NCBI GenBank assembly: GCA_035531615.1
Contig: DATKSQ010000106.1
Span: 5,389-69,388 of the forward strand
DNA from: Candidatus Binataceae bacterium
GTDB taxonomy: Bacteria > Desulfobacterota > Binatia > Binatales > Binataceae
Length of the DNA: 64,000 nucleotides
Direction of reading: 5' to 3'
The notes beneath the pieces were generated by a model, which saw only the letters and a list, made by a program, of their open reading frames with translations, had not been told where the DNA came from and made no database searches. A program made the position numbers and the translations under genes. Of the stretch, positions 1-64,000 are shown piece by piece (within the stretch, counting starts at the first letter, position 1; every line of letters begins with the position of its first letter).

Positions 1-235
1 CCGCGACGAAGTCGGCGAACATCTTCTTGACCGCCGCGCTCGAGGATACGTCGGCGACCAACGGGCCCGCTTTGCCGCCCGCGCGCTCGATCTCGGTTGC
101 GACGTTTTGCGCCGACTCGGGCCTGATGTCGTTGACCGCGACCCTGGCGCCCTCGCGCGCGAAGGTTAGTCCCATCTCGCGGCCCAGGCCGGAGCCGCCG
201 CCGGTGATCATCACAACTTTATCTTTCAGCCGCAT
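1..235 (-). CDS. short-chain dehydrogenase/reductase (SDR), N-terminal part; gene runs off the left edge
   Basis: Reverse translation from ATG at 235-233 gives MRLKDKVVMITGGGSGLGREMGLTFAREGARVAVNDIR, which carries the TGxxxGxG Rossmann motif of classical SDRs. It is absent from the ORF track because no stop lies in the window. Confidence 0.75.
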   Translation of the reverse strand, partial: MRLKDKVVMITGGGSGLGREMGLTFAREGARVAVNDIRPESAQNVATEIERAGGKAGPLVADVSSSAAVKKMFADFVA

Positions 236-262
236 TGCGTCCTCTCATTTTTCGCCTTGGGG

Positions 263-601
263 TTACTTTTTGCCCTCGCGCAGTTGCCGCTTCCAATCGA
301 GGCGGCGCGCTTCGGCGCCGGCGGCCTCGGCCTCCGCGATCATGCCTTTCTTCTGATAGAACATGCTCAGGTTGGTGAAGACCAGGACGTCTTCCGGATC
401 CTGCGCGATATGGCGCTTGGTCACCTCGATCGCCGTGTCGAGGTCGCCCTTGGCCATATAGCACATCGCCAGTCCGTGCACGGCGTCGGTGAATTTCGGA
501 TCGACCTCGAGCGCGCGCTGGTACATCGCGATCGCCTCGTCGAACTTGTCGTCGGCGAACAGGTCGATCGCCTGATCGTATAAGTCTTCCTTGCTGTCCA
601 T
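263..601 (-). CDS. tetratricopeptide (TPR) repeat protein
   Basis: The ORF 263..703 is trimmed to the internal ATG at 601 (MDSKEDLYDQAIDLF...). Repeated A-x-x-Y-x-x-A-L-x-x-D-P helical-pair pattern (AIAMYQRALEVDPKF, GLAMCYMAKGDLDTAIE). Confidence 0.7.
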   Translation of the reverse strand: MDSKEDLYDQAIDLFADDKFDEAIAMYQRALEVDPKFTDAVHGLAMCYMAKGDLDTAIEVTKRHIAQDPEDVLVFTNLSMFYQKKGMIAEAEAAGAEARRLDWKRQLREGKK

Positions 602-683
602 TGGATTGCCCGGCCTCTTGCTGACTCTGATTGCCGCCGCCATTTCGGACGGGTTCGGTTTCTTATACAATAGATTGTGCTCG

Positions 684-1007
684 ATGGATAATTCCGCCGC
701 CACCGCTATTACCGAGGCCGACGTTTACGAGGTCCTGCGGGAATGCTACGACCCGGAGATTCCGGTCAACGTGGTTGACCTGGGTCTGGTCTATGGAGTC
801 GCGCTTAGCGGCGGCGTGATCAACGTCACCATGACGCTGACGGCGCCCGGATGCCATATGGGCGCCATGATCACCGAGGAGATTCAGGACAAGCTGCTGG
901 GCCTGCCCGGATGCGACGACGCCACCGTCGAGATCGTCTGGGATCCTCCGTGGACGCCGCACATGATGAGCGAGCAGGCCCGCAAGAAGCTCGCCCTCGA
1001 CGACTGA
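684..1007 (+). CDS. DUF59 / MIP18-family metal-sulfur cluster assembly factor (SufT/PaaD-like)
   Basis: The ORF 591..1007 is trimmed to the ATG at 684 (MDNSAATAITEADVYEVLRECYDPEIPVNVVDLGLVY...TAPGCHMG...). The YDPEIPVNVVDLGLV and TxxxCP/H signatures are typical of DUF59. Confidence 0.75.
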   Translation: MDNSAATAITEADVYEVLRECYDPEIPVNVVDLGLVYGVALSGGVINVTMTLTAPGCHMGAMITEEIQDKLLGLPGCDDATVEIVWDPPWTPHMMSEQARKKLALDD

Positions 1008-1037
1008 CCGCGGGCGGCGTGCGGCCGAGCGCGCTCG

Positions 1038-2645
1038 CTACGGATCGATCAACACTCCGGGATTCAATATCGCGTGCGGATCGAGTTCGCGCTTGGCCGC
1101 TCTGAGAGCGCGCGCGAAGCCATCGGGCCGCTGCCGATCGTACCACGGGCGATGATACCGGCCGACCGCGTGATGATGCGTGATTGTGCCGCCGAGCTTG
1201 ATCAGCAGGTCGGAGACCTCGGCCTTGATTTCATCCCACTGCTCGATTTGCGAATTTTTCTTACCCGGCGCCAGCACCGTGTAATAGGGCGCCGGACCGT
1301 CGGGATAAACGTGCGTGAAGCGGCAGGTCACGGAACCTCTGCCGCAGACTCGGGTCACGGCCCGGGTCGCGCACTCGATCATTTGGCGATGGAAATCGGC
1401 GAAGCGATCCCAGGTGATCGCCGTCTCGAACGTGTTGCTGACCATCCCCAGCCCCGCCACTGTATCCATAAGGTAAGGCGCGTTGAGGAAAGCATTGCGC
1501 CACGCGCCCGCCGCGCCGCCGTGAGTCGCGTCGGCGTCGGTGCGCGTCTGGATCGCGTTGTCGGGAACCTTGCCGCCATGCGCCGCGCAGATTTCGGCCG
1601 CGCGCTTCAGCCACGGTTCCAGCCGATGATCCGCGGACTCGAACGCCAGCACCAGCACGGCTTCGTCGCCGCTGCCCGCGCCCGAGTTGAGCGCCTCACC
1701 GGGGTCGAGCACGCGGCAGTTGGCCGGAAACAGTGCGGCCTGCGCGATGACCCGCACCGCTTCGGCGGCGGCAAAGATATCCTTGAATGTTACCGACGCG
1801 CCGGCGCGGAACTTCGGCCGATCCTGCAAACGCATCCACGCCTCGGTGATAATCCCGAGAATCCCCTCCGATCCGATAAACATCCGGTCCGGACTCGGTC
1901 CTGCTCCCGAGCCGGGCAGGCGCCGCGATTCGATTGTCCCGGTCGGAGTGACGATGCGCAGCGACTCGACGAAATCGTCGATATGCGTGTAGTTGGTCGC
2001 GAAATGGCCGCCCGAGCGCGTCGCGATCCATCCGCCCAGCGTCGAGAACTCGAACGACTGCGGAAAATGCCGAATCGTGTAGCCGTGCGGACGAAGTTGA
2101 TCGTCGAGCGCGGGGCCCAGCACGCCGCCCTGAATCCGGGCCGCGCGCGAGACCTTGTCCACCTCGAGCACCTGGCCGAGACGAGTCAGATCGATCGACA
2201 CCGCGCCGCGATAGTCGCCGCGCGCCGGAGGCTCGACACCTCCGACCACGCTCGAGCCGCCGCCGAAGGGAACCGCGGCCAGCCGCGCGCCATCGCACCA
2301 TTCGAGCACGCGCGCCACGTCGGCTTCGTCGCGCGGGTAGGCGACGATATCGAATGGATTCGAGAAATCGCGGCGAAAGATTCGCACCAGATCGCGAAAG
2401 TCGCGGCCGTAGCTGTGCAGCACGCGCTCGTAGGGCGACGACGCGCAGATATCCGCGAGCGAATCGGGCGGCGACACACGCGGCGCGCGCAGCTCGAGCT
2501 CGGACTCCTTGGGCGGCGCGGTAATCGATAGCGCCCCCAAGCCGAACCGTTTCGCCATCCGCTCGGCAAGATGCTTCTGCTGTTCGGGGTTCGGGCCCTG
2601 GTCTTCGTAGCCCCATCCCCAGAACTTGCGCCTTCGCTCGGCCAT
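1038..2645 (-). CDS. FAD-linked oxidase, alkylglycerone-phosphate synthase (AGPS)-like
   Basis: The ORF 1038..2903 is trimmed to the ATG at 2645 (MAERRRKFWGWGYEDQGP...). The WGWGY N-terminal motif, the FAD-binding PCMH-type region (VVGGVEP...GGVLGPALD, FEFSTLGGWIATRSGG) and the overall length fit the AGPS / FAD-binding-4 family. Confidence 0.75.
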   Translation of the reverse strand: MAERRRKFWGWGYEDQGPNPEQQKHLAERMAKRFGLGALSITAPPKESELELRAPRVSPPDSLADICASSPYERVLHSYGRDFRDLVRIFRRDFSNPFDIVAYPRDEADVARVLEWCDGARLAAVPFGGGSSVVGGVEPPARGDYRGAVSIDLTRLGQVLEVDKVSRAARIQGGVLGPALDDQLRPHGYTIRHFPQSFEFSTLGGWIATRSGGHFATNYTHIDDFVESLRIVTPTGTIESRRLPGSGAGPSPDRMFIGSEGILGIITEAWMRLQDRPKFRAGASVTFKDIFAAAEAVRVIAQAALFPANCRVLDPGEALNSGAGSGDEAVLVLAFESADHRLEPWLKRAAEICAAHGGKVPDNAIQTRTDADATHGGAAGAWRNAFLNAPYLMDTVAGLGMVSNTFETAITWDRFADFHRQMIECATRAVTRVCGRGSVTCRFTHVYPDGPAPYYTVLAPGKKNSQIEQWDEIKAEVSDLLIKLGGTITHHHAVGRYHRPWYDRQRPDGFARALRAAKRELDPHAILNPGVLIDP

Positions 2646-2786
2646 CGCGATTTCCTCCGGAACACGGATTCGGCTGACTGGCGCGATTGTGCATCGCGGG
2701 CCGCAAAACGCGCAAGCGTTCGGGCCGATCTTGCACTTAGCGCCTGAACCTTCTATTTCTCGATTGATCCGGGAGATTTCCCCCTC

Positions 2787-3686
2787 ATGAGTCCCGCTGA
2801 GATTTCCGCCACCGATCCGCATCCCCGCCATCGCGTCGAACTGCTCGGCACCTCGATGTCGTTCGCCGACACGGGCGCCGGCGGCGCGATCGTATTCCTG
2901 CACGGCAATCCGACTTCCGCTTACCTATGGCGCAACGTGATCGCGCATCTGGCGCCGTTTGCGCGATGCGTCGCTCCGGATCTCATCGGGATGGGCGCGT
3001 CGGGGAAATCCTCGACCGGGGGCTACCGGTTCGCCGATCACGCGCTCCATCTGGACGCGTTTTTGGATCGCGTGCTGCCCAAGGGCCAGCTCACTTTCGT
3101 GGTGCATGATTGGGGCTCGGCGCTGGGCTTCGATTGGGCGCGCCGTCATCCCGAGCGCACGGCCGCGATCGCATACATGGAAGCGATCGTGCGTCCGTTA
3201 ACCTGGGCGGAGTGGTCGCAGCCCGCGGTCGAGCTGTTCAAGTCGCTGCGCAGCACGGCCGGCGACGATCTGATTCTCGAGCGCAATATCTTCGTCGAAC
3301 GGATTCTGCCCGGCAGCGTCATGCGCCAGCTGAGCGCGGCGGAGATGGATGCTTACCGCAAGCCGTTCCTAGAGCCGGGAGAATCGCGCCGCCCCACCCT
3401 TGCCTGGCCGCGCGAGATCCCCCTCGACGGCGAACCTGCCGACGTGGTTGCGATCGTGGCCGCATACGCGGGCTGGCTCGCGGCGAGCCCGATGCCGAAG
3501 CTGTTCATCAACGCCGAGCCGGGCGCAATCCTGACCGGAGCGCAACGCGAGTCGTGCCGCCAATGGCCCAATCAGCGCGAGGGCACGGTGCGCGGCATCC
3601 ATTTCATACAGGAAGATTCACCGCATGAGATCGGGCAGGCGATCGCCGGCTGGTATCGATCGATCCGCGGCGGCTCGAGCAATTAA
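2787..3686 (+). CDS. haloalkane dehalogenase (alpha/beta-hydrolase, HLD-II-like)
   Basis: LHGNPTSAYLWRN (halide-stabilising Asn), VHDWGSALG (nucleophile Asp plus Trp), AYMEAIV (acid Glu) and IHFIQEDSPHEIG (His) are all visible. Confidence 0.85.
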   Translation: MSPAEISATDPHPRHRVELLGTSMSFADTGAGGAIVFLHGNPTSAYLWRNVIAHLAPFARCVAPDLIGMGASGKSSTGGYRFADHALHLDAFLDRVLPKGQLTFVVHDWGSALGFDWARRHPERTAAIAYMEAIVRPLTWAEWSQPAVELFKSLRSTAGDDLILERNIFVERILPGSVMRQLSAAEMDAYRKPFLEPGESRRPTLAWPREIPLDGEPADVVAIVAAYAGWLAASPMPKLFINAEPGAILTGAQRESCRQWPNQREGTVRGIHFIQEDSPHEIGQAIAGWYRSIRGGSSN

Positions 3687-3698
3687 TCAAAGGAGTCA

Positions 3699-4499
3699 GT
3701 GGTGGTTCTCGAATATCAAAATCTGCTCTTTGAAATAAGGGGTAACGTGGCCGATGTGGTAATCAACCGTCCTCACGCCGCCAATTCGATAAATCTCGAC
3801 CTGGCGCGCGAGTTGAGCGACGCGATCCGAATCTGCTCCGAAGAACCCAGGATCCGCGCGGTGGTTTTGCGCGGCGAGGGCAAGCTGTTCTGCGCGGGCG
3901 GCGACCTGAAGGCTTTCGGCGCGCAGCCCCCCGCCCAATTGCCCGGCCATCTCGAACGCGTGACCCATTTCCTGCATCGCGCGATCACCACCCTCGCGCA
4001 CATGAGTTCGCCGATCGTCGCCGCGGTGCATGGCAGCGCCGCCGGCGCCGGATTCAGCCTCGTCTGCGCGTGCGATTTCGTGATCGCCGCCGAGTCGGCG
4101 AAGTTCACGATGGCTTACACCAACACCGCGCTCACTCCCGACGGCTCTTCGACCTATTTCCTGCCTCGAATCGTCGGCTACAAGAAGGCGCTGGAATTAT
4201 CCATCTCGAATCCGACCCTAAGCGCCGACGAGGCTCAAGCCCTCGGCATCGTCACCCGGGTGGTGCCCGACGGCGACCTCGTCTCCGCCGCGACCGCGCT
4301 GGCAACCGAGCTGGCGACCGGACCGACGGGAGCTTACGGCGGCGTCAAGCGCCTGCTCCTCGCCAGCGCGAACAACACGCTCGAGGCGCAGATGTCGCGC
4401 GAGGCCGAATGGCTCTCCTCGATGTCCAAGACCCGGGACGCGCGCGAAGGAATCGCGGCGTTCCTGGCCAAGCGCACTCCAAAGTTCTCGGGCGATTAG
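3699..4499 (+). CDS. enoyl-CoA hydratase/isomerase (crotonase) family protein
   Basis: GTG start. VINRPHAANSI...VLRGEGKLFCAGGDLK...AAVHGSAAGAGFSLVCACDF are crotonase oxyanion-hole motifs. Confidence 0.85.
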   Translation: MVVLEYQNLLFEIRGNVADVVINRPHAANSINLDLARELSDAIRICSEEPRIRAVVLRGEGKLFCAGGDLKAFGAQPPAQLPGHLERVTHFLHRAITTLAHMSSPIVAAVHGSAAGAGFSLVCACDFVIAAESAKFTMAYTNTALTPDGSSTYFLPRIVGYKKALELSISNPTLSADEAQALGIVTRVVPDGDLVSAATALATELATGPTGAYGGVKRLLLASANNTLEAQMSREAEWLSSMSKTRDAREGIAAFLAKRTPKFSGD

Positions 4500-4500
4500 G

Positions 4501-6060
4501 TCAATCGCCATCCTGCGCGGCCGACGCCTGCATCTGCGCGCGCCCGTCCGCCGCAGTCTCAGCCACGCGCGGGCTGTGCACGGATTTCTGCGCCGGATGG
4601 ATATACAGCACGGATGCGTCAGGACGCTCGTCGGTGTGCGGCGCGGGTGGGCGCATCTGGTATTTGACCGGGCGCTGATGCTCCTGGAACTGGCGCTCCG
4701 CATTATAGACCTTGTTGAATTTCCAGAGCATCTTGACGAAGTTGGTCTGCCCCTGCATCAGCAGGCGCCCCGCGATCGACGCCACGTCCTTCAACACGCT
4801 GAAACCCAGATGCTTGCGGTTGAGCACGCCCTGGGTCTTGACCAGCTCTTCATAATATTGGAGCAGCGGCAGCTTGGTCGGCAGCACCGCGTGCTGGATG
4901 TCGTAGAGCCGGTAATCCAGCGTGGTGAGCTTGCGCGCTTCGGTGAACCACAACTCGGTGCCCGGATAGGGAGTCGCGACGGTGAGATGAACGATCTCCG
5001 GGATGCTCATGGCCCATTCGCGGATTATCTCGAAGCGCCGCTCGTCCCATGAGGGGTCGGCGATCAGGTTGATCGCGACCGTCACGCCGATCTTGCGCGC
5101 GACTTCGAGCGCCTTGATGTTGGTGTCGAGCGACGAGCGCTTGCGATGCGCCTTGAGGCCCTCTTCATCGATCGCCTCGAGGCCCAGGAACATGTATTCG
5201 AGCCCGAGCCGCCGCCAGTACTCGAAAACCTCCTGGTTGCGGATCAGAACATCGGCGCGCGTCTCGAGGTAGTACTGTTTTTTGATCTTGCGCTTTTCGA
5301 GCTCATGCCCGATGGCGTAGCCGTGCTCGGGATGGATGAAGGCGACGTCGTCAACGATGAAGACGTTGGGTTCCTTGATCGAGGCCATATCCTCGGCCGC
5401 CGCCTCGGCGGTCGATTTGCGGTAGCTGCGGCCGTAGAAGGTCCACGCGCTGCAGAACGAGCAATCCCACGGGCACCCGCGCGTGAACTCGATCGACGCG
5501 CACGGATCGAGCACCCCGATGAAATACTTGTTGCGCCGCCGCATCAGATCGCGCGCCGGAAAAAATTTGTCCAGGTCATCAATCATGATCGGCGCTGGAC
5601 CCATGCCGCGCTCGGTCACCGCGCCCGGCACCTTCGCGACCGCGTCGGCTCCGTCCTCGATCGCCTCGAGCAGCATCTGCGCGCTGGTCTCGCCCTCGCC
5701 GCGCAACACGCAATCGACGGCGCCCTCGGCGTGCTCCAGGATGTCGCTGGCGACGAACGACCCGCTGTGCCCGCCCACAAACACGAAACAGTTGGGGTCG
5801 CGATGCTTGATTGCCTTGGCGAGATCGATCACCTCGGGCACGTTGGCCAGATAGTTGAGCGAAAATCCGATCGCGCGCGGCCGAAAATCGTCGAACTCGC
5901 GGTACAGATCGCGATGCTGGAAAATCTGCAAATCGAGCATCCGCACCTCATGCCCCGCGGTGCGCACCGCCGCCGCCACCCGCTCGAGACCGAGCGGTTC
6001 CAGGCGCAGGTAGATCTCGCTGTACATCAGCGGACTGGGATGCACGAATAGAACCCGCAT
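4501..6060 (-). CDS. B12-binding radical SAM protein (candidate hopanoid C-methylase, HpnR-like)
   Basis: The ORF 4501..6315 is trimmed to the ATG at 6060 (MRVLFVHPSPLMYSEIYLRLEPLGLERVAAAVRTAGHEVRMLDLQ). It has an N-terminal B12-binding Rossmann part and a CxxxCxxC cluster motif, RGCPWDCSFCS. The HpnR-like call comes from memory of the family N-terminus and from proximity to the hpn cluster only. Confidence 0.8.
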   Translation of the reverse strand: MRVLFVHPSPLMYSEIYLRLEPLGLERVAAAVRTAGHEVRMLDLQIFQHRDLYREFDDFRPRAIGFSLNYLANVPEVIDLAKAIKHRDPNCFVFVGGHSGSFVASDILEHAEGAVDCVLRGEGETSAQMLLEAIEDGADAVAKVPGAVTERGMGPAPIMIDDLDKFFPARDLMRRRNKYFIGVLDPCASIEFTRGCPWDCSFCSAWTFYGRSYRKSTAEAAAEDMASIKEPNVFIVDDVAFIHPEHGYAIGHELEKRKIKKQYYLETRADVLIRNQEVFEYWRRLGLEYMFLGLEAIDEEGLKAHRKRSSLDTNIKALEVARKIGVTVAINLIADPSWDERRFEIIREWAMSIPEIVHLTVATPYPGTELWFTEARKLTTLDYRLYDIQHAVLPTKLPLLQYYEELVKTQGVLNRKHLGFSVLKDVASIAGRLLMQGQTNFVKMLWKFNKVYNAERQFQEHQRPVKYQMRPPAPHTDERPDASVLYIHPAQKSVHSPRVAETAADGRAQMQASAAQDGD

Positions 6061-6220
6061 TTTCTCCTCCCTCGTTGGCGCCGATGCGCGTGCCCCCCGC
6101 GGGGCATTTGCGCGCGCGCACGGCTGCTCGGGTAGAATCTTAATCCCCTCGGCACGCCAGCGAAATAGGCGCACTGATCGGGCGCGCGCGATGCTATACT
6201 CTGGATGCGAGGTCGATCCG

Positions 6221-6394
6221 ATGCGCAAGCCAGACTGGCCGCGACTGATGCGCAACCTGACCCTCACCGCGATCATAATCGTGGCGATCGTGGACGGCGT
6301 GCTGCTCGCCGTCATCCGCGAACGCTTCGCGCACGACCACGGCTACGACCTCCGCTCGCATCGCCGCGCAGTCGCCAAGCCCGCGCCGCCATGA
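6221..6394 (+). CDS. small hypothetical membrane protein (57 aa)
   Basis: ATG at 6221 inside ORF 6191..6394 (MRKPDWPRLMRNLTLTAIIIVAIVDGVLLAVIRERF...). One clear TM helix and strongly G/C-biased third codon positions, like the real genes here. Confidence 0.35.
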   Translation: MRKPDWPRLMRNLTLTAIIIVAIVDGVLLAVIRERFAHDHGYDLRSHRRAVAKPAPP

Positions 6395-6533
6395 CCTGAG
6401 ATGATTCGAGCCGATGCCCGCACGGCGAGCGCGCCGCTATTGACAAGTATCGCGTGGCGCTGGATTTTGGGCGTTGGCCCTTCACTTACAATCGACTCGA
6501 AAGGCGGGGAATGATCTTCCCCGGGGTGGAACC

Positions 6534-7544
6534 ATGCAGCACGCAAAACTTGGCAGGACCGGTCTTACCGTCTCGCGCATCTGTCTGGGATGCATGAGCT
6601 ATGGCGCCAAGCAGTGGCGCGACTGGGTGCTGACCGTCGATGAAGCGCGCGAGCACTTCGCCGCCGCGCTCGAAGCGGGCATCAACTTCTTCGACACCGC
6701 CAACGTGTACTCGCTCGGCGTCAGCGAAGAGATCACCGGCCGATGGCTCGGCGAGATGGCCAAGCGCGAGGATGTCGTGCTCGCGACCAAGGTCCACGGC
6801 CAGATGGCATCCGGGCCGAACCGCAGCGGCCTGTCGCGCAAGCATATTCTGGAATCGTGTGACGCATCGCTGCGCCGCCTCAAGATGGATTACATCGATC
6901 TCTACCAAATCCATCGCTTCGATTTCACCACGCCGCTCGAAGAGACTCTCGAAGCGCTCGATTCCCTGGTCCGCGCGGGCAAGGTCCGCTACCTGGGCGC
7001 CAGCTCGATGGCGGCGTGGCAGTTTCACAAGGCGCTCAACCTGCAGGACAAGAACGGATGGCATCGCTTCGTCGCGATGCAAAATCATTACAACCTGGTT
7101 TACCGCGAGGAAGAACGCGAGATGAATCCGCTCTGCCTAGATCAGGGCGTTGGCCTGATTCCGTGGAGCCCGCTCGCGCGCGGCTTTCTGGCCGGAAACC
7201 GCAACGCGCAAAAGAGCGGCGACACCGCGCGCGCCAAGTCCGACGACTTCGCCAAATCGATGTACTTCAGCGAAGCCGACTTCCAGGTGCTGAGCGAGGT
7301 CGAGAAGCTCGCCAAGGCGCGCGGCGTGACGCCCTCGCAGATCGCGTGTGCATGGATTCTCCACGCGCCCGGCGTGACCGCCCCGATAATAGGCGCGACC
7401 AAATTGAAGCATCTGAAGGAAGCGATCGACGCGGCCGAGATCAAGCTGAGCGCCGAAGAGATCGCCACGCTCGAGAAACCCTATCGCCCGCACGTGATTC
7501 TGGGCCATCAGCAACCCGACGGCCGCCGGATGCACGCGCACTGA
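6534..7544 (+). CDS. aldo/keto reductase
   Basis: The ORF is trimmed to the ATG at 6534 (MQHAKLGRTGLTVSRICLGCMSYG...FFDTANVYS...DLYQIHRFD...RYLGASS). Confidence 0.85.
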   Translation: MQHAKLGRTGLTVSRICLGCMSYGAKQWRDWVLTVDEAREHFAAALEAGINFFDTANVYSLGVSEEITGRWLGEMAKREDVVLATKVHGQMASGPNRSGLSRKHILESCDASLRRLKMDYIDLYQIHRFDFTTPLEETLEALDSLVRAGKVRYLGASSMAAWQFHKALNLQDKNGWHRFVAMQNHYNLVYREEEREMNPLCLDQGVGLIPWSPLARGFLAGNRNAQKSGDTARAKSDDFAKSMYFSEADFQVLSEVEKLAKARGVTPSQIACAWILHAPGVTAPIIGATKLKHLKEAIDAAEIKLSAEEIATLEKPYRPHVILGHQQPDGRRMHAH

Positions 7545-7629
7545 GCGCGGCGCGGGGCCGATCCCGGCGCCGGCTGAACTTAAAGCGTTACTTGAGATCG
7601 CGGAAACGCGAGTGCCAGAGGTGCGCGCG

Positions 7630-8046
7630 ATGGAAGTAAACGGAATGGCCCATGTGATGCTGACTGTCAGCAACTTCGAGGCGTGCGTGCTGTTTTACGA
7701 AAAGCTCCTGCCGTTTCTGGGCCTGACCCACGTCGTCCGGAAGACCGATTCGCAGTTCTACTGCATCGGCGCCCGCACCGGCGTTGGCATCCACAAGGCC
7801 GACGCACAATACCGCAACGAGCATTTCGATCAACGGCGCGCGGGACTTCACCACGCATGCTTCCGCGCACGCGAGCGTAAGAATATCGACGAGGCTTACG
7901 AGTTTCTGAAGACCCTCGGCGCAACGATCATCCATCCGCCCGAGGAAGGCTCCTGGGCTCCCGGCTACTACTCGATCCTGTTCGAGGATCCCGACGGCAT
8001 CCGCCTCGAGCTAAATCACATCCCCGGCAAAGGCCTGCTCGCCTGA
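7630..8046 (+). CDS. VOC family (glyoxalase/bleomycin-resistance/dioxygenase) protein
   Basis: ATG at 7630 is preceded by GAGGTG with a 6-nt spacer. MAHVMLTVSNFEACVLFYEKLL...HHACFRA...GYYSILFEDPDGIRLEL shows the paired beta-alpha-beta-beta-beta VOC pattern. Confidence 0.75.
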   Translation: MEVNGMAHVMLTVSNFEACVLFYEKLLPFLGLTHVVRKTDSQFYCIGARTGVGIHKADAQYRNEHFDQRRAGLHHACFRARERKNIDEAYEFLKTLGATIIHPPEEGSWAPGYYSILFEDPDGIRLELNHIPGKGLLA

Positions 8047-8076
8047 CCGCGGGCGGCGCGCGCGAATCTGAAAATA

Positions 8077-8154
8077 CCCTCTCCCACCGGGAGAGGGCGG
8101 CGCAGCGCGGCGATTGCTCTTTTCAGCAATCGCCGTGACGCGCGGGTGAGGGTG
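8077..8154. repeat. palindromic REP/MITE-like element, family A
   Basis: ccctctccc-accg-ggagaggg hairpin, then the ggcgattgc-N8-gcaatcgcc hairpin, then gggtgagggtg. Nearly the same unit recurs at 37542-37624. Confidence 0.8.
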
Positions 8155-8201
8155 CTTACTCCGCCGCCTTCGCGGCGCGCGATCGCTGATGCGCGGATCG
8201 C

Positions 8202-10769
8202 TCAGCCCTTGAGCGTATCCGCCAGCCGCGCGCCCTCGCGATTTCTGAAACCCACCGCGACGCTCAGCCGCTCGAGATGCTGATCGATTATCTTCGCGCC
8301 CAGGCGCACGCGATGCGCCGCGAAGAACGCCTTCACCTCATCCTCGCGGTCGAGCAGCGCGACCACCGCCTCGCACATCCGCGGCAGCGCGTTGTCGGGA
8401 TATTTCTGCGCCATCTCCTCCCAGTTGCGCCGAATGAAATCCCACGCCGCGTAGCGCGACGCCGGATTGAGCAGCAGCGAGTGCATCAGGTAGGGCGCAT
8501 TCTGCGTGCGCACCTGTCCGTCCAGTGCCATCGCCATCGTTTGCCCGAGCAGCTTCGGCTCGCGAAAACCGGTCAGCGAGAACAGGTAGCGCTGCTCCTC
8601 CTGCGGCGTACGAGCGGATTTGAACTTGCGCGAAAACTCGTCGTAGCGCTTCGCGTCTCCGGCGTGCGCCAATATCGCGACCAAAGCCGGCGCAAGATCG
8701 CGATCCGCCGACTCCGGATTATCTTCGAAGCGCGCGTAAAGCTCGGCGGCGCGATCCTGAACCGCGCGATCGTCGCCGACCGTCCCCAGCGCGCCGATCA
8801 GGACTCCCCGAAGCTGGCGGGTCAGCTCGCTCTCGCCCGGCTTCGCCTCCCATCCAAGACGAGCGGCCGCGGGTCCTGCAGTCTCGCGCACCGCGGCCGC
8901 CAGTGCTGGCCGGTCCGCATCCGAAGCGATCATGTCCAGGTAGTTGAATGCGCCCAGCATCGCGCGCCAGACGTTCAGATCGGTCTCGCCGCTGAACAGC
9001 CTTGCCATCGCCAGGAACTCGCTGAGCGGTCCCATCCCGGCGACAGTGGCCGCCCAGGTATCGCTCACCAGGCCGAAGCGCTCGATCGGCGCAAGCTCGC
9101 CGGGGGTGCGCGGCAGCGCGGCCAGCATCTCGGAGGAATAATGCACGCGATAAAATCCGTGCCCGCCCTCGTTGAGCAGCGCCCACTCGATCTTCCCGCC
9201 AAGCTCGACGCTCGCCTCGCGCTCGGTCAGGAGCACGCGGCGCGTAACGATACCTTTGTCGGTCTTGGCGCGAATCATCACCGGCACGTGCCATAGCTGG
9301 CTCGAGTCTTCGGGCAGATAGTAGAAGCGCCGCTGCGAAAGCCGGAGCGCGGTGGCTCCGGGAGCCAAAGCCGCATCGACGATCGGGAAACCCGGCTGAA
9401 AGATCCACGAGTCCATCAGCTTGCGCGCCGGTTCCTTGGACGCTTGTTCAAGCGCGTCCCACAGATCGCTGGTCTCGGTGTTGGCGAACTGATGTTTCTT
9501 CAGGTAGAGCCGGATCCCGTCGCGAAACACCTCCGGACGCAGATACTGCTCGAGCATCCGCAGCACCGCCGCGCCCTTCTCGTAGGTCAGGATATCGAAC
9601 ATCGCGCGGCACTCTTCCGGACTCAAGACCGGAAACTCGATCGGCCGCGTGCTGCGCAACCCGTCGATCGCCATCGCCGCGGCGCGCGACACCGAAAAGC
9701 TGTCCCATCGTTTCCACTCGGGCTTCCACGCGTTGACCGCGAGCATCTCCATAAAGGTCGCGAACGCTTCGTTGAGCCAGATTCCGTTCCACCATCGCAT
9801 CGTCACCAGATCGCCGAACCACATGTGCGCGTTCTCGTGGGATACGACATCGGCCACGCGTTCGAGCTCCGCGCGCGAGGCGGTTTTCTCGTCGGCCAAC
9901 AGCGCGGTCTCGCGAAACGTGATCGCGCCCAGGTTTTCCATCGCGCCCGACGCGAAATCGGGAATCGCGATCAGGTCGAGCTTGTCGCCCGCATACTTGA
10001 GCCCGTAGTACTCGGCGAAGTATTTGAGCGAGAAGGCTCCAATCTTTTCCGCCCAGCTTGTAAGCCCGCCCTTGCCCGGAACGTGAACCACGCGCAGCGG
10101 CGTGCCCGCGTCAACCGGCGTCGTCGCGGCGAACTCGCCGACAATAAAAGCCACCAGATAGGTGGACATCTTGATCGTTTCTTTGAAAACGATTTCCTTC
10201 TTTCCACCCGCAAGCTGACGCTCGCTTTGTTGCCCGCCGTTCGAGATCGCCGCGAGCCCATCATCGATCACCAGCGCGACCTTGTAACTCGCCTTGAGCT
10301 CGGGCTCGTCCCAGCACGGGAACGCGCGGCGCGCGTCGGTGGACTCGAACTGCGTCGAGGCAACCAGATGCGTTTTGCCCGCGGCGTCCGTGTAGGAGCT
10401 GCGATAGAAGCCGTGCAGCTTGTCGTTGAGCACGCCTCGAAACGCGAGCTTGAGGGTCCATTCGCCGGGCCCGAGCGCCTCTGTGAAATGCAGATGAACC
10501 CGCTCGCGCGCGGGCTCGAGCTCGATCCTCGCCGCGAGCGATTTGCCGCCGCGCTCGGCGCGCGCCGAGTCGATCTCGAGTTCGAGCGCGTTGAGCACGA
10601 TCGCACGCGTCGCTTCATTGACGGTCACCGCAACGCTCTCTTCGCCCCTAAAGATGAATGCCTTCAGGTCGGGCTCGAGCCTGAGTTCGTATTTGCGCGG
10701 CGTGACGTTTTTCGGCAGCCGGTAATCCTGGATCGACGGCGGGTTCGGCGCGCCTTGCTGATCGTGCAT
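8202..10769 (-). CDS. pepN: M1-family aminopeptidase N
   Basis: 855 aa. GAMEN exopeptidase motif (SGAMENLG) and the zinc site HENAHMWFGDLVTMRWWNGIWLNEAFATF (HExxH-x18-E). Confidence 0.9.
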   Translation of the reverse strand: MHDQQGAPNPPSIQDYRLPKNVTPRKYELRLEPDLKAFIFRGEESVAVTVNEATRAIVLNALELEIDSARAERGGKSLAARIELEPARERVHLHFTEALGPGEWTLKLAFRGVLNDKLHGFYRSSYTDAAGKTHLVASTQFESTDARRAFPCWDEPELKASYKVALVIDDGLAAISNGGQQSERQLAGGKKEIVFKETIKMSTYLVAFIVGEFAATTPVDAGTPLRVVHVPGKGGLTSWAEKIGAFSLKYFAEYYGLKYAGDKLDLIAIPDFASGAMENLGAITFRETALLADEKTASRAELERVADVVSHENAHMWFGDLVTMRWWNGIWLNEAFATFMEMLAVNAWKPEWKRWDSFSVSRAAAMAIDGLRSTRPIEFPVLSPEECRAMFDILTYEKGAAVLRMLEQYLRPEVFRDGIRLYLKKHQFANTETSDLWDALEQASKEPARKLMDSWIFQPGFPIVDAALAPGATALRLSQRRFYYLPEDSSQLWHVPVMIRAKTDKGIVTRRVLLTEREASVELGGKIEWALLNEGGHGFYRVHYSSEMLAALPRTPGELAPIERFGLVSDTWAATVAGMGPLSEFLAMARLFSGETDLNVWRAMLGAFNYLDMIASDADRPALAAAVRETAGPAAARLGWEAKPGESELTRQLRGVLIGALGTVGDDRAVQDRAAELYARFEDNPESADRDLAPALVAILAHAGDAKRYDEFSRKFKSARTPQEEQRYLFSLTGFREPKLLGQTMAMALDGQVRTQNAPYLMHSLLLNPASRYAAWDFIRRNWEEMAQKYPDNALPRMCEAVVALLDREDEVKAFFAAHRVRLGAKIIDQHLERLSVAVGFRNREGARLADTLKG

Positions 10770-10871
10770 CGGAGATAACCTTCCTGTACGAGGGCTTGAA
10801 TCGATCGCGGAGCATCGCGATGCCCCGCGACGATTAAGACTACGACAATCTTTTCAGCCGCGCGAGTGAAG

Positions 10872-11393
10872 CTACCGCGCCGCGGCGATGAGCGGACGTT
10901 CCATCCACAGCACGTCCCAATAGCGCCCGAATTTCCGCCCGTTCTGCGAGAAAGTCCCCACCGCGGTGAATCCGAAGCGGCGATGCAACGCGACCGACGC
11001 ATCATTGGGCAATGTGATTCCGGCGACCACGCGATTGATATCCTCGCCGCGCAATGCGCTGAACAGCGCATCATACAGCAGCGTGCCGATTCCGCGCCCC
11101 GCCGACTCCGCCGCGCAGTAGATCGTGGCCTCCACCGTGGTGTCATACGCGGCTCTGGCGCGGAACGGTCCGGTTCCCGCAAAGCCGGCAATTAGACCCT
11201 GCCCCGCGGCTACGAACAGACGATTGCGGCCGCCCGAGTTGTGCTCACGGAACCACGGCTCGCGCGCCTCTACGCTGAGCGGCGCCAGATCGAAAGTGAT
11301 TGGCGTATTGATGACGTAATGATTGTATATCTCGGTGATCCGCGTAAGGTCCGCGGACGATGCGGGCCGAATGGTTACGTCAGCCATATGCAA
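10872..11393 (-). CDS. GNAT N-acetyltransferase (phosphinothricin acetyltransferase-like)
   Basis: IRPASSADLTRITEIYNHYV...TFD...EATIYCAAESAGRGIGTLLY...LHRRFGFTAVG has the GNAT acetyl-CoA pocket (R/Q-x-x-G-x-G/A). Confidence 0.8.
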   Translation of the reverse strand: MHMADVTIRPASSADLTRITEIYNHYVINTPITFDLAPLSVEAREPWFREHNSGGRNRLFVAAGQGLIAGFAGTGPFRARAAYDTTVEATIYCAAESAGRGIGTLLYDALFSALRGEDINRVVAGITLPNDASVALHRRFGFTAVGTFSQNGRKFGRYWDVLWMERPLIAAAR

Positions 11394-11420
11394 AACCCTC
11401 CTGCTCCATCCGCATTCATT

Positions 11421-12338
11421 TCAGGCGCGCGCGAGTTCCCGAAAGGTCGTGAGCTTTACGTCCTGCGCGGCGAGCGCGGCGCGCACCGCCGCGCTGGTCA
11501 GAATCTCGACTTCGAGCTGCGCCGCGGCTGCGGGCGGCGTGCCGCCGATATCGACCGCCGGATGAAAGTACAGCTCCGTCGCACCGTCGCGCAGGCGATT
11601 GATCACGCCGATGACGTATTCCTCGCTTAAGTGGCCGCTCTGGTGAAGTCCGAACAGCCTATCGGTCGATCTGATTCCGCGCTCGCGCATCAGGCGGCGC
11701 GTGCGGCGCGACAGTGAGCGGAAAATCACCGCCTCGACAATCTTGCGCGGCGCGTGATCGCGCTTGAGACCCAGCGTCGTGAAGACCGCTTCGCGCGGCA
11801 CTCGGATGCACGGCACCTTATACTCGGCCGCCAACGCGACGACGATATCGGCGATCACCGGATGCACGTGGAAATTCAGATGGCCATCAATATGATCGAG
11901 CCGGCCGACGAGTTCGAGATGCTTTTCCATTTGCGCGCGAACCTCCGCGGCAAGCCCGGCGCGCACCCGCTGGTCGAAAAACCATCGCATCCCCGCCCAG
12001 ACCGGATTGTCTGGAAAACGTCCCGCCGAATCGACCGCGCCGCCAAGTTTTTCCGGCGCCAGAACGCTGCGCCCCTTGCACACCACCACGTGCAAGCCCA
12101 CATCGAGGTTCGGATTCTCGCGCGCCGCCTCGGCCGCCGCGCGGCTTGCGGGCTCGGCGACCATCAGGCTGGTGCTGGTGAGAATTCCGTCGCGATGCGC
12201 GCGCACGATGCCGGCGTTGACCTCCGCCGACAGGCCGAAGTCATCGCCATTGACGATGAGCTGCTTCACAAACGATTGCCGAAGCCTGCCGGGTACGGTG
12301 CGCTCGGCGATGCTTGACGGGGGGCCATGACCGCGCAA
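11421..12338 (-). CDS. hpnK: YdjC-family deacetylase, hopanoid-associated HpnK
   Basis: LIVNGDDFGLSAEVNAGIVRAHRDGILTSTSLMV...DVGLHV is the YdjC signature, and the gene sits at the edge of the hpn cluster. The true start may be the GTG at 12269. Confidence 0.7.
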   Translation of the reverse strand: MRGHGPPSSIAERTVPGRLRQSFVKQLIVNGDDFGLSAEVNAGIVRAHRDGILTSTSLMVAEPASRAAAEAARENPNLDVGLHVVVCKGRSVLAPEKLGGAVDSAGRFPDNPVWAGMRWFFDQRVRAGLAAEVRAQMEKHLELVGRLDHIDGHLNFHVHPVIADIVVALAAEYKVPCIRVPREAVFTTLGLKRDHAPRKIVEAVIFRSLSRRTRRLMRERGIRSTDRLFGLHQSGHLSEEYVIGVINRLRDGATELYFHPAVDIGGTPPAAAAQLEVEILTSAAVRAALAAQDVKLTTFRELARA

Positions 12339-12397
12339 TTTTGCTTCTATCCGGCGGCGCGCTCAAGGGCCGCCTGCATCGGATCGGAAGACTCCGC

Positions 12398-13165
12398 TTG
12401 ATTCTTGTCTTTTATGCCTTCGCGCGCGAGCTGGCCCCGTTCAAGCGGCGGCTCGAAAATCGCCGCGCACTCGACGATCCGCATCTGCGCGGCTTTCGCG
12501 CGCGACTCGGCGCGGCCGAGATTGCCGCGGTCGCGACCGGAATCGGGATGGAGCGGGCGCAGGCCGCCGCCCGCCGAGCGCTCGATCTTTATCCGGATGC
12601 CGAGCTGGTGCTGGGCACCGGCGTTGTGGGCGCGCTGTCGAGCGGTCTGGCAGCCGGCGATCTGGTCGTCGCCGATCGGATTCTGACTGACCGCGCCGAC
12701 GGCGCCGCCGAGCAGGTCGCGGCAATCGACCCCGCGACGCTCAGCGAACTCGGCCGCTACCTGCGCACCGCGCGCATCAGCTACGCGACCGGAGCGATTC
12801 TGACTACTCAGCGCGTCCTCGCGACCGGAACAGACAAGCGCGCCGCCAAGGAGCGCACGGGCGCGATCGCGGTTGATATGGAGAGCGCGGCGCTCGCCGC
12901 CGAAGCGCACGCGCGCGGCCTGAAGTTCGCGGTGGTGCGGGCGGTGATGGACTCCGTTGATGAAGAAGTGGTGGGAGCGCGGATGGCCGATCAGAATGGC
13001 GACGTACGGCCGCTCCAGGCGGCCGGCTTCCTGATCCGCAATCCGGGCGTGGTGATCGGGCTGCCGCGGATGATGCTGAATCTGGGACGCGCGACGCGCT
13101 CGCTCGCGATGGCTCTGGAAGCAATCGTAAGGCGAGGCGAATTGCCTCACGCTCCGCGCGGCTAG
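12398..13165 (+). CDS. hpnG: hopanoid-associated phosphorylase HpnG (PNP/UDP-1 nucleoside phosphorylase fold)
   Basis: The ORF is open from the TTG at 12314. I favour the TTG at 12398, which is preceded by GGAAG (MILVFYAFARELAPF...). TGIGMERA...GTGVVGAL...IAVDMESAALA is nucleoside-phosphorylase-like. Confidence 0.7.
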   Translation: MILVFYAFARELAPFKRRLENRRALDDPHLRGFRARLGAAEIAAVATGIGMERAQAAARRALDLYPDAELVLGTGVVGALSSGLAAGDLVVADRILTDRADGAAEQVAAIDPATLSELGRYLRTARISYATGAILTTQRVLATGTDKRAAKERTGAIAVDMESAALAAEAHARGLKFAVVRAVMDSVDEEVVGARMADQNGDVRPLQAAGFLIRNPGVVIGLPRMMLNLGRATRSLAMALEAIVRRGELPHAPRG

Positions 13166-14052
13166 CCGCGTCGCCCGCGAGTCCGCCCGCCGTCGCGCCA
13201 CAGCGGCAAATCTCGCTCGTAGGGAAAGTCCGCGAGGTGGCGCTCGACGGCGGCGCGGTCACCGTAGGAGTCGGTGCGCGTCAAAATATGAATCGCCAAG
13301 GCCGAAAACGGCAGATAGATGAATACTCCCGCCCACGCGATATTGGCCGCGCCGATCCGGAACAGCATCGTGATTCCGAAACCCACGATTCCCAGGTAAA
13401 GCGCCGGACCAAGCAGCGCCCGCGAGGGCAATGCGGCGAGCACGCCGGCGGGCTTGGATGCGCCGCGATTGAGCGTCGCGTCGAGCGCCAGAAAAATCGG
13501 AACCGTGATCGCCGCGACGAAATACCATCCGAGGTAATTGCTGATCGGCACGCCGAAATGCGGGCCCGGCGGGTCGTACCAGAAAATCCTGCCCAGAAAC
13601 CATCGGCCGCCGCGCACGCTCAGCGGATCGACGATCATGTCGATCATCACCATGAACAGCGCCGCCATCATCCACACGCGCGGCGCGCGGCGGAGTTTCC
13701 AGGTGTCGAGAATCCGCAAGTCCCAGCCGCTGCGGTACAGCGGCGCGCTCAGCAGCAGCGCCATCGTGTAACTCGCGAAGCCGAGAAACGTGAACGACAA
13801 CGAGTCGAAGAACGGCACGCCCGCGATCCACAGCTCGCGCCCGCGCGTCGCGTCGATATAGTGATACAGCCCGAAGGGAAATCCGTTGTGAACCGAAGAC
13901 CATTCGCACGCGAGCGAGACTATATAGGTCAGAATCGTAAACAGGATCGTCGTGCGCACCCCGAAATTGGCAATCGAGATGGCAAGAAAACTCGCCAGGA
14001 AGACGAACACGTAAGGGCGCAACTCGGCCGTGCCGATCAGCAGATGAATCAT
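13162..14052 (-). CDS. polytopic membrane protein, DUF422 / carotenoid-biosynthesis (CruF-like) family
   Basis: About 7-8 hydrophobic helices. EWSSVHNGFPFGLYHY...GVPFFDSLSF...MIDMIVDPLSV...FWYDPPGPHFGVPISNYLGWY fits my recollection of Pfam Caroten_synth (PF04240). Confidence 0.6.
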   Translation of the reverse strand: MIHLLIGTAELRPYVFVFLASFLAISIANFGVRTTILFTILTYIVSLACEWSSVHNGFPFGLYHYIDATRGRELWIAGVPFFDSLSFTFLGFASYTMALLLSAPLYRSGWDLRILDTWKLRRAPRVWMMAALFMVMIDMIVDPLSVRGGRWFLGRIFWYDPPGPHFGVPISNYLGWYFVAAITVPIFLALDATLNRGASKPAGVLAALPSRALLGPALYLGIVGFGITMLFRIGAANIAWAGVFIYLPFSALAIHILTRTDSYGDRAAVERHLADFPYERDLPLWRDGGRTRGRRG

Positions 14053-14055
14053 CGC

Positions 14056-15060
14056 CTATGCCGCCGTGCGCACCGCGCCCGATTTGCGCAAGAACTCGAT
14101 TGCGCGGACCAGCGCCGCGTCCACCGGGCCAGGCGCGTAGCCAAGCTCGCGGCGCGCCTTCGACGAGTCGAAGAACATCCGCTTGCGCGCCATCCGCACC
14201 TCCGTCAGGCTCGCACGCGGCGCGCGATGGGTTACGGCGCGCGCTACGGCTTCCGCTCCGAGCGCGAATCCGAACGCCACAGCGTAGGGAATCCGCACCC
14301 GCGGCGCGCGCATCCCGGACAGGCGCGCCAGATGCTCGAGCATCTCTTTGAGGGTCAGATTCTCGCCGCCCAAAATATATTTCTCGCCGATCCGGCCGCG
14401 CTCGGCCGCGAGCAGATGGCCGCGCGCGCAATCCTCGACATCCACGAGGTTCAGCCCGGTGTCCATGTACGCGGGCATCCGGCGGTCAAGAAAATCGCGG
14501 ATGATCCGGCCGGTCGGAGTCGGCTTCAGATCGAGCGCGCCGACCGGCGTCGAGGGATTCACGATCACGACCGGCGCTCCCGCACGCGCGGCGTCGAGCG
14601 CGACTTGCTGCGCCAGGAACTTCGAGCGCTTGTAGTGCCCCGGCATGTCGGCGAGCGTGACGGGAGTATCTTCCGTGCCGACGCCACCGTGCGGAATCCC
14701 GAGTGCGCCGACGGTGCTGGTGTAAACGATGCGCCTGACGCCCGCCGCGTGGGCGGCTTCGATCACGTTGCGCGTGCCGTCAACATTGCTGGCATACATC
14801 GCGGCCGGATCGGGCACCCACAGGCGATAGTCGGCGGCCACGTGATAGACCTGGTCGCAGCCTGATACGGCGCGCTCGAGCGCAGCGCGATCGCGCGCGT
14901 CGCCGCGCGCGAGCTCGACTTCGAGCCCTGCCAGCGCGGCGATATCGGCGCCCTCGCGCACCATCGCGCGGACCCGATCTCCACGCGCGAGCAGCGCGCG
15001 CACCACGTGGCATCCCACGAAGCCGTTGGCCCCCGTGACCATCGCCAGGCGCCCCGACAT
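14056..15060 (-). CDS. hpnA: hopanoid-associated NAD-dependent sugar epimerase/dehydratase HpnA
   Basis: Trimmed to the ATG at 15060 (MSGRLAMVTGANGFVGCHVVRALL...), which forms TGATG with the hpnE stop. Has the GxxGxxG Rossmann motif and the YxxxK motif (YKRSK). Confidence 0.8.
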   Translation of the reverse strand: MSGRLAMVTGANGFVGCHVVRALLARGDRVRAMVREGADIAALAGLEVELARGDARDRAALERAVSGCDQVYHVAADYRLWVPDPAAMYASNVDGTRNVIEAAHAAGVRRIVYTSTVGALGIPHGGVGTEDTPVTLADMPGHYKRSKFLAQQVALDAARAGAPVVIVNPSTPVGALDLKPTPTGRIIRDFLDRRMPAYMDTGLNLVDVEDCARGHLLAAERGRIGEKYILGGENLTLKEMLEHLARLSGMRAPRVRIPYAVAFGFALGAEAVARAVTHRAPRASLTEVRMARKRMFFDSSKARRELGYAPGPVDAALVRAIEFLRKSGAVRTAA

Positions 15061-16436
15061 CAGGACTCGCCTCCGGCGGATTCGGCGCGCGCGATCACGG
15101 CGGAGGCGGCGGCGCGACCCGAGGCCACCGCGCTCTCGATCGTGGCGGGTAGTCCGGTCTGAACCCAATCTCCGGCGAGGAACAAGTTCGAGATTGGAGT
15201 CGCGGCGTGCGGCCGCAGCTCATAGGATCGCGGCGCAGGCGCCATGGTGGCCTGTTTTTCCTTGAGCACGATTGCTTTCAAGACCTTGGCGTTGCGTGCA
15301 ACCGGAATCATCGCGCAAGCGTCATTCATCACGAGCTCGAGGATTTCTTCATTCGATTGATCGACGAGCTTGCGCGCGCCGCTGATCACGAAGCTCAGGT
15401 AGCCCGGATGGCGCTCGCCGTGGCGCTCGAAAATTTTGCGTTTGTTGAACATCCACTGGGTCGTCGTGCCGATAAAGCCCACGAACGCCGAGCGCGTCAC
15501 CTCGCGGTCGAGCCACACGTGCGCGCAGATTATCGGCGAGGTCTCGAGCTCGGCGAGCCGCGCGAAAAATGGATCGGCGACCGCGCCCTCGGGCAGCATC
15601 CGCAAGAGCTGATGCGGCGCGGCGGCGGAAATGAAATTCGCCGCACCCAGCCGCCGTCCGTCGCGTAGATGCACGCGGGCGGCCAGGCCATCTTCGCCGG
15701 TCTCGATCGCCTCGACGATTGCGTGCGTGGCAACCACGCCGCCCGCCCGTTCGATAAACTCGCGCGCGCCGGTGCAGTACAGGTCGGAGAGCCCGACGCG
15801 CGAATAGACGAACGCCGAGTCCGAGCGCTTCGAAAAAAACGCCCGCTTGAGCACCTCGGCCAGCAGCGCGGCGGAGGAAACCTCAGGCTCGTCGTTGAGC
15901 GTCGCGATCGAAAGCGGATACCAGAACGCGCGGCGCGCGTTGTCGCCCTGCTTAAGCGCGGTCATCAGATCGGCGACGGTCATCTTCTCGAGCGCGGAAT
16001 GATCGCGCCGGCGCATCTTGAGCATCTTGAGTCCGCCGCGCACCACCCCCAGCCGCTCGCCGACACTCAGATGCCGGTAGCGCATCAGCGCGGCGCTCAT
16101 ATGAAAAGGACCAGGAAGGCGCGCAGTGCGCAGCGTCGCGCTGCGGCCGGGGCCGGCCAGCATCTCGATTTCCAGATCGCGGTGAAACACGAGTTTGCCG
16201 GCCGAACCGATCTTGCGCAGAAAGTCGAGCGACTCGGTGTAACAGCCCATCAGAACGTGCTGACCGTTATCGACGAAGTCGCCGGTGTCGGGATCCTCGA
16301 ACGAGTAGGCGCGTCCGCCGAGCGCGGGCTTGCGTTCGAGCACGGCCACGCGAAAGCCGCGCTCGGCGAGCGCGACGCCGGCGCTAAGTCCGGCGAAACC
16401 GCCGCCGATCACGACGACATCTTTGGCCTCGATCAT
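15060..16436 (-). CDS. hpnE: hydroxysqualene dehydroxylase / squalene-associated FAD-dependent desaturase HpnE
   Basis: VVVIGGGFAGLSAGVALAERGFRVAVLERKPALGGRA is an FAD dinucleotide fold. Amine-oxidase-like, 458 aa. Position immediately after hpnC-hpnD. Confidence 0.85.
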   Translation of the reverse strand: MIEAKDVVVIGGGFAGLSAGVALAERGFRVAVLERKPALGGRAYSFEDPDTGDFVDNGQHVLMGCYTESLDFLRKIGSAGKLVFHRDLEIEMLAGPGRSATLRTARLPGPFHMSAALMRYRHLSVGERLGVVRGGLKMLKMRRRDHSALEKMTVADLMTALKQGDNARRAFWYPLSIATLNDEPEVSSAALLAEVLKRAFFSKRSDSAFVYSRVGLSDLYCTGAREFIERAGGVVATHAIVEAIETGEDGLAARVHLRDGRRLGAANFISAAAPHQLLRMLPEGAVADPFFARLAELETSPIICAHVWLDREVTRSAFVGFIGTTTQWMFNKRKIFERHGERHPGYLSFVISGARKLVDQSNEEILELVMNDACAMIPVARNAKVLKAIVLKEKQATMAPAPRSYELRPHAATPISNLFLAGDWVQTGLPATIESAVASGRAAASAVIARAESAGGES

Positions 16437-16452
16437 CGAATCGCGCGCGCCG

Positions 16453-17358
16453 CTAGCCGCGCAGCGCGCCCAGGCGCGTGCTCGCCCACGCGCGCCCGAC
16501 GAGATAGAGCTTGCGCGGCGCGGACAGGCTCAAGCGGCGGTCGAGCACGCGATAGTTCGAGCTGACAATCAGATGCAGCAGCGAGCCGTAAATGAGGCGC
16601 ATCGCCTCGGCGGTCAGCAGCGTCGCGCGATCTTCGGCGGGCAGCGCGCGCTCGGCCAGAGCGTAGAAGTCGCGCGCGCGGTTGGCCTCGAACTCCATCA
16701 GGCGCACGAAGGCGTCGCTGTAAACTCCGCGCAAAATTTCGTCTTCGCTGACGCCGAAGCGCGCGAGATCTTCGAGCGGCAGATAGATCCGGCCGCGGCC
16801 GGCGTCTTCCTTGACATCGCGCAGGATATTGGTGAGCTGGAGCGCGATTCCAAGATTCTCCGCATAAACTCTGGCGCCGGGATTTCGGTAGCCGAAGACT
16901 TCGATACAGATCAGCCCGACCGCCGACGCGACGCGGTAGCAGTACTGGCGCAATTCGCCGAAGCTCGCGTAACGCTTGCGCGCGAGATCCATCTCGACGC
17001 CGGCGATCACTTCCTCGAAGTACTCGCGCGGGATCGAGAAGCGCGCCGCCGCGTCGGCCAGCGCGCGCGAGATTGCGCGGGTCGGCGTTCCGCCGTAAAC
17101 GCGGCCGAGTTCGTCGCGCCAGCGGCGCAGCAACTCGGCGGGTTCGCGAATCGACTCGTCGTCGGCGATATCGTCAACGAAGCGGCAGAACGCATAGACC
17201 GCGTAGAGCGCGCGGCGCCGTTCGAGCGGCAGCAGCATGAATGCGTAATAGAAATTCGAGGTCGAACGCCGCGTGATTTCGGCGCAGCGTTCGTAATCCC
17301 CCGCAAGCGCCGTATCGGCGCCGCCGTCGAGCGCGGGTATCGCGTGATTAAAAGCCAT
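16453..17358 (-). CDS. hpnD: presqualene diphosphate synthase HpnD (squalene/phytoene synthase family)
   Basis: YYAFMLLPLERRRALYAVYAFCRFVDDIADD (first Asp-rich motif) and NILRDVKEDAGRGRIYLP (second). Overlaps the end of hpnC by 11 nt. Confidence 0.85.
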   Translation of the reverse strand: MAFNHAIPALDGGADTALAGDYERCAEITRRSTSNFYYAFMLLPLERRRALYAVYAFCRFVDDIADDESIREPAELLRRWRDELGRVYGGTPTRAISRALADAAARFSIPREYFEEVIAGVEMDLARKRYASFGELRQYCYRVASAVGLICIEVFGYRNPGARVYAENLGIALQLTNILRDVKEDAGRGRIYLPLEDLARFGVSEDEILRGVYSDAFVRLMEFEANRARDFYALAERALPAEDRATLLTAEAMRLIYGSLLHLIVSSNYRVLDRRLSLSAPRKLYLVGRAWASTRLGALRG

Positions 17359-18286
17359 CGAGCCGTCCCCATATCGCGTTCCATCCGAGTTTCAAATAGT
17401 CGGACTTACGCAGCTTGGGCCGCGCGTGCAGCACGTCGAAGCCGGCGTCTTCGATCGCGCGCGCAATCGCCAGTCCCCCGCCCGCGAACATCAAGATGTC
17501 GCGGCGCAGGCGCCGATCAACCATCCGGGCAAGGCCGGCCCCGCCCTCGCGCAGCATCGCGCGCGCGCGTTCTACCTCGAACCGCATAAGATCGATAAAG
17601 CGCTTGGTGGCGACGCCGCGGGACAGATCCAGCTCGGTGAGATCGTGAGCGGCTAGCTCATGGCGCGGAAAATAGATCCGGCCGTTGGCGAGATCGACCG
17701 AAACGTCCTGCCAGAAATTCGCGAGCTGCAGGCCGCTGCACACCAGGTCCGACAACCGCTGACGCTGGGCATCGCGGTAGCCGAACAGATAGAGCACCAG
17801 ACGCCCGACAGGGTTGGCCGAGTAGCGGCAATAACCGAGCAAGGCGTCAAACGTATCGAAGCCCTTGAAGTTCACGTCCGAGCGAAACGCAACCAGCAGG
17901 TCCGCGAACGGCTCTTTCGGGATGGCGAATTTCTCCGCCGTGTCCGCGAGCGCGACGAACACCGGATGACGCGGCGTGCCGGCGTAGGCGAGTTCGAGCT
18001 CGCGCTCCCATCCGTCGAGCTTGGCGAGATCGTGCTCTTCGTCGGCGAAGTCGTCTGCGATTCGCGCGTAGGCGTAGATCGCGTGCATGTGCTTGCGCAT
18101 CGCACGCGGCATAAGCCACGACGCCACGGTAAAATTTTCGTAGTGCGAACGCGCCAGCCGCCCGCAAAAGTCATACGCCTGCGCGAGCGACAGGGGCTGC
18201 GCGGGCGAGTGCAACGCGGGATTCGGGGCATTGAGCGCGGCGGCCGCTTCGCCCGCTCCCGCGGTTGGTATTGCTTCCATCGGCAT
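17348..18286 (-). CDS. hpnC: hydroxysqualene synthase HpnC (squalene/phytoene synthase family)
   Basis: HYENFTVASWLMP...IYAYARIADDFADE and NFWQDVSVDLANGRIYFP are squalene-synthase-like Asp-rich motifs. First gene of the hpnCDE trio. Confidence 0.85.
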   Translation of the reverse strand: MPMEAIPTAGAGEAAAALNAPNPALHSPAQPLSLAQAYDFCGRLARSHYENFTVASWLMPRAMRKHMHAIYAYARIADDFADEEHDLAKLDGWERELELAYAGTPRHPVFVALADTAEKFAIPKEPFADLLVAFRSDVNFKGFDTFDALLGYCRYSANPVGRLVLYLFGYRDAQRQRLSDLVCSGLQLANFWQDVSVDLANGRIYFPRHELAAHDLTELDLSRGVATKRFIDLMRFEVERARAMLREGGAGLARMVDRRLRRDILMFAGGGLAIARAIEDAGFDVLHARPKLRKSDYLKLGWNAIWGRLDGF

Positions 18287-18300
18287 CGGTCTCCGGCGAA

Positions 18301-19476
18301 TCAGGCGGCGCTGCGCCGATCAATCAACTCGCGCGCCTGCGCGCGCGCCCAAGAATCGGTTTCAAGCAAATCTTCCAGCGTGTCCGCCGGACGGTTCGGA
18401 TGGCGCGCCATGACCGCCTCGAGGTGCCGCGGAATATCGACGAAGCGCATTCTTCCGCCAAGAAACGCGGCGACCAGTTCCTCGTTGGCCGCGTTCAGGC
18501 ACGCGGGCATCGTCGCCCCGGCGCCGAGCGCGTCGAAAGCCAGCCGCAGGCACGGAAAACGGCCCAGGTCCGGCGCTTCGAACGTCAGGCTCGCGCACTC
18601 GACCAGCGACAGGGTTTTAAGATGCGGCAGCGGCAGACGCTCCGGATAGGCCAGCGCGTATGCGACCGGAATCGCCATGTCGGGCACCGCCATCTCGGCG
18701 ATCACCGAGCCGTCAATCATCTCGACCATCGAATGAATCACGCTCTGCGGATGAATCACCACCGAGACCTGCTCGCGCGAGACGTCGAACAACCAGCGCG
18801 CCTCGATCACCTCGAGCCCTTTGTTCATCAGGGTCGCCGAGTCGATCGTGATCTTTGCGCCCATCCGCCAGGTCGGATGATTGAGCGCCTGCTCGACGGT
18901 AATCGCGGCGAACCGCTCGGCCGCCAGTTCGCGGAACGGACCGCCCGACGCGGTCAGGATGATTCGCTTGAGCGAGTCGCGCCCGCGCCCCTCGAGGCAC
19001 TGGAAGATCGCGTTGTGCTCGCTATCGACCGGCAGCAGCCGGACCCCCGACTCGCGCACCGCGCGCGTGACCATCTCACCCGCGATCACCAGCACTTCCT
19101 TGTTGGCGAACGCGATATCCTTGCCGGCCTTGATCGCGGCGAGCGTCGGACGCAGGCCGAGCGCACCGACCAGCGCCGACATCACGAGCTTCGCGTCGCG
19201 ATGCGTTGCGACGGCGATGGCGCCCTCGAGCCCGTGCATAATCTCGGGCTTCGCGCCGCCAAGCCGGGCGCGCAGATCGTTTGCGAGTTCAGCGGTCGCG
19301 ACCGAGACCAGCTCGGGATGAAAGCGATCTATCTGATGGGCGAGCAGCTCGAGGTTGCGTCCCGCCGCCATCGCGGCCACGCGGAATCGATCCGGGTAGC
19401 GCGCCACCACGTCGAGCGTGGTAACGCCGACGGAACCGGTCGAGCCGAGCAGCGCTATCGCCTTCATCGCCTTCAT
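18301..19476 (-). CDS. dxr: 1-deoxy-D-xylulose-5-phosphate reductoisomerase
   Basis: IALLGSTGSVGVTTLDVV...LLPVDSEHNAIFQCL...ASGGPF...HPTWRMGAKITIDSATLMNKGLEVIEA are canonical Dxr blocks. Confidence 0.92.
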   Translation of the reverse strand: MKAMKAIALLGSTGSVGVTTLDVVARYPDRFRVAAMAAGRNLELLAHQIDRFHPELVSVATAELANDLRARLGGAKPEIMHGLEGAIAVATHRDAKLVMSALVGALGLRPTLAAIKAGKDIAFANKEVLVIAGEMVTRAVRESGVRLLPVDSEHNAIFQCLEGRGRDSLKRIILTASGGPFRELAAERFAAITVEQALNHPTWRMGAKITIDSATLMNKGLEVIEARWLFDVSREQVSVVIHPQSVIHSMVEMIDGSVIAEMAVPDMAIPVAYALAYPERLPLPHLKTLSLVECASLTFEAPDLGRFPCLRLAFDALGAGATMPACLNAANEELVAAFLGGRMRFVDIPRHLEAVMARHPNRPADTLEDLLETDSWARAQARELIDRRSAA

Positions 19477-19509
19477 CGTGATCCGATCCCCGCCTTCATC
19501 TACCTGCGC

Positions 19510-21477
19510 TCATTGCGCCGCCGCCACGGCGGCAAGCCGCTTGCGCACGCGCCCGAGCGCCATCAGCGGAAAGTAGTGCGCGTACAGGTAATAGCGAAGA
19601 TAGAAATGATTGGGAAAGCCGTTGCCGGTGGATTCGCTTTCGTCCCACGCGCCGGAATCGTTTTGCCGTTCGGCCAGCCATTGCGCGCCGCGCATCACCG
19701 CGTCGGAGATTGCGGCTTCGCCGGCGACCAATCCGATCACCGCCCACGCGGTCTGCGAAGCGCAACTGGGACCGCGGCCGCGCCACGCGGGATCCTTGTC
19801 GGCGAGCGGACTTTCGCCCCATCCGCCATCGGGATTCTGCTTCGACTTGAGCCACTCGACCGCGCGGCGAATCCACGGCTGATTCATGTCGTATCCGATC
19901 GCGTGCAGGCCCGAGAGCGCCGAGAAGGTTCCGTAGATGTACGCGACACCCCAGCGGCCCCACCACGCGCCGTCGGACGCTTGATTCTTCTTGAGCCATT
20001 CGATCGCGCGGCGCGCCACCGGATGGTTCGGCTTATAACCCACCGCACCCATCATCTCGAGCACGCGTCCGGTCAGATCGGCGCACGAGGGGTCGGTCAC
20101 CGCCTCGACATCGGCCAGCGGCAGTGAATTGAGCCAGTGCGAATCGTTATCGACATCGAAGGCCGCGAAGCCGCCGTCCTTCGATTGCATCCCCATGACC
20201 CAATTGGCTCCAGCCCGAATCGCGTGCTCGCGCATGCCGGCGTCGCTCGAGCGCGCCTCGGCCATCACCGCGAGAATCACCGCCGAGTCATCGACATCCG
20301 GATAACAATTATTGAAGAACTCGAAGGCCCAACCGCCTGGTTCCAGGTCCGGACGCTTTATCGACCAGTCGCCCTTTTTGAAGATCTGATTGTCGATAAA
20401 CCAATCTGTGCATTTGACCAGCGCCGGATGCTCCGGTGGCAGACCCGAGTCGAGCAGCGCCTTGGCCGCGAGCGCGCTGTCCCAGTTGGGCGAAACGCAG
20501 GGCATGTACAGCACGCGGTCGCCAAGATCCCAGATCAACTCGCGGCTGGCCTCGAGCGCTTTGCGCAGCACCGGATGATCGTTCTTGTAGCCGAGCGCCT
20601 TGAGCGCCATCGCGCTGAGCAGATAGCACGGCTCGATTCCGCCCCACGAGCCGTTGGCCTCCTGATGCTCGAGAATCCAGCTTTCCGCGGCGCGCAGCGC
20701 GCGCGCGCGCAAGCCGCCCGGGGCGTGCCGGGCATAAGCGCGCAGCGCCGTGTCGATCACGTTGAAGGCCTTGCGCAGCGACAGGAATTTCGGCGCGGCG
20801 GGCTGCTTGAAGCGCGTGAAGTGAGGCGGCTGGATGTAGAGTTCGAGGATACTCTCTTGAAAAGATATTTTCACGACTGGTTTCGTCGCCTGCAGGATCA
20901 TCAGGCCGAACACCGTGCCGCGCGCCCATGACGCGAGTTCATACATGTTGAACGGGAACCAGTTCGGCAACAGGGTCAGCTCGACCGGCATCGCGGCCGT
21001 GGATTCCCACGGCACCTGGCCCATCGCGGCCAGATAAAAGCGCGCCAGGGTACCGCATTTTTCGATTCCGCCCTTGGACAGAATCCAGCGCCGCGACTGC
21101 AACAGCGCCTCATCGCCCGCGCGCATCCCGGCGAGCTTGAGCGCGAAGTAGGCTTCGATGGTGGTCGACAGGTAACCCTCGCCGCCGGCGTAGAGGCCGA
21201 AGCTCCCGTCGGAGTTCTGGTTGTCGAGCAGAAACTTTTTGAGCTTGGCCTCGAGTTCGAGATCGACGGTGCCCATGAAGTGATTGAAGATGATGAACTC
21301 GGCGTTCATCTGGGCGTTGGCCTCGAGCGCGCCGTGCCAGTAGCCCTCGGAATGCTGGAGGGCGATGAGCGAACGCTGCGCGCGATCGACGGTGTAGTCG
21401 ATTTGCGCGGCCGACTCGTCGCGGAGTTGGGCCGCGAGCGGCGCGGCGTTGATATCGGTTTCGGCGATCTGGTTCAT
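19510..21477 (-). CDS. shc: squalene-hopene cyclase
   Basis: 655 aa. DxDD catalytic motif (YPDVDDSAVI) and multiple QW repeats (Q..DGGW/GSWG/GAWWGRWG). Confidence 0.92.
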   Translation of the reverse strand: MNQIAETDINAAPLAAQLRDESAAQIDYTVDRAQRSLIALQHSEGYWHGALEANAQMNAEFIIFNHFMGTVDLELEAKLKKFLLDNQNSDGSFGLYAGGEGYLSTTIEAYFALKLAGMRAGDEALLQSRRWILSKGGIEKCGTLARFYLAAMGQVPWESTAAMPVELTLLPNWFPFNMYELASWARGTVFGLMILQATKPVVKISFQESILELYIQPPHFTRFKQPAAPKFLSLRKAFNVIDTALRAYARHAPGGLRARALRAAESWILEHQEANGSWGGIEPCYLLSAMALKALGYKNDHPVLRKALEASRELIWDLGDRVLYMPCVSPNWDSALAAKALLDSGLPPEHPALVKCTDWFIDNQIFKKGDWSIKRPDLEPGGWAFEFFNNCYPDVDDSAVILAVMAEARSSDAGMREHAIRAGANWVMGMQSKDGGFAAFDVDNDSHWLNSLPLADVEAVTDPSCADLTGRVLEMMGAVGYKPNHPVARRAIEWLKKNQASDGAWWGRWGVAYIYGTFSALSGLHAIGYDMNQPWIRRAVEWLKSKQNPDGGWGESPLADKDPAWRGRGPSCASQTAWAVIGLVAGEAAISDAVMRGAQWLAERQNDSGAWDESESTGNGFPNHFYLRYYLYAHYFPLMALGRVRKRLAAVAAAQ

Positions 21478-21568
21478 GATTGGTTTGTACTCTGAGGCTG
21501 CTTCAATGATATCTCCGCGGGCTCTCGAAACCGAGGTTTTTTTGCACCTGCGGCAACCTCCGCACGGT

Positions 21569-22630
21569 TCAGGGAATCACCGCACACTTGAGCGCCTCGC
21601 CGCGTTCAAGCATCGGAAATACCTGGTCCAGCTCGGCAAGGGTGCGGTGCGAGTTGATCACTGCGCCGAATGCGGGCTCGCTACGCGCGAGCATTTCGTA
21701 GGCGGCGCGCACGTCGCGCGGCCGGTAGTGAAACGGCGCAAGCAGGCTCAGGTTGTCGTAGTGCATCCGGCGGGTATCGACGCTGAGCGTGGTGCCCGGC
21801 GCGCATCCGCCAAAAAACACCACTCGGCCGCCGCGCCGGACGCGCGCGAATGCGTCAGCCCATCCGGCGGGCGCTCCGGTGCATTCGATCGCGAGGTCCG
21901 GGCCGAACCCGCCGTTGCACTTCGCGGCCTCCGCGGCGGCATCCTGATGCTCGGCGTCAATCACGCGGTCGGCGCCGAGCGCGGCGGCCCATTTAAGGCG
22001 CGCGGCGCCGCGGCCCGCGATTACGATCTCACGCACCCCGGCGGCGCGCAGCGCGATCATGTGCAGCATCCCGAACGCGCCCGCGCCAATAATCATCGCG
22101 GTCTCGGATTTTTGCGGACCCGCCATCGCGTGCGCATGAATCACGCACGACAGCGGTTCGAGCAGCGCGGCTTCCTCGAACGGCAGCGCGGACGGCTTTA
22201 TAAACGTGTTGCGCGCGACGATATGCGCCGGCAGCATGATCAGGTCGGCGTAGGCGCCGCGCAGCATGCGCCCGACCGCGTCTTCGCATAGATTTTCCTG
22301 GCCCCGGGCGCAATAGAAACACGCGCCACACGGCGCGGTCGGCGCGGCCATCACTTCATCGCCAGGTTTGAAGCGCTCAACGCCGGCGCCGGACTCGGCC
22401 ACCACGCCAGAGAATTCGTGTCCGAATGGCATCGGGAATTTCCACAACGGATGCCCCCGGCGCCAGGTCTTGAGATCGGTCCCGCAACTGAGCGCGCACC
22501 GAATCCGCACCAGCAGCTCGCCCGCACCCGGACGCTGTGGAGTGAAATCCCGCAGCTCGATCCGTCCCGGCGCGAGCAGCATCGCCTGGCGCGGAGGTCC
22601 CTGATACGCGGGCAGCGCGGCGGCGCTCAT
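21569..22630 (-). CDS. zinc-dependent medium-chain alcohol dehydrogenase family protein
   Basis: GHEFSGVV catalytic-zinc motif, structural-zinc Cys cluster CGACFYCARGQENLC, and GAGAFG Rossmann motif. ATGA overlap with the upstream polyprenyl synthase gene. Confidence 0.85.
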   Translation of the reverse strand: MSAAALPAYQGPPRQAMLLAPGRIELRDFTPQRPGAGELLVRIRCALSCGTDLKTWRRGHPLWKFPMPFGHEFSGVVAESGAGVERFKPGDEVMAAPTAPCGACFYCARGQENLCEDAVGRMLRGAYADLIMLPAHIVARNTFIKPSALPFEEAALLEPLSCVIHAHAMAGPQKSETAMIIGAGAFGMLHMIALRAAGVREIVIAGRGAARLKWAAALGADRVIDAEHQDAAAEAAKCNGGFGPDLAIECTGAPAGWADAFARVRRGGRVVFFGGCAPGTTLSVDTRRMHYDNLSLLAPFHYRPRDVRAAYEMLARSEPAFGAVINSHRTLAELDQVFPMLERGEALKCAVIP

Positions 22631-23517
22631 CGGCTGCGCTCCACCACAAAGCTCGCAATCCGGCGCAGCGGTTCGGCTGACGCGCCAAAGGCCGCCAGCG
22701 CCTCGTGCGCGCGGCGCTCGAGCGAGCGCGCGAAGCGGTGCGACTCTTCGAGTCCCAACAGCGACGGGAAAGTATTCTTGCCAGCGGCCTGATCCTTTTG
22801 CGTGCGCTTGCCCATCTGCTCGGTGGTGGCTTCGACATCGAGCAAATCGTCCACCACCTGAAACGCAAGCCCGAGAGCACGCGCATATTCGTCAAGCGCC
22901 TCGAGTTGCGCGTCCGAGCCGCCGCCCAGGCGCGCACCGCCGACAATCGAGGCCCGGAACATCGCGCCGGTCTTCTTGCTGTGCAGATGCTTGAGCTCGT
23001 CGAGCCCGAGCTGCTTGCGCTCGCAGAGAATATCGATCACCTGGCCCCCCACCATTCCCGCCGATCCGGCGGCTTCGCTGAGCTCCGCGATAGTGGCGAG
23101 CACGCGTTCGGCGGGAACGCCGTCAAGCGCTGATCGGGCGAGGATCTTGAACGCATCGGTCACCAGCGCGTCGCCGGCCAAAGTGGCGAGCGCGTCGCCG
23201 TAAATCTTGTGATTGGTCGGATGGCCGTGGCGCAGATCGTCGTCGTCCATGCACGGCAGGTCGTCATGGATCAGCGAGTAGGTGTGGATCATCTCGACCG
23301 CGCAGGCCAAGCCGAGCGCAGCCTCGGGCGCACCGCCAACCGCTTCGCACGCCGCGAGCGCCAGGATCGGGCGCAGGCGTTTGCCGCCGCCCAGCAGGCT
23401 GTAGCGCATCGCCTCGTAAAGGCGCGAGTCGGCGCCGTCGCGGGCGGGTAGCGCGCCGTCAAGCGCGCGTTGCACCACTTCGGCGCGCTCTTTCAGATAG
23501 CGTTCCAGCTCGAGCAC
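22627..23517 (-). CDS. ispA: polyprenyl (farnesyl/geranylgeranyl) diphosphate synthase
   Basis: FARM LIHDDLPCMDDDDLRHGHPT and SARM FQVVDDLLD. 296 aa. Chain-length specificity is not determinable by eye. Confidence 0.85.
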   Translation of the reverse strand: MLELERYLKERAEVVQRALDGALPARDGADSRLYEAMRYSLLGGGKRLRPILALAACEAVGGAPEAALGLACAVEMIHTYSLIHDDLPCMDDDDLRHGHPTNHKIYGDALATLAGDALVTDAFKILARSALDGVPAERVLATIAELSEAAGSAGMVGGQVIDILCERKQLGLDELKHLHSKKTGAMFRASIVGGARLGGGSDAQLEALDEYARALGLAFQVVDDLLDVEATTEQMGKRTQKDQAAGKNTFPSLLGLEESHRFARSLERRAHEALAAFGASAEPLRRIASFVVERSR

Positions 23518-23627
23518 GTTGACACCGCAAACGCGCGGGCCGCTCTCAGATTGCTTTTCAGGAAGCAGCGCAGCGCCACCAATTCAGTCCGCTGCGCTCC
23601 GAGCGGCGCGCCGCATCAGTTTTGATC

Positions 23628-24632
23628 TCACGCCATATAATGGCGAACCATCCGCCACGAATCCCTGAGGTTCTTGCCGAACTCGAGCGCGACCGTGCCC
23701 TCGAAGCCCGAATGCATCTTGCAGTCGCGGCATCGGAAATCTTGCCGGGTCCGGTAGAATTCCCAATCGGTTTTGGCGTGCATTTCCTCGAACGTCTGGT
23801 AGTGGCCGTTGGTGATCAGGTAGCACGGTCCCTTCCAGCCGCGCGGATTGCGCGTGACGGTGGTCCACGGACTGCACGTCAGGTCATGCTCGCCGACCAG
23901 AAAATCGAGATAGATGGGAGTGTTGATGATGTTGTAATCGTGCGCCAGGTCGCGCACGCGGCGGAACTTCGCGACGCTCTCGTCGCCAGTCAGGTAAAGC
24001 TCATCATTGGTGAGCACCTGGTAATGATAGCCGGGGCTCAGCAGCATTCCGTCCACCCCAAGGCCGCCCAGATATTTCACCATCTCTTCGAGTTCCTCGG
24101 CCGTGGTCTCGCGGAACACCGTGGTGTTGGTCTGCACCCGATAGCCCTTGTCCTTGAGCATCTTGACCATCTTGATGACGGTGTCGAAGTGGCCTTCGCG
24201 ATCGACCACGCGATCGTTGGTCGCGCGCATACCGTCCAGATGCAGGTTGAAGCTTAAGTAGGGCGAGGGTGCGACCTGCTTGACGAAGCGTTCGAGCAGG
24301 ATCGCGTTGGTGCAGATCATCACGTGGCGCTTTTGATCTTCGATCAGACCCTTGGTCAGCGGCACGATATGCTTGTACATCAACGGCTCGCCGCCGCAGA
24401 TCGAAACCAGCGGAGCGCCGCACTCTTCGGCCGCCGCGAGCGAATCCTCCAGCGGCATCATGTCGCGAATCGAATCCTTGTACTCGACGATCCGGCCGCA
24501 TCCGACACACGCCAGATTGCACGCGTGCAGCGGCTCGAGCATCAGGACCAGCGGAAAATATTTCTCGCCACTGCGCTTCTTGGCGCGCATATAGCGGCCA
24601 AGATCGATCATCTGCTTGAGCGGCATCCGCAT
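23628..24632 (-). CDS. hpnH: adenosylhopane synthase HpnH (radical SAM)
   Basis: LMLEPLHACNLACVGCGRI (CxxxCxxC), and the conserved C-terminal CSPWTTVTRNPRGWKGPCYL...CRDCKMHSGFE resembles HpnH as I remember it. Confidence 0.85.
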   Translation of the reverse strand: MRMPLKQMIDLGRYMRAKKRSGEKYFPLVLMLEPLHACNLACVGCGRIVEYKDSIRDMMPLEDSLAAAEECGAPLVSICGGEPLMYKHIVPLTKGLIEDQKRHVMICTNAILLERFVKQVAPSPYLSFNLHLDGMRATNDRVVDREGHFDTVIKMVKMLKDKGYRVQTNTTVFRETTAEELEEMVKYLGGLGVDGMLLSPGYHYQVLTNDELYLTGDESVAKFRRVRDLAHDYNIINTPIYLDFLVGEHDLTCSPWTTVTRNPRGWKGPCYLITNGHYQTFEEMHAKTDWEFYRTRQDFRCRDCKMHSGFEGTVALEFGKNLRDSWRMVRHYMA

Positions 24633-24680
24633 ACCAGTCAGTACTCCTAGCGATCAGGAAAAATCGTTACGAAAAATTTT

Positions 24681-25340
24681 TCAGGCGACGGCCTTGCCGC
24701 CGCCCGCGTCGGACTTGACATCTTCGCCAAACAACCAGCCCGCGACCATAGCCACCGCGCTCTCGGGTTCGAGCGGGCGGTTGTGCATGAACAGATGCTC
24801 GATCAGGATGCCGTTGAGCGCCGAGAGCAAAAATCCCGCCGCCGACTCGGCCGTGAAGCGCCGCGAGCACAGGTTGCGCTCCTGCCCGCGCGCGATCAGC
24901 TCGACCAGCATCGCTCGATAGCCCGAATAGAGCTTCAGCACCTGGTCGCTGAGCCCCTCCGCGAAATGCTGATCGTGCAGCATCTGCGCGATGAAGAACC
25001 GCACCGAGCTCGCATTGTCGCGCACGAACAACAGGTAGAACTCGACCAGCTTCTGAATCTGCGCGCGCTCGTCCAGCGCTCCCGCCTCTTCGGCGAAATC
25101 GATGAAGTACGGCTCGAGCAGCCGGTTCAGCACCGCGACGAACAGCTCTTCCTTGGTCTTGAAATGCCAGAAGATCAGCGCCTTGCTGACCCGTGCTTCG
25201 CGCGCAACCTCGGACATCGAGGTCTCGTGAAACCCGCGGCTCGCGAACAGATGCATCGCCGACTTCAGGATCTCGTCACGCGAATCCTGCGATCCACTGC
25301 GGACTTCGGTCGCACCCACTCTAACTTGGGATAAGCTCAT
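24681..25340 (-). CDS. TetR/AcrR family transcriptional regulator
   Basis: N-terminal HTH: RDEILKSAMHLFASRGFHETSMSEVAREARVSKALIFWHFKTKEELF. Confidence 0.85.
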   Translation of the reverse strand: MSLSQVRVGATEVRSGSQDSRDEILKSAMHLFASRGFHETSMSEVAREARVSKALIFWHFKTKEELFVAVLNRLLEPYFIDFAEEAGALDERAQIQKLVEFYLLFVRDNASSVRFFIAQMLHDQHFAEGLSDQVLKLYSGYRAMLVELIARGQERNLCSRRFTAESAAGFLLSALNGILIEHLFMHNRPLEPESAVAMVAGWLFGEDVKSDAGGGKAVA

Positions 25341-25519
25341 TTTTCTGCTCGGTCGCCTGCGCGTACCTTCAACCTGTTCACTCGACTCTCACCCGGCGAA
25401 TTCCCGTCCCGATCCCGCCTGAACAGGGGCCGAGAGCCTTTGCGCCTCGACACTCGATCCGGCCGATGGGATGGACCTGAGACATCCGCTAACCATTCGG
25501 TCAATCGACAATCTAGCGC

Positions 25520-25539
25520 CTTGAATTTCAAACTTCAAG
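25520..25539. promoter_or_regulatory. imperfect palindrome, possible TetR operator
   Basis: cttgaa-tttcaaac-ttcaag has perfect 6-nt inverted arms. It lies in the AT-rich 300-bp gap upstream of the TetR gene. There is no other support. Confidence 0.2.
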
Positions 25540-25639
25540 ACCGGCAGTCCGATCGGTCAGGAGAAAAATTCGCTGTGTTTATGCGAGATTCGTCAGAATT
25601 ATCCTTCAATATGTGTACGCACGCTGAAATTATCGGCAA

Positions 25640-26662
25640 TCAGGCGGTAATTTTCACTTCCACGCCCCCGTCTGAAGCGGATTTTCGCGCGGCGGACATA
25701 AGCGCGATCGCGTTGCGCGCCTCGGCCAAGTTGACGCGCGCAGCCCCCGAGCCGGGTCCAGCGGCGATTGCACGCTCGAATTCTTCGGCCATCGCGGCGA
25801 ACCAGGCGCGATGGTACGAGTCGTCGGGCAGATCTGCGACCGAGGTCTCGTCGATGCGCCCGAGGCGATCGGTGAAGCTTACGCGATCGCCCTCGATTTC
25901 GAGGCTTCCCAAATCCCCGCGGATCATCGCCGAGGTCCGCCGCGCCGGCCCGCGCCACGACAGGTGCGACGTCGCGGAACGTCCCGAGGAAAAGCTCACG
26001 CGCAAATCGGCAAGGTCTTCGCCAGCGCCGGGCTCCCGGCTCGACAACGCCGCTGAAATCCCCACGGGGGCGTCACCGCCGAAGAGCCATTGCATCAGGT
26101 AGAAGACGTGCCATCCGTGATCGATCAGGATACCGCCACCGGAAGCGGATGCCGCGCGCCACGCTCCGCCCGCGCCGCGCGCGCCGGCGGGTTCGGTACG
26201 GATCCGATCGAGCGAGACGAATTGGACCGCGCCCAACCGGCCTTCATCGATCATGCGCCGCGCGAGCGCGTAGGCGGGCGCGTATTTCCAGTTATGCACG
26301 CACATCAGCACGCGACGCCGGTCGGCGGCGAGCTTGCGGAGCGCGTCGAACTCCGCGAGCGTCAGGCACATCGGCTTTTCGACGAGCACGTGCGCGTCCG
26401 CTTCGAGCGCCACGCGCGCCGCGGCGCCATGCAGCGCGGGCGGGCTGGCGATATCGACAAAATCAAGCGCCTCTCCGTCGAGCATCAGCTCGAGGTCATC
26501 GTACACGCGGACATTCTTGATCAGCCGCATCGCCTCATGGCGGCGCGCGGAAACCGGCTCATGCACGACGCTGATATTGATCGCCCCGCGCGCGAGCCAT
26601 CCCGGCAGATGGGCCAGTGCGGCGACTTCGCCGAAGCCGGAGATTGCGCCGCGCAGTTTCAC
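25640..26662 (-). CDS. Gfo/Idh/MocA family oxidoreductase
   Basis: The track ORF 25640..27010 overlaps the real GlsB gene, so I trimmed it to the GTG at 26662 (VKLRGAISGFGEVAALAHLPGW...). The EKP motif (HVLVEKPMCL) is typical of the family. Confidence 0.75.
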   Translation of the reverse strand: MKLRGAISGFGEVAALAHLPGWLARGAINISVVHEPVSARRHEAMRLIKNVRVYDDLELMLDGEALDFVDIASPPALHGAAARVALEADAHVLVEKPMCLTLAEFDALRKLAADRRRVLMCVHNWKYAPAYALARRMIDEGRLGAVQFVSLDRIRTEPAGARGAGGAWRAASASGGGILIDHGWHVFYLMQWLFGGDAPVGISAALSSREPGAGEDLADLRVSFSSGRSATSHLSWRGPARRTSAMIRGDLGSLEIEGDRVSFTDRLGRIDETSVADLPDDSYHRAWFAAMAEEFERAIAAGPGSGAARVNLAEARNAIALMSAARKSASDGGVEVKITA

Positions 26663-26724
26663 ATCGAGGGTTGTACCGGTTCCGCGCCCGCGGTGGGAGA
26701 GGCGCTGGCGCGGCGCGGCGCCAC

Positions 26725-26973
26725 CTAGTCCTCGAACAGCTCGCCGGTGGCGGCTCGCGTCGCGAGCACCAGCGCGGATGCGCCGAGCGTCGCAACGATA
26801 ATCGCGCCGACCATATGATGCGCATGAACGCCGAACGCACCGAACATCCATCCGCCGATCACGCCGCCCACCAGCCCGAGCAGAAGGTCGCACACGAAAC
26901 CGTATCCGCCGCCGTGCATCATCTTGCCGGCGAGCCATCCCGCGACAAGTCCAACGATCATCGAAGAGATCAT
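26725..26973 (-). CDS. GlsB/YeaQ/YmgE family (transglycosylase-associated) stress membrane protein
   Basis: 82 aa. MIVGLVAGWLAGKMMHGGGYGFVCDLLLGLVGGVIGGWMFG is the typical Gly-zipper pattern. Confidence 0.8.
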   Translation of the reverse strand: MISSMIVGLVAGWLAGKMMHGGGYGFVCDLLLGLVGGVIGGWMFGAFGVHAHHMVGAIIVATLGASALVLATRAATGELFED

Positions 26974-27194
26974 GCCTGAGCGCTCCCTGTGAGTTCCTAA
27001 CCGAACTCACAGCAAAAACGCTGCCAGCGAAATCTCGCGGCTGCTTAACGGGAATCTAGTGCCGGCGATGCCACCGCGCGGCTGCATCGCGCAGCCGAAT
27101 AGCTGCGGCCCGGATCGATTGTGGAATCCGCCCGCTAAATCACTGAATGCAATCCGGCGCTGGCCCGGTCTCCGGCGGTTCAGAAGAAGAGCTT

Positions 27195-27353
27195 TTATCG
27201 GTCTTTGGGATCGGCAGGCGTAGGCTTGGCGACGGGTGCCGGACGCGGGGTAGCGGGCCGCTCCCCCATGATCGTCCTTCCAGTTCTGAGCGGGTCCGGC
27301 CTTGGCGTGGTCGGCCTTTCACCCTGGCTCTTGATTATGGCCTTTTTGCTCAT
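27195..27353 (-). CDS. small hypothetical Pro/Thr/Arg-rich protein (52 aa)
   Basis: Not in the track because it is under 60 aa. The ATG at 27353 is preceded by gaaggggaataacc (a good SD). Translation is MSKKAIIKSQGERPTTPRPDPLRTGRTIMGERPATPRPAPVAKPTPADPKDR. It lies directly downstream of the DUF6338-like gene. Confidence 0.3.
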   Translation of the reverse strand: MSKKAIIKSQGERPTTPRPDPLRTGRTIMGERPATPRPAPVAKPTPADPKDR

Positions 27354-27384
27354 GGTTATTCCCCTTCGAGCCATCGTATCCTCC

Positions 27385-27993
27385 TCACTTCAGCAATTCT
27401 ATCATTTCGATCGCGGCGTTCGCAGGGATCAGGATTCCCGGACCATCAACATTGAACACGGTCCCATCGGGTCTCTCAAAATAAGACTCGGCTAGAAATA
27501 TCTCCTGCGGATTTGAGCCCTCGGAGTAAAACTTTGGCCATCCGACAATTTCAACTCCGCTCTGGAGATGAACGCGAACCCACGCTCCCCTAAAGGCCTC
27601 GAACGTATCGAGCCAAGCTCCGACCGCGCCGGTCTTCGTAGTTATCCCGATCCAACGTGAGAATGCATAGAACCATCCGCGGTTCGCGATGAAAGACCAT
27701 CCAAGCCCCAAGACCACCGCGCCTGCAACGAGCACGGCCAGACCGATGACCGCCGATAATGACGCCACCATCGCGCCGCCTGCCATAACCAGATTCGAGA
27801 GCGGCGGTAGCGCGCCAAGCACCGCCAGCAGCCCATAAAGAAAATAGTCGATTAGCGCGAACATCAGGGCTTCGACGATTAGCGCGGTGTCCGAAACCGC
27901 GTGGCGAACCGTCAGCGCATCGACCAGCCGCTGGGTCAGAAATCCCGGCAGCAGAAAGATCACAATCGTCAACGCCCCGTTAGTCTCCGGCAT
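27385..27993 (-). CDS. DUF6338-like membrane protein
   Basis: N-terminal LTIVIFLLPGFLTQRLVD plus 3-4 TM helices, then a soluble beta-rich tail (VRVHLQSGVEIVGWPKFYSEGSNPQEIFLAESY). The family name is from memory of the Pfam DUF6338 layout. The region is AT-richer than its flanks. Confidence 0.5.
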   Translation of the reverse strand: MPETNGALTIVIFLLPGFLTQRLVDALTVRHAVSDTALIVEALMFALIDYFLYGLLAVLGALPPLSNLVMAGGAMVASLSAVIGLAVLVAGAVVLGLGWSFIANRGWFYAFSRWIGITTKTGAVGAWLDTFEAFRGAWVRVHLQSGVEIVGWPKFYSEGSNPQEIFLAESYFERPDGTVFNVDGPGILIPANAAIEMIELLK

Positions 27994-28046
27994 CTTTTCC
28001 CCCTATTCGACTTGCTGGACGCCCCGCGAGAACTCCGCGCGTACCG

Positions 28047-28898
28047 TTAAACGAACGTGGCGGCGACTCGCTCGAGCATTCGCGCCATCGTCGCGGGCGT
28101 GAAATCCGACAGGCCGACCACGTAGCGCGAGACTCCAGCTTCGGCGAAGCGCGTCAGTTCCGCTTGCACCGCGGCGCGATCGCCCTGGATATAGCCCATG
28201 ACGGTGATGTCCATCCGGGCGAAATCGCGGCCGGTGGCGGCGCATTCGCGCTTGAGCTCGGCGAGCTTGCCGGCCATGAACTCGGGCGTCACGCGGATCG
28301 GGCACCATCCGTCGCCCCACTTGGCGACGCGCTTGAGCGCGTTTTTATCGAGGCTCCCAATCACGACCGGGGGACCGTTTTTCCGCGCCGGCTTGGGCGC
28401 GCACTTGACCGGAGGAAACTTGACGTATTGGCCATCGAACGATGCTTCATCGTGGGTCCACAGCTCGCGCATCGCGGCTACGTACTCGCGCGTCTGGGTC
28501 CATCTTTTGGGAAAATCGACCGCGAAGAGATCGCATTCCTCGCGCAGCCATCCGGCGCCGATCCCGAAGATCAGCCTGCCATCGGACATCGCGTCGAGCG
28601 TCGCGAGCTGGTTGGCCAGCGCGATCGGGTTATGCTCGGGCACCAGGCAGATGCCGGTCGCGAGCTTGAGATTTTTGGTCGTCGCGGCGGCCATGCTGAG
28701 CGCGACGATCTGATCCGCCATCGAGAAGTATATCGGCGGAATCTCGTTGCCGCCGGGAAATTTTGTCACCGGATTGGCGGGAACCGCTGGATGCTCGGGA
28801 ATCCAGAGCGATTCGTAGCCGAGCGATTCCGCGATTCGCGCGAACTCGCCGGGGTTTCCGTTGCTTCCGCTAAATGGAGTGAGTAATCCGATTTTCAT
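28047..28898 (-). CDS. LLM-class (luciferase-like) F420-dependent oxidoreductase
   Basis: FARIAESLGYESLWIPEHP...IGIGAGWLREE...PPVVIGS has the bacterial luciferase-like TIM-barrel pattern. Confidence 0.75.
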   Translation of the reverse strand: MKIGLLTPFSGSNGNPGEFARIAESLGYESLWIPEHPAVPANPVTKFPGGNEIPPIYFSMADQIVALSMAAATTKNLKLATGICLVPEHNPIALANQLATLDAMSDGRLIFGIGAGWLREECDLFAVDFPKRWTQTREYVAAMRELWTHDEASFDGQYVKFPPVKCAPKPARKNGPPVVIGSLDKNALKRVAKWGDGWCPIRVTPEFMAGKLAELKRECAATGRDFARMDITVMGYIQGDRAAVQAELTRFAEAGVSRYVVGLSDFTPATMARMLERVAATFV

Positions 28899-28955
28899 GG
28901 CGCGCTCCTCTGGCGGTTACCCGCGGCTCACTGCGACCGGGCTTAGTCTAGTTCG

Positions 28956-29390
28956 TTATGGCAGCGACTCGAAAGGGTTGTGAGCGGCGATTTCCAAGGG
29001 CGCGAAGTGCCGCAGATTCCGGGTCAATACGATTAAATCATGTGCGGCCGCCGTGGCGGCAATTCCCAAGTCGGCGAATCCGGGGCTCCGGCCCTTGCTG
29101 CGCGCGCGATCGGAGAGTTTGCCCGCGATGCCAGCTGCCGGTACGTCGAAGGGCAGAACGCGCCTGCTGTAGAGGTGCAGCAGGGTTTCCAGCCATTGCT
29201 CCAAACGAAACGCTTTGCGCAGGGCGCCCTCGCGGCGGATCTTCGCTATTCCGCCCTCGATCTCGGCTACGGTGATCGCCGATAGAAAGAGACGTTCCGA
29301 GTTACGATCCATCCATGCGGCCAGCTCGGTTGAGACCATCTCTCTGGATGGCGCGCCGGACGAGATCACGTCGGTGTCCACCAGATACAT
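28956..29390 (-). CDS. vapC: type II toxin, PIN-domain ribonuclease VapC/FitB-like
   Basis: MYLVDTDVIS...SAITVAEIE...ADLGIAATA...LTRNLRHF shows the PIN acidic residues in canonical order. It begins 3 nt after the antitoxin gene. Confidence 0.85.
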   Translation of the reverse strand: MYLVDTDVISSGAPSREMVSTELAAWMDRNSERLFLSAITVAEIEGGIAKIRREGALRKAFRLEQWLETLLHLYSRRVLPFDVPAAGIAGKLSDRARSKGRSPGFADLGIAATAAAHDLIVLTRNLRHFAPLEIAAHNPFESLP

Positions 29391-29393
29391 TGT

Positions 29394-29636
29394 TCACCAA
29401 CGCGGATCGTGCGGCGGTTTGCGGTTACGCTTGGGCAAATCGCCCTTCTCCAGCGGCGCCGCCATCAACAGGCGTCCGAACGAGGGGACAGAAGATAATC
29501 GTTCCCAATCCTCGTAACTGATGAGAACGGCTTCGGAGCGGCCATGCCGGGTAATGACGCATGGTTTGCCGCGCGCCGCGTCATCCACAACCGCGGACAG
29601 AGTAGCCTTCGCGTCTTTCAATTGAAGCTTTCTCAT
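29394..29636 (-). CDS. type II antitoxin, Phd/YefM family (VapB partner)
   Basis: Only the last 80 codons of track ORF 29394..30311 look real. ATG at 29636. MRKLQLKDAKATLSAVVDDAARGKPCVITRHGRSEAVLISYEDWERL. Confidence 0.8.
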   Translation of the reverse strand: MRKLQLKDAKATLSAVVDDAARGKPCVITRHGRSEAVLISYEDWERLSSVPSFGRLLMAAPLEKGDLPKRNRKPPHDPRW

Positions 29637-29809
29637 GTTTGATGCTCCGAAGACATGACTACTTTGGTCATATATTAGGACGATCCATCGTATATTGCGA
29701 CACCCGCGCATTACTGGACGTACGCCCGGGATTTCTCTCGTTGGTCGAAATGGCGGATGTGGACTCGGGCGGCATGAAATAGCGCAGGGTCGGCGACCAG
29801 TTGAGACGG

Positions 29810-30286
29810 CTAGTCCCAGCCGAAGAAATCCTTCGCGTACACAAAGCGCCCGACGCCCGCGGCGCGCGCCGCTTGCTCGTCGATCTCCTGATCGCCCACC
29901 ATCGTCGAGGACTTCAGGTCCACGCCGTAGAGTTCCGCCAGCTCCGTGATCATCCCGCCCTTGGGCTTGCGGCATCGGCAGTTGTCCTCGTCGAGGTGCG
30001 GGCAGATTTCCCACGCGGTGATGATGTCGCCAAGCGCATCGTCGAGGGCGCGCAGTCCCGCCTCGACCTGTTCGCGCGTGAACCATCCACGGCGGATTCC
30101 GGCCTGATTGGTGACGATCAAGACCAGGTGATCGTGGATCGGGCGCAGCTTGTCGGCGACCCCGGGCAGCAACTCGATAATCAGGTTGCCGCCGGCGTCG
30201 CGCGGGATCGAGCGGGTCTCGTCGATCCTGACCAGCGTTCCGGCAAGATCGAAGAACAACGCGGCATTGCCGTTGGATTCGGACAT
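29810..30286 (-). CDS. HAD-IIIA family phosphatase (GmhB / histidinol-phosphatase-like)
   Basis: FFDLAGTLV (motif I, with Ala where the second Asp usually sits), VTNQAGI (motif II), CRCRKPKGGM (Zn-loop/Lys motif) and MVGDQEID (motif IV). Confidence 0.7.
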   Translation of the reverse strand: MSESNGNAALFFDLAGTLVRIDETRSIPRDAGGNLIIELLPGVADKLRPIHDHLVLIVTNQAGIRRGWFTREQVEAGLRALDDALGDIITAWEICPHLDEDNCRCRKPKGGMITELAELYGVDLKSSTMVGDQEIDEQAARAAGVGRFVYAKDFFGWD

Positions 30287-30295
30287 CGCGGAACC

Positions 30296-31654
30296 TCAGG
30301 CGGCGCGCCAATCGAGGTGATCGCGGACCTGGGCGAAGACCTCGTCCAGAACCGCGACGCCGGCCTCGGCCTGCGCTTCGGTGATAACCAGCGGCGGGTT
30401 GATCCGGATACGTGGAAAGTAGCTCATCGTGACCAGACCGCGCTTGAGCGACTCGGTGAATATATACTCAGTCACTTTCCTGCCCAGCAGCTCCTTGGAT
30501 TTCAGATCGCGCACCAGCTCGATTCCGATCAGCAGCCCCTTGCCGCGCACGTCGCCGATAAATTCGTACTTCTCCTGAAGCTGGCGCAGCCGCGAGAGCA
30601 TCGCGGCGCCGACCTTGCGGGAGTTCTCGACCAGCTTATCGTCGCGGATCGTCTTGATCGTCTCCGACACCGCGACCGCCGCGAGCGGGTTCCCGCCGTA
30701 GCTCGAGGACGACGCGCTGGGCTTGCCGAACGGCTCGGCGTGGCCGATCTCATCGCTCAGCAGGACCCCGGAGACCGGATAGCCGGAACCCATCCCCTTG
30801 CCGACCGTGATCACGTCGGGGAGGGTGCCGCTATGCTCGACGCCCCACATTTTTCCGGTGCGGCCGAAGCCGGTGATCATTTCGTCGGCGATCAGAAGCG
30901 CGCCCAAATCCTTGGCCATCGACTTGATCGCGGGCAGCCAATCGTCGGGTGGTATCACGTTGCCGGCGGTGCCTTGCATCGGCTCGACCAGGACCGCGGC
31001 GACTTCTCCCGCCGACGAGTTCTTGATCTGCTGGCGCGCGAAGTCCACGCACGCAAGCCCGCACGCGGGATACTCGAGCTTCAGCGGGCATCGGTAGCAA
31101 TCGGCGTAGGGCACCTGGTAGCGGCCGCCGGGCAGCGGACCGTAGCCCTGTTTCGATTCATCACCGACGAGACCCAGCACGCCCATCGTCTTGCCATGAA
31201 AGCCGCCCCAGAAGGCGACGACCTCGTGTTTTTTGGTTACAGAGCGGGCCAGGCGCAACGCGGCCTCGACCGCCTCGGCGCCGCCGCTGTATAGATGCGC
31301 GCGCTTGAGATTGCCGGGAGCGGTTTCGCCGAGCAGCCGGAACGCTTCGGCGCGCTCTTTGGTCGCGAACGTGCCGACCGTCAGGCGCGCGGCCTGCTTC
31401 GAGAGCGCCTGCACCATCCGGGGATTGGCGTGGCCCAAGCTCGCGACGCCAACCCCGGCGAAGAAATCGACATAGGTGTTGCCGTCGGCGTCGGTCAGAG
31501 TCGCGCCCTCGCCGTGGTCGAAGGCGACGCGGGCCAACAGCGAGATACGCTGGCGGCCCGGTGCGACGTAGCGCTGTTCGTCGTTGAAGATCTCGGTTGA
31601 TTTGGGTCCAGGAACCGCGGTGCGGATCGAGGGTAGTTTGCCGTTGGATGCCAT
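30296..31654 (-). CDS. class-III (aspartate aminotransferase fold) PLP-dependent aminotransferase
   Basis: 452 aa. DADGNTYVDFFAGVGVASLGHANP, FWGGFHGKT, LIADEMITGFGRTGKMW and VGKGMGSGYP (Schiff-base Lys region) are GABA/ornithine-aminotransferase-like. Confidence 0.85.
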   Translation of the reverse strand: MASNGKLPSIRTAVPGPKSTEIFNDEQRYVAPGRQRISLLARVAFDHGEGATLTDADGNTYVDFFAGVGVASLGHANPRMVQALSKQAARLTVGTFATKERAEAFRLLGETAPGNLKRAHLYSGGAEAVEAALRLARSVTKKHEVVAFWGGFHGKTMGVLGLVGDESKQGYGPLPGGRYQVPYADCYRCPLKLEYPACGLACVDFARQQIKNSSAGEVAAVLVEPMQGTAGNVIPPDDWLPAIKSMAKDLGALLIADEMITGFGRTGKMWGVEHSGTLPDVITVGKGMGSGYPVSGVLLSDEIGHAEPFGKPSASSSSYGGNPLAAVAVSETIKTIRDDKLVENSRKVGAAMLSRLRQLQEKYEFIGDVRGKGLLIGIELVRDLKSKELLGRKVTEYIFTESLKRGLVTMSYFPRIRINPPLVITEAQAEAGVAVLDEVFAQVRDHLDWRAA

Positions 31655-31715
31655 CAGGGCGTGTCTTTCAAATCCTTATGCTTTCAAATTATGGCTGATC
31701 CTGGATGCGCCAGCA

Positions 31716-32555
31716 TCACGCGCTATGAATGCCGGGTCGCGCACGCGACAGGATCGCGATTGCGCGCCGCGCGATCGCGCGCGCGGCGGGTCCGCGCACC
31801 CGGCTATAACTTGGCCAGTCGTTAAAGTCGATAATCGCAAATCGTTCGCCACTCAAGACCGCGTCGCCTCCCCATGCCTCCAAACCGAGCGCCGCGGCGG
31901 CGGTTTGCGCGGCCGCAGCGAGTTCGCGCACGGCGGCTTCCGGCACCTCGCCCGTTTCGGGCAGCACCGCAAAATATGAACCTCCGCTGACGCCGTAAAA
32001 CTTTATCACCGCTCCGACGAATTCCTGCTGCACATAGGCGAAGCGGATTCCGCGCCGGGCGAAGCTTCCCAGCCGCGCCTGGAGGTCGGCGCGGCCCTCC
32101 GCGCGCTGTACGTCATCGGGGCCGAGCGCGTGCAGATCGCCGCGCTTGATAAACACCGGCGCGCCGAGATCGACTCCCGCAAGCGCCCGCGCGTCGAGCG
32201 GCACGGCGGTTGCGACCAGCGCTCCGGCGGGAGTCGGCACGCCGGCGCGCGCGAGTCCGGGGGCCAGCAGATCGCGGTAGCAATTCCGGATCGCCAGCGC
32301 CGAGTTGATCGCGATCGCGCCCGCGCGTTCGGCCTCCGCAAGGCGGCGCAGCGCATGTTCGCCCTGGCACATCGCCAGGATTATGTCGGCGCGCGTCTCG
32401 GCGCCGCCGGCGAACGCGCGCGCGTCGAGCGATCCGATCTCGACCCCGGCGCGTGAAAGCTCGGCCAGCACGGAGTCAAGGATCGCCGCGTCGGCTTCGA
32501 CCTTGCCCGGCGAGAATTCGGGTTCGCGGTAAATTCCAAGGGCGCGATGACTCAT
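31716..32555 (-). CDS. ATP-grasp domain protein
   Basis: VFIKRGDLHA...AYVQQEFVGAVIKFYGV...WGGDAVLSGERFAIIDFNDWPS fits the ATP-grasp central and C-terminal lobes. ATGA overlap with the upstream gene. Confidence 0.65.
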   Translation of the reverse strand: MSHRALGIYREPEFSPGKVEADAAILDSVLAELSRAGVEIGSLDARAFAGGAETRADIILAMCQGEHALRRLAEAERAGAIAINSALAIRNCYRDLLAPGLARAGVPTPAGALVATAVPLDARALAGVDLGAPVFIKRGDLHALGPDDVQRAEGRADLQARLGSFARRGIRFAYVQQEFVGAVIKFYGVSGGSYFAVLPETGEVPEAAVRELAAAAQTAAAALGLEAWGGDAVLSGERFAIIDFNDWPSYSRVRGPAARAIARRAIAILSRARPGIHSA

Positions 32556-33253
32556 CGGCGGGTCTCCACCTCGCGGCGCGCCGCTTCGAGATCGGCGGCT
32601 TCGTCGATATCGATCGCGCCGGTGACTTCGATCGCTCGCAGCCGAAACCCCTGCGCCAGGATCATCGCCAGTAACGCGCGCATCGCGCCGAGCTTTCGCG
32701 CACGCGCATCGTCGCCCAGCGCGAAGATTGCGGTCGGGAGCCAGTACACTCCCGCGGTCACGATCGGCGCGGGCCGCGCGCCAAGTTCCTGGATTAACCC
32801 CGCCGGGGTGACGTGCGTGAAAAGCGGCTGCTTATCACCACGCCACTTCACCACCGCAAGCGCGCCATCACAGGCTCCCGCCTCCGACGCGGCGCGGGCC
32901 TTCAGGGCGAATCGCTCGAACTCCTCGGGCGGCAGGATCGCATCCACCGTCGCAAGCAGAAAATGGCCCGGGCGCAAAGACTCGCCAAGCGTCAGCAGAG
33001 TCTCCATCGAGGATGCCGTATCGCGCACGATAATCGTGAGCTCGGGCGGCATCTCGAATGCGCCGACCAGCGCCGCCGTCTCGCGATTGATCACCGCCAG
33101 CACCTGATCCGCACCCGCCGCGAGCATCGCGCGCACTTGGCGCACAAGCATCGGCACGCCGCCGACCTCGACCAGCGGCTTGGGAATCGAATCGCCGGTG
33201 GTGGCGCGCAGGCGCTCACCGCGCCCGGCCGCAACTATCGCGCCTTGAAACAC
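32552..33253 (-). CDS. nucleotidyltransferase (NTP_transferase / GlmU-MobA-like fold)
   Basis: GAIVAAGRGERLR...PKPLVEVGGVPML is the canonical G-x-G-x-R-L...K-P-L sugar/alcohol-phosphate nucleotidylyltransferase signature. Confidence 0.75.
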   Translation of the reverse strand: MFQGAIVAAGRGERLRATTGDSIPKPLVEVGGVPMLVRQVRAMLAAGADQVLAVINRETAALVGAFEMPPELTIIVRDTASSMETLLTLGESLRPGHFLLATVDAILPPEEFERFALKARAASEAGACDGALAVVKWRGDKQPLFTHVTPAGLIQELGARPAPIVTAGVYWLPTAIFALGDDARARKLGAMRALLAMILAQGFRLRAIEVTGAIDIDEAADLEAARREVETRR

Positions 33254-33255
33254 GC

Positions 33256-34014
33256 TTAGATCTCCAAGGTCGCGAGTTCTTCCAGGGCGGCGATTATGTG
33301 GTCGGCGGATATGGATTCGCCGCCGCGCGCATCACCGCTCGAGTTTCCATTCGCCGCCGCCGGATCGGGCCGATACCACACCGTCTTGAGCCCGAGCGCG
33401 CGCGCTGGCGCGCAGTCTTTTTCGAGCGAGTCGCCGATCATCGCGGCGCTGGCCGGCGCGGTGCCAAGCGACTCGAGCGCGGTCTGGAACATCCGCGGGT
33501 CAGGCTTCTCGAATCCGAGCCGCCCCGAATCAACCACCGTGTCGATGAACGGCGACATCGCCGCCTCGGCAAGCACCCGCTTAAGATTGCCGTACCAGTT
33601 GGACACCACTGCGATTCGGTAGCGCGGCTTGAGCGTGGCCAGCACCGCGCGGCTCCGCTTCATCCCACGCGTGGATTCCTCGACGAACAACGCGGTGATC
33701 CGCTCGGTCAGGCGATGACGCGCGCGGGAATCAAGCGCGCCGAGCATCGCGCGAACCGGGTCGGCGCCACGGGCGGTAAGAAACTCGACCTGTTGGCCGA
33801 CCAGCATCCGCACCAAATCGATGAACCCAAAGCGTTCGACGACCCGGCCCGCATGGACGGTTGCGACACTGGCGTGCTGATAGGCGGGGTCCAGAGCCTC
33901 GCGCGCGATCGGAATTTCGGCTTTGCGATATTGCGCGGCAAAGCGGTCGAGCCAATAGTCGGGCCCGTCCAGCGTGGCGCCAAAATCAAACAGCAGCGTG
34001 GTAACTATCGCCAT
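33256..34014 (-). CDS. HAD-superfamily hydrolase
   Basis: LLFDFGATL (motif I variant), VVSNWYG (motif II), GFEKPDPRMF (Lys motif) and MIGDSLEKD (motif IV). Confidence 0.75.
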   Translation of the reverse strand: MAIVTTLLFDFGATLDGPDYWLDRFAAQYRKAEIPIAREALDPAYQHASVATVHAGRVVERFGFIDLVRMLVGQQVEFLTARGADPVRAMLGALDSRARHRLTERITALFVEESTRGMKRSRAVLATLKPRYRIAVVSNWYGNLKRVLAEAAMSPFIDTVVDSGRLGFEKPDPRMFQTALESLGTAPASAAMIGDSLEKDCAPARALGLKTVWYRPDPAAANGNSSGDARGGESISADHIIAALEELATLEI

Positions 34015-34348
34015 GAGCCACCCGAGTTTACCAGCGCCCGGATGCCGTCACTAGACTGGATCGGACGCGACCGTGCACGGAAGCGAGATTTAATGGATTT
34101 GACATTAGGGTGCACACGCCATAAACCGTACGCGACCAATGTTCTTTGGAAGCGGAGCATCGCCGACGCAGGCGGTGCTCGACTGTGGTTCATAGCACTG
34201 CATGGTCGGGGAGATGGCATCTTGGCTGAAATAGCAGGGCTGATACGTGAGAGAAACATCCTGAAGAAATGCTTCTAGCCCGACGGTTGGAAGCATGTTA
34301 GCTTGACCAGTCGGACAGTTCTCGCGGGAAACCGGGTTTTATAACGCC

Positions 34349-35527
34349 TTGGCTACAGAAACGGCTCTCATCGCCGCTCCCTCACGCGCCGCCAACGAGA
34401 TCTTTGGCCGCCCTCTGTTGGAGCGGCTGATTCTGTCCTGCGAACGCGCGGGTATCAGGCGCTTTCTAATCGAGGCGCCCAAAGCCCGGCGTAACGAAAT
34501 CGAAACCTCGCTCGGACGTTACCGAAGTCATCCCGCAATCACCCTGATTGATAGCCTGGAACCCGCGACCCTCGAGCACGAGCAGCTAAGTCCCGAAACA
34601 GCCTGCATCGCGCTGTCCGGAAACCTGGTGTTCTTCAAGTCGCAGCTCGAAGCGGTGCTGGCCGAAGCCGCACAAAAACCCGGCATGATCGTCCGCCTGA
34701 CCACGGCGGATTCCGATCATGGTGGCGAAATCGCAGCCGGGCCGTGCGCGGAACTCTTGCGGCGCGGCGGAATCAATGGCGAGCAACTTCCCAAGCCGCT
34801 CGGGGATCTGCCGTTCGCGCTCAACGGACGCCCCGAGGATCGCGAAGAGGCGGAACTGCGTCTGGCGCGCTCGCTGCGCGCCGAGACGGCGGCCAAGGAC
34901 GCGCCGATGGCGCGCTGGGTGGATCGCAAGCTCTCGTGGCGGCTCAGCATGCGGCTGGCGCGCACGCGGATCACGCCCAATCAAATCACGATCGCCAACA
35001 CACTAGTCGGGTTCGCGGCTGGATGGATGTTCGCGATACCGAGCTACTGGTGGCGCCTGGCGGCGGCGGTGCTGTTCCTGATCTCGATCACGATTGACGG
35101 CGTGGACGGCGAATTGGCGCGGCTCACGATGAGCGAGACCGATTTCGGCGGCAAGCTCGATGTGTTGACGGACAACCTGGTGCACGTCGCGGTGTTCATT
35201 GGAATCTTCATCGGATGCTACCGGGCCAGCGGCGGTGTCGCGTACCTATGGCTCACAGTTTTAGTCTTGATCGGCTTTGGATTGTGCTCGTATGCTACCT
35301 ACCGTGCTTTTTCTCTTCGCGGCACAGTCGCGGAAAAATGGCTCGAAACGCTGGACCGTTGGAGCGGCCGCGACTTCGCCTATCTGCTGGTCATACTGGC
35401 CTTGCTTAACCGGCTCGAATGGTTCGCATGGGGGACAGCGTTCGGCACTTATGTCTTCGGGTTCGGACTGATGTGGCTTACGGCTCACAAGCTGCCGAGC
35501 CACGCGGCGGCGATCGAACGGAAGTAA
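34349..35527 (+). CDS. fusion protein: degenerate nucleotidyltransferase-like N-domain plus CDP-alcohol phosphatidyltransferase membrane domain
   Basis: TTG start. The C-terminal half has the exact DGx2ARx8Gx3Dx3D signature (DGELARLTMSETDFGGKLDVLTD) and about 6 TM helices. The N-terminal ~190 aa resembles an NTP-transferase fold but lacks GxGxR (LIAAPSRAANEIFGRPLLERLI). Confidence 0.75.
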   Translation: MATETALIAAPSRAANEIFGRPLLERLILSCERAGIRRFLIEAPKARRNEIETSLGRYRSHPAITLIDSLEPATLEHEQLSPETACIALSGNLVFFKSQLEAVLAEAAQKPGMIVRLTTADSDHGGEIAAGPCAELLRRGGINGEQLPKPLGDLPFALNGRPEDREEAELRLARSLRAETAAKDAPMARWVDRKLSWRLSMRLARTRITPNQITIANTLVGFAAGWMFAIPSYWWRLAAAVLFLISITIDGVDGELARLTMSETDFGGKLDVLTDNLVHVAVFIGIFIGCYRASGGVAYLWLTVLVLIGFGLCSYATYRAFSLRGTVAEKWLETLDRWSGRDFAYLLVILALLNRLEWFAWGTAFGTYVFGFGLMWLTAHKLPSHAAAIERK

Positions 35528-35587
35528 CCATCTTCGGGACAACGATCGGAAACCATAGGAAAGGACGGCGTCCACGCCGAAGGAAGC

Positions 35588-36916
35588 ATGAACAAGAAAC
35601 CCAGAATCCTGCTGGTACAACCGACCACCGTCCATCTCGACGGAACTCCGCACAAAACCCGCTGGCGGCTGATCATGGGGCTGATGGTTCCGCTGATGGC
35701 GGGGCTGACGCCCGATGATTACGACGTCACCCTGTGCGACGAACGGCTTGAGGACATCAACTTCGACGGCGGATGGGATCTGGTCGGGATGACCACCACC
35801 ATCGGAGCGTCGCTGCGCGCCTATCAGCTCGGCGACGAATTCCGCAAGCGCGGCATTCCGGTGGTGTTCGGCGGCTTTCACGCCACCCTCCAGACCGACG
35901 AGGCGCTCCATCACGCCGACGCGGTGGTGCAGGGCGAGGCCGACCTGGTATGGCCCGAGCTCTTGCAGGATTGGCGCGACGGCAAGCTCAAGCAGATTTA
36001 CAAATCGACCAAGCTGCACGATCTTAAGAATCTGCCGCGCCCGCGCCACGAACTCCTGAAGCTCAACCGCTATCTGTTCAAGGCCGTCCCGGTGCAGGCC
36101 AGCCGGGGATGCCCGTATCGATGCTCGTTCTGCGAGATTCCGGTGTTCTACGACGGCAGCTACCGGACCCGCCCGATCGAGGACATCGTCGAGGAGATCA
36201 AGCAAACCATCAAGATCACCGGCTTCCGGCGCTTCCAGTTTATCGACGACCAAATCACCGGCAAGCACAAGTTCGCGCGCGAGTTATTCAAGGCGCTCGA
36301 GCCGCTCAATATCCGCTTCTCGTGCCTGTGGACGATCAACTCGAATCATGACGACGACCTGCTCGACCTGGCGGCCAAGGCCGGCATCTTCCACGTCAAT
36401 ATCGGCGTCGAGTCGATCAGCCAGGAATCGCTGTTGTCGATGAACAAGATTCAGAACCACGCCAATCAGTACAAGAAGCTGCTGGGCAAGCTTGAGAAGT
36501 ACGGAATCTACTACTCACTGAATTTCATGTTCGGACTCGAGGAAGACAAACCCGGCATCTTCGACGAGACGCTCAAGTTCCTGCACGAGGTCCGCGCCCC
36601 CGAGGCGTTCTTCAACACCGTCACGCCGCGGCGCGGGACGCCGATGCGCACGCAGCTCGAAAACGAGGGCCGCGTGATCATCCCCGACGCGGACCTGTAC
36701 ACCAACAACTTCCGCTGCATGTTCGTGCCCAAGAACATGTCGCCCCAGGAAGTTGAAGAGGGAGTCTGGCGCTGCACCAAGGAGTTCTATTCGATCAAGT
36801 CGATGTTCAAACGGCTATTGCTCCCGCCCAACAAGTTCACCTGGCAGGGCCTGACTGAGAATATGCTCTTCTGGTACGGCGCCAAGCGCCAAATCGACCC
36901 GGTCGATTACTATTAG
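35588..36916 (+). CDS. B12-binding radical SAM protein
   Basis: N-terminal B12 Rossmann part (ILLVQP...DLVGMTTTIGASLRAYQLGDEFRKRGIPVVFGGFH) and cluster motif SRGCPYRCSFCE (CxxxCxxC). Confidence 0.85.
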   Translation: MNKKPRILLVQPTTVHLDGTPHKTRWRLIMGLMVPLMAGLTPDDYDVTLCDERLEDINFDGGWDLVGMTTTIGASLRAYQLGDEFRKRGIPVVFGGFHATLQTDEALHHADAVVQGEADLVWPELLQDWRDGKLKQIYKSTKLHDLKNLPRPRHELLKLNRYLFKAVPVQASRGCPYRCSFCEIPVFYDGSYRTRPIEDIVEEIKQTIKITGFRRFQFIDDQITGKHKFARELFKALEPLNIRFSCLWTINSNHDDDLLDLAAKAGIFHVNIGVESISQESLLSMNKIQNHANQYKKLLGKLEKYGIYYSLNFMFGLEEDKPGIFDETLKFLHEVRAPEAFFNTVTPRRGTPMRTQLENEGRVIIPDADLYTNNFRCMFVPKNMSPQEVEEGVWRCTKEFYSIKSMFKRLLLPPNKFTWQGLTENMLFWYGAKRQIDPVDYY

Positions 36917-36943
36917 AGACCACCCTCATCAGGTGTGAAATCC

Positions 36944-36976
36944 GGGGCGGCCCAGCAAAGGCCGCCCCTTTTTTTC
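36944..36976 (+). terminator. rho-independent terminator
   Basis: ggggcggcc-cagcaaa-ggccgcccc is a perfect 9-bp GC stem, followed by ttttttt. It lies 28 nt after the radical SAM stop codon. Confidence 0.85.
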
Positions 36977-36981
36977 TGATT

Positions 36982-37014
36982 CCTCTCCCTGTAAGGGAGA
37001 GGCCAGGTGAGGGT
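36982..37014. repeat. REP/MITE-like element, family A (short copy)
   Basis: cctctccc-tgta-agggagagg hairpin followed by ccaggtgaggg. Confidence 0.6.
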
Positions 37015-37494
37015 CATTAGTTGCGCGGCCATCCATGGCCGCGCGACTACGATTCCGATTCAGCACGCTTCGATCACCAGCGTATGATCGCTACGCCTTT
37101 CTCGATCCAGGAAAATGGGTTCGTTCGAAATTTTTCACCCGATCGCTTCGGCCATTCCCCGCGCGGATGCTGGGAAATCTCGCCGAAACGGCAAGTTCGC
37201 CGCGCTCTTCGTCATTGTACCAGCCGCACCCCCGCCGCTTACTGATCCTGCGATTATCGTCAGCGTCACTCCTCGCGCCGCTGCGACGCGCCAATGACGT
37301 ATCCGCTGATGGTGGTTGATGTCCACGCGATCAGTTTTCCATAGATCAAAACCGGGCATAAGGCTGAACAGTTCAGCCATGAACAAATCTGGCAAAAAAT
37401 CTAACGAGTGTTAGAGGGTACGTTCCGAGCAGCACCCTCGCCAGCGCGTCACGATGCTTGCGAAAAAAGCGCGAGCTTCGCGCCGCACCGCCCG

Positions 37495-37624
37495 CTCCCA
37501 AATTCTTCGGGCGAGGGAATTAGCCACGCCTCTCTGTGCCGCCCTCTCCCAACGAGATTGGGAGAGGGTCGCGCGGCGCGGCGATTGCTCTTCTTGCAAT
37601 CGCCGTGACGCGCCGGGCGAGGGA
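37495..37624. repeat. REP/MITE-like elements, family A (two adjacent units)
   Basis: ctcccaaattcttcgggcgaggg, then ccctctccc-aacgagatt-gggagaggg, the ggcgattgc-N7-gcaatcgcc hairpin and gggcgaggga. The second unit is near-identical to 8077-8154. Confidence 0.8.
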
Positions 37625-37687
37625 CCGCCAGAAATGAAATCTGGCGCGCAGCACTACGGCGATTCCGGCACGGCGCAATATGCCCCT

Positions 37688-37725
37688 GTCATTCTCGCGC
37701 GTGGCTGTCGCGCAAGGAATCCCGG
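37688..37725. repeat. REP/MITE-like element, family B (single arm)
   Basis: gtcattctcgcgcgtggctgtcgcgcaaggaatcccgg. The same gtcattc..cgcgcg...ggaatcccgg unit occurs at 40181-40222, inverted at 40249-40286, and at 44533-44616. Confidence 0.75.
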
Positions 37726-37819
37726 CTCTGGGCGTGCCTGACGATTTTCATTAGCGCAGACCTTCGAGCGGGGACTCCGGCGCGGTGGTGGAAGCGGCCA
37801 AAGAGTTTCCGCCGTAGGT

Positions 37820-37890
37820 CCCTCACCCGGCGCGCGCAGCGCGCGCCACCCGCGCGCCAGTGGCGCATCCCAAATTCTTTTGGGAGAGGG
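37820..37890. repeat. REP/MITE-like element, family A variant
   Basis: ccctcacccggcgcgcg ... tcccaaattcttttgggagaggg. It shares the cccaaattctt core with 37495-37517 and the ccctcNccc/gggNgaggg termini. Confidence 0.65.
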
Positions 37891-38363
37891 ACAAGATCGC
37901 CCGCTCGTTTCTCTGCAAACGTCAGGCCCGCTTGGGCCGAACGCCCTGATAGCGGACCAGTTTCGCAACACCAACCGCGACCGTCACAAAGCCGGCCAGC
38001 ATCAGCGGGAGAAGCCCGCCACCCGAGAATACCCGACCCTGCCGCGTACCCGTCCCGTGACTTACGATAGTCGCTTTCAGAAAAGCTGTATCCTTTCTTG
38101 CCAAAATCGCCCACGGCATTAGTTCCTGCGGCAAGCCAGGTTGAGCTTGTATTGCTCTGGATCTGATATCGGCAAGATATCGCTGAGCAGGATCAAATCA
38201 GTCCCCCCATGAGACTCTTCGGAATTGGATCTCCCACCTGCTGCATAGCTCAGAGGCGCTTGGGCGCAAGTGGCGCGGCCTTCGATATACTCGATATACC
38301 AGACGGCGCTGTTGCAGGCGTAACGGCCACCCCGCTCCCCCTCCGCAGAGAATCGCCGCCGGA

Positions 38364-39461
38364 TCAGATACTCAGATGGTACAGCTCGGCGACGTTGTCG
38401 TGCAGGATGTAGTTCTTTTCCTGCTCGCTCAGGTTGGCGGTGTGCTTTTTCAGGATTTCCTGCGACCACGGCCAGGTCGAGTCGCTATGCGGGAAATCGT
38501 TGGCCCACATCAGGCGGCGGATATTGCACATATCCTTCATCTGGAACGCCACCCAGTCGTCCTGGAAGGTCAAGTAGATATTCTCGCGGAAATACTCACT
38601 CGGCATCTTCGACAGCGCTCCCGCCGGCAGCCAGTAGCGATGCCGATCGTAGGCATGATCCATCCGGTACATATAATGCGGCGCCCATCCGGCGTCCGCC
38701 TCGACGCAGATCAGCTTGAGCTTCGGATTGCGCTCGAAGACTCCGCCCAAAATGAAAGTACCCATGATGTCCTGGCATCCGCGGATGATCGACAAAAAGC
38801 TGTTCAGCTTGGGACCGCGAGTTTTGAAGTTATCCTGGCTCGAAGTCAGGATATGGAAGCTCAGCGGCAGCTCGAGGTCGATCGCAGCCTGGTAGAACGG
38901 ATCGTAAATCGGGCTGTCGTAGTCCTCGACCTGTGGATTGCCGGGCATCATCACGCCGCGCAGGCCAAGCTCCTTCATTTTGCGCAGGTCGGCGATGCCT
39001 TCCTGGACCGAGCGCATCGCGGTCTGACCGCATCCGATCAGGCGCCGCGGATGAGTCGCGCAATACTCGGCGATCCACAGGTTGTAGGCGTCGAAGCAGG
39101 CCTTCTTGTAATCGAAATCGCGATGGTTGCAGAGCACCATCCCGACTGTGGGATAGATCACCTCGGCGGCGACGCCGTCGCGCTCCTGATCGGCCATCCG
39201 CGCGTTGGGGTCCCATCCGCCGCGATGCATCTCCTCGAACTTGACGCCGCCGATCCTGAGATCCTCGGGGTTGCGGCCCGCCGCGGCGGCCAGCCCGATA
39301 TTCACCGGGCGCGGAAAGTCCTTGACGATAAACACGTCGCCGAGCTTGTCGTCGCGCACCATATGCGGCGCCGAATCCTTGTATTTCGAATCGATCCGGT
39401 CCACGTAGGTCCCGGCGGGCTCAGTGATATGCGAATCGGCGGAGATGATCGGCTTTTGCAT
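38364..39461 (-). CDS. amidohydrolase-2 family (ACMSD-like metal-dependent hydrolase/decarboxylase)
   Basis: MQKPIISADSHITEP (metal-binding HxH-type N-terminus: SADSH), FHILTSS, VEADAGW and WANDFPHSDSTWP are typical of Amidohydro_2. Confidence 0.85.
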   Translation of the reverse strand: MQKPIISADSHITEPAGTYVDRIDSKYKDSAPHMVRDDKLGDVFIVKDFPRPVNIGLAAAAGRNPEDLRIGGVKFEEMHRGGWDPNARMADQERDGVAAEVIYPTVGMVLCNHRDFDYKKACFDAYNLWIAEYCATHPRRLIGCGQTAMRSVQEGIADLRKMKELGLRGVMMPGNPQVEDYDSPIYDPFYQAAIDLELPLSFHILTSSQDNFKTRGPKLNSFLSIIRGCQDIMGTFILGGVFERNPKLKLICVEADAGWAPHYMYRMDHAYDRHRYWLPAGALSKMPSEYFRENIYLTFQDDWVAFQMKDMCNIRRLMWANDFPHSDSTWPWSQEILKKHTANLSEQEKNYILHDNVAELYHLSI

Positions 39462-39550
39462 GATTGGTTCCTCGACGCGTGTCGACGCGGCATTCTATGG
39501 ACTCAGGCGCGAGCGGACTTCGCGTGCTCTGATCCGCTAATAGCCCAAGC
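39427..39550. repeat. direct duplication, copy 1 (amidohydrolase leader plus first 12 codons)
   Basis: Aligns by eye with 41453-41580, with roughly a dozen substitutions and one ~5-nt indel. It covers atatgcgaatcggcggagat...ggactcaggcgcg.gcggacttcgcgtgct.tgatccgctaata...caagc. Confidence 0.85.
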
Positions 39551-39562
39551 CATGCATCTTTT

Positions 39563-39838
39563 TCAATCCGCTCGGGTATAGGTCGCATCCGCGGCTTCGG
39601 GCGGTGCACCACCCCAGATCAGAACATCAGGGCAGAGGTCGGCGCCGTTGGGCCAGACCACGGTCCCGCCTTCGACCCGTGTTGCTGCGAATACCGCCCG
39701 GTCTCTTTTGATGAGATCGAAGACCGGACCGACGAGAAGATGGGACACATCGCGTTCGATGACAGAGCCATCGGTCAGCGTCAATCTCAGTTTGAAGTCT
39801 TCCAGCACTTTGACTTCACGGACACGCAATAGGGCCAT
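39563..39838 (-). CDS. DUF2442 domain protein
   Basis: 91 aa. VREVKVLEDFKLRLTLTDGSVIERDVS...GGTVVWPNGADLCPDVL is the classic DUF2442 pattern. It is paired with DUF4160 upstream. Confidence 0.75.
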   Translation of the reverse strand: MALLRVREVKVLEDFKLRLTLTDGSVIERDVSHLLVGPVFDLIKRDRAVFAATRVEGGTVVWPNGADLCPDVLIWGGAPPEAADATYTRAD

Positions 39839-39849
39839 ATTCTTTCACC

Positions 39850-40110
39850 TCAATCGAGGGCTTCGATCTCGTTAAGCGCTTCTCCGTTGCGGGCGCGGCG
39901 CCAGTCTTCGCGAAGCTCGGTGCGATGGAGCGCAGCCCATTCAAGCACCAGCGCGAGCGCGCGCCGCGGCAGTGAACCGCGGAATACCGACAGAGTGTCA
40001 ATTTCGATCAAGGCCTCGAACTCGCCATATATCGCATGGAAATGCGCCGGCTCGTGGTCGCTGTAAAACATCCGGATCGCAATTCCGAAGAACCGGCTCA
40101 ATTCTGGCAT
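39850..40110 (-). CDS. DUF4160 domain protein
   Basis: 86 aa. MPELSRFFGIAIRMFYSDHEPAHFHAIYGEFEALIEIDT is the classic DUF4160 N-terminus (H-x-P-x-H-F-H). Confidence 0.8.
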   Translation of the reverse strand: MPELSRFFGIAIRMFYSDHEPAHFHAIYGEFEALIEIDTLSVFRGSLPRRALALVLEWAALHRTELREDWRRARNGEALNEIEALD

Positions 40111-40180
40111 CGCCGAATCACTCGTTTATCGAGTCCTGCACAAGATAGTGACGCCGGCCCGCTCCGGCGCGCCACCTTCT

Positions 40181-40286
40181 GTCATTCCCGCGCGCGTGTC
40201 CGGCGCGCGCGAGGAATCCCGGTTTGCAGCCGCGCGGCGGACCAAAAGACCGGGATTCTTCGCGCGGCAGCCACGCGCGAGAATGA
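40181..40286. repeat. REP/MITE-like element, family B (two inverted arms forming a long hairpin)
   Basis: gtcattcccgcgcgcgtgtccggcgcgcgcgaggaatcccggt ... accgggattcttcgcgcggcagccacgcgcgagaatgat. The arms are reverse complements of the same ~40-nt unit. Confidence 0.8.
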
Positions 40287-40434
40287 TATGCCAAGGAATC
40301 GGGCAAGAGCGGAAGTGTCACTATGATATACAGGGCTCAATAGGCTGGGCCATTCTTCGTCGAAGCTTACGCACGAGCGCGAGATCTTGGCAAGCCTCAG
40401 AACGGAGCGATACTTCACGGTCCCATCCGTCGAG

Positions 40435-41487
40435 TTAGCTGATCCCCGAGGGTATTACGGAGCGGAAAAATGCTACCGCGCCTTCGACCGTCCGCTCATA
40501 CGGATGATTTCGTTTTGGGGCCGTCAAACTCATGTAGGCGGCGTACCGCCAGTCATCGCCCTCTCGGCGGAATAACTTGTAGCGGATGCCGTCGGAGACT
40601 ACAAAGCGGTCGCAGGACGGGAAGGACCGCGCGTAGCCTTTCGCTTGCTCCGGAGCATAGCGCATGCCGTCGAACAAACGCTTGGATTCGATGATCATGA
40701 CGGGCTTGCTGCCCTTCTTGTATGGAGTGTCGAACAGAACAACATCCATGTTGCCCCACTCGATTTTTACCCTCTGCTCTGCCCAGCCAAGAGACATCAG
40801 TAGGGGCACGATCAGAAAGGTCCGGATCTCGTGCTCCCCAACTTCGGCTCCATGGTCGCCATAATACTTTGCCATGCGCCGGAGGCGCCAAATGGTCTTC
40901 GCGATGAGTTCAGCGCGCTGTCCAGGCAGACCGTCAACAATCAGAGACTCTATTACCTCGTCAACCGTAATAGGCTCAGATTTGGCGGGGATCGGTTCCG
41001 AGGCGAGATCTCTACCGCTTGCCCAGATGCGTCTGATTTCGGTGAGTGCCTGTTCGTTGTAAACTCTCTTCAGGGTTCCTCGAGTCAGACCCGAAACTAA
41101 GGTCGTAGCATCAGGGACTTTCCAATGTACTTCTCGGCAATGCTGCAGATCCCATCCCTCCACGTCTTCGAACACTTCTTGATGGACGTAGTCGGACCTC
41201 ACCTCGCCGATAGCAACAATTTCCCACTGGTCGCTGCGCGGGCGCTTGAGGGCGACCAGATCGCCTACGCTGATTTTCTCGGCGAATGGTTCCAGGAACG
41301 AACGGTAGGCTCCGCTCTCGCTCTTATTATAGGCATCTTTGTTCGTAAAGTAGTTTCCCAAGGATCCAGGACCGACGAGAATGACTCCGAACCTCAAGAA
41401 TACATCTGCATAGTCGCGGCTGCCGTCTCCTGCCGCCACCTGCCAGATGTTAATATGCGAATCGGCGGAGATAATCGGCTCTTGCAT
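40435..41487 (-). CDS. PD-(D/E)xK nuclease (type I restriction R-subunit N-terminal, HSDR_N-like) with an uncharacterised N-terminal beta-rich domain; chimeric 5-prime end
   Basis: C-terminal half: EHEIRTFLIVPLLMSLGWAEQRVKIEWGNMDVVLFDTPYKKGSKPVMIIESKRL...EQAKGYARSF...VVSDGIRYKLF, giving D ... E-x-K, then Q..Y, then the (T/S)DG layout of HSDR_N. The first 12 codons (MQEPIISADSHI) duplicate the amidohydrolase start. The gene is AT-richer than the host genes. Confidence 0.7.
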   Translation of the reverse strand: MQEPIISADSHINIWQVAAGDGSRDYADVFLRFGVILVGPGSLGNYFTNKDAYNKSESGAYRSFLEPFAEKISVGDLVALKRPRSDQWEIVAIGEVRSDYVHQEVFEDVEGWDLQHCREVHWKVPDATTLVSGLTRGTLKRVYNEQALTEIRRIWASGRDLASEPIPAKSEPITVDEVIESLIVDGLPGQRAELIAKTIWRLRRMAKYYGDHGAEVGEHEIRTFLIVPLLMSLGWAEQRVKIEWGNMDVVLFDTPYKKGSKPVMIIESKRLFDGMRYAPEQAKGYARSFPSCDRFVVSDGIRYKLFRREGDDWRYAAYMSLTAPKRNHPYERTVEGAVAFFRSVIPSGIS

Positions 41488-41580
41488 GAATGGTTGCTCG
41501 ACTGTCTCAACGCGGCATCATATCATATGGACTCAGGCGCGGGCGGACTTCGCGTGCTTTGATCCGCTAATATCTCAAGC
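41453..41580. repeat. direct duplication, copy 2
   Basis: See copy 1 at 39427-39550. Here it supplies the leader and start codon of the nuclease ORF. Confidence 0.85.
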
Positions 41581-41606
41581 TGCGCTTTTTTGACAGAGAC
41601 CGGCGG

Positions 41607-42086
41607 TCATTGACCCGCCTGCTCGGCGGCAAATTTCTGGAGACTTGCGTAATTGTGGATGCCTCTCTTGCAGTTGCGCTTACCAAGAATCGTCCCGTCA
41701 ACGCGCTGCTGTAAGTATTCCACCAGCTCATTAAATCGCGTCTGCGGGATAAAGTACGTGGGCGCCTTGAATTCACGCTCGATGTTCTTGAAAATAACCG
41801 CGTAGCTGAATCGAGCGGGGTTACGGCCAAACCCCGCGTCAGCCTCGCGGAAACGGTGATAGCGTTCGACCAGATATTTGACGTAGTTGCGCTGCAAGAG
41901 GTCGCTTCCGATCGAACCGAGGGGATATTCGGATGGACGACTGGAGCGTCGGCCGCGAAGAACCTGGTTGATCGTGGTGGAACCGGTGTGCACGTCACCA
42001 TGAATCGTACTGCCCGCAATCGACGTGACATTTGCGCCGTTGGTGATCGTGCTCTTTTCCGCGCGGGTTGAAATGCCGTGTTTCAT
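41607..42086 (-). CDS. hypothetical protein (159 aa), partner of the DUF4062/TIR-like gene
   Basis: The ATG at 42086 overlaps the upstream stop (ATGA). It has a Gly/Ser/Thr-rich N-terminus (ITNGANVTSIAGSTIHGDVHTGSTTIN) and a C-terminal domain YVKYLVERYHRF...FSYAVIFKNIEREF...FNELVEYLQQRVDGT. I recognise no family. Confidence 0.6.
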   Translation of the reverse strand: MKHGISTRAEKSTITNGANVTSIAGSTIHGDVHTGSTTINQVLRGRRSSRPSEYPLGSIGSDLLQRNYVKYLVERYHRFREADAGFGRNPARFSYAVIFKNIEREFKAPTYFIPQTRFNELVEYLQQRVDGTILGKRNCKRGIHNYASLQKFAAEQAGQ

Positions 42087-42616
42087 TGCTTCTTCCTCGC
42101 GAGTGCAACGACTTCGCGCATGACGAATGCCAGATCCTTTCTCACCGTCGCTTCGAATTCCTTCAGACCAGGATACGTCCCATAAAGCGCGTTCTTTCCC
42201 AACTGCTGTCTGAACTGTTCCATCCTGGCGTTTTCACGCGAATCAGGCCGTCGCCTTTCCGGCCCAAGGCGCTGTGAAAAGTATACCATCACCTTCTTGC
42301 CCCGTCTGCGGGCGCGCTCGATTTCCTCCACAGTTCCAGATTCGGCTTTCCCCGTCGGGCTTCCGAGGCGCCGCCAGAAGATCGCGATCACAATGTCCGC
42401 ACGATCGGCAAATTGGCGATTGAGCAACGCTTGAGGCCGTCTGCCAGCGTCCGGGTGCGCATGTGTTCGCCAGTTCATGAGCTCCACGCGCGCTCGCACT
42501 GCGTCGCCATGCTGCACGTTCCAATCATTGATCGCACCGGCTAAGAGGGTGTGCTCCTCCATTATGTCCGAGGGAGCGGCCAGCAGGATTCGGAAAAGCT
42601 GAATTGTCTCGGGCAT
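42083..42616 (-). CDS. DUF4062 / TIR-like / nucleoside-2-deoxyribosyltransferase-like Rossmannoid domain protein
   Basis: The ORF is open to the TTG at 42637, but I use the ATG at 42616 (MPETIQLFRILLAAPSD...). The core is DRADIVIAIFWRRLGSPTGKAESGTVEEIERARRRGKKVMVYF: strand, loop, SGT-x-E-E helix, then GK-x-V strand. The family call is from memory and unverified. Confidence 0.55.
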   Translation of the reverse strand: MPETIQLFRILLAAPSDIMEEHTLLAGAINDWNVQHGDAVRARVELMNWRTHAHPDAGRRPQALLNRQFADRADIVIAIFWRRLGSPTGKAESGTVEEIERARRRGKKVMVYFSQRLGPERRRPDSRENARMEQFRQQLGKNALYGTYPGLKEFEATVRKDLAFVMREVVALARKKQ

Positions 42617-42805
42617 CGGGCAGGAACCTACACGCAACCGCCCTGACGCCGCAATCCGCTCGCGGCATTTCGCGGGTCACGGGGGCGGCTGCGGGCTTGT
42701 CGCGGAATCCCGATTCGTGGAATAAGATGAGGTTATGTCCCGGGCGTCGATGAGCACGGCGCGGCGCCCGATTCTTCACCAGTCCCGGATGGCCACGGAG
42801 GCTTT

Positions 42806-44506
42806 ATGCACGATCTGATCATTCGCAATGGCACTGTAATCGACGGCTCGGGAATGGCGCGCTTTCGCGCGGACGTGGCTATCAGCGGCGGGCGGATCGC
42901 CGCGATTGGAAAGGTCCGCGAACGCGCCAAGCAGGAAATCGACGCCGACGGCCACGTCGTCACGCCGGGAATTATCGACGGGCACACCCATATGGACGCC
43001 CAGGTGTTCTGGGATCCGATGGGCACCTGCTCGTGCTGGCATGGCGTGACCTCGGTGGTGATGGGCAACTGCGGCTTCTCGCTGGCGCCGTGCGCAGAGA
43101 AGGACAAGCAACTCGTGATGCGCAACCTCGAACGGGCCGAGGATATCGCGCCCGAAGCGATGGAGGCGGGAATCAAGTGGAGCTGGGAAAGCTTTCCCGA
43201 ATACCTGGACGCGGTTGACCGCACCCCCAAGGGAATCAATTACGCCGCCTATATCGGACATTCCGCGCTGCGCACCTATGTGATGGGCGAGCGCGCGTTC
43301 TCGCGCGAGGCCAACGGCGAAGATCTCGATGCGATGCGGCGCGAGCTGCGCGGTGCGATTCGCGCCGGCGCGATGGGCTTCACCACTTCGCGCACCCGCA
43401 ACCATCAGACTCCCGACGGCCATCCTGTAGCGAGCCGAATCGCCAACTGGGACGAGGTCCGGCAGTTGGTCGGCGTGATGGGCGAAGAGCAGGCCGGCAT
43501 CTTCGAGATCGCCGGCGAAAACACCGGCGCCGATCCCGAGCGGGTTAACGATTATCTGGGCCGGCTGAAGTCGCTCGCGGTCGAAACCGGAGTCCCGGTC
43601 ACCTTCGGGATGTTCAGTAGCCGGACCGCGCCCGACTTCTGGCGCCCGTACTTCACGCTGGCCGAGGAAACCGCCGCGGCGGGCGGCAGGATGTTCATCC
43701 AGGTGCATAGCCGGGCGCTCAACGTCGTGCTCTCGTTTGAGACCGCGATGCCGTTTGACCGGATGCCGGTATGGTCCGAGATCCGCAAGCTGCCGCTGTC
43801 CGAGCAGGAAGCCGCGCTGCGCAACCCCGAGATTCGGCGACAGCTCGTCAGGGCGGTCAACGAGTCATCAGGCGGCCGCGCGGTCGGCGCCGAGCCGCGG
43901 CACGCGAACTTCGAGTGGCTGTTCGTGATGGACAAGCCCAACCCGCCGCATCGCTCGATCGCCGATATTGCGCGCGAACTGGGCCAGGATCCGGTCGAGG
44001 TAATTATCGACCTGGCTCTGGAAAAGCATCTCAAGCAGTTCTTCCTCCAGCCGCTTGCGAACGAAAACCAGGCCGACGTGCTCGAGATGATGCGCCATCC
44101 GCGATCCGTAGTTACCTTCTCGGACTCGGGCGCGCATGTCTCGCAGATCATGGACTCGTCTCTGCAAAGCCATGTGCTGAGCTACTGGGTGCGCGATCGG
44201 CAGGCGATGACGCTCGAGGAAGCGATTCGGATGCTGACCTTCGTGCCCGCCTCATACTGGGGGCTGGGTGGACGCGGACTGCTGCGCGAAGGATATGCGG
44301 CGGACGTGATCGTGTTCAACCCGGATACGATTGCGCCGCTGATGCCGGAGCTCGATCACGACCTGCCCGCCAGCGCACGGCGCCTCAAGCAGAAAGCGGG
44401 AGGGCTTTTGGCCACAATCGTCAACGGCGAAACGGTGCTGCGCAATAACCAGCCCACCGGCGCGCTGCCGGGACGGTTGCTGCGCGGGCCGCTGGCGGCG
44501 CGCTAG
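42806..44506 (+). CDS. N-acyl-D-amino-acid deacylase (D-aminoacylase) family amidohydrolase
   Basis: LIIRNGTVIDGSG...DVAISGGRIAAIG...DADGHVVTPGIIDGHTHMD, 566 aa, with the C-terminal ADVIVFNP motif. Confidence 0.85.
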   Translation: MHDLIIRNGTVIDGSGMARFRADVAISGGRIAAIGKVRERAKQEIDADGHVVTPGIIDGHTHMDAQVFWDPMGTCSCWHGVTSVVMGNCGFSLAPCAEKDKQLVMRNLERAEDIAPEAMEAGIKWSWESFPEYLDAVDRTPKGINYAAYIGHSALRTYVMGERAFSREANGEDLDAMRRELRGAIRAGAMGFTTSRTRNHQTPDGHPVASRIANWDEVRQLVGVMGEEQAGIFEIAGENTGADPERVNDYLGRLKSLAVETGVPVTFGMFSSRTAPDFWRPYFTLAEETAAAGGRMFIQVHSRALNVVLSFETAMPFDRMPVWSEIRKLPLSEQEAALRNPEIRRQLVRAVNESSGGRAVGAEPRHANFEWLFVMDKPNPPHRSIADIARELGQDPVEVIIDLALEKHLKQFFLQPLANENQADVLEMMRHPRSVVTFSDSGAHVSQIMDSSLQSHVLSYWVRDRQAMTLEEAIRMLTFVPASYWGLGGRGLLREGYAADVIVFNPDTIAPLMPELDHDLPASARRLKQKAGGLLATIVNGETVLRNNQPTGALPGRLLRGPLAAR

Positions 44507-44532
44507 GGAACCTCTGCACGAGCCCTCCGGGT

Positions 44533-44616
44533 GTCATTCCCGCGCGCGTGCATTGGTGCCACCGGCTTCAGCCGGTGTGTGGCACAGGCTAAAGCCTGTG
44601 CCACGAGGAATCCCGG
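44533..44616. repeat. REP/MITE-like element, family B with nested hairpins
   Basis: gtcattcccgcgcgcgtg ... cgaggaatcccgg termini enclose ccggcttcagccgg and gtggcacaggctaaagcctgtgccac hairpins. Confidence 0.7.
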
Positions 44617-44741
44617 GGCCCTTCGGGCGGCAACCACGGCAGCCGGTCGTGGCCGCCCGGCGAGAAGCCGCGCGCATCGAAATGCGCGCCGCGGTTGAAT
44701 TAAACTCCTGCCATCCGCGTCCAATCGGACAGTAATCGCCG

Positions 44742-45101
44742 ATGTTCCGCGACCGAATAGCACGACACCCGAATCTGCCGCTGGCGATTGCCGCCAGCTT
44801 CGCGGTGCTGACCTTCGTCCAGCTCTTGTGGCCGCTCGGCTCGATCGCGCTCAAGCGGCATCCTGCGGCCGCCAGTTCGCACTCCAGCAGCTATCGCCAC
44901 ACCGTCGAGGACGTCAGCACGTCAAGCGGCCCCGGCGCAGCGACCTATGCGGGCGGCCTTCACCAAATCGAGTATACCGCGGTGCTTACGCGGCTGGCCG
45001 CCTCAAGCCGACGCACGGATTTCATCCCGTCGGCATGGCCGGAACTGGGGCGAGTGCTGGTCCGCAAGATTCCTCGCGCGCCGTCATCGCCCGGCCACTA
45101 A
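44742..45101 (+). CDS. hypothetical membrane-anchored protein
   Basis: ATG start, one TM helix (LPLAIAASFAVLTFVQLLWPLGSI), and G/C-rich third codon positions consistent with host coding DNA. No recognisable domain. Confidence 0.35.
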   Translation: MFRDRIARHPNLPLAIAASFAVLTFVQLLWPLGSIALKRHPAAASSHSSSYRHTVEDVSTSSGPGAATYAGGLHQIEYTAVLTRLAASSRRTDFIPSAWPELGRVLVRKIPRAPSSPGH

Positions 45102-45235
45102 TTCTCCAGTCCCCCGAAAATTAAATTGCGCCGGGCGTGCGGATTACGCCGGCCCGGCTCGACTGTGGCTCGACGCCACCCACTTCCGGTCCGACTCGAA
45201 CCAGCTCCAGCTTGGCGAGCCGAAGGATTAAAGTC

Positions 45236-45820
45236 ATGCACAATCATTCAAAAGCCACCACGCAAGTGTTCCACTCGGGTTCACGTCATGAGCCTTCGAC
45301 GCGCAACGTGTCACACGTCTCGCGGCGAGAATCGCTGCGCTCGATGCTAATCGAGATGCGCGACCAGGAGCTCGCCCGGCTCGAGGAATTGGCGCGCACC
45401 GAGACCCGGACTGACGCGCTGCTGACGGCCGACGACCTCGACAATGCGCGCAGCCAGGAGGATCTGGATCTGCACATCAGCCTGATCGACCTGGCCGAGT
45501 CGCGTTTGAATTCCGCGATGGACGCGATCGAGCGTCTCGAACGCAACCAATTTGGAGTATGCTCGGAGTGCGGAGACGAAATCTCGTTCGAGCGCCTGCG
45601 CGCGGTTCCGATGGCGGCGCGATGCGTCGATTGCCAGCAGAAGTTCGAGCTCTCGACGCAGTCGAGGATGACCCGTAGCCCGAACATGATTTCGGCGCCC
45701 GCGCTGTTCGATGCGTACCAGACGGAAACCCGAAGCGCCGATCTCCCCGAGCAGGACGGGCCCGCTATCCCCGCGCCCGACCGTATGGCGCGGCGCCGCC
45801 GCCATAGCGCGCGGCGATAG
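45236..45820 (+). CDS. DksA/TraR-family C4 zinc-finger protein with N- and C-terminal extensions
   Basis: Trimmed to the ATG at 45236. It has a coiled-coil with a DxxDxA tip (DDLDNA) and the zinc finger CSECGDEISFERLRAVPMAARCVDCQ. Confidence 0.75.
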   Translation: MHNHSKATTQVFHSGSRHEPSTRNVSHVSRRESLRSMLIEMRDQELARLEELARTETRTDALLTADDLDNARSQEDLDLHISLIDLAESRLNSAMDAIERLERNQFGVCSECGDEISFERLRAVPMAARCVDCQQKFELSTQSRMTRSPNMISAPALFDAYQTETRSADLPEQDGPAIPAPDRMARRRRHSARR

Positions 45821-45893
45821 CCACTGCCGTCCGGCGACGGCGCGGGAGCCTGCCGCTGTCGCCGCCGCCGGGCGGCTCCGATAAAATCCGGTT

Positions 45894-46556
45894 ATGGAGA
45901 CCTCAATAAAGGCGAAAACCTGGCTGGCGTTTATCCTTGTTGCGGCTGCCGCAGGATGGGCGGGATGCACCCGTGGAACGGGTCCGGCGGCGCCGCAGAT
46001 GACCGAATCGGCGCCCGCGATGCAGGCCCACGTCCTGCACGACGGAAATGGCGCATCGTCGGCGCCGACCTTCCTCTTGCCCGCCGCCAATCAGGGCTTT
46101 GTCGGCACCTGGGGCGGCCACCTAAGCGTCGATCCCTCGCAGACCAAGCTGGTCGGCGATCCGGTGATGCCCGCCAGTTACTACTTCGGCGTCATGAACG
46201 GCACCATCTATTTGCGCACCGAGGTTTACGGCAACGCCGCGTGGCCGGTGGTCAGATCGAGCGTCAAGCTGCTCGATCCGTCGCGGGTCCGGTTTCAGCT
46301 CGATTCGCTGTGCAGCACGTGCAAGCCGCAGTGCCGCGAAGTCGAGGTAACGACGCTGAAGCTCGCGGGCGACAAGACGCTGGACGTCGAGGTTGACGGG
46401 TACGCCTACTGGCATGGGGACGGACGCACGATGGTGAATTACCACGGCACGCTGCATCCGGCGGACGCCCAGCAGATCGCGGCGATCGACAGCGAGGTCA
46501 AGCGCAACCACGTCCTGCTGACAAAAATCAACGCCAGCCGCGGAACTTCGCAGTAA
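45894..46556 (+). CDS. hypothetical lipoprotein
   Basis: Signal peptide with a lipobox-like WAGC (KTWLAFILVAAAAGWAGCTRG). No recognisable domain. Confidence 0.55.
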   Translation: METSIKAKTWLAFILVAAAAGWAGCTRGTGPAAPQMTESAPAMQAHVLHDGNGASSAPTFLLPAANQGFVGTWGGHLSVDPSQTKLVGDPVMPASYYFGVMNGTIYLRTEVYGNAAWPVVRSSVKLLDPSRVRFQLDSLCSTCKPQCREVEVTTLKLAGDKTLDVEVDGYAYWHGDGRTMVNYHGTLHPADAQQIAAIDSEVKRNHVLLTKINASRGTSQ

Positions 46557-46593
46557 CCGCTCGCGGCAATCACGGCGGTAGCCGCACTCCGCG

Positions 46594-47475
46594 CTAGAGA
46601 GAATCGCCACGCGAGTGGCGGTCGGCGGCGGCGAGCAGATCGCGCAGGAACTCGAGGTGGTCGCCGGGCGGAAGTTCGGCGATCTCGAGGCGTGCGCGCA
46701 GCGTCTCGATAACCTCTGCAACCAGCGCGGCGCGGCGCTCTTCGGGCAGCGTGGCGGCGCGGCGGATGGTCGCGCGGATGAGCTTCAACTCCAGCGCTCC
46801 GAGCCGCGCCAGTTGATCGCGCGTCAGGGCGGCGATCGCGGGCGCCGCCCGGACGCCGATTTCGGGCGCCGCCGGCGGACGGTCGAGCCTGATCACGATA
46901 GTACCCGCGACATGGTCGCCCAGCCGCTCGCCGCTGGGCGAAAGCACCATCGACACCAGCCCTGCCACGTAGTATTCGGGCAGCAGGTCAACGATCCGCA
47001 TCAGATTGCGCACGATCGAGGCGCGCAAATCGATCGGCATCCCGTCGCGCCGCACCACGCGCAATCCGATAATATATTTCCCGAGCGAGCGTCCATTGGT
47101 CAGCATTTCCGAAACGATGAAATATCCGAACTCGACCGCGAAATGCGCGACGATGAAAGCCGCGATGATAAGCCCCTGCACGAGTCCGAACGACGGGCGA
47201 AAGGGACGCCCGGCGTTGGCGTCGCGCGCGGCCTGACGCGAGATATGCGCGACCTGGTGGAAAAAACTATGGAAGAACCGATCGATCCAGCTTCCCCCGG
47301 GCAGCACGATGAGCAGTGCGATCACCAATCCGCCCAGGATCAGCACGATCACTCCGAAATCGATCGCGTACGCCAGAATCCTGAGCCCCGGCCCCGCGAT
47401 CGGCAGGTCCAGACGCACTCCCTCGGGCGAGAACAATCCGTGAACCGCGCCGCCGGAATCTTGCGCCACGCTCAT
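46594..47475 (-). CDS. RDD family membrane protein
   Basis: Trimmed to the ATG at 47475 (MSVAQDSGG...). LRILAYAIDFGVIVL...NGRSLGKYIIGLRVVRRDG is the RDD signature. Confidence 0.75.
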   Translation of the reverse strand: MSVAQDSGGAVHGLFSPEGVRLDLPIAGPGLRILAYAIDFGVIVLILGGLVIALLIVLPGGSWIDRFFHSFFHQVAHISRQAARDANAGRPFRPSFGLVQGLIIAAFIVAHFAVEFGYFIVSEMLTNGRSLGKYIIGLRVVRRDGMPIDLRASIVRNLMRIVDLLPEYYVAGLVSMVLSPSGERLGDHVAGTIVIRLDRPPAAPEIGVRAAPAIAALTRDQLARLGALELKLIRATIRRAATLPEERRAALVAEVIETLRARLEIAELPPGDHLEFLRDLLAAADRHSRGDSL

Positions 47476-47489
47476 CACGAGAGGCGCCC

Positions 47490-48545
47490 GTGATCGGCGC
47501 GCGCGATCGGCAGACGCAAGATCGGATCGCGGCGATCCTCGACCGGGTCGAGCGCCCCGGACGCCGTGCTTCGTTCGATGAGATCCGCGAACTCGCGCAT
47601 CTGTACCGCTTGAGCTCGGCGCGGCTGGCGATCCTGCGCTCGCGCGGGGCCGACCCCGAGGCGGTGCGTTATCTGAACGCATTGTGCGTGCGCGCGTTCA
47701 CGCACATGCGAGTTTCTCCGCCGCGGCCGCGCCGGCTGGGGCGATTCCTGGGCGCGGATTTTCCGGCGACTTTGGCCGCGACCGCCCGGCTCCAGATGCT
47801 GATCGCTGCCCTGCTGCTCGCCGGCGCGATTATCGGCGCGGCGACGGTCACGCGCAATCCGGCCGCGCTCTACGTATGTATTCCCGGCTGGATGTACCCG
47901 GCCGATGAGCTTCAGCAGCTCTCGAGCTCGCGCGCGGTGCGGATGGAATTTCTTAATCATCAGAGCATGACGCTCGGGATCAAATCGATCTTTTCGGCGG
48001 GGCTGTTCATCCACAATACCGAAGTCGGACTGCTCGCGTTCGCGACCGGCATTCTAGCGGGAGTCCCGACGCTTGTCCTGGTGTTTTACAACGGGCTGTC
48101 GCTGGGCGCCTTCGCTTCGATGTTCTCGCACGATGATACCTGGTGGCGTTTCTGGGCTTGGCTGTTGCCGCACGCGATCCCCGAGCTGCTGGCGACGATT
48201 CTATGCGCTTGCGGCGGCTTGCTGCTCGGCAACGCCGTGATCGCTCCCGGACGACAGGGGACAGCCGCCGCGCTGCGCCGCGCCGCGCGACCAGCCCTGC
48301 AGATGGTCGCCGCCGCGATTCCGTTGCTGGTGCTCGCCGCCGCAATCGAGAGTTTTTTGCGCCAGTCGAGTCTGCCGGCTGCCGCGCGTTTTGCCACCGC
48401 CGGCGCGTCGCTCGCGGCGATCGCGGCGTACGTCGCCTATGTGCTGCGGTTCGCGCGGCGGCGGCCCGAAGTTGACTTGGGCTGGCTGCTCAAAGAAGGC
48501 CCGCCTGCCGCACCGCCAGATAGCGGTTCAGCACCGGCGCATTGA
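47490..48545 (+). CDS. stage II sporulation protein M-like (DUF95) membrane protein
   Basis: GTG start preceded by GAGAGG. FIHNTEVGLLAFATGILAGVPTLVLVFYNGLSLG...LLPHAIPELLATILCACGG are typical SpoIIM/DUF95 blocks. Confidence 0.75.
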   Translation: MIGARDRQTQDRIAAILDRVERPGRRASFDEIRELAHLYRLSSARLAILRSRGADPEAVRYLNALCVRAFTHMRVSPPRPRRLGRFLGADFPATLAATARLQMLIAALLLAGAIIGAATVTRNPAALYVCIPGWMYPADELQQLSSSRAVRMEFLNHQSMTLGIKSIFSAGLFIHNTEVGLLAFATGILAGVPTLVLVFYNGLSLGAFASMFSHDDTWWRFWAWLLPHAIPELLATILCACGGLLLGNAVIAPGRQGTAAALRRAARPALQMVAAAIPLLVLAAAIESFLRQSSLPAAARFATAGASLAAIAAYVAYVLRFARRRPEVDLGWLLKEGPPAAPPDSGSAPAH

Positions 48546-49862
48546 TGCGCGCGGGATCGAGATCGAGAGTCTGCGCGCCCAAGCGCGCGATTCGGCCAAG
48601 CGCCGCCTCGCGCTCTGCCACCAAATCCTGCACGGCGAGTTTGCGGTAAAGCCGCTCGAGGCTGATCTCGGGCTCGCGCTCGTCGGCCTCGGCGAGCAAT
48701 CGATCGCGCAGCGCGACCAGCAGCACCACGTGGCGGCGCGCGACCACGGACAGATAGGCTTCGAGCTCGCGCGAGGCGCCACCCTCGACGAAATCGGTCA
48801 GCACCACGACCAGCGCGCGTTTTTTCTGAAAGCGCGCCAGCGCCTCGGCCAGCACGCGATAGTTCGGCTCGAAAGGCTCCGCTTCGAGTCCGAGCGTCGC
48901 CTCGACCAAGGCGGCCGCGGCGCGGCGCCCCGCCTTCGGGCGCACCATCAGGCGCAACTCGCGGTCGAAGGCGACCAGGCCCACGCGGTCCCCAAATTCA
49001 ATGGACGCACGCGCCAGCGCGACCGCGCAATCGAGCGCGTGATCGAGCTTCGAGTCGCCGCCCGAGCGCGCCGCCATCAGGCGGCCGGTGTCCACCGCGA
49101 TCATCACCGTGTGGCGCCGCTCGGTCTGATGCTGGCGAACGATCAGGCGATGACGCCGCGCGCTCGCGTGCCAATCGACATGGCGCGGATCGTCGCCCAC
49201 GGTGTACTCGCGCATCGATTCGAATTCGCTGCCCTCGCCGCGCGCGCGCCGCGGCCGGATTCCCAGCTCATCGCGCAGCGAGCGCTGGCTCAGTGCGCCG
49301 CGATGCGGTTCGGCGGACGCGGGCGGAAAAACCGCGATCGTTCGCGCGGCGGCGATCGTGCCGCGCATCCGCAACAGTCCCATCGGCGAGGACCAGAGCA
49401 AATACACCGGTCCGAGCGGACGTATCCCGCGCCGCCGCGGCGTGATTTCGCGCGCGAGCTCGACGCTTTCACCGTCGGCCAGACGCACCGATTCGATCAT
49501 CAGGTCGCCGCCGAGATCGGACGGCAACTCGTCGAGCACCGCGATCGTCGTCGCGGCGCCGAAGCGCGAAACGCGGTACACAATTCTCGCACTGCGCCCG
49601 TTGACCAGATGCTCGGGCATAATCCGCTCGGCCGCAGGCGCAGCGCCGCCGCGGCTCGCATGCCAATCGGCGACCGTGAACACCGCGAGCGCGCCGATCA
49701 TAACGAGCGCAGGCCCAAGCAGAATCGGAAATGGCGCCACCGCCAGAGCGCAGAGTGCCGCAAGCGCGAGCAATCTGACCAATCGCGGCGCGGCGCGGAT
49801 AACGCGGTGCGCGTCCGGGGGCCGGAGCGTTCGCAGGTCCGCCGATTCCGCGCGCGCCCGCA

Positions 49863-49863
<1 letters not shown>
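48490..49863 (-). CDS. DUF58 (vWA-like) domain protein
   Basis: REYTVGDDPRHVDWHASARRHRLIVRQHQTERRHTVMIAVDTG is the DUF58 signature. The start ATG forms TGATG with the MoxR stop. Confidence 0.85.
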
Positions 49864-50821
<958 letters not shown>

Positions 50822-50825
<4 letters not shown>

Positions 50826-51967
50826 GCCGCGGCTCTCCGGTAGGACTCTATCGCACGGACCGCGGAAATCAGTTCCGCCTGACTGGTGGGAACCGCGCCA
50901 TCGATCAGCCATCGCCGGGTCTCGGCCGGCATCGTGCGGTCGCGCGCCATGCGTTCGATGATTACATCCTGATGCAGGTCGCGGCCCGGCGCGATCTGGC
51001 GGCGCATCCGGCTGAGAAATCCCGCGCGATAGGCGCGCAGCGCGGCGGCGGGATCTCCAGCGCGGGAGTAGAGGACGCCAAGCGACGCGATAAACGACTC
51101 GAGCGAGGGCGCGGGTTGCCCGCCGTGGTCATCGAGTTCGCGCCGCGGCCACGAATGCCGCTCAAGTATCCATGCGAACGCCGCGACGATCGCGATCACG
51201 ATCGGAAGGATCGCGCGCGACCCGAGCAGCATCGCGACGATCGATCCGGGCGGCGCGAGCCCGTGCGACCATTCGTCAAAGCTCGGCGCGCCCAATGCGA
51301 CCGCAAGGTCAACCATTACCAGGCTCGAATCGCCGGCTCCCAGGCCAGCGTTGCGTGCAGGGGCAGCGTCGGCAACCGCGATCATCCGGCCCGAACCGAC
51401 ATTGAGTTCGAGCGCGAACGGCGCACCGGCGGCGCTCAGCAGCACGCGCGCGTGATCATCCGTGGCTTTCGCCGCGGCTTTGAAATGCAGCAGGCCCGGG
51501 ATCGGAAGCTCGCGGGCGCCGCGCGCGATCGGACCCGAAATCGCGCTCGTATCTCCGCCTGCCGTCGTTTCGCGGTCCAGTCCCAGGCGCGGCCAGACGC
51601 TGTCGGAATGGCCGAATACCACCGCGATGCCGCCCGCGCGAATCCAGCGCAGGAGATCGGCGGCCTCGGCGTCGGCACCGCGTTTATCAGGCGCGAGAAA
51701 GCCGGGCCCGATGAACCATCGCGCACGATGCGGCGCGCGGCTATCGGCGCGAGCCGCCGGCGCAAGAGCGGGCGAAAGATACGAACGCTCGGGCGCGAAA
51801 CCCAGGCCGGAAAGGAGATCGAATGCGGCTTTGTATCCGGCCGCGGTCACTCCGAAACTGGTCGCCGATTGCTGGAGCGCGAGGTTGGGCGCGAGCCATA
51901 GATCGACCGCCAGCAGAAGGGCCAACGCCGCCACCGATGCGATTATTCCGGTGCGCGACACGATCAT
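50822..51967 (-). CDS. DUF4350 domain protein
   Basis: Trimmed to the ATG at 51967 (ATGA overlap). It has an N-terminal TM helix, then FGVTAAGYKAAFDLLSGLGF. Family and position (between DUF4129 and MoxR) match the usual cluster layout from memory. Confidence 0.65.
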
Positions 51968-52560
51968 CCCGCGGCGGACACGAGCCGCTCGAAAGCCGCG
52001 CGCCACTCGGCGTAAATGGCAGGGTCATTGTCGCGATCGCCGAACCATCGCCGCTCGGTCTGCTCGACCAGCGTATCGAGCTCGCCGGCGAGATCGCGCT
52101 CGAGCGCCGACTGATGCAGCGCGGCGCGAATCCACCGATTCGCTCGATCCGGGCGCAGCTCGATCACCGACCGCTCGCCGAGCATCCGGAAGCTCGCGAG
52201 CATCAGCCGATGCGCCGCATCAAGGTAGCGGCCCTCGCCCGCCAGCCGTGCGGCCTCGATCGCGAGGTCGGGCGGCGCGGCGCGCGCGGCGCGACGCTCG
52301 CGCGGAGCGGGGGTGTGCATCGCGATCCAGACCGTCCACGCGATATGCGCGAACAGCGCGATCGTCAGCGCGATCGCGCCCGCAAAGATGGCCCAGTAGA
52401 GAATCGGGGCGGTGTCGCGCAGCAGCTCGAGCTTCCTGATCCATCGCTCGAGCCAGCGCGCCCAATCCACCGTCGGCGAGCTCGCGACCGCTGCGTATTC
52501 CGGCCGCGCGAGAATCCGATGGGTCAGCTTCAGGACCGCGGGATCGGAAAGATCACGCAA
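51964..52560 (-). CDS. DUF4129 domain protein
   Basis: A TM helix (ILYWAIFAGAIALTIALFAHIAW), then the C-terminal AARLAGEGRYLDAAHRLMLASFRML...RWFGDR pattern. The start is uncertain, and the TTG at 52560 is proposed. Confidence 0.6.
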   Translation of the reverse strand: MRDLSDPAVLKLTHRILARPEYAAVASSPTVDWARWLERWIRKLELLRDTAPILYWAIFAGAIALTIALFAHIAWTVWIAMHTPAPRERRAARAAPPDLAIEAARLAGEGRYLDAAHRLMLASFRMLGERSVIELRPDRANRWIRAALHQSALERDLAGELDTLVEQTERRWFGDRDNDPAIYAEWRAAFERLVSAAG

Positions 52561-53308
52561 TGGTGGAAGCTCCGGCGGACCCGAGCGGCGCGGTACCGCT
52601 TGCGGCGCGAACCTGCTCGGCCAGAAAGCGCAAGTCGAAATCTTCAACCCGGCAGCGCCGATCAAAGTAGTAAATCACGAGCACCACGGCGGCGTAAGTC
52701 GAGGTGACCGATCGAGTCGCCGCGCCAAGAATCGGCCCAAAGAACGGAATAAAGGACCACACCGCGGCGAGCGCCAGCGTCGGCACTTCGGAGATAAACC
52801 CCGCCGCCAGCATCATGCCGAATGTCGCCCACCACGCGCCGCGCACCAACGCGCGGCTGCGCCGCATCGATTCCATTCCGAAGCGCTGCTCGATAATCAT
52901 CACCGGGCCCGCGAATACCCAGCAATTCATGAGGTAGAATCCGGGGATGATCAGAAGCAGGAATGCTCCGATCAAAAGCAGGTATAGCACCAGGTAGGTG
53001 CCGAGCAGCGGGACCAGAATCGCCAGCGCTCCGCGGTAGGAGCCCTCGATAGTGACCGGTTTGCCCAGGTACACGTTGGCGATCGCGACAGTCAGCGCGG
53101 CCTGCAGCACGGGAGCCGCCAGCAGTATGAAAATCGTGGCGACCGAATTGAAGACGTGGCTCGAGGTCTGCCCGAGCGCCTGCAATACGCCCCACGGCAT
53201 GAACACCACGGCCGCGATTCCGGCCAGCAAAACTATATTGTCGCGCAACACCCGGAATCCGCCGTCCAGGACTTCGCCGAACGACAGGGGATGAATGTCA
53301 TAGGCCAT
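52553..53308 (-). CDS. polytopic membrane protein (first gene of the MoxR cluster)
   Basis: 251 aa. MAYDIHPLSFGEVLDGGFRVLRDN followed by about 6 TM helices. It resembles the membrane-domain proteins commonly preceding DUF4129/DUF4350/MoxR. Confidence 0.6.
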   Translation of the reverse strand: MAYDIHPLSFGEVLDGGFRVLRDNIVLLAGIAAVVFMPWGVLQALGQTSSHVFNSVATIFILLAAPVLQAALTVAIANVYLGKPVTIEGSYRGALAILVPLLGTYLVLYLLLIGAFLLLIIPGFYLMNCWVFAGPVMIIEQRFGMESMRRSRALVRGAWWATFGMMLAAGFISEVPTLALAAVWSFIPFFGPILGAATRSVTSTYAAVVLVIYYFDRRCRVEDFDLRFLAEQVRAASGTAPLGSAGASTIA

Positions 53309-53370
53309 GAGCTATCGAGCTCCGCCGGGCTTGGGCTCTTGGACCGGATCGCGGTTCATTTCATGTCCCG

Positions 53371-53769
53371 TCATTTCCCGAAGACAGAGGTTACCAGTTC
53401 GGTGTCGAGATACTCAGTAACCTCGCGAATCTTGCCGTCCGAGATTTTGAATATCTGGCAATAGGTATTGTCGTAGCGCTTGCCGTTCTTGGCGAGCGAG
53501 CGCCCGCGCGACTGCATCGCCACGAACTCGCCTTCGGCGATCAGATTTTCCGGCGTGATCACCAACCCTTCTTTCAGCTCCGCGGCGAGCGGTCCCAACA
53601 GCTTCTCGGCAAGCTCCTGCTTGCCGCGAAACACGCCCGAGTACTTGGACGAGCCGATCAGCGTGAACCGGACATCGTCGGCCATCGCGGCCATGAACCC
53701 CTGCGCGTCTCCCTTGGCCAGCTCGGCGAACATCTTTCGAACCATTTCCTTGTTCCCTGATGCGTCCAT
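53371..53769 (-). CDS. SnoaL-like / NTF2-fold protein (ketosteroid isomerase-like)
   Basis: 132 aa. MVRKMFAELAKGDAQGFMAAMADDVRF...YCQIFKISDGKIREVTEYLDT. Confidence 0.75.
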   Translation of the reverse strand: MDASGNKEMVRKMFAELAKGDAQGFMAAMADDVRFTLIGSSKYSGVFRGKQELAEKLLGPLAAELKEGLVITPENLIAEGEFVAMQSRGRSLAKNGKRYDNTYCQIFKISDGKIREVTEYLDTELVTSVFGK

Positions 53770-53816
53770 AACTGCTTCCTCCTCGATGCTTTAGTTTGTC
53801 CAATGCGGCGCCCGGA

Positions 53817-54602
53817 TCACACCGATCGCACCAGGCCACCATCTATTCTTATGAGCGATCCCGTTACGTACGCCGCCAGCGGACTGGACAGGAACGCGGC
53901 GACGGCGCCGAACTCCTGGATAGTTCCGAGGCGGCCGACTGGAATGGTCTGCGCGGTCCGGCGCTCGGCTTCTTCGACGGAGATTTTCTGGCGTTCCGCC
54001 GCGGCGCGGGTTAGCTGAATCGAGCGGTCGGTCGCGATCACTCCGGGCAGCAGCATGTTCACCGTGATTCCGTCGCGCGCGGTCTCGGTCGCGAGCGTCT
54101 TGGCCCATCCGACGATCGCGCTGCGCAGCGTATTCGATACGCCGATTCCGGCAATCGGCTCGATAACGCTGTACGACGCAACGTTGAGCACGCGGCCCCA
54201 CTTGCGCGCGCGCATCTCCGGCAGCACCAGATCGGTGATCCGGAATATCGCGAGCACCATCGCGTGAAACTGGCTTTCCCAGACTTCGGGCTTTACTCCG
54301 GCCGCGCCCGACGGGGGCGGACCGCCCGAGTTGTTTACCAGAATATCGATAGGCCCGAGCTGCGCGCGCGCCGCGCCGACCGCGCGCTCGACGCTCGGCC
54401 AGTCCGCAAGGTCGCCGGCGACTGCGATCGCGCGGCCGCCGCGTCCGGTGATTTCAGCGGCGGCGCGATCCAGCGTCTCCTTGGTGCGCGCGACCATCGC
54501 GACCGCGACGCCTTCCGCGGCGAGCGCATCGGCGATTCCGCGGCCGATTCCCTTGCTGCCGCCGAAGATCAGCGCGCTCTTTCCGTTCAGTTTAAGATCC
54601 AT
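53817..54602 (-). CDS. SDR family oxidoreductase
   Basis: ALIFGGSKGIGRGIA (TGxxxGIG), NNSGG, and the S...YxxxK region (ASYSVIEP...SNTLRSA is non-canonical in spacing). Confidence 0.8.
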   Translation of the reverse strand: MDLKLNGKSALIFGGSKGIGRGIADALAAEGVAVAMVARTKETLDRAAAEITGRGGRAIAVAGDLADWPSVERAVGAARAQLGPIDILVNNSGGPPPSGAAGVKPEVWESQFHAMVLAIFRITDLVLPEMRARKWGRVLNVASYSVIEPIAGIGVSNTLRSAIVGWAKTLATETARDGITVNMLLPGVIATDRSIQLTRAAAERQKISVEEAERRTAQTIPVGRLGTIQEFGAVAAFLSSPLAAYVTGSLIRIDGGLVRSV

Positions 54603-54860
54603 ATAGTCATTCCTGTCCTATTTGATATCGGGCGACTCGGCGGCGCCGCGTAACCTTGCGCTGCGGCGATATCAGCAGCTCATCCGCCAGACGGGCTGGC
54701 TGGTTCGCTCCCCGGCAGTGCGGATGATCGCCACCCCTGATAGGTATCATTGTGCGGGGCGATCTTGCCACGCCTGGATTTGAGCGCGCTTTGGTCCTTA
54801 AGCAGGTCCCCTGACGGGGCGGCACGATGGATACCGAGTAACTATTCATCAACTTCCGCG

Positions 54861-56048
54861 CTATAGCGCCTGGCCGGCGCACCATCCGCTCGACCACGCC
54901 CACTGAAAGTTATATCCGCCGAGCCATCCGGTGACATCCACGGCTTCGCCAATGCAGTAGAGCCCCGGCACCTCGCGCGCTTCCATGGTTTTGGAAGACA
55001 GGCCGGCGGTGTCGATACCGCCGACGGTTACTTCGGCCTTCTCCCAGCCCTCGGTCTCGGCAGGACTCACCGGCCAGCGCTTGAGACGCCCGGCGATTTC
55101 GGCGATCGCGCGGTCTGGCAGATTCGCGATCGGTCCCTCGAGCGCGCCCGCCGCGGCAATCGAATCCGCCAGCCGCCCCGGCAGAACCTCGGCGAGGACG
55201 GTCTTCAGTTCGGCGCGGGGGCGCGTGCGCTTGCGGTCGAGCAGAAAGCGGCTTGCGTCGTGCGCCGGAAGCAAATCGAGCCAGAGCGTTTCGCCCGGCC
55301 GCCAGTAGGACGAGATTTGCAAAATCGCCGGCCCGGACAACCCGCGATGCGTGAACAGGAGGTTCTCGCGAAACCGCGTGCGTCCACAGGAAGCGATCGC
55401 CTCGATCGAAACCCCGCTCAGCGCGCGGCACATCTTCAGCGTGTCGCCTTCTACGCGCAGCGGCGCCAGGCCGGGCCGCGGCTCTGCGATCCGAAGGCCG
55501 AATCGGCGCGCGGCGTCATAAGCAAATCCGCTCGCGCCCATTTTCGGAATCGACAGGCCGCCGGTGGCGAGCACCAGCGCCGGCGCGGAAAATATCGCGC
55601 GATCGGTTTGAACCTCGAACCGCCCCGAACGTGTGATTGCGCCGACGCGGCATCCCAGACGCATCTCGACGCCGGATGCGGCGCACTCCTCGAGCAGCAT
55701 CGCGACAATCTCGCGCGCGGAACCGTCGCAGAACAACTGGCCCAGGGTTTTCTCGTGATACGCGATTCGATGCCGCTCGACCATCGCGATGAAATCGTGC
55801 TGCGTATAGCGGCTCAGCGCCGAGCGGCAGAAGCGCGGATTATCGGACAGAAAGCGCTCGGCCGTGACCTCGAGGTTGGTGAAGTTGCAGCGGCCTCCGC
55901 CCGAGATGAGAATCTTCGCGCCGGCGCGCTGGCCCGACTCGAGCAGCAGAACCTTTTTGCCGCGCTGCCCGGCGGTCATCGCGCACATCATTCCGGCCGC
56001 TCCGGCGCCCACGATGATCGCGTCGAAGCTGCGCATCCGTTCGCTCAT
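54861..56048 (-). CDS. BaiN/RdsA (HI0933-like) NAD(P)/FAD-dependent oxidoreductase
   Basis: FDAIIVGAGAAGMMCA...KILISGGGRCNFTN...GGYNFQWAWSSG are hallmark blocks. Confidence 0.85.
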   Translation of the reverse strand: MSERMRSFDAIIVGAGAAGMMCAMTAGQRGKKVLLLESGQRAGAKILISGGGRCNFTNLEVTAERFLSDNPRFCRSALSRYTQHDFIAMVERHRIAYHEKTLGQLFCDGSAREIVAMLLEECAASGVEMRLGCRVGAITRSGRFEVQTDRAIFSAPALVLATGGLSIPKMGASGFAYDAARRFGLRIAEPRPGLAPLRVEGDTLKMCRALSGVSIEAIASCGRTRFRENLLFTHRGLSGPAILQISSYWRPGETLWLDLLPAHDASRFLLDRKRTRPRAELKTVLAEVLPGRLADSIAAAGALEGPIANLPDRAIAEIAGRLKRWPVSPAETEGWEKAEVTVGGIDTAGLSSKTMEAREVPGLYCIGEAVDVTGWLGGYNFQWAWSSGWCAGQAL

Positions 56049-56171
56049 CGTCGTCCCATTTACCGCGACCGGATGATCCGGCGGCGGCGCGCGCCGCGTG
56101 CGGATTGGGTTGACGAACCGGGCATCGGCAATCTAATCCTTGCGGATACCCGCCGGGGAGGTGGAATCGAT

Positions 56172-56633
56172 ATGGATATCGGCGAACTGGCGAAACGGAT
56201 CACGATTCTCGAGGATATCGAGGCGATCAAAAAACTCAAGGCGCGATATTGCGCGATCTGCGACGACGATCACAATCCCGACCAGATCGTGACGCTATTC
56301 GCCGAGCAGGGTATCTGGGAAGGCGCGGGGGTGGGAGTCAACCAGGGCCACGCGGCGATTCGCAAGCTGTTCGAGGGCTTCCGCGACCGGATTAGCTTTT
56401 CGCAGCATAACGTGATGAATCCGATCATCGAGGTCAACGGCGATCACGCCACCGGGATTTGGTATTTTCTCGGGCCATTCACGATGCGCAAGGGAAATCG
56501 TCCGATGTGGCTCGGCGCGCGCTACGAGGACGATTATGTAAAGATCAACGGGCAGTGGAAATTCGAGCATCTTCGCGCCATCGGCAGGATGGCGGCGCCT
56601 TACGATAAGGGCTGGGCGAAAACCCCCGCCTGA
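56172..56633 (+). CDS. SnoaL-like / NTF2-fold protein
   Basis: Only the last 153 codons of track ORF 55260..56633 look real. The ATG at 56172 follows ggggaggtgg. ILEDIEAIKKLKARYCAICDD...NGQWKFEHL. Confidence 0.75.
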   Translation: MDIGELAKRITILEDIEAIKKLKARYCAICDDDHNPDQIVTLFAEQGIWEGAGVGVNQGHAAIRKLFEGFRDRISFSQHNVMNPIIEVNGDHATGIWYFLGPFTMRKGNRPMWLGARYEDDYVKINGQWKFEHLRAIGRMAAPYDKGWAKTPA

Positions 56634-56750
56634 GCGCCGGCGCTGGTTCGCACGGCGGATGTACGCCAGACGCGATACGCTGCCGGCGCCAGCGGCATGT
56701 CGAAGTTAGCCGCGATCCTGTTGCGCGGGAACCAGGGTCGTAAAACTCCG

Positions 56751-57647
56751 CTATATAGTGTCCGACACGCCGGGGATGAAGAGCGGCTCCATCGCATAGG
56801 TTGCCACGTCGGCTTCCATCGCGGCGCGCGACGGGGCCACTATCGCCTCGCTCGCGGCGTCAAGAATATCGCGCAGGATCGTCGCGTCACTCGAGCTATT
56901 GAGGAACAGGCCCGGACGGCTCAGCGTAAAATGCACCGCGCGGCGGATCGCGTCGCGCTCGCGCAGAGGCTGATACCAACTATACTTCCGCTCCTGCGGA
57001 ATTTGCGGATCTTTGGAGTCCTGCCAACGCCGCCGCGCCGCAGACTTGATAGTCTGGGTTGCGACTCCACGTTCCCGGCAAATCCCGATCAGTGCCTCCG
57101 CATCGGCCGCGTACTGGGCGATACTCAGCATCGTGAAGTTATACGGAAATAGCACCGAGTCGAACGGGAACCGCTCGAGGCTCCGGCGATGCATCGCAGC
57201 GACCCGCGTTCCATGCCCCGTCACGCCGATGAATCGCACCAGCCCCTGCGCGCGCGCCTCGGCCAGCGCCTCGAGCGCGCCGCCGGCTCCCAGCGCGGTG
57301 TCCCATTCCTTTTCATCGACGAGATTGTGCATCTGGATCAAATCAAGGCTGTCCACGCGCAGCCGCTCGAGCGAGCGATGCAGGCTCGCACGCGCGCCGG
57401 CGAATGTGCGATCGCCGGTCTTGCTCGCCAGGAAGAAACGTTTGCGATGCTCGCGCATCCAGGGGCCAATCCTTAGCTCGGACTCGCCGTACGACGCGGC
57501 GGTATCGATATGGTTAACGCCGTACTCGAGCAGGGTCTCGAGCACCGCGTCGGCTTTCGCCTGATTCATCGCGCCGAGCGCGGCCGCGCCGAAAATAATC
57601 CGGGTGCTCTGATGACCAGTGTTTCCGAACGCGATTTTTTCGATCAT
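56751..57647 (-). CDS. aldo/keto reductase
   Basis: GNTGHQSTRIIFGAAALG...HIDTAASYGESE...DLIQMHNL...RFIGVTGH. Confidence 0.8.
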   Translation of the reverse strand: MIEKIAFGNTGHQSTRIIFGAAALGAMNQAKADAVLETLLEYGVNHIDTAASYGESELRIGPWMREHRKRFFLASKTGDRTFAGARASLHRSLERLRVDSLDLIQMHNLVDEKEWDTALGAGGALEALAEARAQGLVRFIGVTGHGTRVAAMHRRSLERFPFDSVLFPYNFTMLSIAQYAADAEALIGICRERGVATQTIKSAARRRWQDSKDPQIPQERKYSWYQPLRERDAIRRAVHFTLSRPGLFLNSSSDATILRDILDAASEAIVAPSRAAMEADVATYAMEPLFIPGVSDTI

Positions 57648-57767
57648 GCTTCACCTCCGCGGCGCCAGGGTATCGAGATCTCGATCTAGCACAATCGTAT
57701 CGGCCGTCTAAGCCGGCGCGCCGCCGTAACCGCACCGTCCGAGTTGATTTCGACGGCTTCACAGTTC

Positions 57768-57817
57768 CCAATGAAAACTGGCGCGGCCCCAAGGACCGCG
57801 CCAGTTCATTTTCATTT
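57768..57817 (-). terminator. hairpin terminator (potentially bidirectional) downstream of the aldehyde dehydrogenase gene
   Basis: ctggcgcgg-ccccaagga-ccgcgccag is a 9-bp stem flanked by aaaa on the left and ttcattttcattt on the right. It lies about 40 nt past the stop at 57847. Confidence 0.55.
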
Positions 57818-57846
57818 GAGCGAATCGTCGGCAGGCTCGGCCGCGG

Positions 57847-59262
57847 TTAGTTCCGTGCGACGTTCACCACCTGAATCTCGGTGAAGCCGAGCAGTCCCCA
57901 AGTCCCGTTCTCGACGCCGATTCCCGACCACTTCGCGCCGCCGAAGGGCAGATTTGGCGCGATCGCGAGATGCTGATTGACCCACGCCGATCCGCACTCG
58001 AGTTGCGCGGCGACTTCGGCGCCCCGCTCGGCGTCCTTCGACCACACCGAGCCGCTCAGTCCGTAGTTGGTCGAATTCGCGCGCCGGACCGCGTCGTCCA
58101 CATCTTTGTACGCAATGATCGGCAGCGCCGGTCCGAACTGCTCCTCGTCAACCAGGCGCACGCCGTCCGAGATTCCGCCGACGATGGTCGGCTGGAAGAA
58201 GTAGCCTTCGCCGCTCTGGCGCGAGCCGCCCGTAATGATCTTCGCGCCGTGCTTCTTCGCGTCTTCAACTAACTCGGTCACGCGCTCGAATTGCGGCTTG
58301 TTGTTGATCGGTCCGAGTTCCGTCCCGGCGTCAAGGCCGTTGCCGACTTTCACGTTCTTCGCGAGATCGCCCAGCTTCTCGAGCATCGCCGAGTACATCG
58401 CCTCGGGCACATAGACCCGTTTGATCGCGCTGCAAATCTGGCCGCTGTTCTCGAATGCGCCCCAGAAAATCTTCGGCGCGACATCGGCCAGATCCACGTC
58501 CGACAGCACGATCGCCGCGTCGTTACCGCCCAGTTCGAGCGTGAAGCGCTTCAAGTCCGGCGCGGCCGCGGCCGCGACTTTCTTGCCGGTCTCGACCGAG
58601 CCGGTGAAAGAAATCTTGCGCGGCGCCGGATGGCTGGTCATCCACGATCCCAACTCGTCGCCGCCCGACACCACGTTGAGCACTCCCGGCGGAAGCACGT
58701 CGCGCAGAATCTCGCCGAGCATCAGCGACGTGATCGGCGTGTACGGCGAGGGTTTCAGCACTATCGTGTTGCCCGCCAGCAGCGCCGGTGCGATTTTCCA
58801 CATCGCGAGCATCAGCGGGTAATTCCACGGCGTGATCGCCGCCACCACTCCTACCGGCTTGCGCCGAATTTCGATCTTTCCAGCGGCGTTGTCCTGGATC
58901 ACCTCGTTGGGCATCTCGAGACTCGCGGTGTATGACGCCCAGATCGACGCGCCCATGATCTCCTGCTGCGCCTTGGCGAGCGGCTTGCCCTGTTCCTGCG
59001 TCAGCGTCCGCGCGAGGCCCTCGGGCGGAGACTGGAGCGCGGCGGCAACCTCGCCGAGCAGCTTGCGGCGCGCATTTATATCCTTGCTCCAACTGCCAAA
59101 GGCGCGATGCGCGGACTCCATCGCCTGATCGAGTTCGGCCTTTGTGCAATCGGGGACCTGCGCGAAGACCTTGCCGGTGGCGGGATTGATCACCCCGACC
59201 GATTTTGTACCCTTAACCGACTTGCCGTCGATTGTCATCGTGTAATCGGACATCAGTTTCAC
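57847..59262 (-). CDS. NAD(P)-dependent aldehyde dehydrogenase
   Basis: FTGSVETGKKV, LELGGNDA (catalytic Glu) and FENSGQICSAIKR (catalytic Cys). 471 aa. Confidence 0.9.
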   Translation of the reverse strand: MKLMSDYTMTIDGKSVKGTKSVGVINPATGKVFAQVPDCTKAELDQAMESAHRAFGSWSKDINARRKLLGEVAAALQSPPEGLARTLTQEQGKPLAKAQQEIMGASIWASYTASLEMPNEVIQDNAAGKIEIRRKPVGVVAAITPWNYPLMLAMWKIAPALLAGNTIVLKPSPYTPITSLMLGEILRDVLPPGVLNVVSGGDELGSWMTSHPAPRKISFTGSVETGKKVAAAAAPDLKRFTLELGGNDAAIVLSDVDLADVAPKIFWGAFENSGQICSAIKRVYVPEAMYSAMLEKLGDLAKNVKVGNGLDAGTELGPINNKPQFERVTELVEDAKKHGAKIITGGSRQSGEGYFFQPTIVGGISDGVRLVDEEQFGPALPIIAYKDVDDAVRRANSTNYGLSGSVWSKDAERGAEVAAQLECGSAWVNQHLAIAPNLPFGGAKWSGIGVENGTWGLLGFTEIQVVNVARN

Positions 59263-59409
59263 CTCTTGATACGGATACTCGAAGCGGACGCGCCGGCTGG
59301 CGCTTGATCGTCAACTACAATGGCGCGCGGCCCCAGCGCAAGGAGTGCGGGCGGCGCCGATCCGGCGCATAATCGCGGATGGCCGCCGTATCCCGATGAG
59401 GCGCACTCG

Positions 59410-60852
59410 ATGAACCCGCGCTCGGAACTCACGATGCTCGATGCGGTCGCGCTCGCGGGCGCGATCAAGTCGCGAAGCGTCTCGTGCGCCGAAGTGATGA
59501 GCGCATACCTCGATCGAATCGAAGCGCTCAATCCCGCCGTCAATGCGATCGTTTCGCTGCGCCCGCGCCAGGCGCTGCTCGCCGAGGCGCGCCGCCGCGA
59601 CGAGGAGCTTGCGCGCGGCGTTTCGCGCGGCCCGCTGCACGGCTTTCCGCACGCGATCAAAGATCTCGAAGCGACCGCAGGAATCCGCACCACGATGGGC
59701 TCGCCGATACTCAAGGATTTCGTTCCGCAAAGCGACTCGATTCTGGTCGAGCGGATAAAGCGCGCCGGTGCGATCATCATCGGCAAGACCAATGTGCCCG
59801 AGTTCGGTCTCGGCTCGCACACCTACAATCCGGTATTCGGCACGACGCTCAATGCCTATGATCAATCGAAGACCGCCGGCGGTTCGAGCGGTGGCGCCGC
59901 AGTCGCGCTCGCGCTCAGGATGATCCCGCTAGCCGACGGGAGCGATCACGCCGGCTCGCTCAGAAATCCCGCCGCATTCAACAACGTCTTCGGATTCCGC
60001 ACCGCGTTCGGGCGCGTGCCGTCGGATTTTCGAGAAGTCTTCATGCCCGCGCTCTCGGTGCACGGCCCGATGGCGCGCACCGTTCCCGACCTGGCGATGC
60101 TGCTCGAGGTGATCGCGGGCTACGACGCGCGCACCCCGCTTTCGATTCGCGAGGATCCCGCCCGCTTCGCGGGTTCGCTCGCCCGCGACTTCAAAGGCGC
60201 GCGGATCGCGTGGGGCGGCGACTTGGGCGGATATCTCCCCTTCGATCCCGGCGTGCTCGAGGTGTGCCGCGCCGCGCTGGCGGCATTCCAGTCCCTTGGA
60301 TGTATCGTGGATGAAGCCGCGCCCGACTATCGGCTCGAACGCGTGTGGCAGAGCTGGCTCGTATTGCGCGCATGGCAGGTCGGCGCGAAGCTCAAGCAGT
60401 ATTATCTCGATCCGGCGCGGCGCGTGCTGCTCAAGCCCGAGGTCCGGTGGGAGATCGAAAACGGTCTCCGCGCCAGCGCCTACGATATCGCCGACGCGTC
60501 GGCGGTGCGCAGCGAATGGTATCAGGCGATGCGCGCGATATTCGAGAAGTATGATTTCTTCATACTGCCGTCGGCGCAGGTCTTTCCGTTCGACGCCGCG
60601 ATCGATTGGCCCAAGACCGTCGGCGGCAGGGCGATGGACACCTATCATCGATGGATGGAAGTGATGATCCCGGTCACGATGTCGGGATGCCCGGCGCTGA
60701 ACGTGCCCGCCGGCTTCAACTCCGCCGGGTTGCCGATGGGCATCCAGATCGTCGCGCCGAATCATTGCGAATTCGCCTGCATGCAGCTCGCGCACGCTTA
60801 CGATCAGGCGACGCGATGGGTCCAGAGGCGGCCTCCGCCGCTGCTCGGTTGA
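59410..60852 (+). CDS. amidase (amidase-signature family)
   Basis: Trimmed to the ATG at 59410. GFPHAIKDL (Lys) and GGSSGGAAVALA (Ser-cisSer-Lys signature). Confidence 0.88.
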   Translation: MNPRSELTMLDAVALAGAIKSRSVSCAEVMSAYLDRIEALNPAVNAIVSLRPRQALLAEARRRDEELARGVSRGPLHGFPHAIKDLEATAGIRTTMGSPILKDFVPQSDSILVERIKRAGAIIIGKTNVPEFGLGSHTYNPVFGTTLNAYDQSKTAGGSSGGAAVALALRMIPLADGSDHAGSLRNPAAFNNVFGFRTAFGRVPSDFREVFMPALSVHGPMARTVPDLAMLLEVIAGYDARTPLSIREDPARFAGSLARDFKGARIAWGGDLGGYLPFDPGVLEVCRAALAAFQSLGCIVDEAAPDYRLERVWQSWLVLRAWQVGAKLKQYYLDPARRVLLKPEVRWEIENGLRASAYDIADASAVRSEWYQAMRAIFEKYDFFILPSAQVFPFDAAIDWPKTVGGRAMDTYHRWMEVMIPVTMSGCPALNVPAGFNSAGLPMGIQIVAPNHCEFACMQLAHAYDQATRWVQRRPPPLLG

Positions 60853-61041
60853 CGCGCATCCTTCAGTAGCCGGCCGACGAGCCGTCGGCCGGCACTGACA
60901 GAAGGAAGCAATATGCCAGTGGGTGCGGACGGCTCGTCCGCCCGCCCTCGCAAGCAATCTCGAGTCCTTCAAGAAGATACCGGCTCGTCAACCCAGCTTC
61001 TTAGAAGGACCGGCGGTCTGCCGGTTTCCCTTCGCCGGTCG

Positions 61042-62454
61042 TCACCGCGCGCGCGTGAAATGATCCGCCAGCACGTGCGCGACCGCGGCGCTCAGCCGCT
61101 TCGCGGTCGGGATATGCAGAAACTCGTTGGGGCCGTGTGCGTTCGCGCCCGGCCCGAGCACGCCGGTGATCAGAAATTGCGCCGCCGGAAATCGCTCACC
61201 CAGCATCGCCATGAACGGGATCGTCCCGCCCTCGCCCATGTGGGCCACAGGCTTGCCGAAGTGCGCACGCGACGCCGCGTCGAGCGATCGCTCGAGCCAC
61301 GGCGCAATCGCGGGCGCGTTCCATCCGGTCGCGGCCCAGTTCGGCTCGAAGCTGACGATAGCGCCATACGGCGGATCATCTTCCATCAGGTGTTTGAGCG
61401 CGCGCGAGGCCGCCTCGGCGTCGCAGGTCGGCGGCAGCCGCAGCGAGAGCTTCAGCGAAGTCCAGGGACGCAGCACGTTGCCGGCGTTGGCGGCGGGCGG
61501 AAGTCCGTCGGCCCCGATAATAGTCAGAGCAGGCCGCCAGGTGCGGTTGAGGATCAGCTCGGCCGAATCGCCGCTCTGGGCGCGGGTGTTTCCCGCCAGC
61601 GGAAATTTTTTGTGGATGCTCTCGCCGAGAATCGGCGCGGCGGCGCGCGCCTGCTCGATTCGCGCCGCCGGAATCTCGCTGTGAAAGCCGCGCGGCAGAA
61701 TCGCGCCGGTCTTTTCATCTTCAAGCCGGCTGAGAATCGTCCGCGCGATTCTGAAACTGCACGGCACCACTCCGCCCGCGTCGCCCGAATGCATCCCTTC
61801 GGTCAGCACCCGCACGGTCAGGGTTCCACCGACGAGGCCGCGCAGCGAAGTGGTGGACCATAGCTGCTCGTAATTGCCGCATCCGGAATCGAGCGCGACG
61901 ATCAGGCTCGGCTGCCCGATTCGCGCCGCCAGATGCTCGATATAGTGCGGCAGATCGAAACTGCCGCTCTCTTCGCACGCCTCGATAATCACGATCATCC
62001 GCGCGTGCGCAATCTTTTGCGCGCGTAGCGCAGCGATCGCGCCCAGGCACGCGAACATCGCGTAACCGTCGTCGGCGCCGCCGCGTCCGTACAAGCGATC
62101 GTTCTCGATTACCGGCGTCCACGGGTCGAGCCCCGCGCGCCATCCCGCCATCTCGGGCTGCTTGTCCATATGCCCGTAGAGCAAAACCGTGTCGTCCGAA
62201 GCGCCGGGAATCTCGATGAACAGCACGGGAGTCCGATCGCCCAGGCACACGACCTCGAGGCGCAGCCCGGCGAGCTCGCGTCCGAGCGCCCATTTGCGAA
62301 ACCGCTCGACGACGCGATCCATATGCCCGTGCGCTTTCCATTCAGGATCGAACGCCACCGACTTGTTCGGAATCCTGATGTATTCCTGAAGCTCGGGAAT
62401 CGCCGATTCATCCCATAGCTTCGCGAGAAAGGCCGCCGTCGTTTTCGGGTCCAT
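61042..62454 (-). CDS. M20-family metallopeptidase / dipeptidase
   Basis: VLLYGHMDKQP, RLYGRGGADDGY and IEACEESGS are metal-ligand blocks of M20 peptidases. 470 aa. Confidence 0.85.
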   Translation of the reverse strand: MDPKTTAAFLAKLWDESAIPELQEYIRIPNKSVAFDPEWKAHGHMDRVVERFRKWALGRELAGLRLEVVCLGDRTPVLFIEIPGASDDTVLLYGHMDKQPEMAGWRAGLDPWTPVIENDRLYGRGGADDGYAMFACLGAIAALRAQKIAHARMIVIIEACEESGSFDLPHYIEHLAARIGQPSLIVALDSGCGNYEQLWSTTSLRGLVGGTLTVRVLTEGMHSGDAGGVVPCSFRIARTILSRLEDEKTGAILPRGFHSEIPAARIEQARAAAPILGESIHKKFPLAGNTRAQSGDSAELILNRTWRPALTIIGADGLPPAANAGNVLRPWTSLKLSLRLPPTCDAEAASRALKHLMEDDPPYGAIVSFEPNWAATGWNAPAIAPWLERSLDAASRAHFGKPVAHMGEGGTIPFMAMLGERFPAAQFLITGVLGPGANAHGPNEFLHIPTAKRLSAAVAHVLADHFTRAR

Positions 62455-62586
62455 GCCGAAAGGCTACGCGAACTCCCGCGGATCACGCAAAACGTTTTCG
62501 CACCGCGCGCCGGTCCCGATGCGTTTGTGGCGCTCGGCCCAATTCTGCGACAATCGCGCATCCATCCACCCCGAGGGGAAGCGTCC

Positions 62587-64000
62587 ATGAGCACAATCGT
62601 ATCCACCACTTACGGAAAGCTCGAAGGCGAAGGCCAATCCGACCTGTGCGTGTTCAAAGGAATTCCGTTCGCGGCTCCGCCCGCAGGAGCGCGCCGATGG
62701 ACCGCGCCGGAAAAGCCCGCGTCGTGGCAGGGCGTTCGCGATGCGCGCGCGTTCGGTGGCGTCGCCCCGCAAAATAGCATGATGAACGGCGCGCTCGCCG
62801 CGATGGTCGTGGACGGCGCGCAATCAGAGGATTGCCTCTACCTGAACGTATGGACTCCCCGATGCGACACCGCGCGGCGCCCCGTGATGGTCTGGATTCA
62901 CGGCGGAGCATTCGCGATCGGCTCCGGCTCGCAGCCAATCTATGATGGCGCGACTCTCGCGCGCCGCGGCGACGCCGTGGTGGTGACGATCAACTATCGG
63001 CTCGCAGCGCTGGGCTTTCTGCGCCTGAGCGATTTGACCGGCGGCAAAATTCCGGCCAGCGGCAACGAGGGAATTCTCGATCAGATCGCGGCGCTCCAAT
63101 GGGTGCGCGACAATATCGCCGGCTTCGGCGGCGACCCCGAAAACGTCACGATCTTCGGCGAATCAGCCGGCGCGATGAGCGTCGGCACTATTCTCGCGAT
63201 GCCCGCCGCGCGCGGCCTGTTCCACAAAGCGATCCCGCAAAGCGGCGCGTGCCACACCGGCGCCACCTGCGACGCCGCCAACCAAAAGGCCGAGCGGATT
63301 CTCGCGCGGCTGGGAGTGCGCCCATCTGATAGCGACGCGATTGCCGCGCTCACGCCCGCGCAGTTGCTCAAGGGCACGCTGATGCCTGACGGCGTTACGC
63401 CCGACCCGCAACTAGGGATGGCGTATCAGCCGGTGATCGACGGCGCGCATGTCCCCAAGGTCGCGCTCGAGATGGTCGCGGGCGGCTCGGCCGATGGCGT
63501 CGCGATCATGGCGGGCTCGACGCTCGAGGAGTGGAAGCTGTTCGCCGCGATGGATCCGGGGCTTCCCAAGCTCGACCGCGCCGGGCTGGCGGCGCGCTTC
63601 GGCAAACGCTTCGGCGCGGAAACCGCGGCGGGACTTATCGAGAACTACACCCGCGCGCGCACCGAGCGCGGCGACGCCGCCACGCCGCAGGAGCTATTCT
63701 CCGCGATCGAGACCGATCGCGTGTTCCGGATGCCCGCGGTGCGGCTCGCCGAGACTCACGGCCGCCGCAACGGACGAATCTTCAATTATCTGTTCACCTG
63801 GAAGTCGCCTGCTATGGGCGGGATGCTCGGCTCGTGCCACGCGCTCGAACTGGGCTTCGTGTTCGGCACCAATCATATAGCGGGGATGCCGCCATTCGCG
63901 GGCAGCGGCCCGGCGGCCGAGAAGCTGGCGGCCCAGATGCAGGACGCGTGGATCGCATTCGCGCGCACCGGAAATCCCGCCTGCGAGAGTATCGGCGACT
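62587..64000 (+). CDS. carboxylesterase type B (para-nitrobenzyl-esterase-like), C-terminus beyond the window
   Basis: ATG at 62587. YGKLEG...FKGIPFAAPP, EDCLYLNVW, WIHGGAFAIGSG and the nucleophile elbow FGESAGA. It is not in the track because no stop lies in the window. Confidence 0.88.
   Translation, partial: MSTIVSTTYGKLEGEGQSDLCVFKGIPFAAPPAGARRWTAPEKPASWQGVRDARAFGGVAPQNSMMNGALAAMVVDGAQSEDCLYLNVWTPRCDTARRPVMVWIHGGAFAIGSGSQPIYDGATLARRGDAVVVTINYRLAALGFLRLSDLTGGKIPASGNEGILDQIAALQWVRDNIAGFGGDPENVTIFGESAGAMSVGTILAMPAARGLFHKAIPQSGACHTGATCDAANQKAERILARLGVRPSDSDAIAALTPAQLLKGTLMPDGVTPDPQLGMAYQPVIDGAHVPKVALEMVAGGSADGVAIMAGSTLEEWKLFAAMDPGLPKLDRAGLAARFGKRFGAETAAGLIENYTRARTERGDAATPQELFSAIETDRVFRMPAVRLAETHGRRNGRIFNYLFTWKSPAMGGMLGSCHALELGFVFGTNHIAGMPPFAGSGPAAEKLAAQMQDAWIAFARTGNPACESIGD

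Follow-up and report, generated by a model that had tools for sequence, protein, structure and literature searches.

The chemistry of the CDP-alcohol phosphotransferase family is established, and IPCT-DIPPS is a bifunctional CTP:inositol-1-phosphate cytidylyltransferase / CDP-inositol:inositol-1-phosphate transferase. Polyol phosphodiester compatible solutes are known from hyperthermophiles, and the eukaryotic Kennedy pathway uses a choline or ethanolamine kinase, a cytidylyltransferase and a CDP-alcohol phosphotransferase. Among the genes for hopanoid tailoring, hpnI, hpnK and hpnJ take BHT glucosamine to the cyclitol ether, hpnP and hpnR encode B12 radical SAM methylases, and aminotriols occur naturally in N-acyl and amino-acyl forms. 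A putative 'alternative' gene cluster for inositol lipids in Bacteroides vulgatus and Prevotella contains MIPS, an NTP transferase, a CDP-alcohol phosphatidyltransferase and a HAD protein, and has an LPG-synthase homologue nearby (Heaver et al. 2022, PMC9246714).

The locus described here (29810-36916) lies in a window of 64,000 nucleotides, the whole stretch of DNA analysed, from an uncultured soil bacterium of the Binatia, and consists of seven genes in two divergent arms. The minus-strand arm begins with a HAD-IA hydrolase (33256-34014, 252 aa) and continues after 2 nt (33254-33255) with a nucleotidyltransferase (32552-33253, 233 aa), whose gene shares a 4-nt ATGA overlap (32552-32555) with a 279-aa ATP-grasp ORF (31716-32555); a class-III PLP aminotransferase (30296-31654, 452 aa) and, beyond a 9-nt gap (30287-30295), a HAD-IIIA hydrolase (29810-30286, 158 aa) complete the arm. 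On the plus strand, a CDP-alcohol phosphotransferase with a TTG start (34349-35527, 392 aa) is followed by a class-B radical SAM enzyme (35588-36916, 442 aa), and the arm is closed by an intrinsic terminator (36944-36978, plus strand; a hairpin at 36944-36968 with nine G-C pairs and a 7-nt loop, then T7) starting 28 nt past the radical SAM stop codon. Between the arms is a 334 bp intergenic (promoter) region (34015-34348), in which no consensus sigma-70 site was found. An ORF check of the window placed all seven reading frames where a preliminary description of this DNA had put them, along with the gaps, overlap, divergent region and terminator given above; two further gaps, of 61 nt between the ATP-grasp ORF and the aminotransferase gene and of 60 nt between the transferase and radical SAM genes, are absent from that description. 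Its domain classes agree with Pfam and NCBIfam, except for the 279-aa ORF, which has no significant match in either and was assigned to the ATP-grasp fold through a structure model.

The transferase matches Pfam CDP-OH_P_transf at residues 208-357 (56.7 bits), has a six-TM membrane domain at about residues 200-392, and carries exactly the motif claimed for it (D253-G-x2-A-R-x8-G-x3-D271-x3-D275), which is invariant in 13 homologues. Compared with PDB sequences, a profile of the family scores 85 bits with AF2299, 45 with IPCT-DIPPS and 31 with PIP synthase, and in fold comparisons the AF2 model aligns along about 400 columns with both 4mnd and 4o6m (E 1e-9); the proposed likeness to IPCT-DIPPS is real. 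IPCT-DIPPS, archaetidylinositol-phosphate synthase and PIP synthase are the top curated NCBIfam matches, the score against the IPCT-DIPPS equivalog being 76 bits (cut-off 580). Taken by itself, the N-domain of the model matches KdsB, IspD and TarI; AAPSRAAN stands in place of the AAGxGxR of active enzymes, the GxGxR being missing. The modelled protein thus has the AF2299 / IPCT-DIPPS two-domain architecture, with an N-domain that is cytidylyltransferase-like by predicted fold and catalytically degenerate.

The separate nucleotidyltransferase (NTP_transf_3, 48.6 bits) retains the AAGRGERLR...PKPL motif reported for it, and its top NCBIfam matches are AglF (46 bits, full length), MurU (42 bits) and the IPCT-DIPPS N-domain (28 bits), with MurU and GDP-mannose pyrophosphorylases as PDB matches. 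By sequence it is an intact enzyme of the sugar-1-phosphate or alcohol-phosphate type, and presumably the source of an NDP- or CDP-alcohol donor. The ATP-grasp gene is predicted to be translationally coupled to it through the ATGA overlap. The AF2 model of the ATP-grasp protein (pLDDT 76) finds Ddl, RimK, ITPK1 and LysX in Foldseek (E 4e-12 to 1e-9); K137, K185, QQE176-178, D231, D243 and N245 are invariant, and the segment IIDFNDWPSY resembles the ITPK1 IDINAFPGY, with a DxN metal motif as in ITPK1. Among Pfam ATP-grasp families, only Ins134_P3_kin is matched, by 11 of 20 members and below threshold (best E 0.024). The protein may be either a kinase or a ligase and has weak features of an ITPK1-like inositol-phosphate kinase; the ATP-grasp call of the preliminary description stands, and its ligase role is not specifically supported, the protein resembling an ITPK1-type kinase no less than a ligase.

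The aminotransferase (Aminotran_3, 324 bits; best NCBIfam 370 bits, cut-off 552) finds 7vno (264 bits) as its best PDB match, ahead of GabT and racemases, and is by sequence a class-III PLP enzyme of the GabT / archaeal omega-transaminase type, with a median identity of 81% across Binatia. The HAD-IA protein matches Pfam Hydrolase and HAD_2 and, below cut-off, TIGR02253 and TIGR02252; its motif I is D-F-G-[GSA]-T-L-D, with conservation checked in 65 of 66 homologues. The HAD-IIIA protein, which belongs to the GmhB / histidinol-phosphatase type and carries the Zn-loop CPH...CxCRKP, exceeds the TIGR01662 HAD-SF-IIIA cut-off (64 versus 44.6 bits) and falls below those of the GmhB models (87 and 66 bits), and has motif I D-L-[GAV]-G-T (61 homologues). 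The HAD-IIIA protein had been called a phosphatase and a dephosphorylation step proposed; the HAD classes are upheld, but neither protein has the acid/base Asp+2 found in canonical phosphatases, which counts against a phosphatase step. The radical SAM protein has CxxxCxxC at C175/C179/C182, a Radical_SAM match of 68 bits and a B12-binding match of 28 bits (below the gathering score), and its top NCBIfam scores all lie far below cut-off (BchE, 101 bits; HpnJ, 77 against 578; HpnR, 50 against 650). Its median identity in 69 Binatia loci is 93%, compared with 57% for the neighbouring transferase.

The cluster had been called an orphan, but about 60 species-level MAGs of Binatia have the same seven-gene arrangement, which is seen at essentially all Binatia loci with adequate flank, and its core also occurs in Syntrophales; synteny in related genomes is therefore clear. 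Dozens of genomes have the arrangement at transferase identities of 45-81%, and it persists in one divergent locus (L099) at only 41%. Among 81 loci, the radical SAM gene is found in 78, HAD-IA in 76, the nucleotidyltransferase in 73, ATP-grasp in 71, the aminotransferase in 67 and HAD-IIIA in 65. Sixty-two loci preserve the divergent layout, typically with a spacer of 170-400 bp. This is far beyond chance; the cassette ranks among the best-conserved gene arrangements of Binatia and is undescribed. Because all seven proteins stay below the NCBIfam equivalog cut-offs, with every such match falling far short, no curated known pathway claims the cassette, in agreement with the earlier statement that the gene set matches none.

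In the window, the cassette adjoins a hopanoid cluster on the same strand. Beyond the HAD-IIIA gene are genes for an F420-dependent luciferase-like oxidoreductase (28047-28898, minus strand; TIGR03619, 247 bits, cut-off 167), a GFO/IDH/MocA sugar or cyclitol oxidoreductase (25640-26662, minus strand; Pfam GFO_IDH_MocA, with weak NCBIfam matches including IolG at 60 bits), a TetR-family regulator (24681-25340, minus strand; TetR_N) and hpnH, the adenosyl-hopene transferase (23628-24632, minus strand; TIGR03470, 381 bits, cut-off 225). The last is the first gene of a cluster extending down to hpnR (4501-6060), in which HpnR (874 bits, cut-off 650), HpnK and HpnA score above their cut-offs and which also holds SHC, HpnC/D/E-type genes, dxr and a polyprenyl synthase. 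Among the 54 Binatia loci with full flanks, the cassette abuts the hpnH-tetR-GFO oxidoreductase group in 28-31: it is directly upstream of hpnH on the same strand, with hpnH within 10 kb, in 28, and the GFO gene, between the cassette and hpnH, and the TetR gene are each kept in 31. The GFO gene directly adjoins HAD-IIIA in L099. The F420 oxidoreductase, a frequent same-strand neighbour (39 of 54 loci), is a possible accessory gene. In another locus (L068), the radical SAM gene is followed by hpnR. Against a hopanoid reading, in 23 of the 54 loci no hpnH was found within 10 kb, and hopanoid-gene adjacency within Binatia may reflect inherited synteny rather than functional coupling.

Homologues elsewhere bear on the same question. 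In Syntrophales, a transferase homologue (36% identity) is divergent from an inositol-3-phosphate synthase gene and begins a same-strand run of transferase, B12 radical SAM (39% identical to the Binatia protein), IPCT-like nucleotidyltransferase (103 bits, two genes downstream of the transferase), hpnH (482 bits), squalene synthase, HpnM-like, HpnL-like, TolC and MMPL genes, which overlap by 4 nt at the closest and lie about 125 nt apart at most. One of the genes in this run is HpnN-like. Transferase relatives at 43-50% identity carry a C-terminal flippase-like domain in five 50%-identity cluster representatives, its best match being HpnL (113-177 bits), and MlaC and ABC transporter genes lie near one of the five. 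A different type of radical SAM lies 5 nt upstream of one transferase paralogue (L073) and is fused to another (P0430), arguing for a recurrent partnership. One radical SAM homologue (57% identity) comes after hpnN (887 bits), hpnM (184 bits) and mlaA; most at 51-58% identity (in Geotalea, Desulfobacca and others) stand alone, with neither hopanoid nor transferase neighbours, which counts against a hopanoid link.

We consider it about an even call that the cassette makes a phosphodiester-linked polar head group by Kennedy-type logic, yielding a phospho-(amino)cyclitol lipid tied to hopanoids. It most likely activates a phospho-alcohol, probably an inositol derivative, and joins it to a membrane lipid that may be a hopanoid; we infer the product, the acceptor lipid and the reaction of the radical SAM enzyme. 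The ATP-grasp protein would phosphorylate a polyol or cyclitol, unless it acts as a ligase, and the nucleotidyltransferase would convert the alcohol phosphate and CTP to a CDP-alcohol, as suggested by its intact motif and the dead N-domain of the transferase. The membrane transferase, of AF2299/DIPPS type, would pass the phospho-alcohol to an acceptor hydroxyl with release of CMP. The aminotransferase may aminate either the alcohol or the completed head group, perhaps helped by the GFO and F420 oxidoreductases, the two non-canonical HAD proteins may remove or shuffle phosphate, and the always-adjacent, hyper-conserved radical SAM enzyme could methylate or rearrange the product or its lipid. 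The order proposed in the preliminary description (transfer, dephosphorylate, aminate, ligate) finds no specific support, and the orphan status falls away; its gene calls, domain classes, layout and IPCT-DIPPS likeness hold. Its guess of a hopanoid or phospholipid head group gains comparative support from the hpnH adjacency, the HpnL-like fusions and the Syntrophales run, to which L068 and the homologue following hpnN, hpnM and mlaA may be added as pointers to hopanoids; the fusions, one beside MlaC and ABC transporter genes, suggest a lipid product. The most likely product is a membrane lipid with a functional tie to hopanoids: a hopanoid polyol bearing the phospho-head group, or else a phospholipid of inositol type that is produced along with hopanoids. 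That the alcohol is most likely inositol-derived is suggested by the IPCT-DIPPS/PIP-type matches, the Syntrophales inositol-3-phosphate synthase and IPCT-like nucleotidyltransferase, and the Ins134_P3_kin signal and DxN motif of the ATP-grasp family; against this, the Binatia nucleotidyltransferase resembles generic sugar-1-phosphate enzymes and is only a distant relative of the Syntrophales one, every ITPK1-like signal stays below threshold (E 0.024-0.3), and neither the window nor the 10 kb around any Binatia locus showed an inositol-phosphate synthase.

An inositol-type glycerophospholipid, with CDP-inositol or CDP-aminocyclitol transferred to diacylglycerol by a Kennedy-type route like the one put forward for the Bacteroides cluster, and the hopanoid genes sharing membrane-lipid gene organisation rather than a substrate, seems to us rather unlikely. 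It would accommodate the nucleotidyltransferase, CDP-alcohol transferase and HAD triad and nearby LPG-synthase (flippase-like) homologue of the Bacteroides cluster, the likeness to PIP and archaetidylinositol-phosphate synthases, the flippase-like fusions, and MIPS beside the Syntrophales homologue; flippase-like neighbours of non-hopanoid inositol lipids in Bacteroides also weigh against a hopanoid product (PMC9246714), as does the finding of no phosphodiester-linked hopanoid in the literature searched. However, the Syntrophales genes share one same-strand run with hopanoid genes, the fusion domain scores highest with the hopanoid-associated HpnL model, and the Bacteroides scheme has no role for the constant B12 radical SAM, the aminotransferase or ATP-grasp.

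A soluble polyol phosphodiester serving as a compatible solute (resembling di-myo-inositol phosphate, diglycerol phosphate or glycerophosphoinositol), made by a cytidylyltransferase, a DIPPS/AF2299-type transferase and a phosphatase, appears improbable. The closest solved relatives, AF2299 and IPCT-DIPPS, take soluble substrates and not lipids, and six-TM architecture is typical for soluble acceptors (PMC4634129), both of which count against a lipid product. Separate nucleotidyltransferase and HAD 'phosphatase' genes would also suit a DIP pathway. Against such a solute are the flippase-like fusions, the hopanoid and Mla/MMPL lipid-transport genes that homologues have in their operons or next to them, the origin of the Binatia MAGs in soil and peat rather than from hyperthermophiles, and the lack of a role for the B12 radical SAM and aminotransferase. 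It is very doubtful that the arms are separate, with the aminotransferase serving as the missing HpnO (aminobacteriohopanetriol), an ATP-grasp ligase N-acylating its product with an amino acid, and the plus arm encoding an unrelated phospholipid synthase and methylase. This would explain a class-III aminotransferase beside a hopanoid cluster when the window contains no other aminotransferase, and aminotriols so modified are mentioned above; the arms can separate, as L066 is reduced to the genes for the transferase and radical SAM, and those for the aminotransferase and HAD-IIIA are missing from L062. But the two-arm layout is kept in 62 loci at transferase identities of 41-81%, the minus-arm nucleotidyltransferase complements the dead N-domain in the plus arm, the nearest characterised relatives of the aminotransferase are GabT-type and archaeal enzymes, and the weak ATP-grasp signals are kinase-like.

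With the head-group reading preferred, the inferred three-step logic is that of the eukaryotic Kennedy pathway, whose final enzyme shares its superfamily with the Binatia transferase, but the kinase candidate has an ATP-grasp and not a choline-kinase fold. By gene content, the nucleotidyltransferase, CDP-alcohol transferase and HAD triad is common to the Bacteroides cluster, putative and unconfirmed experimentally, for which a Kennedy-type route via a CDP-alcohol to a lipid head group is likewise proposed and which is also associated with a flippase-like protein of the LPG-synthase family; MIPS is adjacent there and not in Binatia, whereas the radical SAM, ATP-grasp, aminotransferase and hopanoid genes are present only at the Binatia locus. 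As with hpnI/hpnK/hpnJ and hpnP/hpnR, candidate head-group tailoring genes, including a B12-domain radical SAM, lie beside hpnH, and an HpnL-like flippase-like domain is associated with transferase relatives. Unlike in hpnI/K/J tailoring, the head group would be attached as a phosphodiester by a CDP-alcohol phosphotransferase and not by a glycosyltransferase, and the radical SAM protein is far from HpnJ or HpnR, a genuine HpnR being encoded elsewhere in the window. IPCT-DIPPS (4MND) and AF2299 (4O6M) of Archaeoglobus fulgidus share with the Binatia transferase the DGx2ARx8Gx3Dx3D motif and the joining of a cytosolic cytidylyltransferase-like domain to a six-TM phosphotransferase, and the succession of cytidylyltransferase, transferase and phosphatase is alike. 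In Binatia, however, the N-domain is degenerate and a separate gene would supply the cytidylyl step, the cassette further contains an ATP-grasp protein, a class-III aminotransferase and two HAD proteins as well as its constant B12 radical SAM partner, and the setting is one of hopanoid and lipid-transport genes in mesophilic bacteria rather than a thermophile solute pathway.

The seven-gene cassette (29810–36916) is conserved, and it is repeatedly linked physically to hopanoid genes. The ORF list reproduces exactly the gene coordinates of the preliminary description: on the minus strand, a HAD-IA protein (252 aa; 33256–34014), a nucleotidyltransferase (233 aa; 32552–33253), an ATP-grasp protein (279 aa; 31716–32555), a class-III aminotransferase (452 aa; 30296–31654) and a HAD-IIIA protein (158 aa; 29810–30286), and on the plus strand a CDP-alcohol phosphotransferase fusion (392 aa, TTG start; 34349–35527), here called the transferase, and a radical SAM protein (442 aa; 35588–36916). 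The 2-nt and 9-nt gaps, the ATGA overlap at 32552–32555 and the 334-bp divergent spacer are likewise as described, and there are further gaps of 61 nt before the aminotransferase gene and 60 nt before the radical SAM gene. The strong terminator reported after the plus arm is real (36944–36968, nine G-C pairs followed by T7), and a promoter scan of the divergent region found no sigma-70 consensus site. Pfam and NCBIfam agree with the domain classes proposed earlier (the transferase by Pfam), and two of them needed structure models, namely the 279-aa ORF, classed from an AlphaFold2 model and Foldseek, and the N-terminal domain of the transferase.

The cluster had been called an orphan, but a genome scan rules this out. 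The nearest transferase relatives all come from Binatia-type MAGs (labelled Binataceae, Binatus or 'uncultured delta proteobacterium'), and a tblastn survey of one-genome-per-species contigs gave 79 loci in which the whole set, on every contig of sufficient length, keeps its order and orientation; because the seven-gene set recurs across Binatia, it is not an orphan cluster. When the window's own contig (L001) and L002, a locus in the same place as L038, are added to make 81 loci, the transferase is present in all 81, the radical SAM gene in 78, HAD-IA in 76, the nucleotidyltransferase in 73, ATP-grasp in 71, the aminotransferase in 67 and HAD-IIIA in 65. The layout is divergent in 62 loci, with a spacer typically of 170–400 bp. 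All seven genes are kept even in a divergent Binatia lineage (L099; transferase 41% and radical SAM 82% identical), where the transferase and radical SAM genes overlap. Conservation is very uneven between the cassette proteins, with median identities to the window of 93% for the radical SAM protein, 81% for the aminotransferase, 73% for ATP-grasp, 69% for HAD-IIIA, 57% for the transferase, 53% for the nucleotidyltransferase and 49% for HAD-IA. Across Binatia (L003–L081) the radical SAM protein is 87–97% identical and its partner transferase 45–81%, and radical SAM conservation exceeds that of HpnH (median 83%).

Downstream of the minus arm, and all on the minus strand, lie a toxin-antitoxin pair, an F420-dependent luciferase-like oxidoreductase, a GFO/IDH/MocA oxidoreductase, a TetR gene and a full hopanoid cluster, which includes HpnH (381 bits), a polyprenyl synthase, a Zn-dependent alcohol dehydrogenase, SHC, dxr, HpnC/D/E-type genes, HpnA, a CruF-like gene, an HpnG-like gene, HpnK and HpnR (874 bits). 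Among the 54 loci with full 10-kb flanks, hpnH occupies the same position as in the window in 28, tetR and GFO in 31, and the F420 oxidoreductase in 39; in one locus (L068) the radical SAM gene is immediately followed by hpnR. Inositol-phosphate synthase (MIPS) is absent from the window and from the 10 kb around every Binatia locus, and tblastn for hidden MIPS or hopanoid transport genes near the Binatia loci found none, hpnR in L068 excepted. In agreement with the preliminary description, by which the hpn cluster lacks hpnI/J/O, neither HpnI nor HpnJ was found in the whole window, and no aminotransferase apart from that of the cassette.

Several features of these surroundings are recorded here in their own right. 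HpnR (4501–6060) is the C-3 methylase and HpnK (11421–12269; 261 bits) a deacetylase, whose usual substrate pathway is incomplete because neither the HpnI glycosyltransferase nor HpnJ was found in the window (64 kb). A CruF-like (Caroten_synth) membrane protein inside the hopanoid cluster (13162–14052) and an ArsN1/phosphinothricin-type N-acetyltransferase beside HpnK (10872–11387; 141 bits against a cut-off of 210) are not standard hpn genes. The toxin-antitoxin pair (28956–29636), a PIN-domain toxin (144 aa) with a PhdYeFM antitoxin (80 aa), lies between the HAD-IIIA and F420 oxidoreductase genes; it is specific to the window's contig and is missing from the syntenic Binatus locus L002. On the other side of the cassette, a DUF2442/DUF4160 pair (39563–40110) adjoins a dip in G+C content (40001–42000; 0.56 against about 0.64 for the window), pointing to the insertion of a small segment downstream of the cassette.

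Metagenome contigs of Syntrophales commonly encode a transferase homologue with 36% identity and an equally dead N-domain. In them, a gene for inositol-3-phosphate synthase (439 bits) is divergent from a run of genes that begins with the transferase, a B12 radical SAM protein (39% identical to that of the window, E 2e-107), an IPCT-like nucleotidyltransferase (103 bits, with AAGRGRRF...PKPL intact) and HpnH (482 bits), and continues with squalene synthase, HpnM-like, HpnL-like, TolC and MMPL proteins, all on one strand and with spacings from a 4-nt overlap to about 125 nt. These contigs provide an independent link, in a second phylum and apparently operonic, between the core of transferase, radical SAM protein and nucleotidyltransferase and genes for inositol phosphate and hopanoids. 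A few kb upstream of the MIPS gene in one Syntrophales contig (L170, 3485–5302) there is also a 605-aa KamA-family radical SAM protein, which resembles glutamate and lysine 2,3-aminomutases and is far longer than the models (330–420 positions).

The transferase belongs to the CDP-alcohol phosphotransferase superfamily (PF01066; 56.7 bits against a gathering score of 22), and the D(x)2DG(x)2AR(x)8G(x)3D(x)3D signature is exact and invariant across 13 homologues. It falls well short of the specific models for IPCT-DIPPS (NF041135; 75.7 bits, over the TM domain only, against an equivalog cut-off of 580), PIP synthase (NF045883; 55.6 against 170) and archaetidylinositol-phosphate synthase (NF040950; 63.4 against 180), and its first 200 residues have no Pfam match. 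The structure model (pLDDT only 75) matches IPCT-DIPPS (4mnd, E 7e-10) and AF2299 (4o6m, E 3e-9) in Foldseek over about 400 aligned columns with TM-scores of 0.55–0.66, and shows the two-domain fold of that structural class, a cytidylyltransferase-like domain packed on a six-TM domain. Taken alone, the N-domain matches KdsB, IspD and TarI, with AAPSRAAN at the position of AAGxGxR in active enzymes, which bears out its earlier description as a degenerate nucleotidyltransferase-like domain; the GxGxR(L) loop of a competent cytidylyltransferase is absent from all 13 aligned homologues. Against solved structures the family profile scores 85 bits for AF2299, 45 for IPCT-DIPPS and about 30 for PIP synthases. 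Profile and model together point to an AF2299/DIPPS-type enzyme whose N-domain is predicted to be dead. AF2299 and DIPPS carry a cytidylyltransferase-like N-domain of the same kind, and their CDP-alcohol donors are soluble (PMC4634129).

Searched exhaustively, a set of 1.84 billion representatives yielded 132 transferase relatives at E<=1e-30. Five representatives, 43–50% identical to the full-length transferase, carry an extra C-terminal LPG_synthase_TM domain, for which the best curated match is HpnL (113–177 bits against a cut-off of 195.65); four of the five pass the cut-off of the generic flippase-like TIGR00374. Because relatives are fused to this lipid-flippase-like domain, we argue that the transferase clade makes membrane lipids. 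A Sulfotransfer_3 gene precedes the flippase-fused transferase in both contexts examined (L169, 4025–6382, and the contig encoding the relative P0362), and OEP, ABC transporter and MlaC genes lie downstream in one of the two; the sulfotransferase beside this sister clade hints at a sulfated lipid head group. In another relative (P0430, 718 aa) the transferase is joined in one protein to a BlsE/MoaA-like radical SAM domain, and at L073 (8865–12239) two BlsE/MoaA-like radical SAM genes lie on either side of a transferase paralogue with 47% identity, one of them of the P0430 type and 5 nt upstream. The fusion and this pairing indicate that the radical SAM partnership of the transferase family is recurrent. 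At the variant loci L066, L073 and L111 the partners are different or there are none.

The radical SAM protein of the cassette has the CxxxCxxC motif and a Radical_SAM match (68 bits), and its B12-binding match (28.2 bits) is below the gathering score of 32.1; it is a putative class-B (cobalamin-dependent, B12-type) enzyme and is the constant partner of the transferase in the cassette. It scores far below the cut-offs for HpnJ (77.2 bits against 577.6), BchE (101 against 481) and HpnR (49.9 against 650, where the true HpnR at 4501–6060 scores 874.5), and HpnP is not among its NCBIfam matches. At L088 (5298–11302) a homologue with 57% identity comes straight after hpnN (887 bits), hpnM (184 bits) and mlaA, with no transferase nearby. 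The other 51–58%-identical homologues are lone genes with uninformative neighbours, and no conserved neighbours are common to the contexts in Geotalea uraniireducens, in a Desulfobacca-type contig and in another genome. When metagenomes were scanned with the non-Binatia clade, most of the sequences found were of Binatia type or were more distant, 35–44%-identical paralogues lacking transferase or hpn neighbours. A hopanoid link came only from L088.

The 279-aa ORF has no significant match in Pfam or NCBIfam. Its AlphaFold2 model (20 homologues, pLDDT 76) matches D-Ala-D-Ala ligases, RimK, ITPK1 and LysX in Foldseek (E 4e-12 to 1e-9, probability 1.00), and K137, K185, Q176-Q177-E178, D231, D243 and N245 are invariant in the family; these matches and residues place it in the ATP-grasp superfamily, as a catalytically competent enzyme. 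Whether it would act as a kinase or a ligase is addressed by several ITPK1-like signals, all of them sub-threshold. The ORF scores 11 bits (E 0.31) against PF05770, the ITPK1 type, for which the gathering score is 23, and Ins134_P3_kin is the only Pfam ATP-grasp match of the family, found below threshold in 11 of 20 members (best E 0.024). The metal segment GGD...IIDFNDWPSY aligns with GID...VIDINAFPGY of ITPK1, and the protein has DxN where DdlB, the single ligase aligned, has ExN; amide ligases generally carry ExN. We take these signals only as a lead and not as membership of the ITPK1 type.

The nucleotidyltransferase is a separate protein, intact and translationally coupled to the ATP-grasp enzyme. 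It is of the generic sugar-1-phosphate type, and we do not regard it as orthologous to the Syntrophales nucleotidyltransferase, the likeness being at motif level only. The HAD-IIIA protein passes TIGR01662 (64 bits against 44.6) and is far below the equivalogs for GmhB (87 bits against 178) and, likewise, HisB; its motif I reads D-L-[GAV]-G-T in 61 of 61 homologues, in contrast to the DxDGT with an Asp+2 acid/base that characterizes GmhB and histidinol-phosphatase HAD-IIIA phosphatases. The HAD-IA motif reads D-F-G-[GSA]-T-L-D. Both HADs (29810–30286 and 33256–34014) keep the nucleophilic Asp and lack the Asp+2 acid/base in every homologue examined, and these proteins may not be ordinary phosphomonoesterases. 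The aminotransferase is of class III, as is HpnO; its best solved relatives are GabT-type, and its best NCBIfam model scores 370 bits against a cut-off of 552.

In a Kennedy-type pathway built from these assignments, the ATP-grasp enzyme would act as a kinase, the nucleotidyltransferase would form a CDP-alcohol, and the transferase would attach the phospho-alcohol to a hydroxyl group of a lipid. The aminotransferase, for which the neighbouring GFO and F420 oxidoreductases may provide the substrate, would give an amino-cyclitol or amino-polyol head group, the HAD proteins would handle phosphate, and the radical SAM enzyme would methylate or rearrange the product. The order proposed in the preliminary description, in which transfer precedes dephosphorylation, amination and ligation, is unsupported; its suggestion of a new head group is strengthened, so that its interpretation is supported in part.

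An inositol origin for the alcohol is suggested by the transferase clade, by the MIPS and IPCT-like nucleotidyltransferase of Syntrophales and by the weak ITPK1 signal, but it is weakened by the lack of MIPS near any Binatia locus, by the generic sugar-1-phosphate type of the Binatia nucleotidyltransferase and by the lack in both HADs of the Asp+2 of canonical phosphatases. The acceptor could be a hopanoid polyol or, as the main rival, diacylglycerol. Tentatively, and with some doubt, we consider that the cassette and its Syntrophales counterpart might make a new class of hopanoid, in which a phospho-inositol or phospho-aminocyclitol is joined by a phosphodiester to the extended side chain, modified by the radical SAM enzyme and flipped and exported by HpnL- and HpnN-like proteins; such a lipid would be the hopanoid analogue of phosphatidylinositol.

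Hopanoids, from which the geological hopane record derives, are among the major lipids of bacterial membranes, and their known head-group chemistry is glycosidic, ether or amine based. A module of CDP-alcohol transferase and B12-type radical SAM enzyme in hopanoid clusters of two phyla points to a new route of decoration, of hopanoids or of accompanying lipids, and to a fifth hopanoid-associated radical SAM function. Binatia are abundant uncultured bacteria of soil and peat, and a phosphodiester head group, if present, might escape standard bacteriohopanepolyol work-ups and represent a missing biomarker pool. The cassette supplies concrete candidate genes for biochemistry.

As first proposed, the gene set matches no known pathway, here judged by curated models: NCBIfam and Pfam scans gave no equivalog-level match for any of the seven proteins, and the DIP, PI, PGP, CDP-glycerol, GmhB, HpnJ/R, BchE and PhpK assignments are all below cut-offs. 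Full-text searching turned up no description of the module, and searches for Binatota or Binatia with hopanoid, lipid or radical SAM, or for the five-enzyme combination, gave nothing relevant; a 2025 preprint on hopanoid microsynteny makes no mention of CDP or inositol. For hopanoids, only HpnH, HpnJ, HpnP and HpnR are listed in a 2026 review of radical SAM enzymes that modify lipids, which also states that phosphoribohopane has never been observed (PMC13459092). For Bacteroides vulgatus and Prevotella, Heaver et al. described an alternative inositol-lipid cluster that is putative and unconfirmed. It combines MIPS with an NTP transferase, a CDP-alcohol phosphatidyltransferase and a HAD hydrolase, an LPG-synthase homologue lies close by, and the authors proposed a Kennedy-type route via CDP-inositol (PMC9246714). 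By analogy of gene content this is the closest described counterpart of the cassette, which likewise has an NTP transferase, CDP-alcohol transferase and HAD together; the Bacteroides vulgatus-type cluster has an adjacent MIPS whereas the cassette has none, although its Syntrophales homologue does. The comparison ties the unconfirmed Bacteroides pathway to a wider bacterial family of Kennedy-type head-group routes. For the cassette, both the individual enzyme families and the logic of the Kennedy type have precedents, but not the gene combination, the constant B12-type radical SAM enzyme or the hopanoid context.

Follow-up and report, generated by a model that had tools for sequence, protein, structure and literature searches.

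Likely capture of a resident promoter and translation start by a horizontally acquired defence gene in an uncultured Binataceae lineage

In a metagenome-assembled genome of Candidatus Binataceae bacterium (GCA_035531615.1; 153 contigs, 3.67 Mb), a gene of the DUF8426 family, identified as an acquisition from outside the Binataceae, begins with a second copy of the 5′ region of a resident amidohydrolase gene. We consider it likely that a defence gene acquired by horizontal transfer has here captured the promoter and translation start of a resident gene. On this account, the incoming gene would have lost its own promoter, 5′UTR, and ATG, and these would have been replaced by a diverged copy of the amidohydrolase 5′ region, from a −35-like hexamer to the ATG and the 11 codons that follow it. 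Translation from the borrowed ATG would then yield a normal enzyme carrying a disordered 12-residue N-terminal tag, whereas transcription may come from the borrowed promoter, from read-through out of an upstream two-gene cassette, or from both.

The expression of transferred genes in new hosts is usually studied by laboratory evolution, and well-resolved natural examples are few. Here, a single locus reveals which site was empty, that the gene is foreign, where exactly it was joined at the start codon, and which resident gene the signals came from. The gene itself encodes a candidate anti-phage nuclease and lies in a defence hotspot of uncultured soil bacteria (Binataceae). The case should be useful as a textbook-style illustration. 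For annotators it is also a cautionary example: residues 1–12 read as an "amidohydrolase metal site," yet they belong to a predicted restriction-type enzyme. Coordinates are those of the window, the whole 64,000-nt stretch of contig DATKSQ010000106.1 that was analyzed. The resident amidohydrolase gene, the DUF8426 gene, the DUF4160/DUF2442 pair, and the two-gene cassette discussed below are all on the minus strand.

One 5′ region ahead of two unrelated genes

A first-pass annotation of the window, made by a model from the sequence and its open reading frames, had described a direct duplication of about 125 bp. The duplication is real: Repeat search and alignment delimit a direct repeat of ~135 bp (39427–~39562 and 41453–~41596) with 83%–87% identity. 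The repeat search returned two collinear blocks, 39427–39476/41453–41502 (92%) and 39496–39561/41526–41591 (86%), with a third short block between them, and MAFFT merges the blocks into a single alignment containing two indels, of 5 nt and 1 nt. Two details needed correction: the genes lie on the minus strand, and the repeat extends slightly further upstream than claimed, being secure to ~39562/41591 and continuing at weaker identity via the −35-like hexamer to 39566/41596. There are only two full copies in the whole 3.67-Mb assembly (87% identity over 124–128 nt, E = 7e-37); besides these, the search matched only 36 nt at the beginning of a paralogue, 80% identical, that lies on a different contig. 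In each copy an ATG is followed by Q-(K/E)-P-I-I-S-A-D-S-H-I, and the proteins downstream of them are unrelated (PF04909 versus DUF8426).

Copy 1 (39427..39566, minus strand; defined by repeat search, alignment, and same-genus conservation) is the native 5′ region and, as first described, runs into a 365-aa Amidohydro_2 gene (38364..39461, minus strand; PF04909, E = 4.8e-24). The first 12 codons of this gene, MQKPIISADSHI, are the source of the borrowed tag. Reading along the minus strand, copy 1 comprises a −35-like TTGAAA (39566–39561) that overlaps the DUF2442 stop codon, a −10-like TATTAG (39542–39537) after an 18-nt spacer, a ~75-nt 5′UTR with the Shine–Dalgarno (SD) sequence GAGGAA (39473–39468), and the ATG (39461–39459) with codons 2–12. 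Orthologues of the amidohydrolase, with 87%–93% amino acid identity, occupy the same position in nine same-genus genomes. Because a block of the form TTG.AA...GCTTG.G.TA(T/A)T precedes the orthologue in all same-genus genomes (the other intergenic DNA is unalignable), we infer that the −35/−10 elements of copy 1 are a promoter. A scan of the minus strand with a strict sigma-70 consensus called a promoter at neither copy.

In four relatives (G003, G004, G005, and G009), the orthologous leader and gene are collinear with copy 1, whereas copy 2 lies within lineage-specific DNA, so the copying would have run from the resident amidohydrolase to the newcomer. Relative to the leaders of G003–G005, the two copies are sisters that share 10 derived sites, with 10 private sites in copy 2 and six in copy 1.

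Copy 2 (41453..41596, minus strand; defined by repeat search, alignment, and the same-genus leaders) is the captured 5′ region and begins ~10 nt past the stop codon of a 159-aa gene. Its −35-like hexamer, CTGTCA (41596–41591), is poorer than that of copy 1 and is again separated by 18 nt from a −10-like TATTAG (41572–41567). The 5′UTR has a 5-nt insertion, the SD sequence is weakened (GAGCAA at 41499–41494, versus GAGGAA in copy 1), and a small hairpin that precedes the SD sequence in copy 1 and the orthologues has been lost. The ATG (41487–41485) is followed by codons 2–12 with one change, K3E. No terminator was found between the upstream two-gene cassette and copy 2, so the promoter of copy 2 may be dispensable.

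An in-frame joint at the native start codon

The stretch homologous to copy 1 stops at 41453, and homology to DUF8426 genes begins at 41451. The junction codon, ATT (Ile; 41452..41454, minus strand), takes the position of the native Met in the alignment with copy 1 and the homologues, and the reading frame is kept across the joint, which lies no more than one base from the native DUF8426 start codon. No more than 2 nt (AT) of microhomology can be seen there; a nearby ATTCG similarity comes from the upstream sequence of other DUF8426 homologues, not from that of the donor. In the 20 aligned homologues the native N-terminus is M-[TSKN]-IWQVAAGDG, whereas here an Ile (ATT) stands after 11 amidohydrolase codons. 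None of these homologues natively starts with MQxPIISADSH; all begin M-[TSKN]-I-W-Q-V. The two nearest homologues have upstream DNA of their own (tataat...gaattcgATGAcCATcTGG) that this locus lacks, and homology to them starts from the second codon.

Copy 2 supplies the only in-frame start of the DUF8426 gene, along with the ribosome-binding site, the 5′UTR, and a conserved promoter-like block. The open frame holds no alternative start; the next candidate, GTG (Val17), would delete the invariant W15/Q16 and the first beta-strand, judging from the alignment and the AlphaFold2 (AF2) model. Because copy 2 carries the borrowed start and the native start codon has been replaced, translation would begin at the borrowed ATG. 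The predicted 350-aa product consists of the 12-residue borrowed tag, MQEPIISADSHI, and the DUF8426 body (40435..41451, minus strand; 338 codons homologous to the family, based on homologues, alignment, AF2, and Foldseek). The early description of copy 2 as running in frame into an unrelated, AT-richer ORF, and of host signals and a chimeric N-terminus placed on an imported nuclease, is supported.

A foreign gene for a candidate nuclease

The DUF8426 protein has 456 homologues (the best with 78% identity over 97% of the length), yet it was found in none of the 164 other genomes of the family. Its ORF has a GC3 of 64.6%, versus 81.7% for the neighboring amidohydrolase gene. By this distribution and composition, the gene is identified as an acquisition from outside the Binataceae. 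PF28530 (DUF8426) is a precomputed hit for the protein.

Three residues, D248, E267, and K269 (E267-S-K269), are invariant in 21 sequences and make up a PD-(D/E)xK motif, and some DUF8426 homologues match PF04313 or PF13588. In the AF2 model (pLDDT 87), residues 1–9 are disordered and the fold begins at residue 14. Foldseek matched the C-terminal domain weakly to restriction-endonuclease domains and HsdR, and the N-terminal domain to YTH/EVE/PUA-like structures (probability 1.0, TM 0.5–0.6 on target), a modest resemblance at 10%–13% identity; the best full-length match was VcaM4I (6yex). The protein thus models as a YTH/EVE-like reader with an HSDR_N-type PD-(D/E)xK nuclease. No methyltransferase adjoins the gene in the ORF and domain scans, and homologues occur in defence-island-like neighborhoods. 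The product is a candidate modification-dependent type IV restriction enzyme.

A variable site between two amidohydrolase genes

Comparison with relatives marks the ~3.3-kb gap that separates the two divergent amidohydrolase genes as a hotspot of variation in this Binataceae genus. Its left edge is formed by a D-aminoacylase-type amidohydrolase gene (42806..44506, plus strand; precomputed PF07969/PF01979 hits and synteny in relatives) and the conserved 112-bp region upstream of it. Based on blastn and pairwise alignment of both borders against the same-genus genome G009, a lineage-specific block of ~2.57 kb (40127..42694) stands in for 121 bp of the "empty site" in that genome. The alignment with G009 is interrupted at 42694 and picks up again at ~40126–40130, with no target-site duplication at the borders relative to G009; the left border (42692–42695) is at an identical position in all relatives. 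The block contains a DUF4062/TIR-like two-gene cassette, copy 2 (mid-block), the DUF8426 gene, and, at its right edge, a REP-like palindromic hairpin (40181..40286) belonging to inverted and direct repeat families. The cassette (41607..42637, minus strand; 184-aa DUF4062/TIR-like and 159-aa proteins; PADLOC PDC-S60, E = 6.6e-27) occurs as a unit in eight other genera of the family, and the homology stops at the stop codon of the 159-aa gene.

These borders contradict two parts of the original interpretation. The repeats do not bracket a 2-kb insertion, given that copy 2 lies inside the lineage-specific block. Nor were the DUF4160 gene (39850–40110, minus strand; Pfam E = 7.9e-21) and the DUF2442 gene (39563–39838, minus strand; Pfam E = 2.6e-10) imported with the nuclease. 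The order in G009 is aminoacylase, 121 bp, DUF4160, DUF2442, leader, amidohydrolase, with both DUF genes in the same place at 84% DNA identity, and G003 and G005 (partial empty sites) have DUF2442, leader, amidohydrolase. Because G009 has both genes in place and G003 and G005 have DUF2442, the pair is, by synteny, resident and outside the insertion.

Route of formation and alternative explanations

The joint most likely arose by illegitimate recombination, possibly assisted by microhomology, and would then have been selected for expression. Two routes may be envisaged: duplication or deletion within the lineage, comparable to experimental promoter capture, or recombination of two alleles of the locus, with one side homologous and the other illegitimate. 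Several observations count against the capture reading. The copies differ by 13%–17%, so that the event would have to be old or the copies would have to stem from different alleles, and searches turned up no intermediate arrangement. The strict sigma-70 scan was negative at both copies, copy 2 has the weaker SD sequence and −35-like hexamer and a promoter that may be dispensable, and microhomology at the joint does not exceed 2 nt.

A single-step origin from two alleles is a tentative possibility; it concerns the route and is compatible with the capture function. In this scenario, copy 2 would represent the original promoter and start of the recipient, a strain with the order aminoacylase, DUF4062 cassette, leader, amidohydrolase. 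The donor would be a fragment from a related strain with the order DUF8426, REP, DUF4160, DUF2442, leader, amidohydrolase. Homology-facilitated illegitimate recombination would place the right crossover in the amidohydrolase gene and the left joint at codon 12. One event would then account for the start of copy 2 ~10 nt after the DUF4062 cassette, for the divergence of the copies in a population otherwise 99.98%–100% identical, and for the private changes in both copies. Moreover, haplotype L038 has a homologous replacement tract with a breakpoint at ~41800, so such tracts do occur at the hotspot. However, neither parental arrangement was found in the 165 family genomes or the metagenome scans, no mosaic signal or breakpoint was detected along the amidohydrolase gene, and an exact in-frame start-codon joint is harder to obtain from rare transformation than from frequent local duplications and deletions.

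It is unlikely that the arrangement is a neutral scar, that is, an accidental by-product of rearrangement with a functionless borrowed start and a silent or decaying DUF8426 gene. The weakened SD sequence and lost hairpin of copy 2 would fit such a scar, and for a recent event the integrity of the ORF would say little. But an in-frame joint so near the native start codon, one base away at most, would be unlikely without selection, the full-length 350-codon ORF is free of defects and retains all invariant family residues, and dN/dS is ~0.1 (0.07–0.11 versus homologues). In addition, both haplotypes and several samples encode exactly the same protein, and copy 2 has only one private change in its 36 coding nucleotides, versus about nine plus indels in ~100 noncoding nucleotides.

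More doubtful still is a broader reading, in which the space between the amidohydrolase genes would be a recurrent "expression site" where defence genes are plugged in behind a copy of the amidohydrolase 5′ region, by a route reused in Binatia. Illegitimate recombination anchored by homology would be the means, and the many Amidohydro_2 paralogues of Binatia would supply anchors. One observation fits: Another DUF8426 gene adjoins an Amidohydro_2 fragment. If true, a catabolic gene's regulatory circuit would now control a modification-dependent restriction enzyme.

It is very improbable that the repeats are attachment sites or a target duplication of a mobile element that inserted 2 kb between them. 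The repeats are direct and the DNA between them looks foreign, but the lineage-specific borders (42694 and ~40127) do not match the repeats (41453–41596 and 39427–39566), and between the repeats lie genes that are resident in G009 (DUF4160/DUF2442) and in G003 and G005 (DUF2442). Furthermore, scans of the ORFs in 39.4–42.8 kb with Pfam, NCBIfam, and PADLOC turned up no integrase, transposase, or relaxase, whether as an ORF or as a domain, and DUF8426 homologues have only the CDS in common, with differing flanks.

A chimeric or misjoined contig at the repeat, a natural concern for a 153-contig MAG, can be dismissed almost entirely because the same layout was assembled repeatedly, in three long and three short metagenome contigs (JGI, ENA, and Logan; several samples) that represent two distinct haplotypes. 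The fusion layout is real. Three Logan contigs run at 100% identity from the 159-aa gene through copy 2 and the DUF8426 gene (the short-read Logan contigs break inside the REP hairpin, at 40257 or 40291), and the longest exact match between the copies, 20 nt, is too short to mislead a k-mer assembler.

Comparison with known systems

Among solved structures, the closest parallel to the protein is VcaM4I (EVE-HNH, PDB 6yex), which has the N-terminal YTH/EVE-like domain and nuclease predicted here and is likewise encoded by a stand-alone gene without a methyltransferase. The DUF8426 nuclease, however, is predicted to have an HSDR_N-type PD-(D/E)xK fold rather than HNH, with 10%–13% identity to solved structures.

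In homology-facilitated illegitimate recombination, foreign DNA joins beside a homologous anchor, and the other end joins with little or no homology. The process was reportedly described in 2002 by de Vries and Wackernagel and by Prudhomme and colleagues. Acting on two alleles of the locus, it would give exactly the observed arrangement; the differences are that the parental alleles were not found in the 165 family genomes and metagenome scans and that junction microhomology is only 2 nt.

The pair also resembles the putative mobile promoters of Matus-Garcia, Nijveen & van Passel (2012; commentary in PMC3575422), which, according to the commentary, precede nonhomologous genes of one genome without an IS element. 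The commentary reports that more than 4000 families of reused upstream regions have been catalogued and quotes as criterion a minimum of 80% identity across a minimum of 50 nt ahead of nonparalogous genes; the 66-nt block described here has 86% identity at about −35 to −100 relative to the ATG. As the commentary has it, pairs with similarity reaching into the coding region were left out of the survey, whereas the DUF8426 pair extends 36 nt into coding sequence. Here, unlike in the survey, the direction of copying can be inferred from synteny.

The nearest precedent is experimental promoter capture. From the E. coli long-term evolution experiment, Blount and colleagues reportedly described in 2012 an rnk-citT tandem duplication that captured a promoter (cited in PMC3575422). 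Deletions or tandem duplications have also activated transferred genes in E. coli by capturing a resident promoter, in many cases through microhomologies of 3–12 bp (Li & Bock 2019, PMC6614815). As in those systems (rnk-citT; PMC6614815), a copy of a resident promoter (here putative) stands directly upstream of a gene without usable signals. There, the joints are illegitimate and often microhomology-mediated, and selection retains the productive ones, to which we liken the DUF8426 case. The present case differs in also capturing the SD sequence, the ATG, and 11 codons, making a translational fusion at the native start codon. It differs further in that a single copy of the captured gene is left, the repeats have diverged by 13%–17%, and the lineage is natural and uncultured. 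Rather than a new system or mechanism, the event is of a known type, promoter and start-codon capture, in a clean natural case.

A duplicated 5′ region fused to a DUF8426 gene

All genes around the repeats lie on the minus strand, as read directly from the region. The native 5′ region of an amidohydrolase gene (38364–39461) occupies 39427–39566 (copy 1), and a second copy of it lies at 41453–41596 (copy 2), 5′ of a gene of the DUF8426 family. That this is a direct duplication, as the first-pass annotation proposed, is confirmed. A repeat search of the window returned two collinear direct blocks (39427–39476 with 41453–41502, 92%; 39496–39561 with 41526–41591, 86%), which MAFFT merges into a single alignment of ~135 nt with one 5-nt and one 1-nt indel. 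Both copies encode ATG-Q-(K/E)-P-I-I-S-A-D-S-H-I, and their longest identical run is 20 bases. A search of the full assembly (3.67 Mb, 153 contigs, 87% complete) recovered the segment at these two places only (second copy 87%, E 7e-37), apart from a paralogue whose first codons match over 36 nt. The 80% paralogue on contig C76 was rejected as the source of copy 2, given that the match there is limited to 36 coding nt.

Copy 1 continues into a 365-aa Amidohydro_2 protein (PF04909, E 4.8e-24) and copy 2 into a 350-aa ORF. The latter has zero matches in our local copy of Pfam; its 456 homologues in a large protein collection (best, 78% identity) carry the newer family PF28530/DUF8426. These homologues are 335–343 aa long, cover 96–97% of the query, and begin uniformly with M-[TSKN]-I-W-Q-V-A-A-G-D-G. 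Alignment to them bears out the chimeric N-terminus that had been suggested: the native Met position is Ile in the window (ATT, 41454–41452), and 11 amidohydrolase-derived codons precede it. Homology to copy 1 stops at 41453 and homology to the DUF8426 gene begins at 41451; the window lacks the DNA (TATAAT-like box ... gaattcgATG) that both of the nearest homologues share upstream. The open frame offers no other start codon before GTG (Val17), the next candidate, and a start there would remove the invariant W15 and Q16 as well as the first beta-strand.

Loss of the start does not appear to be a habit of the DUF8426 family, as most other extended homologues retain the Met. In one extended homologue (P0037), the extension begins at a normal ATG farther upstream, which has a Shine-Dalgarno (SD) sequence of its own and precedes a second ATG. 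Another (P0007; 71% identity, on a 33-kb contig of JGI 3300047160) has a 95-residue DUF7683 prefix and Asn at the native Met position, and its gene has Amidohydro_2 sequences on either side, one a 103-aa fragment and the other a full gene of 393 aa. It may represent a second, independent start-loss fusion adjoining amidohydrolase genes.

Resident and lineage-specific DNA

The intergenic space between the amidohydrolase gene and the divergent D-aminoacylase-type gene (42806–44506, plus strand) is different in each same-genus genome. It spans 258–344 bp in G007 and G006, contains DUF2442 followed by the leader in G003 and G005, and holds a 3.98-kb block of other genes in G010 (locus L031, G010:C15). 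G009 has an "empty site", with the order aminoacylase, 121 bp, DUF4160, DUF2442, leader, amidohydrolase. DNA homology between the window and G009 breaks at 42694 and resumes at ~40126–40130, with the pair of DUF genes at 84%. From this layout and these borders, it follows that DUF4160 (39850–40110) and DUF2442 (39563–39838), both on the minus strand, are resident, that copy 1 has kept its ancestral position, and that the lineage-specific DNA is 40127–42694. This block comprises a two-gene DUF4062/TIR-like cassette (184 and 159 aa; 41607–42637, minus strand), copy 2, the body of the DUF8426 gene, and a REP-like palindromic hairpin (40181–40286).

The earlier picture of repeats bracketing a ~2-kb insertion must thus be abandoned, because copy 2 lies inside the lineage-specific block and the DUF4160/DUF2442 pair, thought to have arrived with the insertion, is at the same place in G009. 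Border alignment against G009 and ORF and domain scans of the region revealed neither a target-site duplication nor a recombinase. Eight other genera carry the DUF4062 cassette as a unit, with homology ending at the stop codon of the 159-aa gene; copy 2 begins ~10 nt past that stop.

Several other features of the locus were noted. The block in G010 encodes a TetR-like regulator, a 635-aa multi-pass membrane protein, and a UbiA-like prenyltransferase, and G004 has a protein-L-isoaspartate-methyltransferase-like gene upstream of the leader. A motif conserved upstream of the aminoacylase gene (window 42694–42745; ATCTTATTCCACGAATC.(C/G)GATTCCGCGACAAGC) forms the same left boundary of the variable DNA in every genome of the genus, and a portion of the motif is similar to the REP "family B" core CGGGATTC. 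In G009 (locus L062, G009:C1), the amidohydrolase, DUF4160, and aminoacylase orthologues each look frameshift-split by tblastn, which points to pseudogenes or else to indel errors in an assembly of long reads.

The captured gene

The DUF8426 gene is absent from all 164 other family genomes. Its GC3 of 64.6% lies near that of its homologues (64–66%) and well below that of the flanking amidohydrolase genes (~82%). Both observations indicate a foreign origin. The ORF is full length, with dN/dS of 0.07–0.11 against the two nearest homologues (dS saturated). An AlphaFold model built from 21 sequences has a mean pLDDT of 87, with residues 1–9 below 50 and the first strand starting from residue 14. 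In Foldseek searches against the PDB, the N-domain resembles YTH/EVE/PUA-like reader domains, and the modification-dependent endonuclease VcaM4I is the top hit over the full length; restriction-endonuclease domains and HsdR match less strongly. D248 and E267-S-K269 are invariant in the alignment, and several homologues match HSDR_N models. Based on the fold and the D248/E267/K269 motif, the gene is a candidate single-gene type IV restriction enzyme. The homologues are solitary genes in varied, partly defence-like neighborhoods; we found no conserved neighbor or shared mobile-element frame, and homology among them is confined to the CDS.

Expression signals of the two copies

Upstream of all same-genus orthologues of the amidohydrolase gene, there is a single conserved block (TTG.AA-N17/18-...GCTTG.G.TA(T/A)T), the remainder being unalignable. 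From its cross-species conservation, we infer that this block is the amidohydrolase promoter; a strict consensus promoter and terminator scan made no minus-strand call at copy 1 or copy 2. The -35-like hexamer is TTGAAA in copy 1 and CTGTCA in copy 2; the 18-nt spacer and the -10-like TATTAG are the same in both, and the SD is GAGGAA in copy 1 and GAGCAA in copy 2. The scan found no terminator-like site between the cassette and copy 2, so read-through transcription is possible. The indispensable borrowed part is the SD and ATG. At 39563–39566 of the window, the DUF2442 stop codon (TGA, 39565–39563) overlaps the -35-like TTGAAA of the putative amidohydrolase promoter, and in G005 the DUF2442 ORF ends ~150 nt farther upstream.

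A small hairpin 5′ of the SD is present in copy 1 and the orthologues and gone from copy 2. In copy 1 (39476–39489), G005, and G003 (leaders of loci L029 and L030), its 5-bp arms read CGCGU/ACGCG, GCGCC/GGCGC, and GCGUC/GACGC, so that the sequence differs though pairing is kept; in copy 2, it is destroyed. A structured leader or riboswitch was rejected: Rfam gave zero matches at E ≤ 1 within 39300–42900, the leaders are no more stably folded than shuffled sequences (z +0.5, +1.6, -1.5, and -0.2), and RNAalifold found just one compensatory pair.

Assembly support and age

A mis-assembly at the repeats was checked on independent contigs. Contigs from JGI 3300031670, ENA ERZ27256801, and ENA ERZ27256799 encode a 350-aa protein identical to that of the window and preserve the order of the genes, and three Logan contigs cross the 159-aa gene, copy 2, and DUF8426. 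Between the two copies, no stretch of exact identity exceeds 20 bases. The Logan contigs with the DUF8426 gene, three in number and built from short reads, all stop within the REP-like hairpin (window 40257–40291), consistent with a dispersed repeat breaking short-read assemblies.

Identity within the population is 99.98–100% over 10 kb in two other assemblies. A third (L038, from ERZ27256799) matches the window exactly over 36600–41800. In 41800–43110 it has ~75 mismatches and eight gaps, all of them within the 184/159-aa cassette or the first part of the aminoacylase gene. This tract looks like a recombined allele of the DUF4062 cassette, introduced by homologous replacement with one breakpoint inside the 159-aa gene. 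Compared with the leaders of G003, G004, and G005, copies 1 and 2 share 10 derived sites, and private changes number 10 plus indels in copy 2 and six in copy 1. The copies are thus sister sequences whose split long predates the present population. Either an old duplication was followed by continued preservation of the fused gene, or the copies were already different alleles when joined.

Route of formation

Selection among illegitimate joints would account for the fusion point, because the joint is in frame and no more than one base away from the native start codon. The certain microhomology is AT only; ATTCG similarity would adjoin the joint if the donor 5′ UTR resembled that of the nearest homologues. 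Three routes fit. In one, a tandem duplication reaching from the start of DUF8426 as far as codon 12 of the amidohydrolase placed the downstream promoter 5′ of the second gene copy, and the first copy was later lost or replaced. This agrees better with local duplications being frequent, as selection would need them to be to reach the exact in-frame joint, and parallels experimental promoter capture (PMC6614815). Alternatively, two alleles of the locus were brought adjacent, and a deletion then joined amidohydrolase codon 12 to the DUF8426 start. Finally, a single homology-facilitated illegitimate recombination may have combined a recipient (cassette, leader, amidohydrolase) with a donor (DUF8426, REP, DUF4160/DUF2442 pair, leader, amidohydrolase). 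The second and third routes account for the divergence of the copies and for copy 2 abutting the cassette. When the amidohydrolase gene was compared with six orthologues in sliding windows, identity showed no crossover breakpoint. No intermediate arrangement was found in the family genomes or in metagenome scans (with P0007 and with a copy-2-specific 27-mer), and a family-wide search with the copy-2 leader recovered only the orthologous leader of G009.

Comparison with known systems

The tested features of an att/TSD-bounded element are absent from the window case. Those of promoter/start capture are present, and the arrangement falls within the published operational definition of a putative mobile promoter in PMC3575422, where the Cit+ case is cited as an experimental promoter capture. 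It is of note chiefly as a case from nature in which the gene concerned is a defence gene, at a hotspot in an uncultured lineage. The window case is a well-documented further instance of promoter/start capture, a known process.

Follow-up and report, generated by a model that had tools for sequence, protein, structure and literature searches.

The locus described here raises the question of whether one gene, encoding a nuclease domain of the kind found in type I restriction subunits, can specify a restriction enzyme that works alone, and what such an enzyme would recognise. The gene lies in a 64,000-nucleotide stretch of DNA from a Candidatus Binataceae bacterium, which was analysed as a whole and is called the window. 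A preliminary description of the window proposed a stand-alone HSDR_N-type PD-(D/E)xK nuclease with an N-terminal reader-like domain. The open reading frame on which this proposal was built is real.

40435..41487, minus strand: DUF8426 gene, an uninterrupted open reading frame of 350 codons (350 amino acids) plus a stop codon

All of the peptide strings that had been quoted are present in its translation, both in the C-terminal half (GEHEIRTFLIVPLLMSLGW, NMDVVLFD, MIIESK, EQAKGY and VSDGIRYKLF) and in the N-terminal half (IWQVAAGDGSRDYADVFLRFGVILVGPG, VGDLVALKRP, WEIVAIGEVRSDY and WDLQHCREVHW). The gene had also been called AT-rich, and its GC content is 55.1% compared with 63.9% for the window. 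Its GC3 is 64%, against 82–85% in resident genes, and it is present as a single copy in its genome.

The N-terminal domain had been labelled as unassigned, a label that no longer applies, as the family is already in Pfam as DUF8426 (PF28530). We found 456 homologues, and PF28530.1 was pre-annotated for the window protein itself and, among the 120 homologues that match it best, for the majority. A full-text literature search for the name DUF8426 retrieved no paper. Homologues align over 95–97% of the window protein at 44–78% identity. The usual length of family members is about 335–345 amino acids, which accommodates both domains, and both are present in nearly all of 673 representative clusters. 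According to the models, the protein is made up of an N-terminal PUA-like domain with the EVE/YTH fold, a helical linker and a C-terminal HSDR_N-type PD-(D/E)xK nuclease.

40993..41451, minus strand: predicted reader domain, approximately residues 13–165, PUA-like EVE/YTH fold (AF2 model, Foldseek, hhalign)
40783..40992, minus strand: helical linker and bundle, residues 166–235 (secondary structure from models, conservation)
40438..40782, minus strand: predicted PD-(D/E)xK nuclease core, residues 236–350 (Pfam HSDR_N/HSDR_N_2, Foldseek, residue conservation)
40744-40746, minus strand: codon of D248, key residue of the nuclease core
40687-40689, minus strand: codon of E267, key residue of the nuclease core
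40681-40683, minus strand: codon of K269, key residue of the nuclease core
40645-40647, minus strand: codon of Q281, key residue of the nuclease core
40633-40635, minus strand: codon of Y285, key residue of the nuclease core

The assignment of the C-terminal half, which had been made from motifs, is supported by three lines of evidence that agree: Pfam matches across the family, structural comparison of this half and conserved catalytic residues. The window protein scores 16.1 bits against HSDR_N, which is below the 25.1 cut-off, and a relative (P0159) lies above this gathering threshold at 31.2 bits. HSDR_N is matched by 73 of 150 family members (best E-value 2e-8) and HSDR_N_2 by 70 of the 150. 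The model of the C-terminal half has a pLDDT of 91.4, and its top 24 Foldseek matches in the PDB are all restriction or PD-(D/E)xK nuclease domains. These matches include 9y1l, BpuSI, DrdV, HsdR (3h1t), EcoR124I and BsaXI, with HsdR 3h1t found at a probability of 1.00 and DrdV at a target TM-score of 0.57. A helix in the linker and bundle region, GEHEIRTFLIVPLL, bears the conserved residues E218, E220 and R222. Together with D248, E267, K269, Q281 and Y285 these are invariant in 29 homologues at 44–78% identity, and all of them apart from R222 are at least 90% conserved in 150 family representatives at 26–63% identity. The PD-(D/E)xK residues are thus conserved in both alignments, and the C-terminal half is predicted to be an HSDR_N-type PD-(D/E)xK nuclease with an intact active site of the form E...D...ExK...QxxxY.

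The N-terminal half had been likened, as an impression, to small modules that read modified DNA, and this impression is borne out at the level of the fold. The full-length AF2 model has a pLDDT of 91.7 and a pTM of 0.86. Foldseek places YTH, EVE or PH1033 PUA-like readers at 49 of its top 50 PDB matches, the sole other match being a restriction nuclease at rank 40. The reader matches have probabilities of 0.9–1.0, target TM-scores of 0.39–0.61 and modest E-values, between 5e-4 and 4e-2. EVE structures among them are 2eve, 1zce, 2g2x and 2ar1, and structure matches in BFVD include EVE and ASCH proteins. Comparison with a canonical EVE profile by hhalign gives a weak match (P = 0.0019, 14.6% probability) which is in register.

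Sequence models do not pick up this half. The window protein matches none of the Pfam EVE, YTH and PUA profiles and has no match in NCBIfam, and neither the protein by itself nor a 29-sequence profile retrieved any PDB sequence at E-values up to 10. Reader-type Pfam matches are rare in the family, with EVE matched by one of 150 members (E = 0.012) and PUA by two of 150 (E = 0.013). Because the profile matches are negligible, we describe the N-terminal half as EVE/YTH-like by fold and not as a member of Pfam EVE. At that level the models support a PUA-like reader domain. Conservation in this domain falls on the aromatic and polar residues W15, Q16, Y26, F30, K81, W88, Y100, F106, W112, H116, W122 and R136-G137-T138, of which W15, W88, Y100, F106, W112, H116 and W122 are, as a conjecture from sequence conservation, candidates for an aromatic base-binding pocket.

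The full-length model is matched best by YTH domains of eukaryotes, whose ligand is RNA carrying m6A. The protein might then be an RNA-directed nuclease, for example one acting in abortive infection: its YTH/EVE-like domain would recognise a modified RNA base, such as m6A or a modification of tRNA, and RNA would be what the nuclease cuts. Roles connected with RNA have been predicted for EVE-like domains in certain prokaryotic settings, as has RNA targeting for some type IV-like systems (PMC7641849, PMC11090510). We consider an RNA target distinctly unlikely. Both its sequence and its fold put the nuclease with the DNA-cutting domains of restriction enzymes of types I, IIG and IIL, and the QxxxY motif is present. 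The genomic contexts of relatives are DNA restriction-modification systems, and RNA-metabolism neighbours do not recur in the 24 loci most closely related to the window protein.

Our preferred reading, to which we give a probability of about 0.6, is that this gene encodes a solitary restriction endonuclease of the DUF8426 family which is modification-dependent (type IV-like) and needs no nucleotide. This type of restriction is already known, and DUF8426 would be an uncharacterised family of that type. By analogy with VcaM4I and MspJI-type enzymes, the reader would recognise a modified base in DNA entering from a phage or plasmid and flip it into a putative aromatic pocket. Binding of the base would either relieve autoinhibition by the reader and linker or position a dimer, and the PD-(D/E)xK site (D248, E267 and K269) would then cut the DNA nearby with a divalent metal. 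On the same analogy, host DNA would be spared because the cognate modification or sequence context is missing from it.

The window locus is solitary. As had been stated in the preliminary description, there is no helicase, methylase or specificity gene nearby, and an ATPase is likewise absent; the neighbours are amidohydrolases, a DUF4160/DUF2442 pair and a DUF4062-like pair. The genome contains matches to the DNA methylase families PF00145, PF01555, PF02384 and PF02086, none of which is on the contig that contains the window (C106).

The genomic contexts of relatives were compared in order to see if the family as a whole has partners. The close clade was defined by at least 40% identity to the window protein and comprises 24 loci. 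Among its 94 flanking ORFs no Pfam family occurs in more than two loci. We also looked for a conserved partner gene of this clade by comparing the ORFs within 4 kb at 86 loci with one another and clustering them; conserved partners emerged for distant relatives only. Individual loci contain housekeeping genes and scattered toxin-antitoxin or defence genes. Ten loci have a relative of 30–37% identity as the middle gene, placed between an HmaB methylase and an HmaC ATPase; in the tree these relatives group in a single clade (support 100/100). In about nine loci relatives lie inside hsdM-hsdS-X-hsdR operons.

These embedded relatives could mean that the ancestral role of the family was as a subunit of a larger system. 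The window protein might accordingly depend, as an accessory or effector subunit, on a type I restriction-modification system or on an Hma-type methylase and ATPase, and would as an orphan have little or no activity of its own. Its reader might then sense the mark made by the partner methylase, for instance in keeping the nuclease off self DNA. Besides the HmaB-X-HmaC clade and the type I operons, this idea is favoured by one member of the close clade (L011), which adjoins an ORF of about 1025 amino acids that clusters with HsdR-type neighbours. Dependence on such partners nevertheless seems unlikely. The close clade is partnerless across its 24 loci and yet all of the catalytic and reader residues are strongly conserved, a combination that indicates that the protein works on its own. 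Relatives in type I loci are dispersed over the tree, the association having arisen at least twice, as expected of co-location in defence islands, and the four DNA methylase families searched have no match on the contig.

DUF8426 is found in about 93 of 185,579 species (around 0.05%). The window protein shares 65% identity with a copy from Syntrophomonas and 59% with one from Bathyarchaeia, and the clade that contains it in the tree mixes phyla. The gene is absent from all 60 relative genomes searched, including 10 of the same genus. Canonical EVE, by contrast, is present in 91 of 151 related genomes. We infer that the term "type IV / solitary restriction enzyme" used in the preliminary description fits the partnerless close clade, the patchy spread across phyla, and the restriction-modification and Hma contexts of relatives.

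The same distribution bears on a housekeeping role, in which the protein would be a nuclease of DNA repair or maintenance that recognises damaged bases and not foreign modified ones. Stand-alone Thy28-type EVE proteins are widespread and not linked to defence, as the frequency of canonical EVE among related genomes illustrates, and repair enzymes exist among the PD-(D/E)xK nucleases. The rarity of DUF8426, its absence from relatives, its horizontal transfer on a low-GC insert and the presence of its relatives in restriction-modification and Hma operons make a housekeeping role very improbable.

The history of the gene in this genome can be followed from the sequences around it.

40127..~42691, no strand assigned: insert of 2.56 kb (blastn synteny, border sequences)
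40180..40290, no strand assigned: REP-like palindromic repeats downstream of the DUF8426 gene (further members of this repeat family at 37689-37725)
38364..39461: amidohydrolase gene downstream of the copy A leader
39427..39591, minus strand: copy A, the resident leader and first 12 amidohydrolase codons (orthologous region in the same-genus genomes G003, G005 and G009)
41453..41591, minus strand: copy B, a second copy of the leader between the DUF2442 and amidohydrolase genes, together with 12 codons (repeat families D1, D2, D13 and D14)
41452..41487, minus strand: 12 captured codons, MQEPIISADSHI, from the amidohydrolase start MQKPIISADSHI

The gene had been placed in an island. There is such an insert, and synteny with three same-genus genomes, from which it is missing, refines its borders to the coordinates above; G009 has about 117 bp of unrelated sequence at the site. 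The insert contains REP-like palindromes, the DUF8426 gene, copy B and the DUF4062-like pair (159 and 184 amino acids), and its GC content is 57%, compared with 63.9% for the window. One of the palindromes (I1) has 37-nucleotide arms that are 92% complementary, and the repeats I9, D15 and D17 belong to the same family. Synteny, composition and the spread of the family across phyla show that the DUF8426 gene was acquired horizontally on this insert. The DUF4160/DUF2442 pair is resident and lies outside the insert, since it is present in same-genus genomes. For the same reason, namely that the intervening DUF2442 and DUF4160 genes are resident in those genomes, we rejected the reading of a repeat of about 135 nucleotides as a target-site duplication around a 2-kb insert.

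Copies A and B align over 129 columns at 86.8% identity, the duplicated length being about 130–140 nucleotides. Lineage-specific bases are common to both copies and are not found in the same-genus orthologues, so copy B derives from the copy A of this lineage. The junction of the duplication falls after GCATAT. All homologues begin at residue 12 or 13 of the window protein, and the start usual in the family, M-x-I-W-Q, is replaced here by I-N-I-W-Q (ATT AAC ATC TGG). The fusion is thus exactly in frame at the natural first residues. Residues 1–9 are predicted to be disordered (pLDDT below 50).

Copy B provides the nuclease gene with its ATG and with a ribosome-binding site, GAGCAA, in place of the GAGGAA of copy A. 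The preliminary description had gone further and spoken of a captured promoter. The capture itself is seen in the duplication of the leader and 12 codons at 87% identity; the promoter is not, as a consensus scan of the minus strand upstream of the gene finds no sigma-70-like promoter. The exchange of the native start for a fusion with a weaker Shine-Dalgarno sequence (GAGCAA) is an observation that counts, with respect to expression, against the main reading.

The gene could on this account be a decaying or silent passenger, the lost start and promoter and the 12 foreign codons being scars of rearrangement and not the adaptive capture of a promoter. The missing native ATG, the weakened ribosome-binding site, the result of the promoter scan and the colonisation of the insert by REP elements would all be expected of such a gene. 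We nevertheless regard decay as rather improbable. The frame of 350 codons is intact, every invariant family residue is kept and the nearest homologue is 78% identical. The fusion is in frame, and the added residues, being predicted to be disordered, should not disturb the fold.

If the protein is a modification-dependent restriction endonuclease, as we prefer, the base that triggers it has to be considered. Of 50 carrier genomes, 25 encode C5-cytosine methylases; the figure is 10 of 20 for genomes of the close clade and, similarly, nine of 14 for control genomes, so carriers do not avoid these enzymes. An attempt to infer specificity from methylase avoidance was therefore abandoned, as carriers resemble controls and give no signal. 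The host genome has five methylase genes of the N6/N4 type. Because relatives occur in adenine-methylase systems, the host has these five genes and half of the carriers have C5 methylases, a context-free m6A or 5mC is unlikely as the trigger. A hypermodified base of the phage type, or a mark restricted to a certain context, is more likely. The common occurrence of both adenine and C5 methylases in carriers, together with the adenine-methylase systems of relatives, suggests that the trigger may be a hypermodified phage base. Candidates may include glucosylated or other 5-substituted pyrimidines, 7-deazaguanines or N4-methylcytosine. More tentatively, and with considerable doubt, we suggest that DUF8426 enzymes either read a mark that no characterised type IV family reads through a PUA-like pocket or represent the first autonomous YTH-like nucleases dependent on m6A in DNA in a restricted context.

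If the prediction is true, the modification-dependent restriction enzymes gain in DUF8426 a family new to experiment, whose enzyme is compact (about 340 amino acids) and needs no nucleotide cofactor. Modification-dependent enzymes help in understanding the conflict between phage and host, and they can be used to map modified bases. What makes the reader especially interesting is that sequence profiles miss it and that the genomic evidence does not point towards the usual 5mC or m6A. The locus is also a clean and datable case of a horizontally acquired defence gene that has been joined to host expression signals, through the duplication of a leader and 12 codons. Hma systems are poorly understood, and the clade that is fixed between HmaB and HmaC provides a candidate for their nuclease component; it is a possibility that this clade supplies the nuclease that Hma systems lack.

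Several known systems resemble DUF8426 in part. PDC-S02 is a single-gene PADLOC candidate whose models, at about 308–346 amino acids, are of similar length. Weak matches to it are found repeatedly, with E = 1.9e-8 over both domains for one relative (P0264) and E = 1.6e-5 over the reader for the window protein. The homology is distant, and the window protein would not be called PDC-S02, but as a weak link to defence it favours the main reading. Against that reading, when one PDC-S02 representative was challenged with T4, T5 and T7 in E. coli B, it was not among the systems that protected (bioRxiv 10.1101/2024.09.26.614923).

The catalytic fold, with its helix Glu, D, ExK and QxxxY, is that of HsdR subunits (EcoR124I and V. 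vulnificus 3h1t) and of type IIG and IIL enzymes (BpuSI, DrdV and BsaXI). DUF8426 differs from these in having no SF2 motor, methylase or specificity domain, and it has a predicted base reader instead.

The MspJI family combines an SRA-like reader with a C-terminal PD-(D/E)xK nuclease; its members are solitary, NTP-independent type IV/IIM enzymes that depend on 5mC or 5hmC. DUF8426 would share with MspJI the order of an N-terminal PUA-like base-flipping reader followed by a PD-(D/E)xK nuclease. The reader is SRA-like in MspJI and EVE/YTH-like in DUF8426, and the nuclease subfamilies are also distinct. MspJI is not among the top 50 fold matches of either the full-length or the C-terminal half model.

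In a computational study of 2020, Bell, Wolf and Koonin described fusions of YTH-like and DCD domains to PD(D/E)XK nucleases (PMC7641849). The prokaryotic YTH-like domains concerned were described as giving "modest hits" to both EVE and YTH, and EVE was found to be associated with type I restriction-modification and COG1743(DUF1156)-DUF499 operons (PMC7641849). DUF8426 is like these architectures both in its weak EVE and YTH matches and in the operon contexts of its relatives. In McrB of Thermococcus gammatolerans a prokaryotic EVE/YTH-like reader is likewise tied to restriction machinery (PMC7641849). The machinery there is a GTPase motor with McrC, whereas in DUF8426 the reader is fused directly to the nuclease.

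Fusions of PUA-superfamily readers to nucleases are modification-dependent and rarely adjoin methylases (PMC6765204). VcaM4I and TspA15I, in which an EVE domain is joined to an HNH nuclease, differ from the window protein in this nuclease, which is of the HSDR_N-type PD-(D/E)xK kind in the latter. The reader of the window protein is also missed by Pfam EVE and has no canonical W-x-G-V-R-N segment, and carriers of DUF8426 show no avoidance of C5 methylases. In other respects the architectures agree: each is a single polypeptide with an N-terminal EVE-like reader of the PUA superfamily, a linker helix and a C-terminal nuclease (PMC6765204, PMC7897488), without an NTPase and usually not beside a methylase. 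The EVE domain of VcaM4I flips 5mC and 5hmC and autoinhibits its nuclease (PMC7897488), and by analogy base flipping into a hydrophobic pocket and autoinhibition by the reader and linker would be expected of DUF8426.

The window contains, on the minus strand at 40435..41487, an open reading frame of 350 codons. Its protein (P0001) and the homologues of this protein carry the precomputed annotation DUF8426 (PF28530), and all peptide strings quoted in the preliminary description are found in the translation. A collection of 5.8 billion proteins holds 456 homologues, mostly 335–343 aa long with query coverage of 95–97%. In a 50%-identity library 673 representative clusters match P0001 at E < 1e-3 (141 at E < 1e-30), and nearly all of the 673 span both halves of the protein. 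A full-text literature search found no paper naming the family.

The C-terminal half had been described as an HSDR_N-type PD-(D/E)xK nuclease, and Pfam matches of relatives, residue conservation and fold matches agree with this. P0001 itself gives only sub-threshold Pfam matches to HSDR_N (E = 0.011) and HSDR_N_2 (E = 0.051). These families are matched by 73 and 70 of 150 DUF8426 representatives respectively, with a best E of 2e-8, and the homologue P0159 scores above the HSDR_N gathering score (31.2 bits vs 25.1). Alignment shows the catalytic residues to be conserved: E218, E220, R222, D248, E267, K269, Q281 and Y285 are invariant in 29 homologues (44–78% identity), and the same set apart from R222 is at least 90% conserved in the 150 representatives (26–63% identity). 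We take these residues to be the helix-Glu / D / ExK / QxxxY constellation of HsdR and RecB-type nucleases. The AF2 model of residues 168–350 has a pLDDT of 91.4, its closest PDB structures in a Foldseek search being 9y1l (a putative restriction endonuclease), BpuSI, DrdV, Vibrio vulnificus HsdR (3h1t, probability 1.00), EcoR124I HsdR and BsaXI.

The N-terminal half is not recognised by the sequence libraries searched (Pfam, NCBIfam and PDB sequences for P0001, Pfam for 150 family members). The full-length AF2 model has a pLDDT of 91.7 and a pTM of 0.86, with disorder confined to residues 1–9. A structure search with such a model was the check proposed for the suggested reader-like module, and at the level of fold it bears the suggestion out. 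The top 50 PDB matches in Foldseek, each of about 160–185 columns, are YTH (MRB1, YTHDF1/2/3, YTHDC1, Pho92, Mmi1), EVE (2eve, 1zce, 2g2x, 2ar1) or PH1033 structures, bar one restriction-nuclease match at rank 40; the YTH, EVE and PH1033 matches have probabilities of 0.9–1.0 and target TM-scores of 0.39–0.61. Matches in a viral structure library include EVE and ASCH proteins and a phage HSDR_N protein, and a 336-aa phage protein aligns with the model over 223 columns. In a profile-profile comparison of 131 N-domains with 30 canonical EVE domains from related genomes the two align in register with a weak score (P = 0.0019, 14.6% probability), β1 IWQVAAGD pairing with YWLVKSEP of the EVE profile and GDLVVLK...WEIVAVGEV with GDxVLFYHS...VVGIAxV. 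Judged on the predicted structure, the domain is an EVE/YTH-like PUA fold; because the profile score is weak, it is filed by fold and outside the Pfam EVE family. In prokaryotes, YTH-like domains that are joined to McrB GTPases or to PD(D/E)XK nucleases likewise give no more than modest matches to both EVE and YTH (Bell et al. 2020, PMC7641849). We are highly confident of the two-domain architecture.

The preliminary description placed the gene, as AT-rich, in an island, and synteny and composition support both points. The genome is a 3.67-Mb MAG (153 contigs, 86.6% complete) in which the DUF8426 gene is single-copy; none of the 60 relatives searched, 10 of them from the same genus, has the gene. 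G009, a genome of this genus, has a radical-SAM operon followed by the amidohydrolase, DUF2442 and DUF4160 genes, then about 117 bp and the D-aminoacylase gene; in G005 and G003 the order is similar, but alignment is limited to the DUF2442 part. Relative to these genomes the window has an additional 2.56 kb, with these features in and around it:

37689-37725, 40250-40286 and also 40206-40266: REP-like palindromes of one repeat family
39563-40110, minus strand: resident DUF4160/DUF2442 pair outside the insert, 84% identical in G009
40127..~42691: insert, containing REP-like palindromes, the DUF8426 gene and a DUF4062-like pair (159 aa and 184 aa)
41453-41591: duplicated leader (copy B), directly upstream of, and into, the nuclease ORF
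41607-42637, minus strand: the DUF4062-like pair, two overlapping genes with an ATGA junction

The insert has a GC content of 57% and the DUF8426 gene 55.1%, with a GC3 of 64% vs 82–85% in resident genes. The gene is horizontally acquired. The REP-like family that fills the gene-poor stretch at 36.9–38.4 kb recurs on the downstream side of the nuclease gene within the insert, so the insert has existed long enough for host repeats to colonise it. Of the two DUF4062-like proteins, the longer (184 aa) has a match to the N-terminus of the PADLOC candidate PDC-S60 at E = 6.6e-27 and weak matches to DUF4062 and nucleoside deoxyribosyltransferase; the shorter (159 aa) has no family match. An unrelated DUF8426 locus (L002:7099-7624) has a DUF4160/DUF2442 pair too, directly upstream. 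The recurrence may be chance; alternatively, pairs of this kind may mark hot spots of integration.

Copy B duplicates the DUF2442-amidohydrolase intergenic leader and codons 1–12 of the amidohydrolase at 86.8% identity. Its lineage-specific bases are common to the genome's own leader and not to the G003, G005 or G009 orthologues, so the duplication was intragenomic. Its junction coincides exactly with the natural start of the family, replacing M-x-I-W-Q with ...H-I-N-I-W-Q, and translation must therefore begin at the captured ATG. Of the captured promoter proposed earlier, the duplicated leader and 12 codons are confirmed, but a consensus scan found no minus-strand promoter in copy B; the Shine-Dalgarno sequence there is weaker (GAGGAA to GAGCAA). 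The duplicated leader (window 39462-39591 and 41488-41591) includes a hairpin-forming segment, GCGGATCA.AGCACGCGAAGTCCGC, also kept upstream of amidohydrolase orthologues in same-genus genomes, which could terminate transcription of the upstream gene or act as a regulatory RNA. A 71%-identical homologue on a JGI metagenome contig (P0007) has an annotated length of 431 aa, which includes an N-terminal DUF7683 extension, and its gene is flanked by a 103-aa Amidohydro_2 fragment and a full Amidohydro_2 gene; it is the second instance in which a DUF8426 gene with a changed 5' end neighbours amidohydrolase genes.

DUF8426 is encoded at 93 loci among 185,579 species (one genome per species), in many bacterial phyla and archaea. 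In a maximum-likelihood tree P0001 falls in a clade of 14 members (support 100/97) that mixes Pseudomonadota, Bacillota, Bacteroidota, Verrucomicrobiota, Latescibacterota and Bathyarchaeia, its sister being a Methylovirgula MAG protein (70% identity). Among 24 loci of the close clade (two nearest ORFs per side, 94 ORFs) no Pfam family occurs in more than two; individual contexts hold housekeeping genes and now and then toxin-antitoxin or defence genes.

Neighbour clustering gives two operon types, both among relatives at 30–37% identity. In the first (10 loci: L056, L059, L062, L063, L072, L073, L074, L080, L081 and L082; e.g. L059:2965-9753) a gene for about 315–320 aa holds a fixed middle position between those for a ~1000-aa DUF1156 and a ~920-aa DUF499 protein; by PADLOC the former is HmaB, an adenine methylase (E = 1e-115), and the latter HmaC, an ATPase (E = 1e-93). 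These relatives form a single clade (100/100 support) and may supply the nuclease of these Hma-type systems. At L059 an OLD/GajA-like ATPase-TOPRIM gene lies directly upstream. The second type, in which the relative lies within hsdM-hsdS-X-hsdR operons, comprises about 9 loci that are scattered on the tree. Several relatives weakly match the PADLOC candidate PDC-S02, the best being P0264 (E = 1.9e-8 across both domains); one PDC-S02 representative was not among the protective systems against T4, T5 and T7 in E. coli B (bioRxiv 10.1101/2024.09.26.614923).

In VcaM4I, residues P24, W82 and Y130 form the pocket into which the EVE domain flips 5mC or 5hmC, and the nuclease is autoinhibited by the reader and a linker helix (PMC7897488). 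Nucleases with PUA readers are modification-dependent and seldom adjoin methylases (PMC6765204). The architecture, intact active site, solitary state and horizontal acquisition of P0001 are observed, and by analogy its reader would flip a modified base of invading DNA, which would license the PD-(D/E)xK site to cut nearby. We therefore hypothesise, with a probability of about 0.6, that P0001 is an autonomous modification-dependent DNA restriction nuclease.

The reader's best fold matches are m6A readers. However, relatives lie within adenine-methylase systems, five good N6/N4-type methylase genes are present in the host (and C5-methylase as fragments only), and 25 of 50 carrier genomes have C5-methylases, one of these 25 having seven matches to the family. 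A trigger by context-free m6A or 5mC therefore seems unlikely; a context-restricted mark and a hypermodified phage base are more plausible candidates. Partial N6_Mtase matches at C127:2916-3299 and C93:74415-74795 of the window's own genome lie in two open frames of ~1145 aa, which may be type IIG or BREX PglX-like enzymes.

Type IV enzymes that join a PUA-superfamily reader to a nuclease are already known. Direct fusions of PUA and PD-(D/E)XK domains were found to be rare, with YenY4I as the one example given (Lutz et al., PMC6765204); YTH-like and DCD fusions to PD(D/E)XK were noted computationally (Bell et al., PMC7641849), and YTH-nuclease fusions were still named as future work in 2024 (PMC11037411). 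Since such enzymes and fusions have been described, DUF8426 is an addition to a known kind of reader-nuclease, and what is new is an uncharacterised family whose reader is divergent in sequence.
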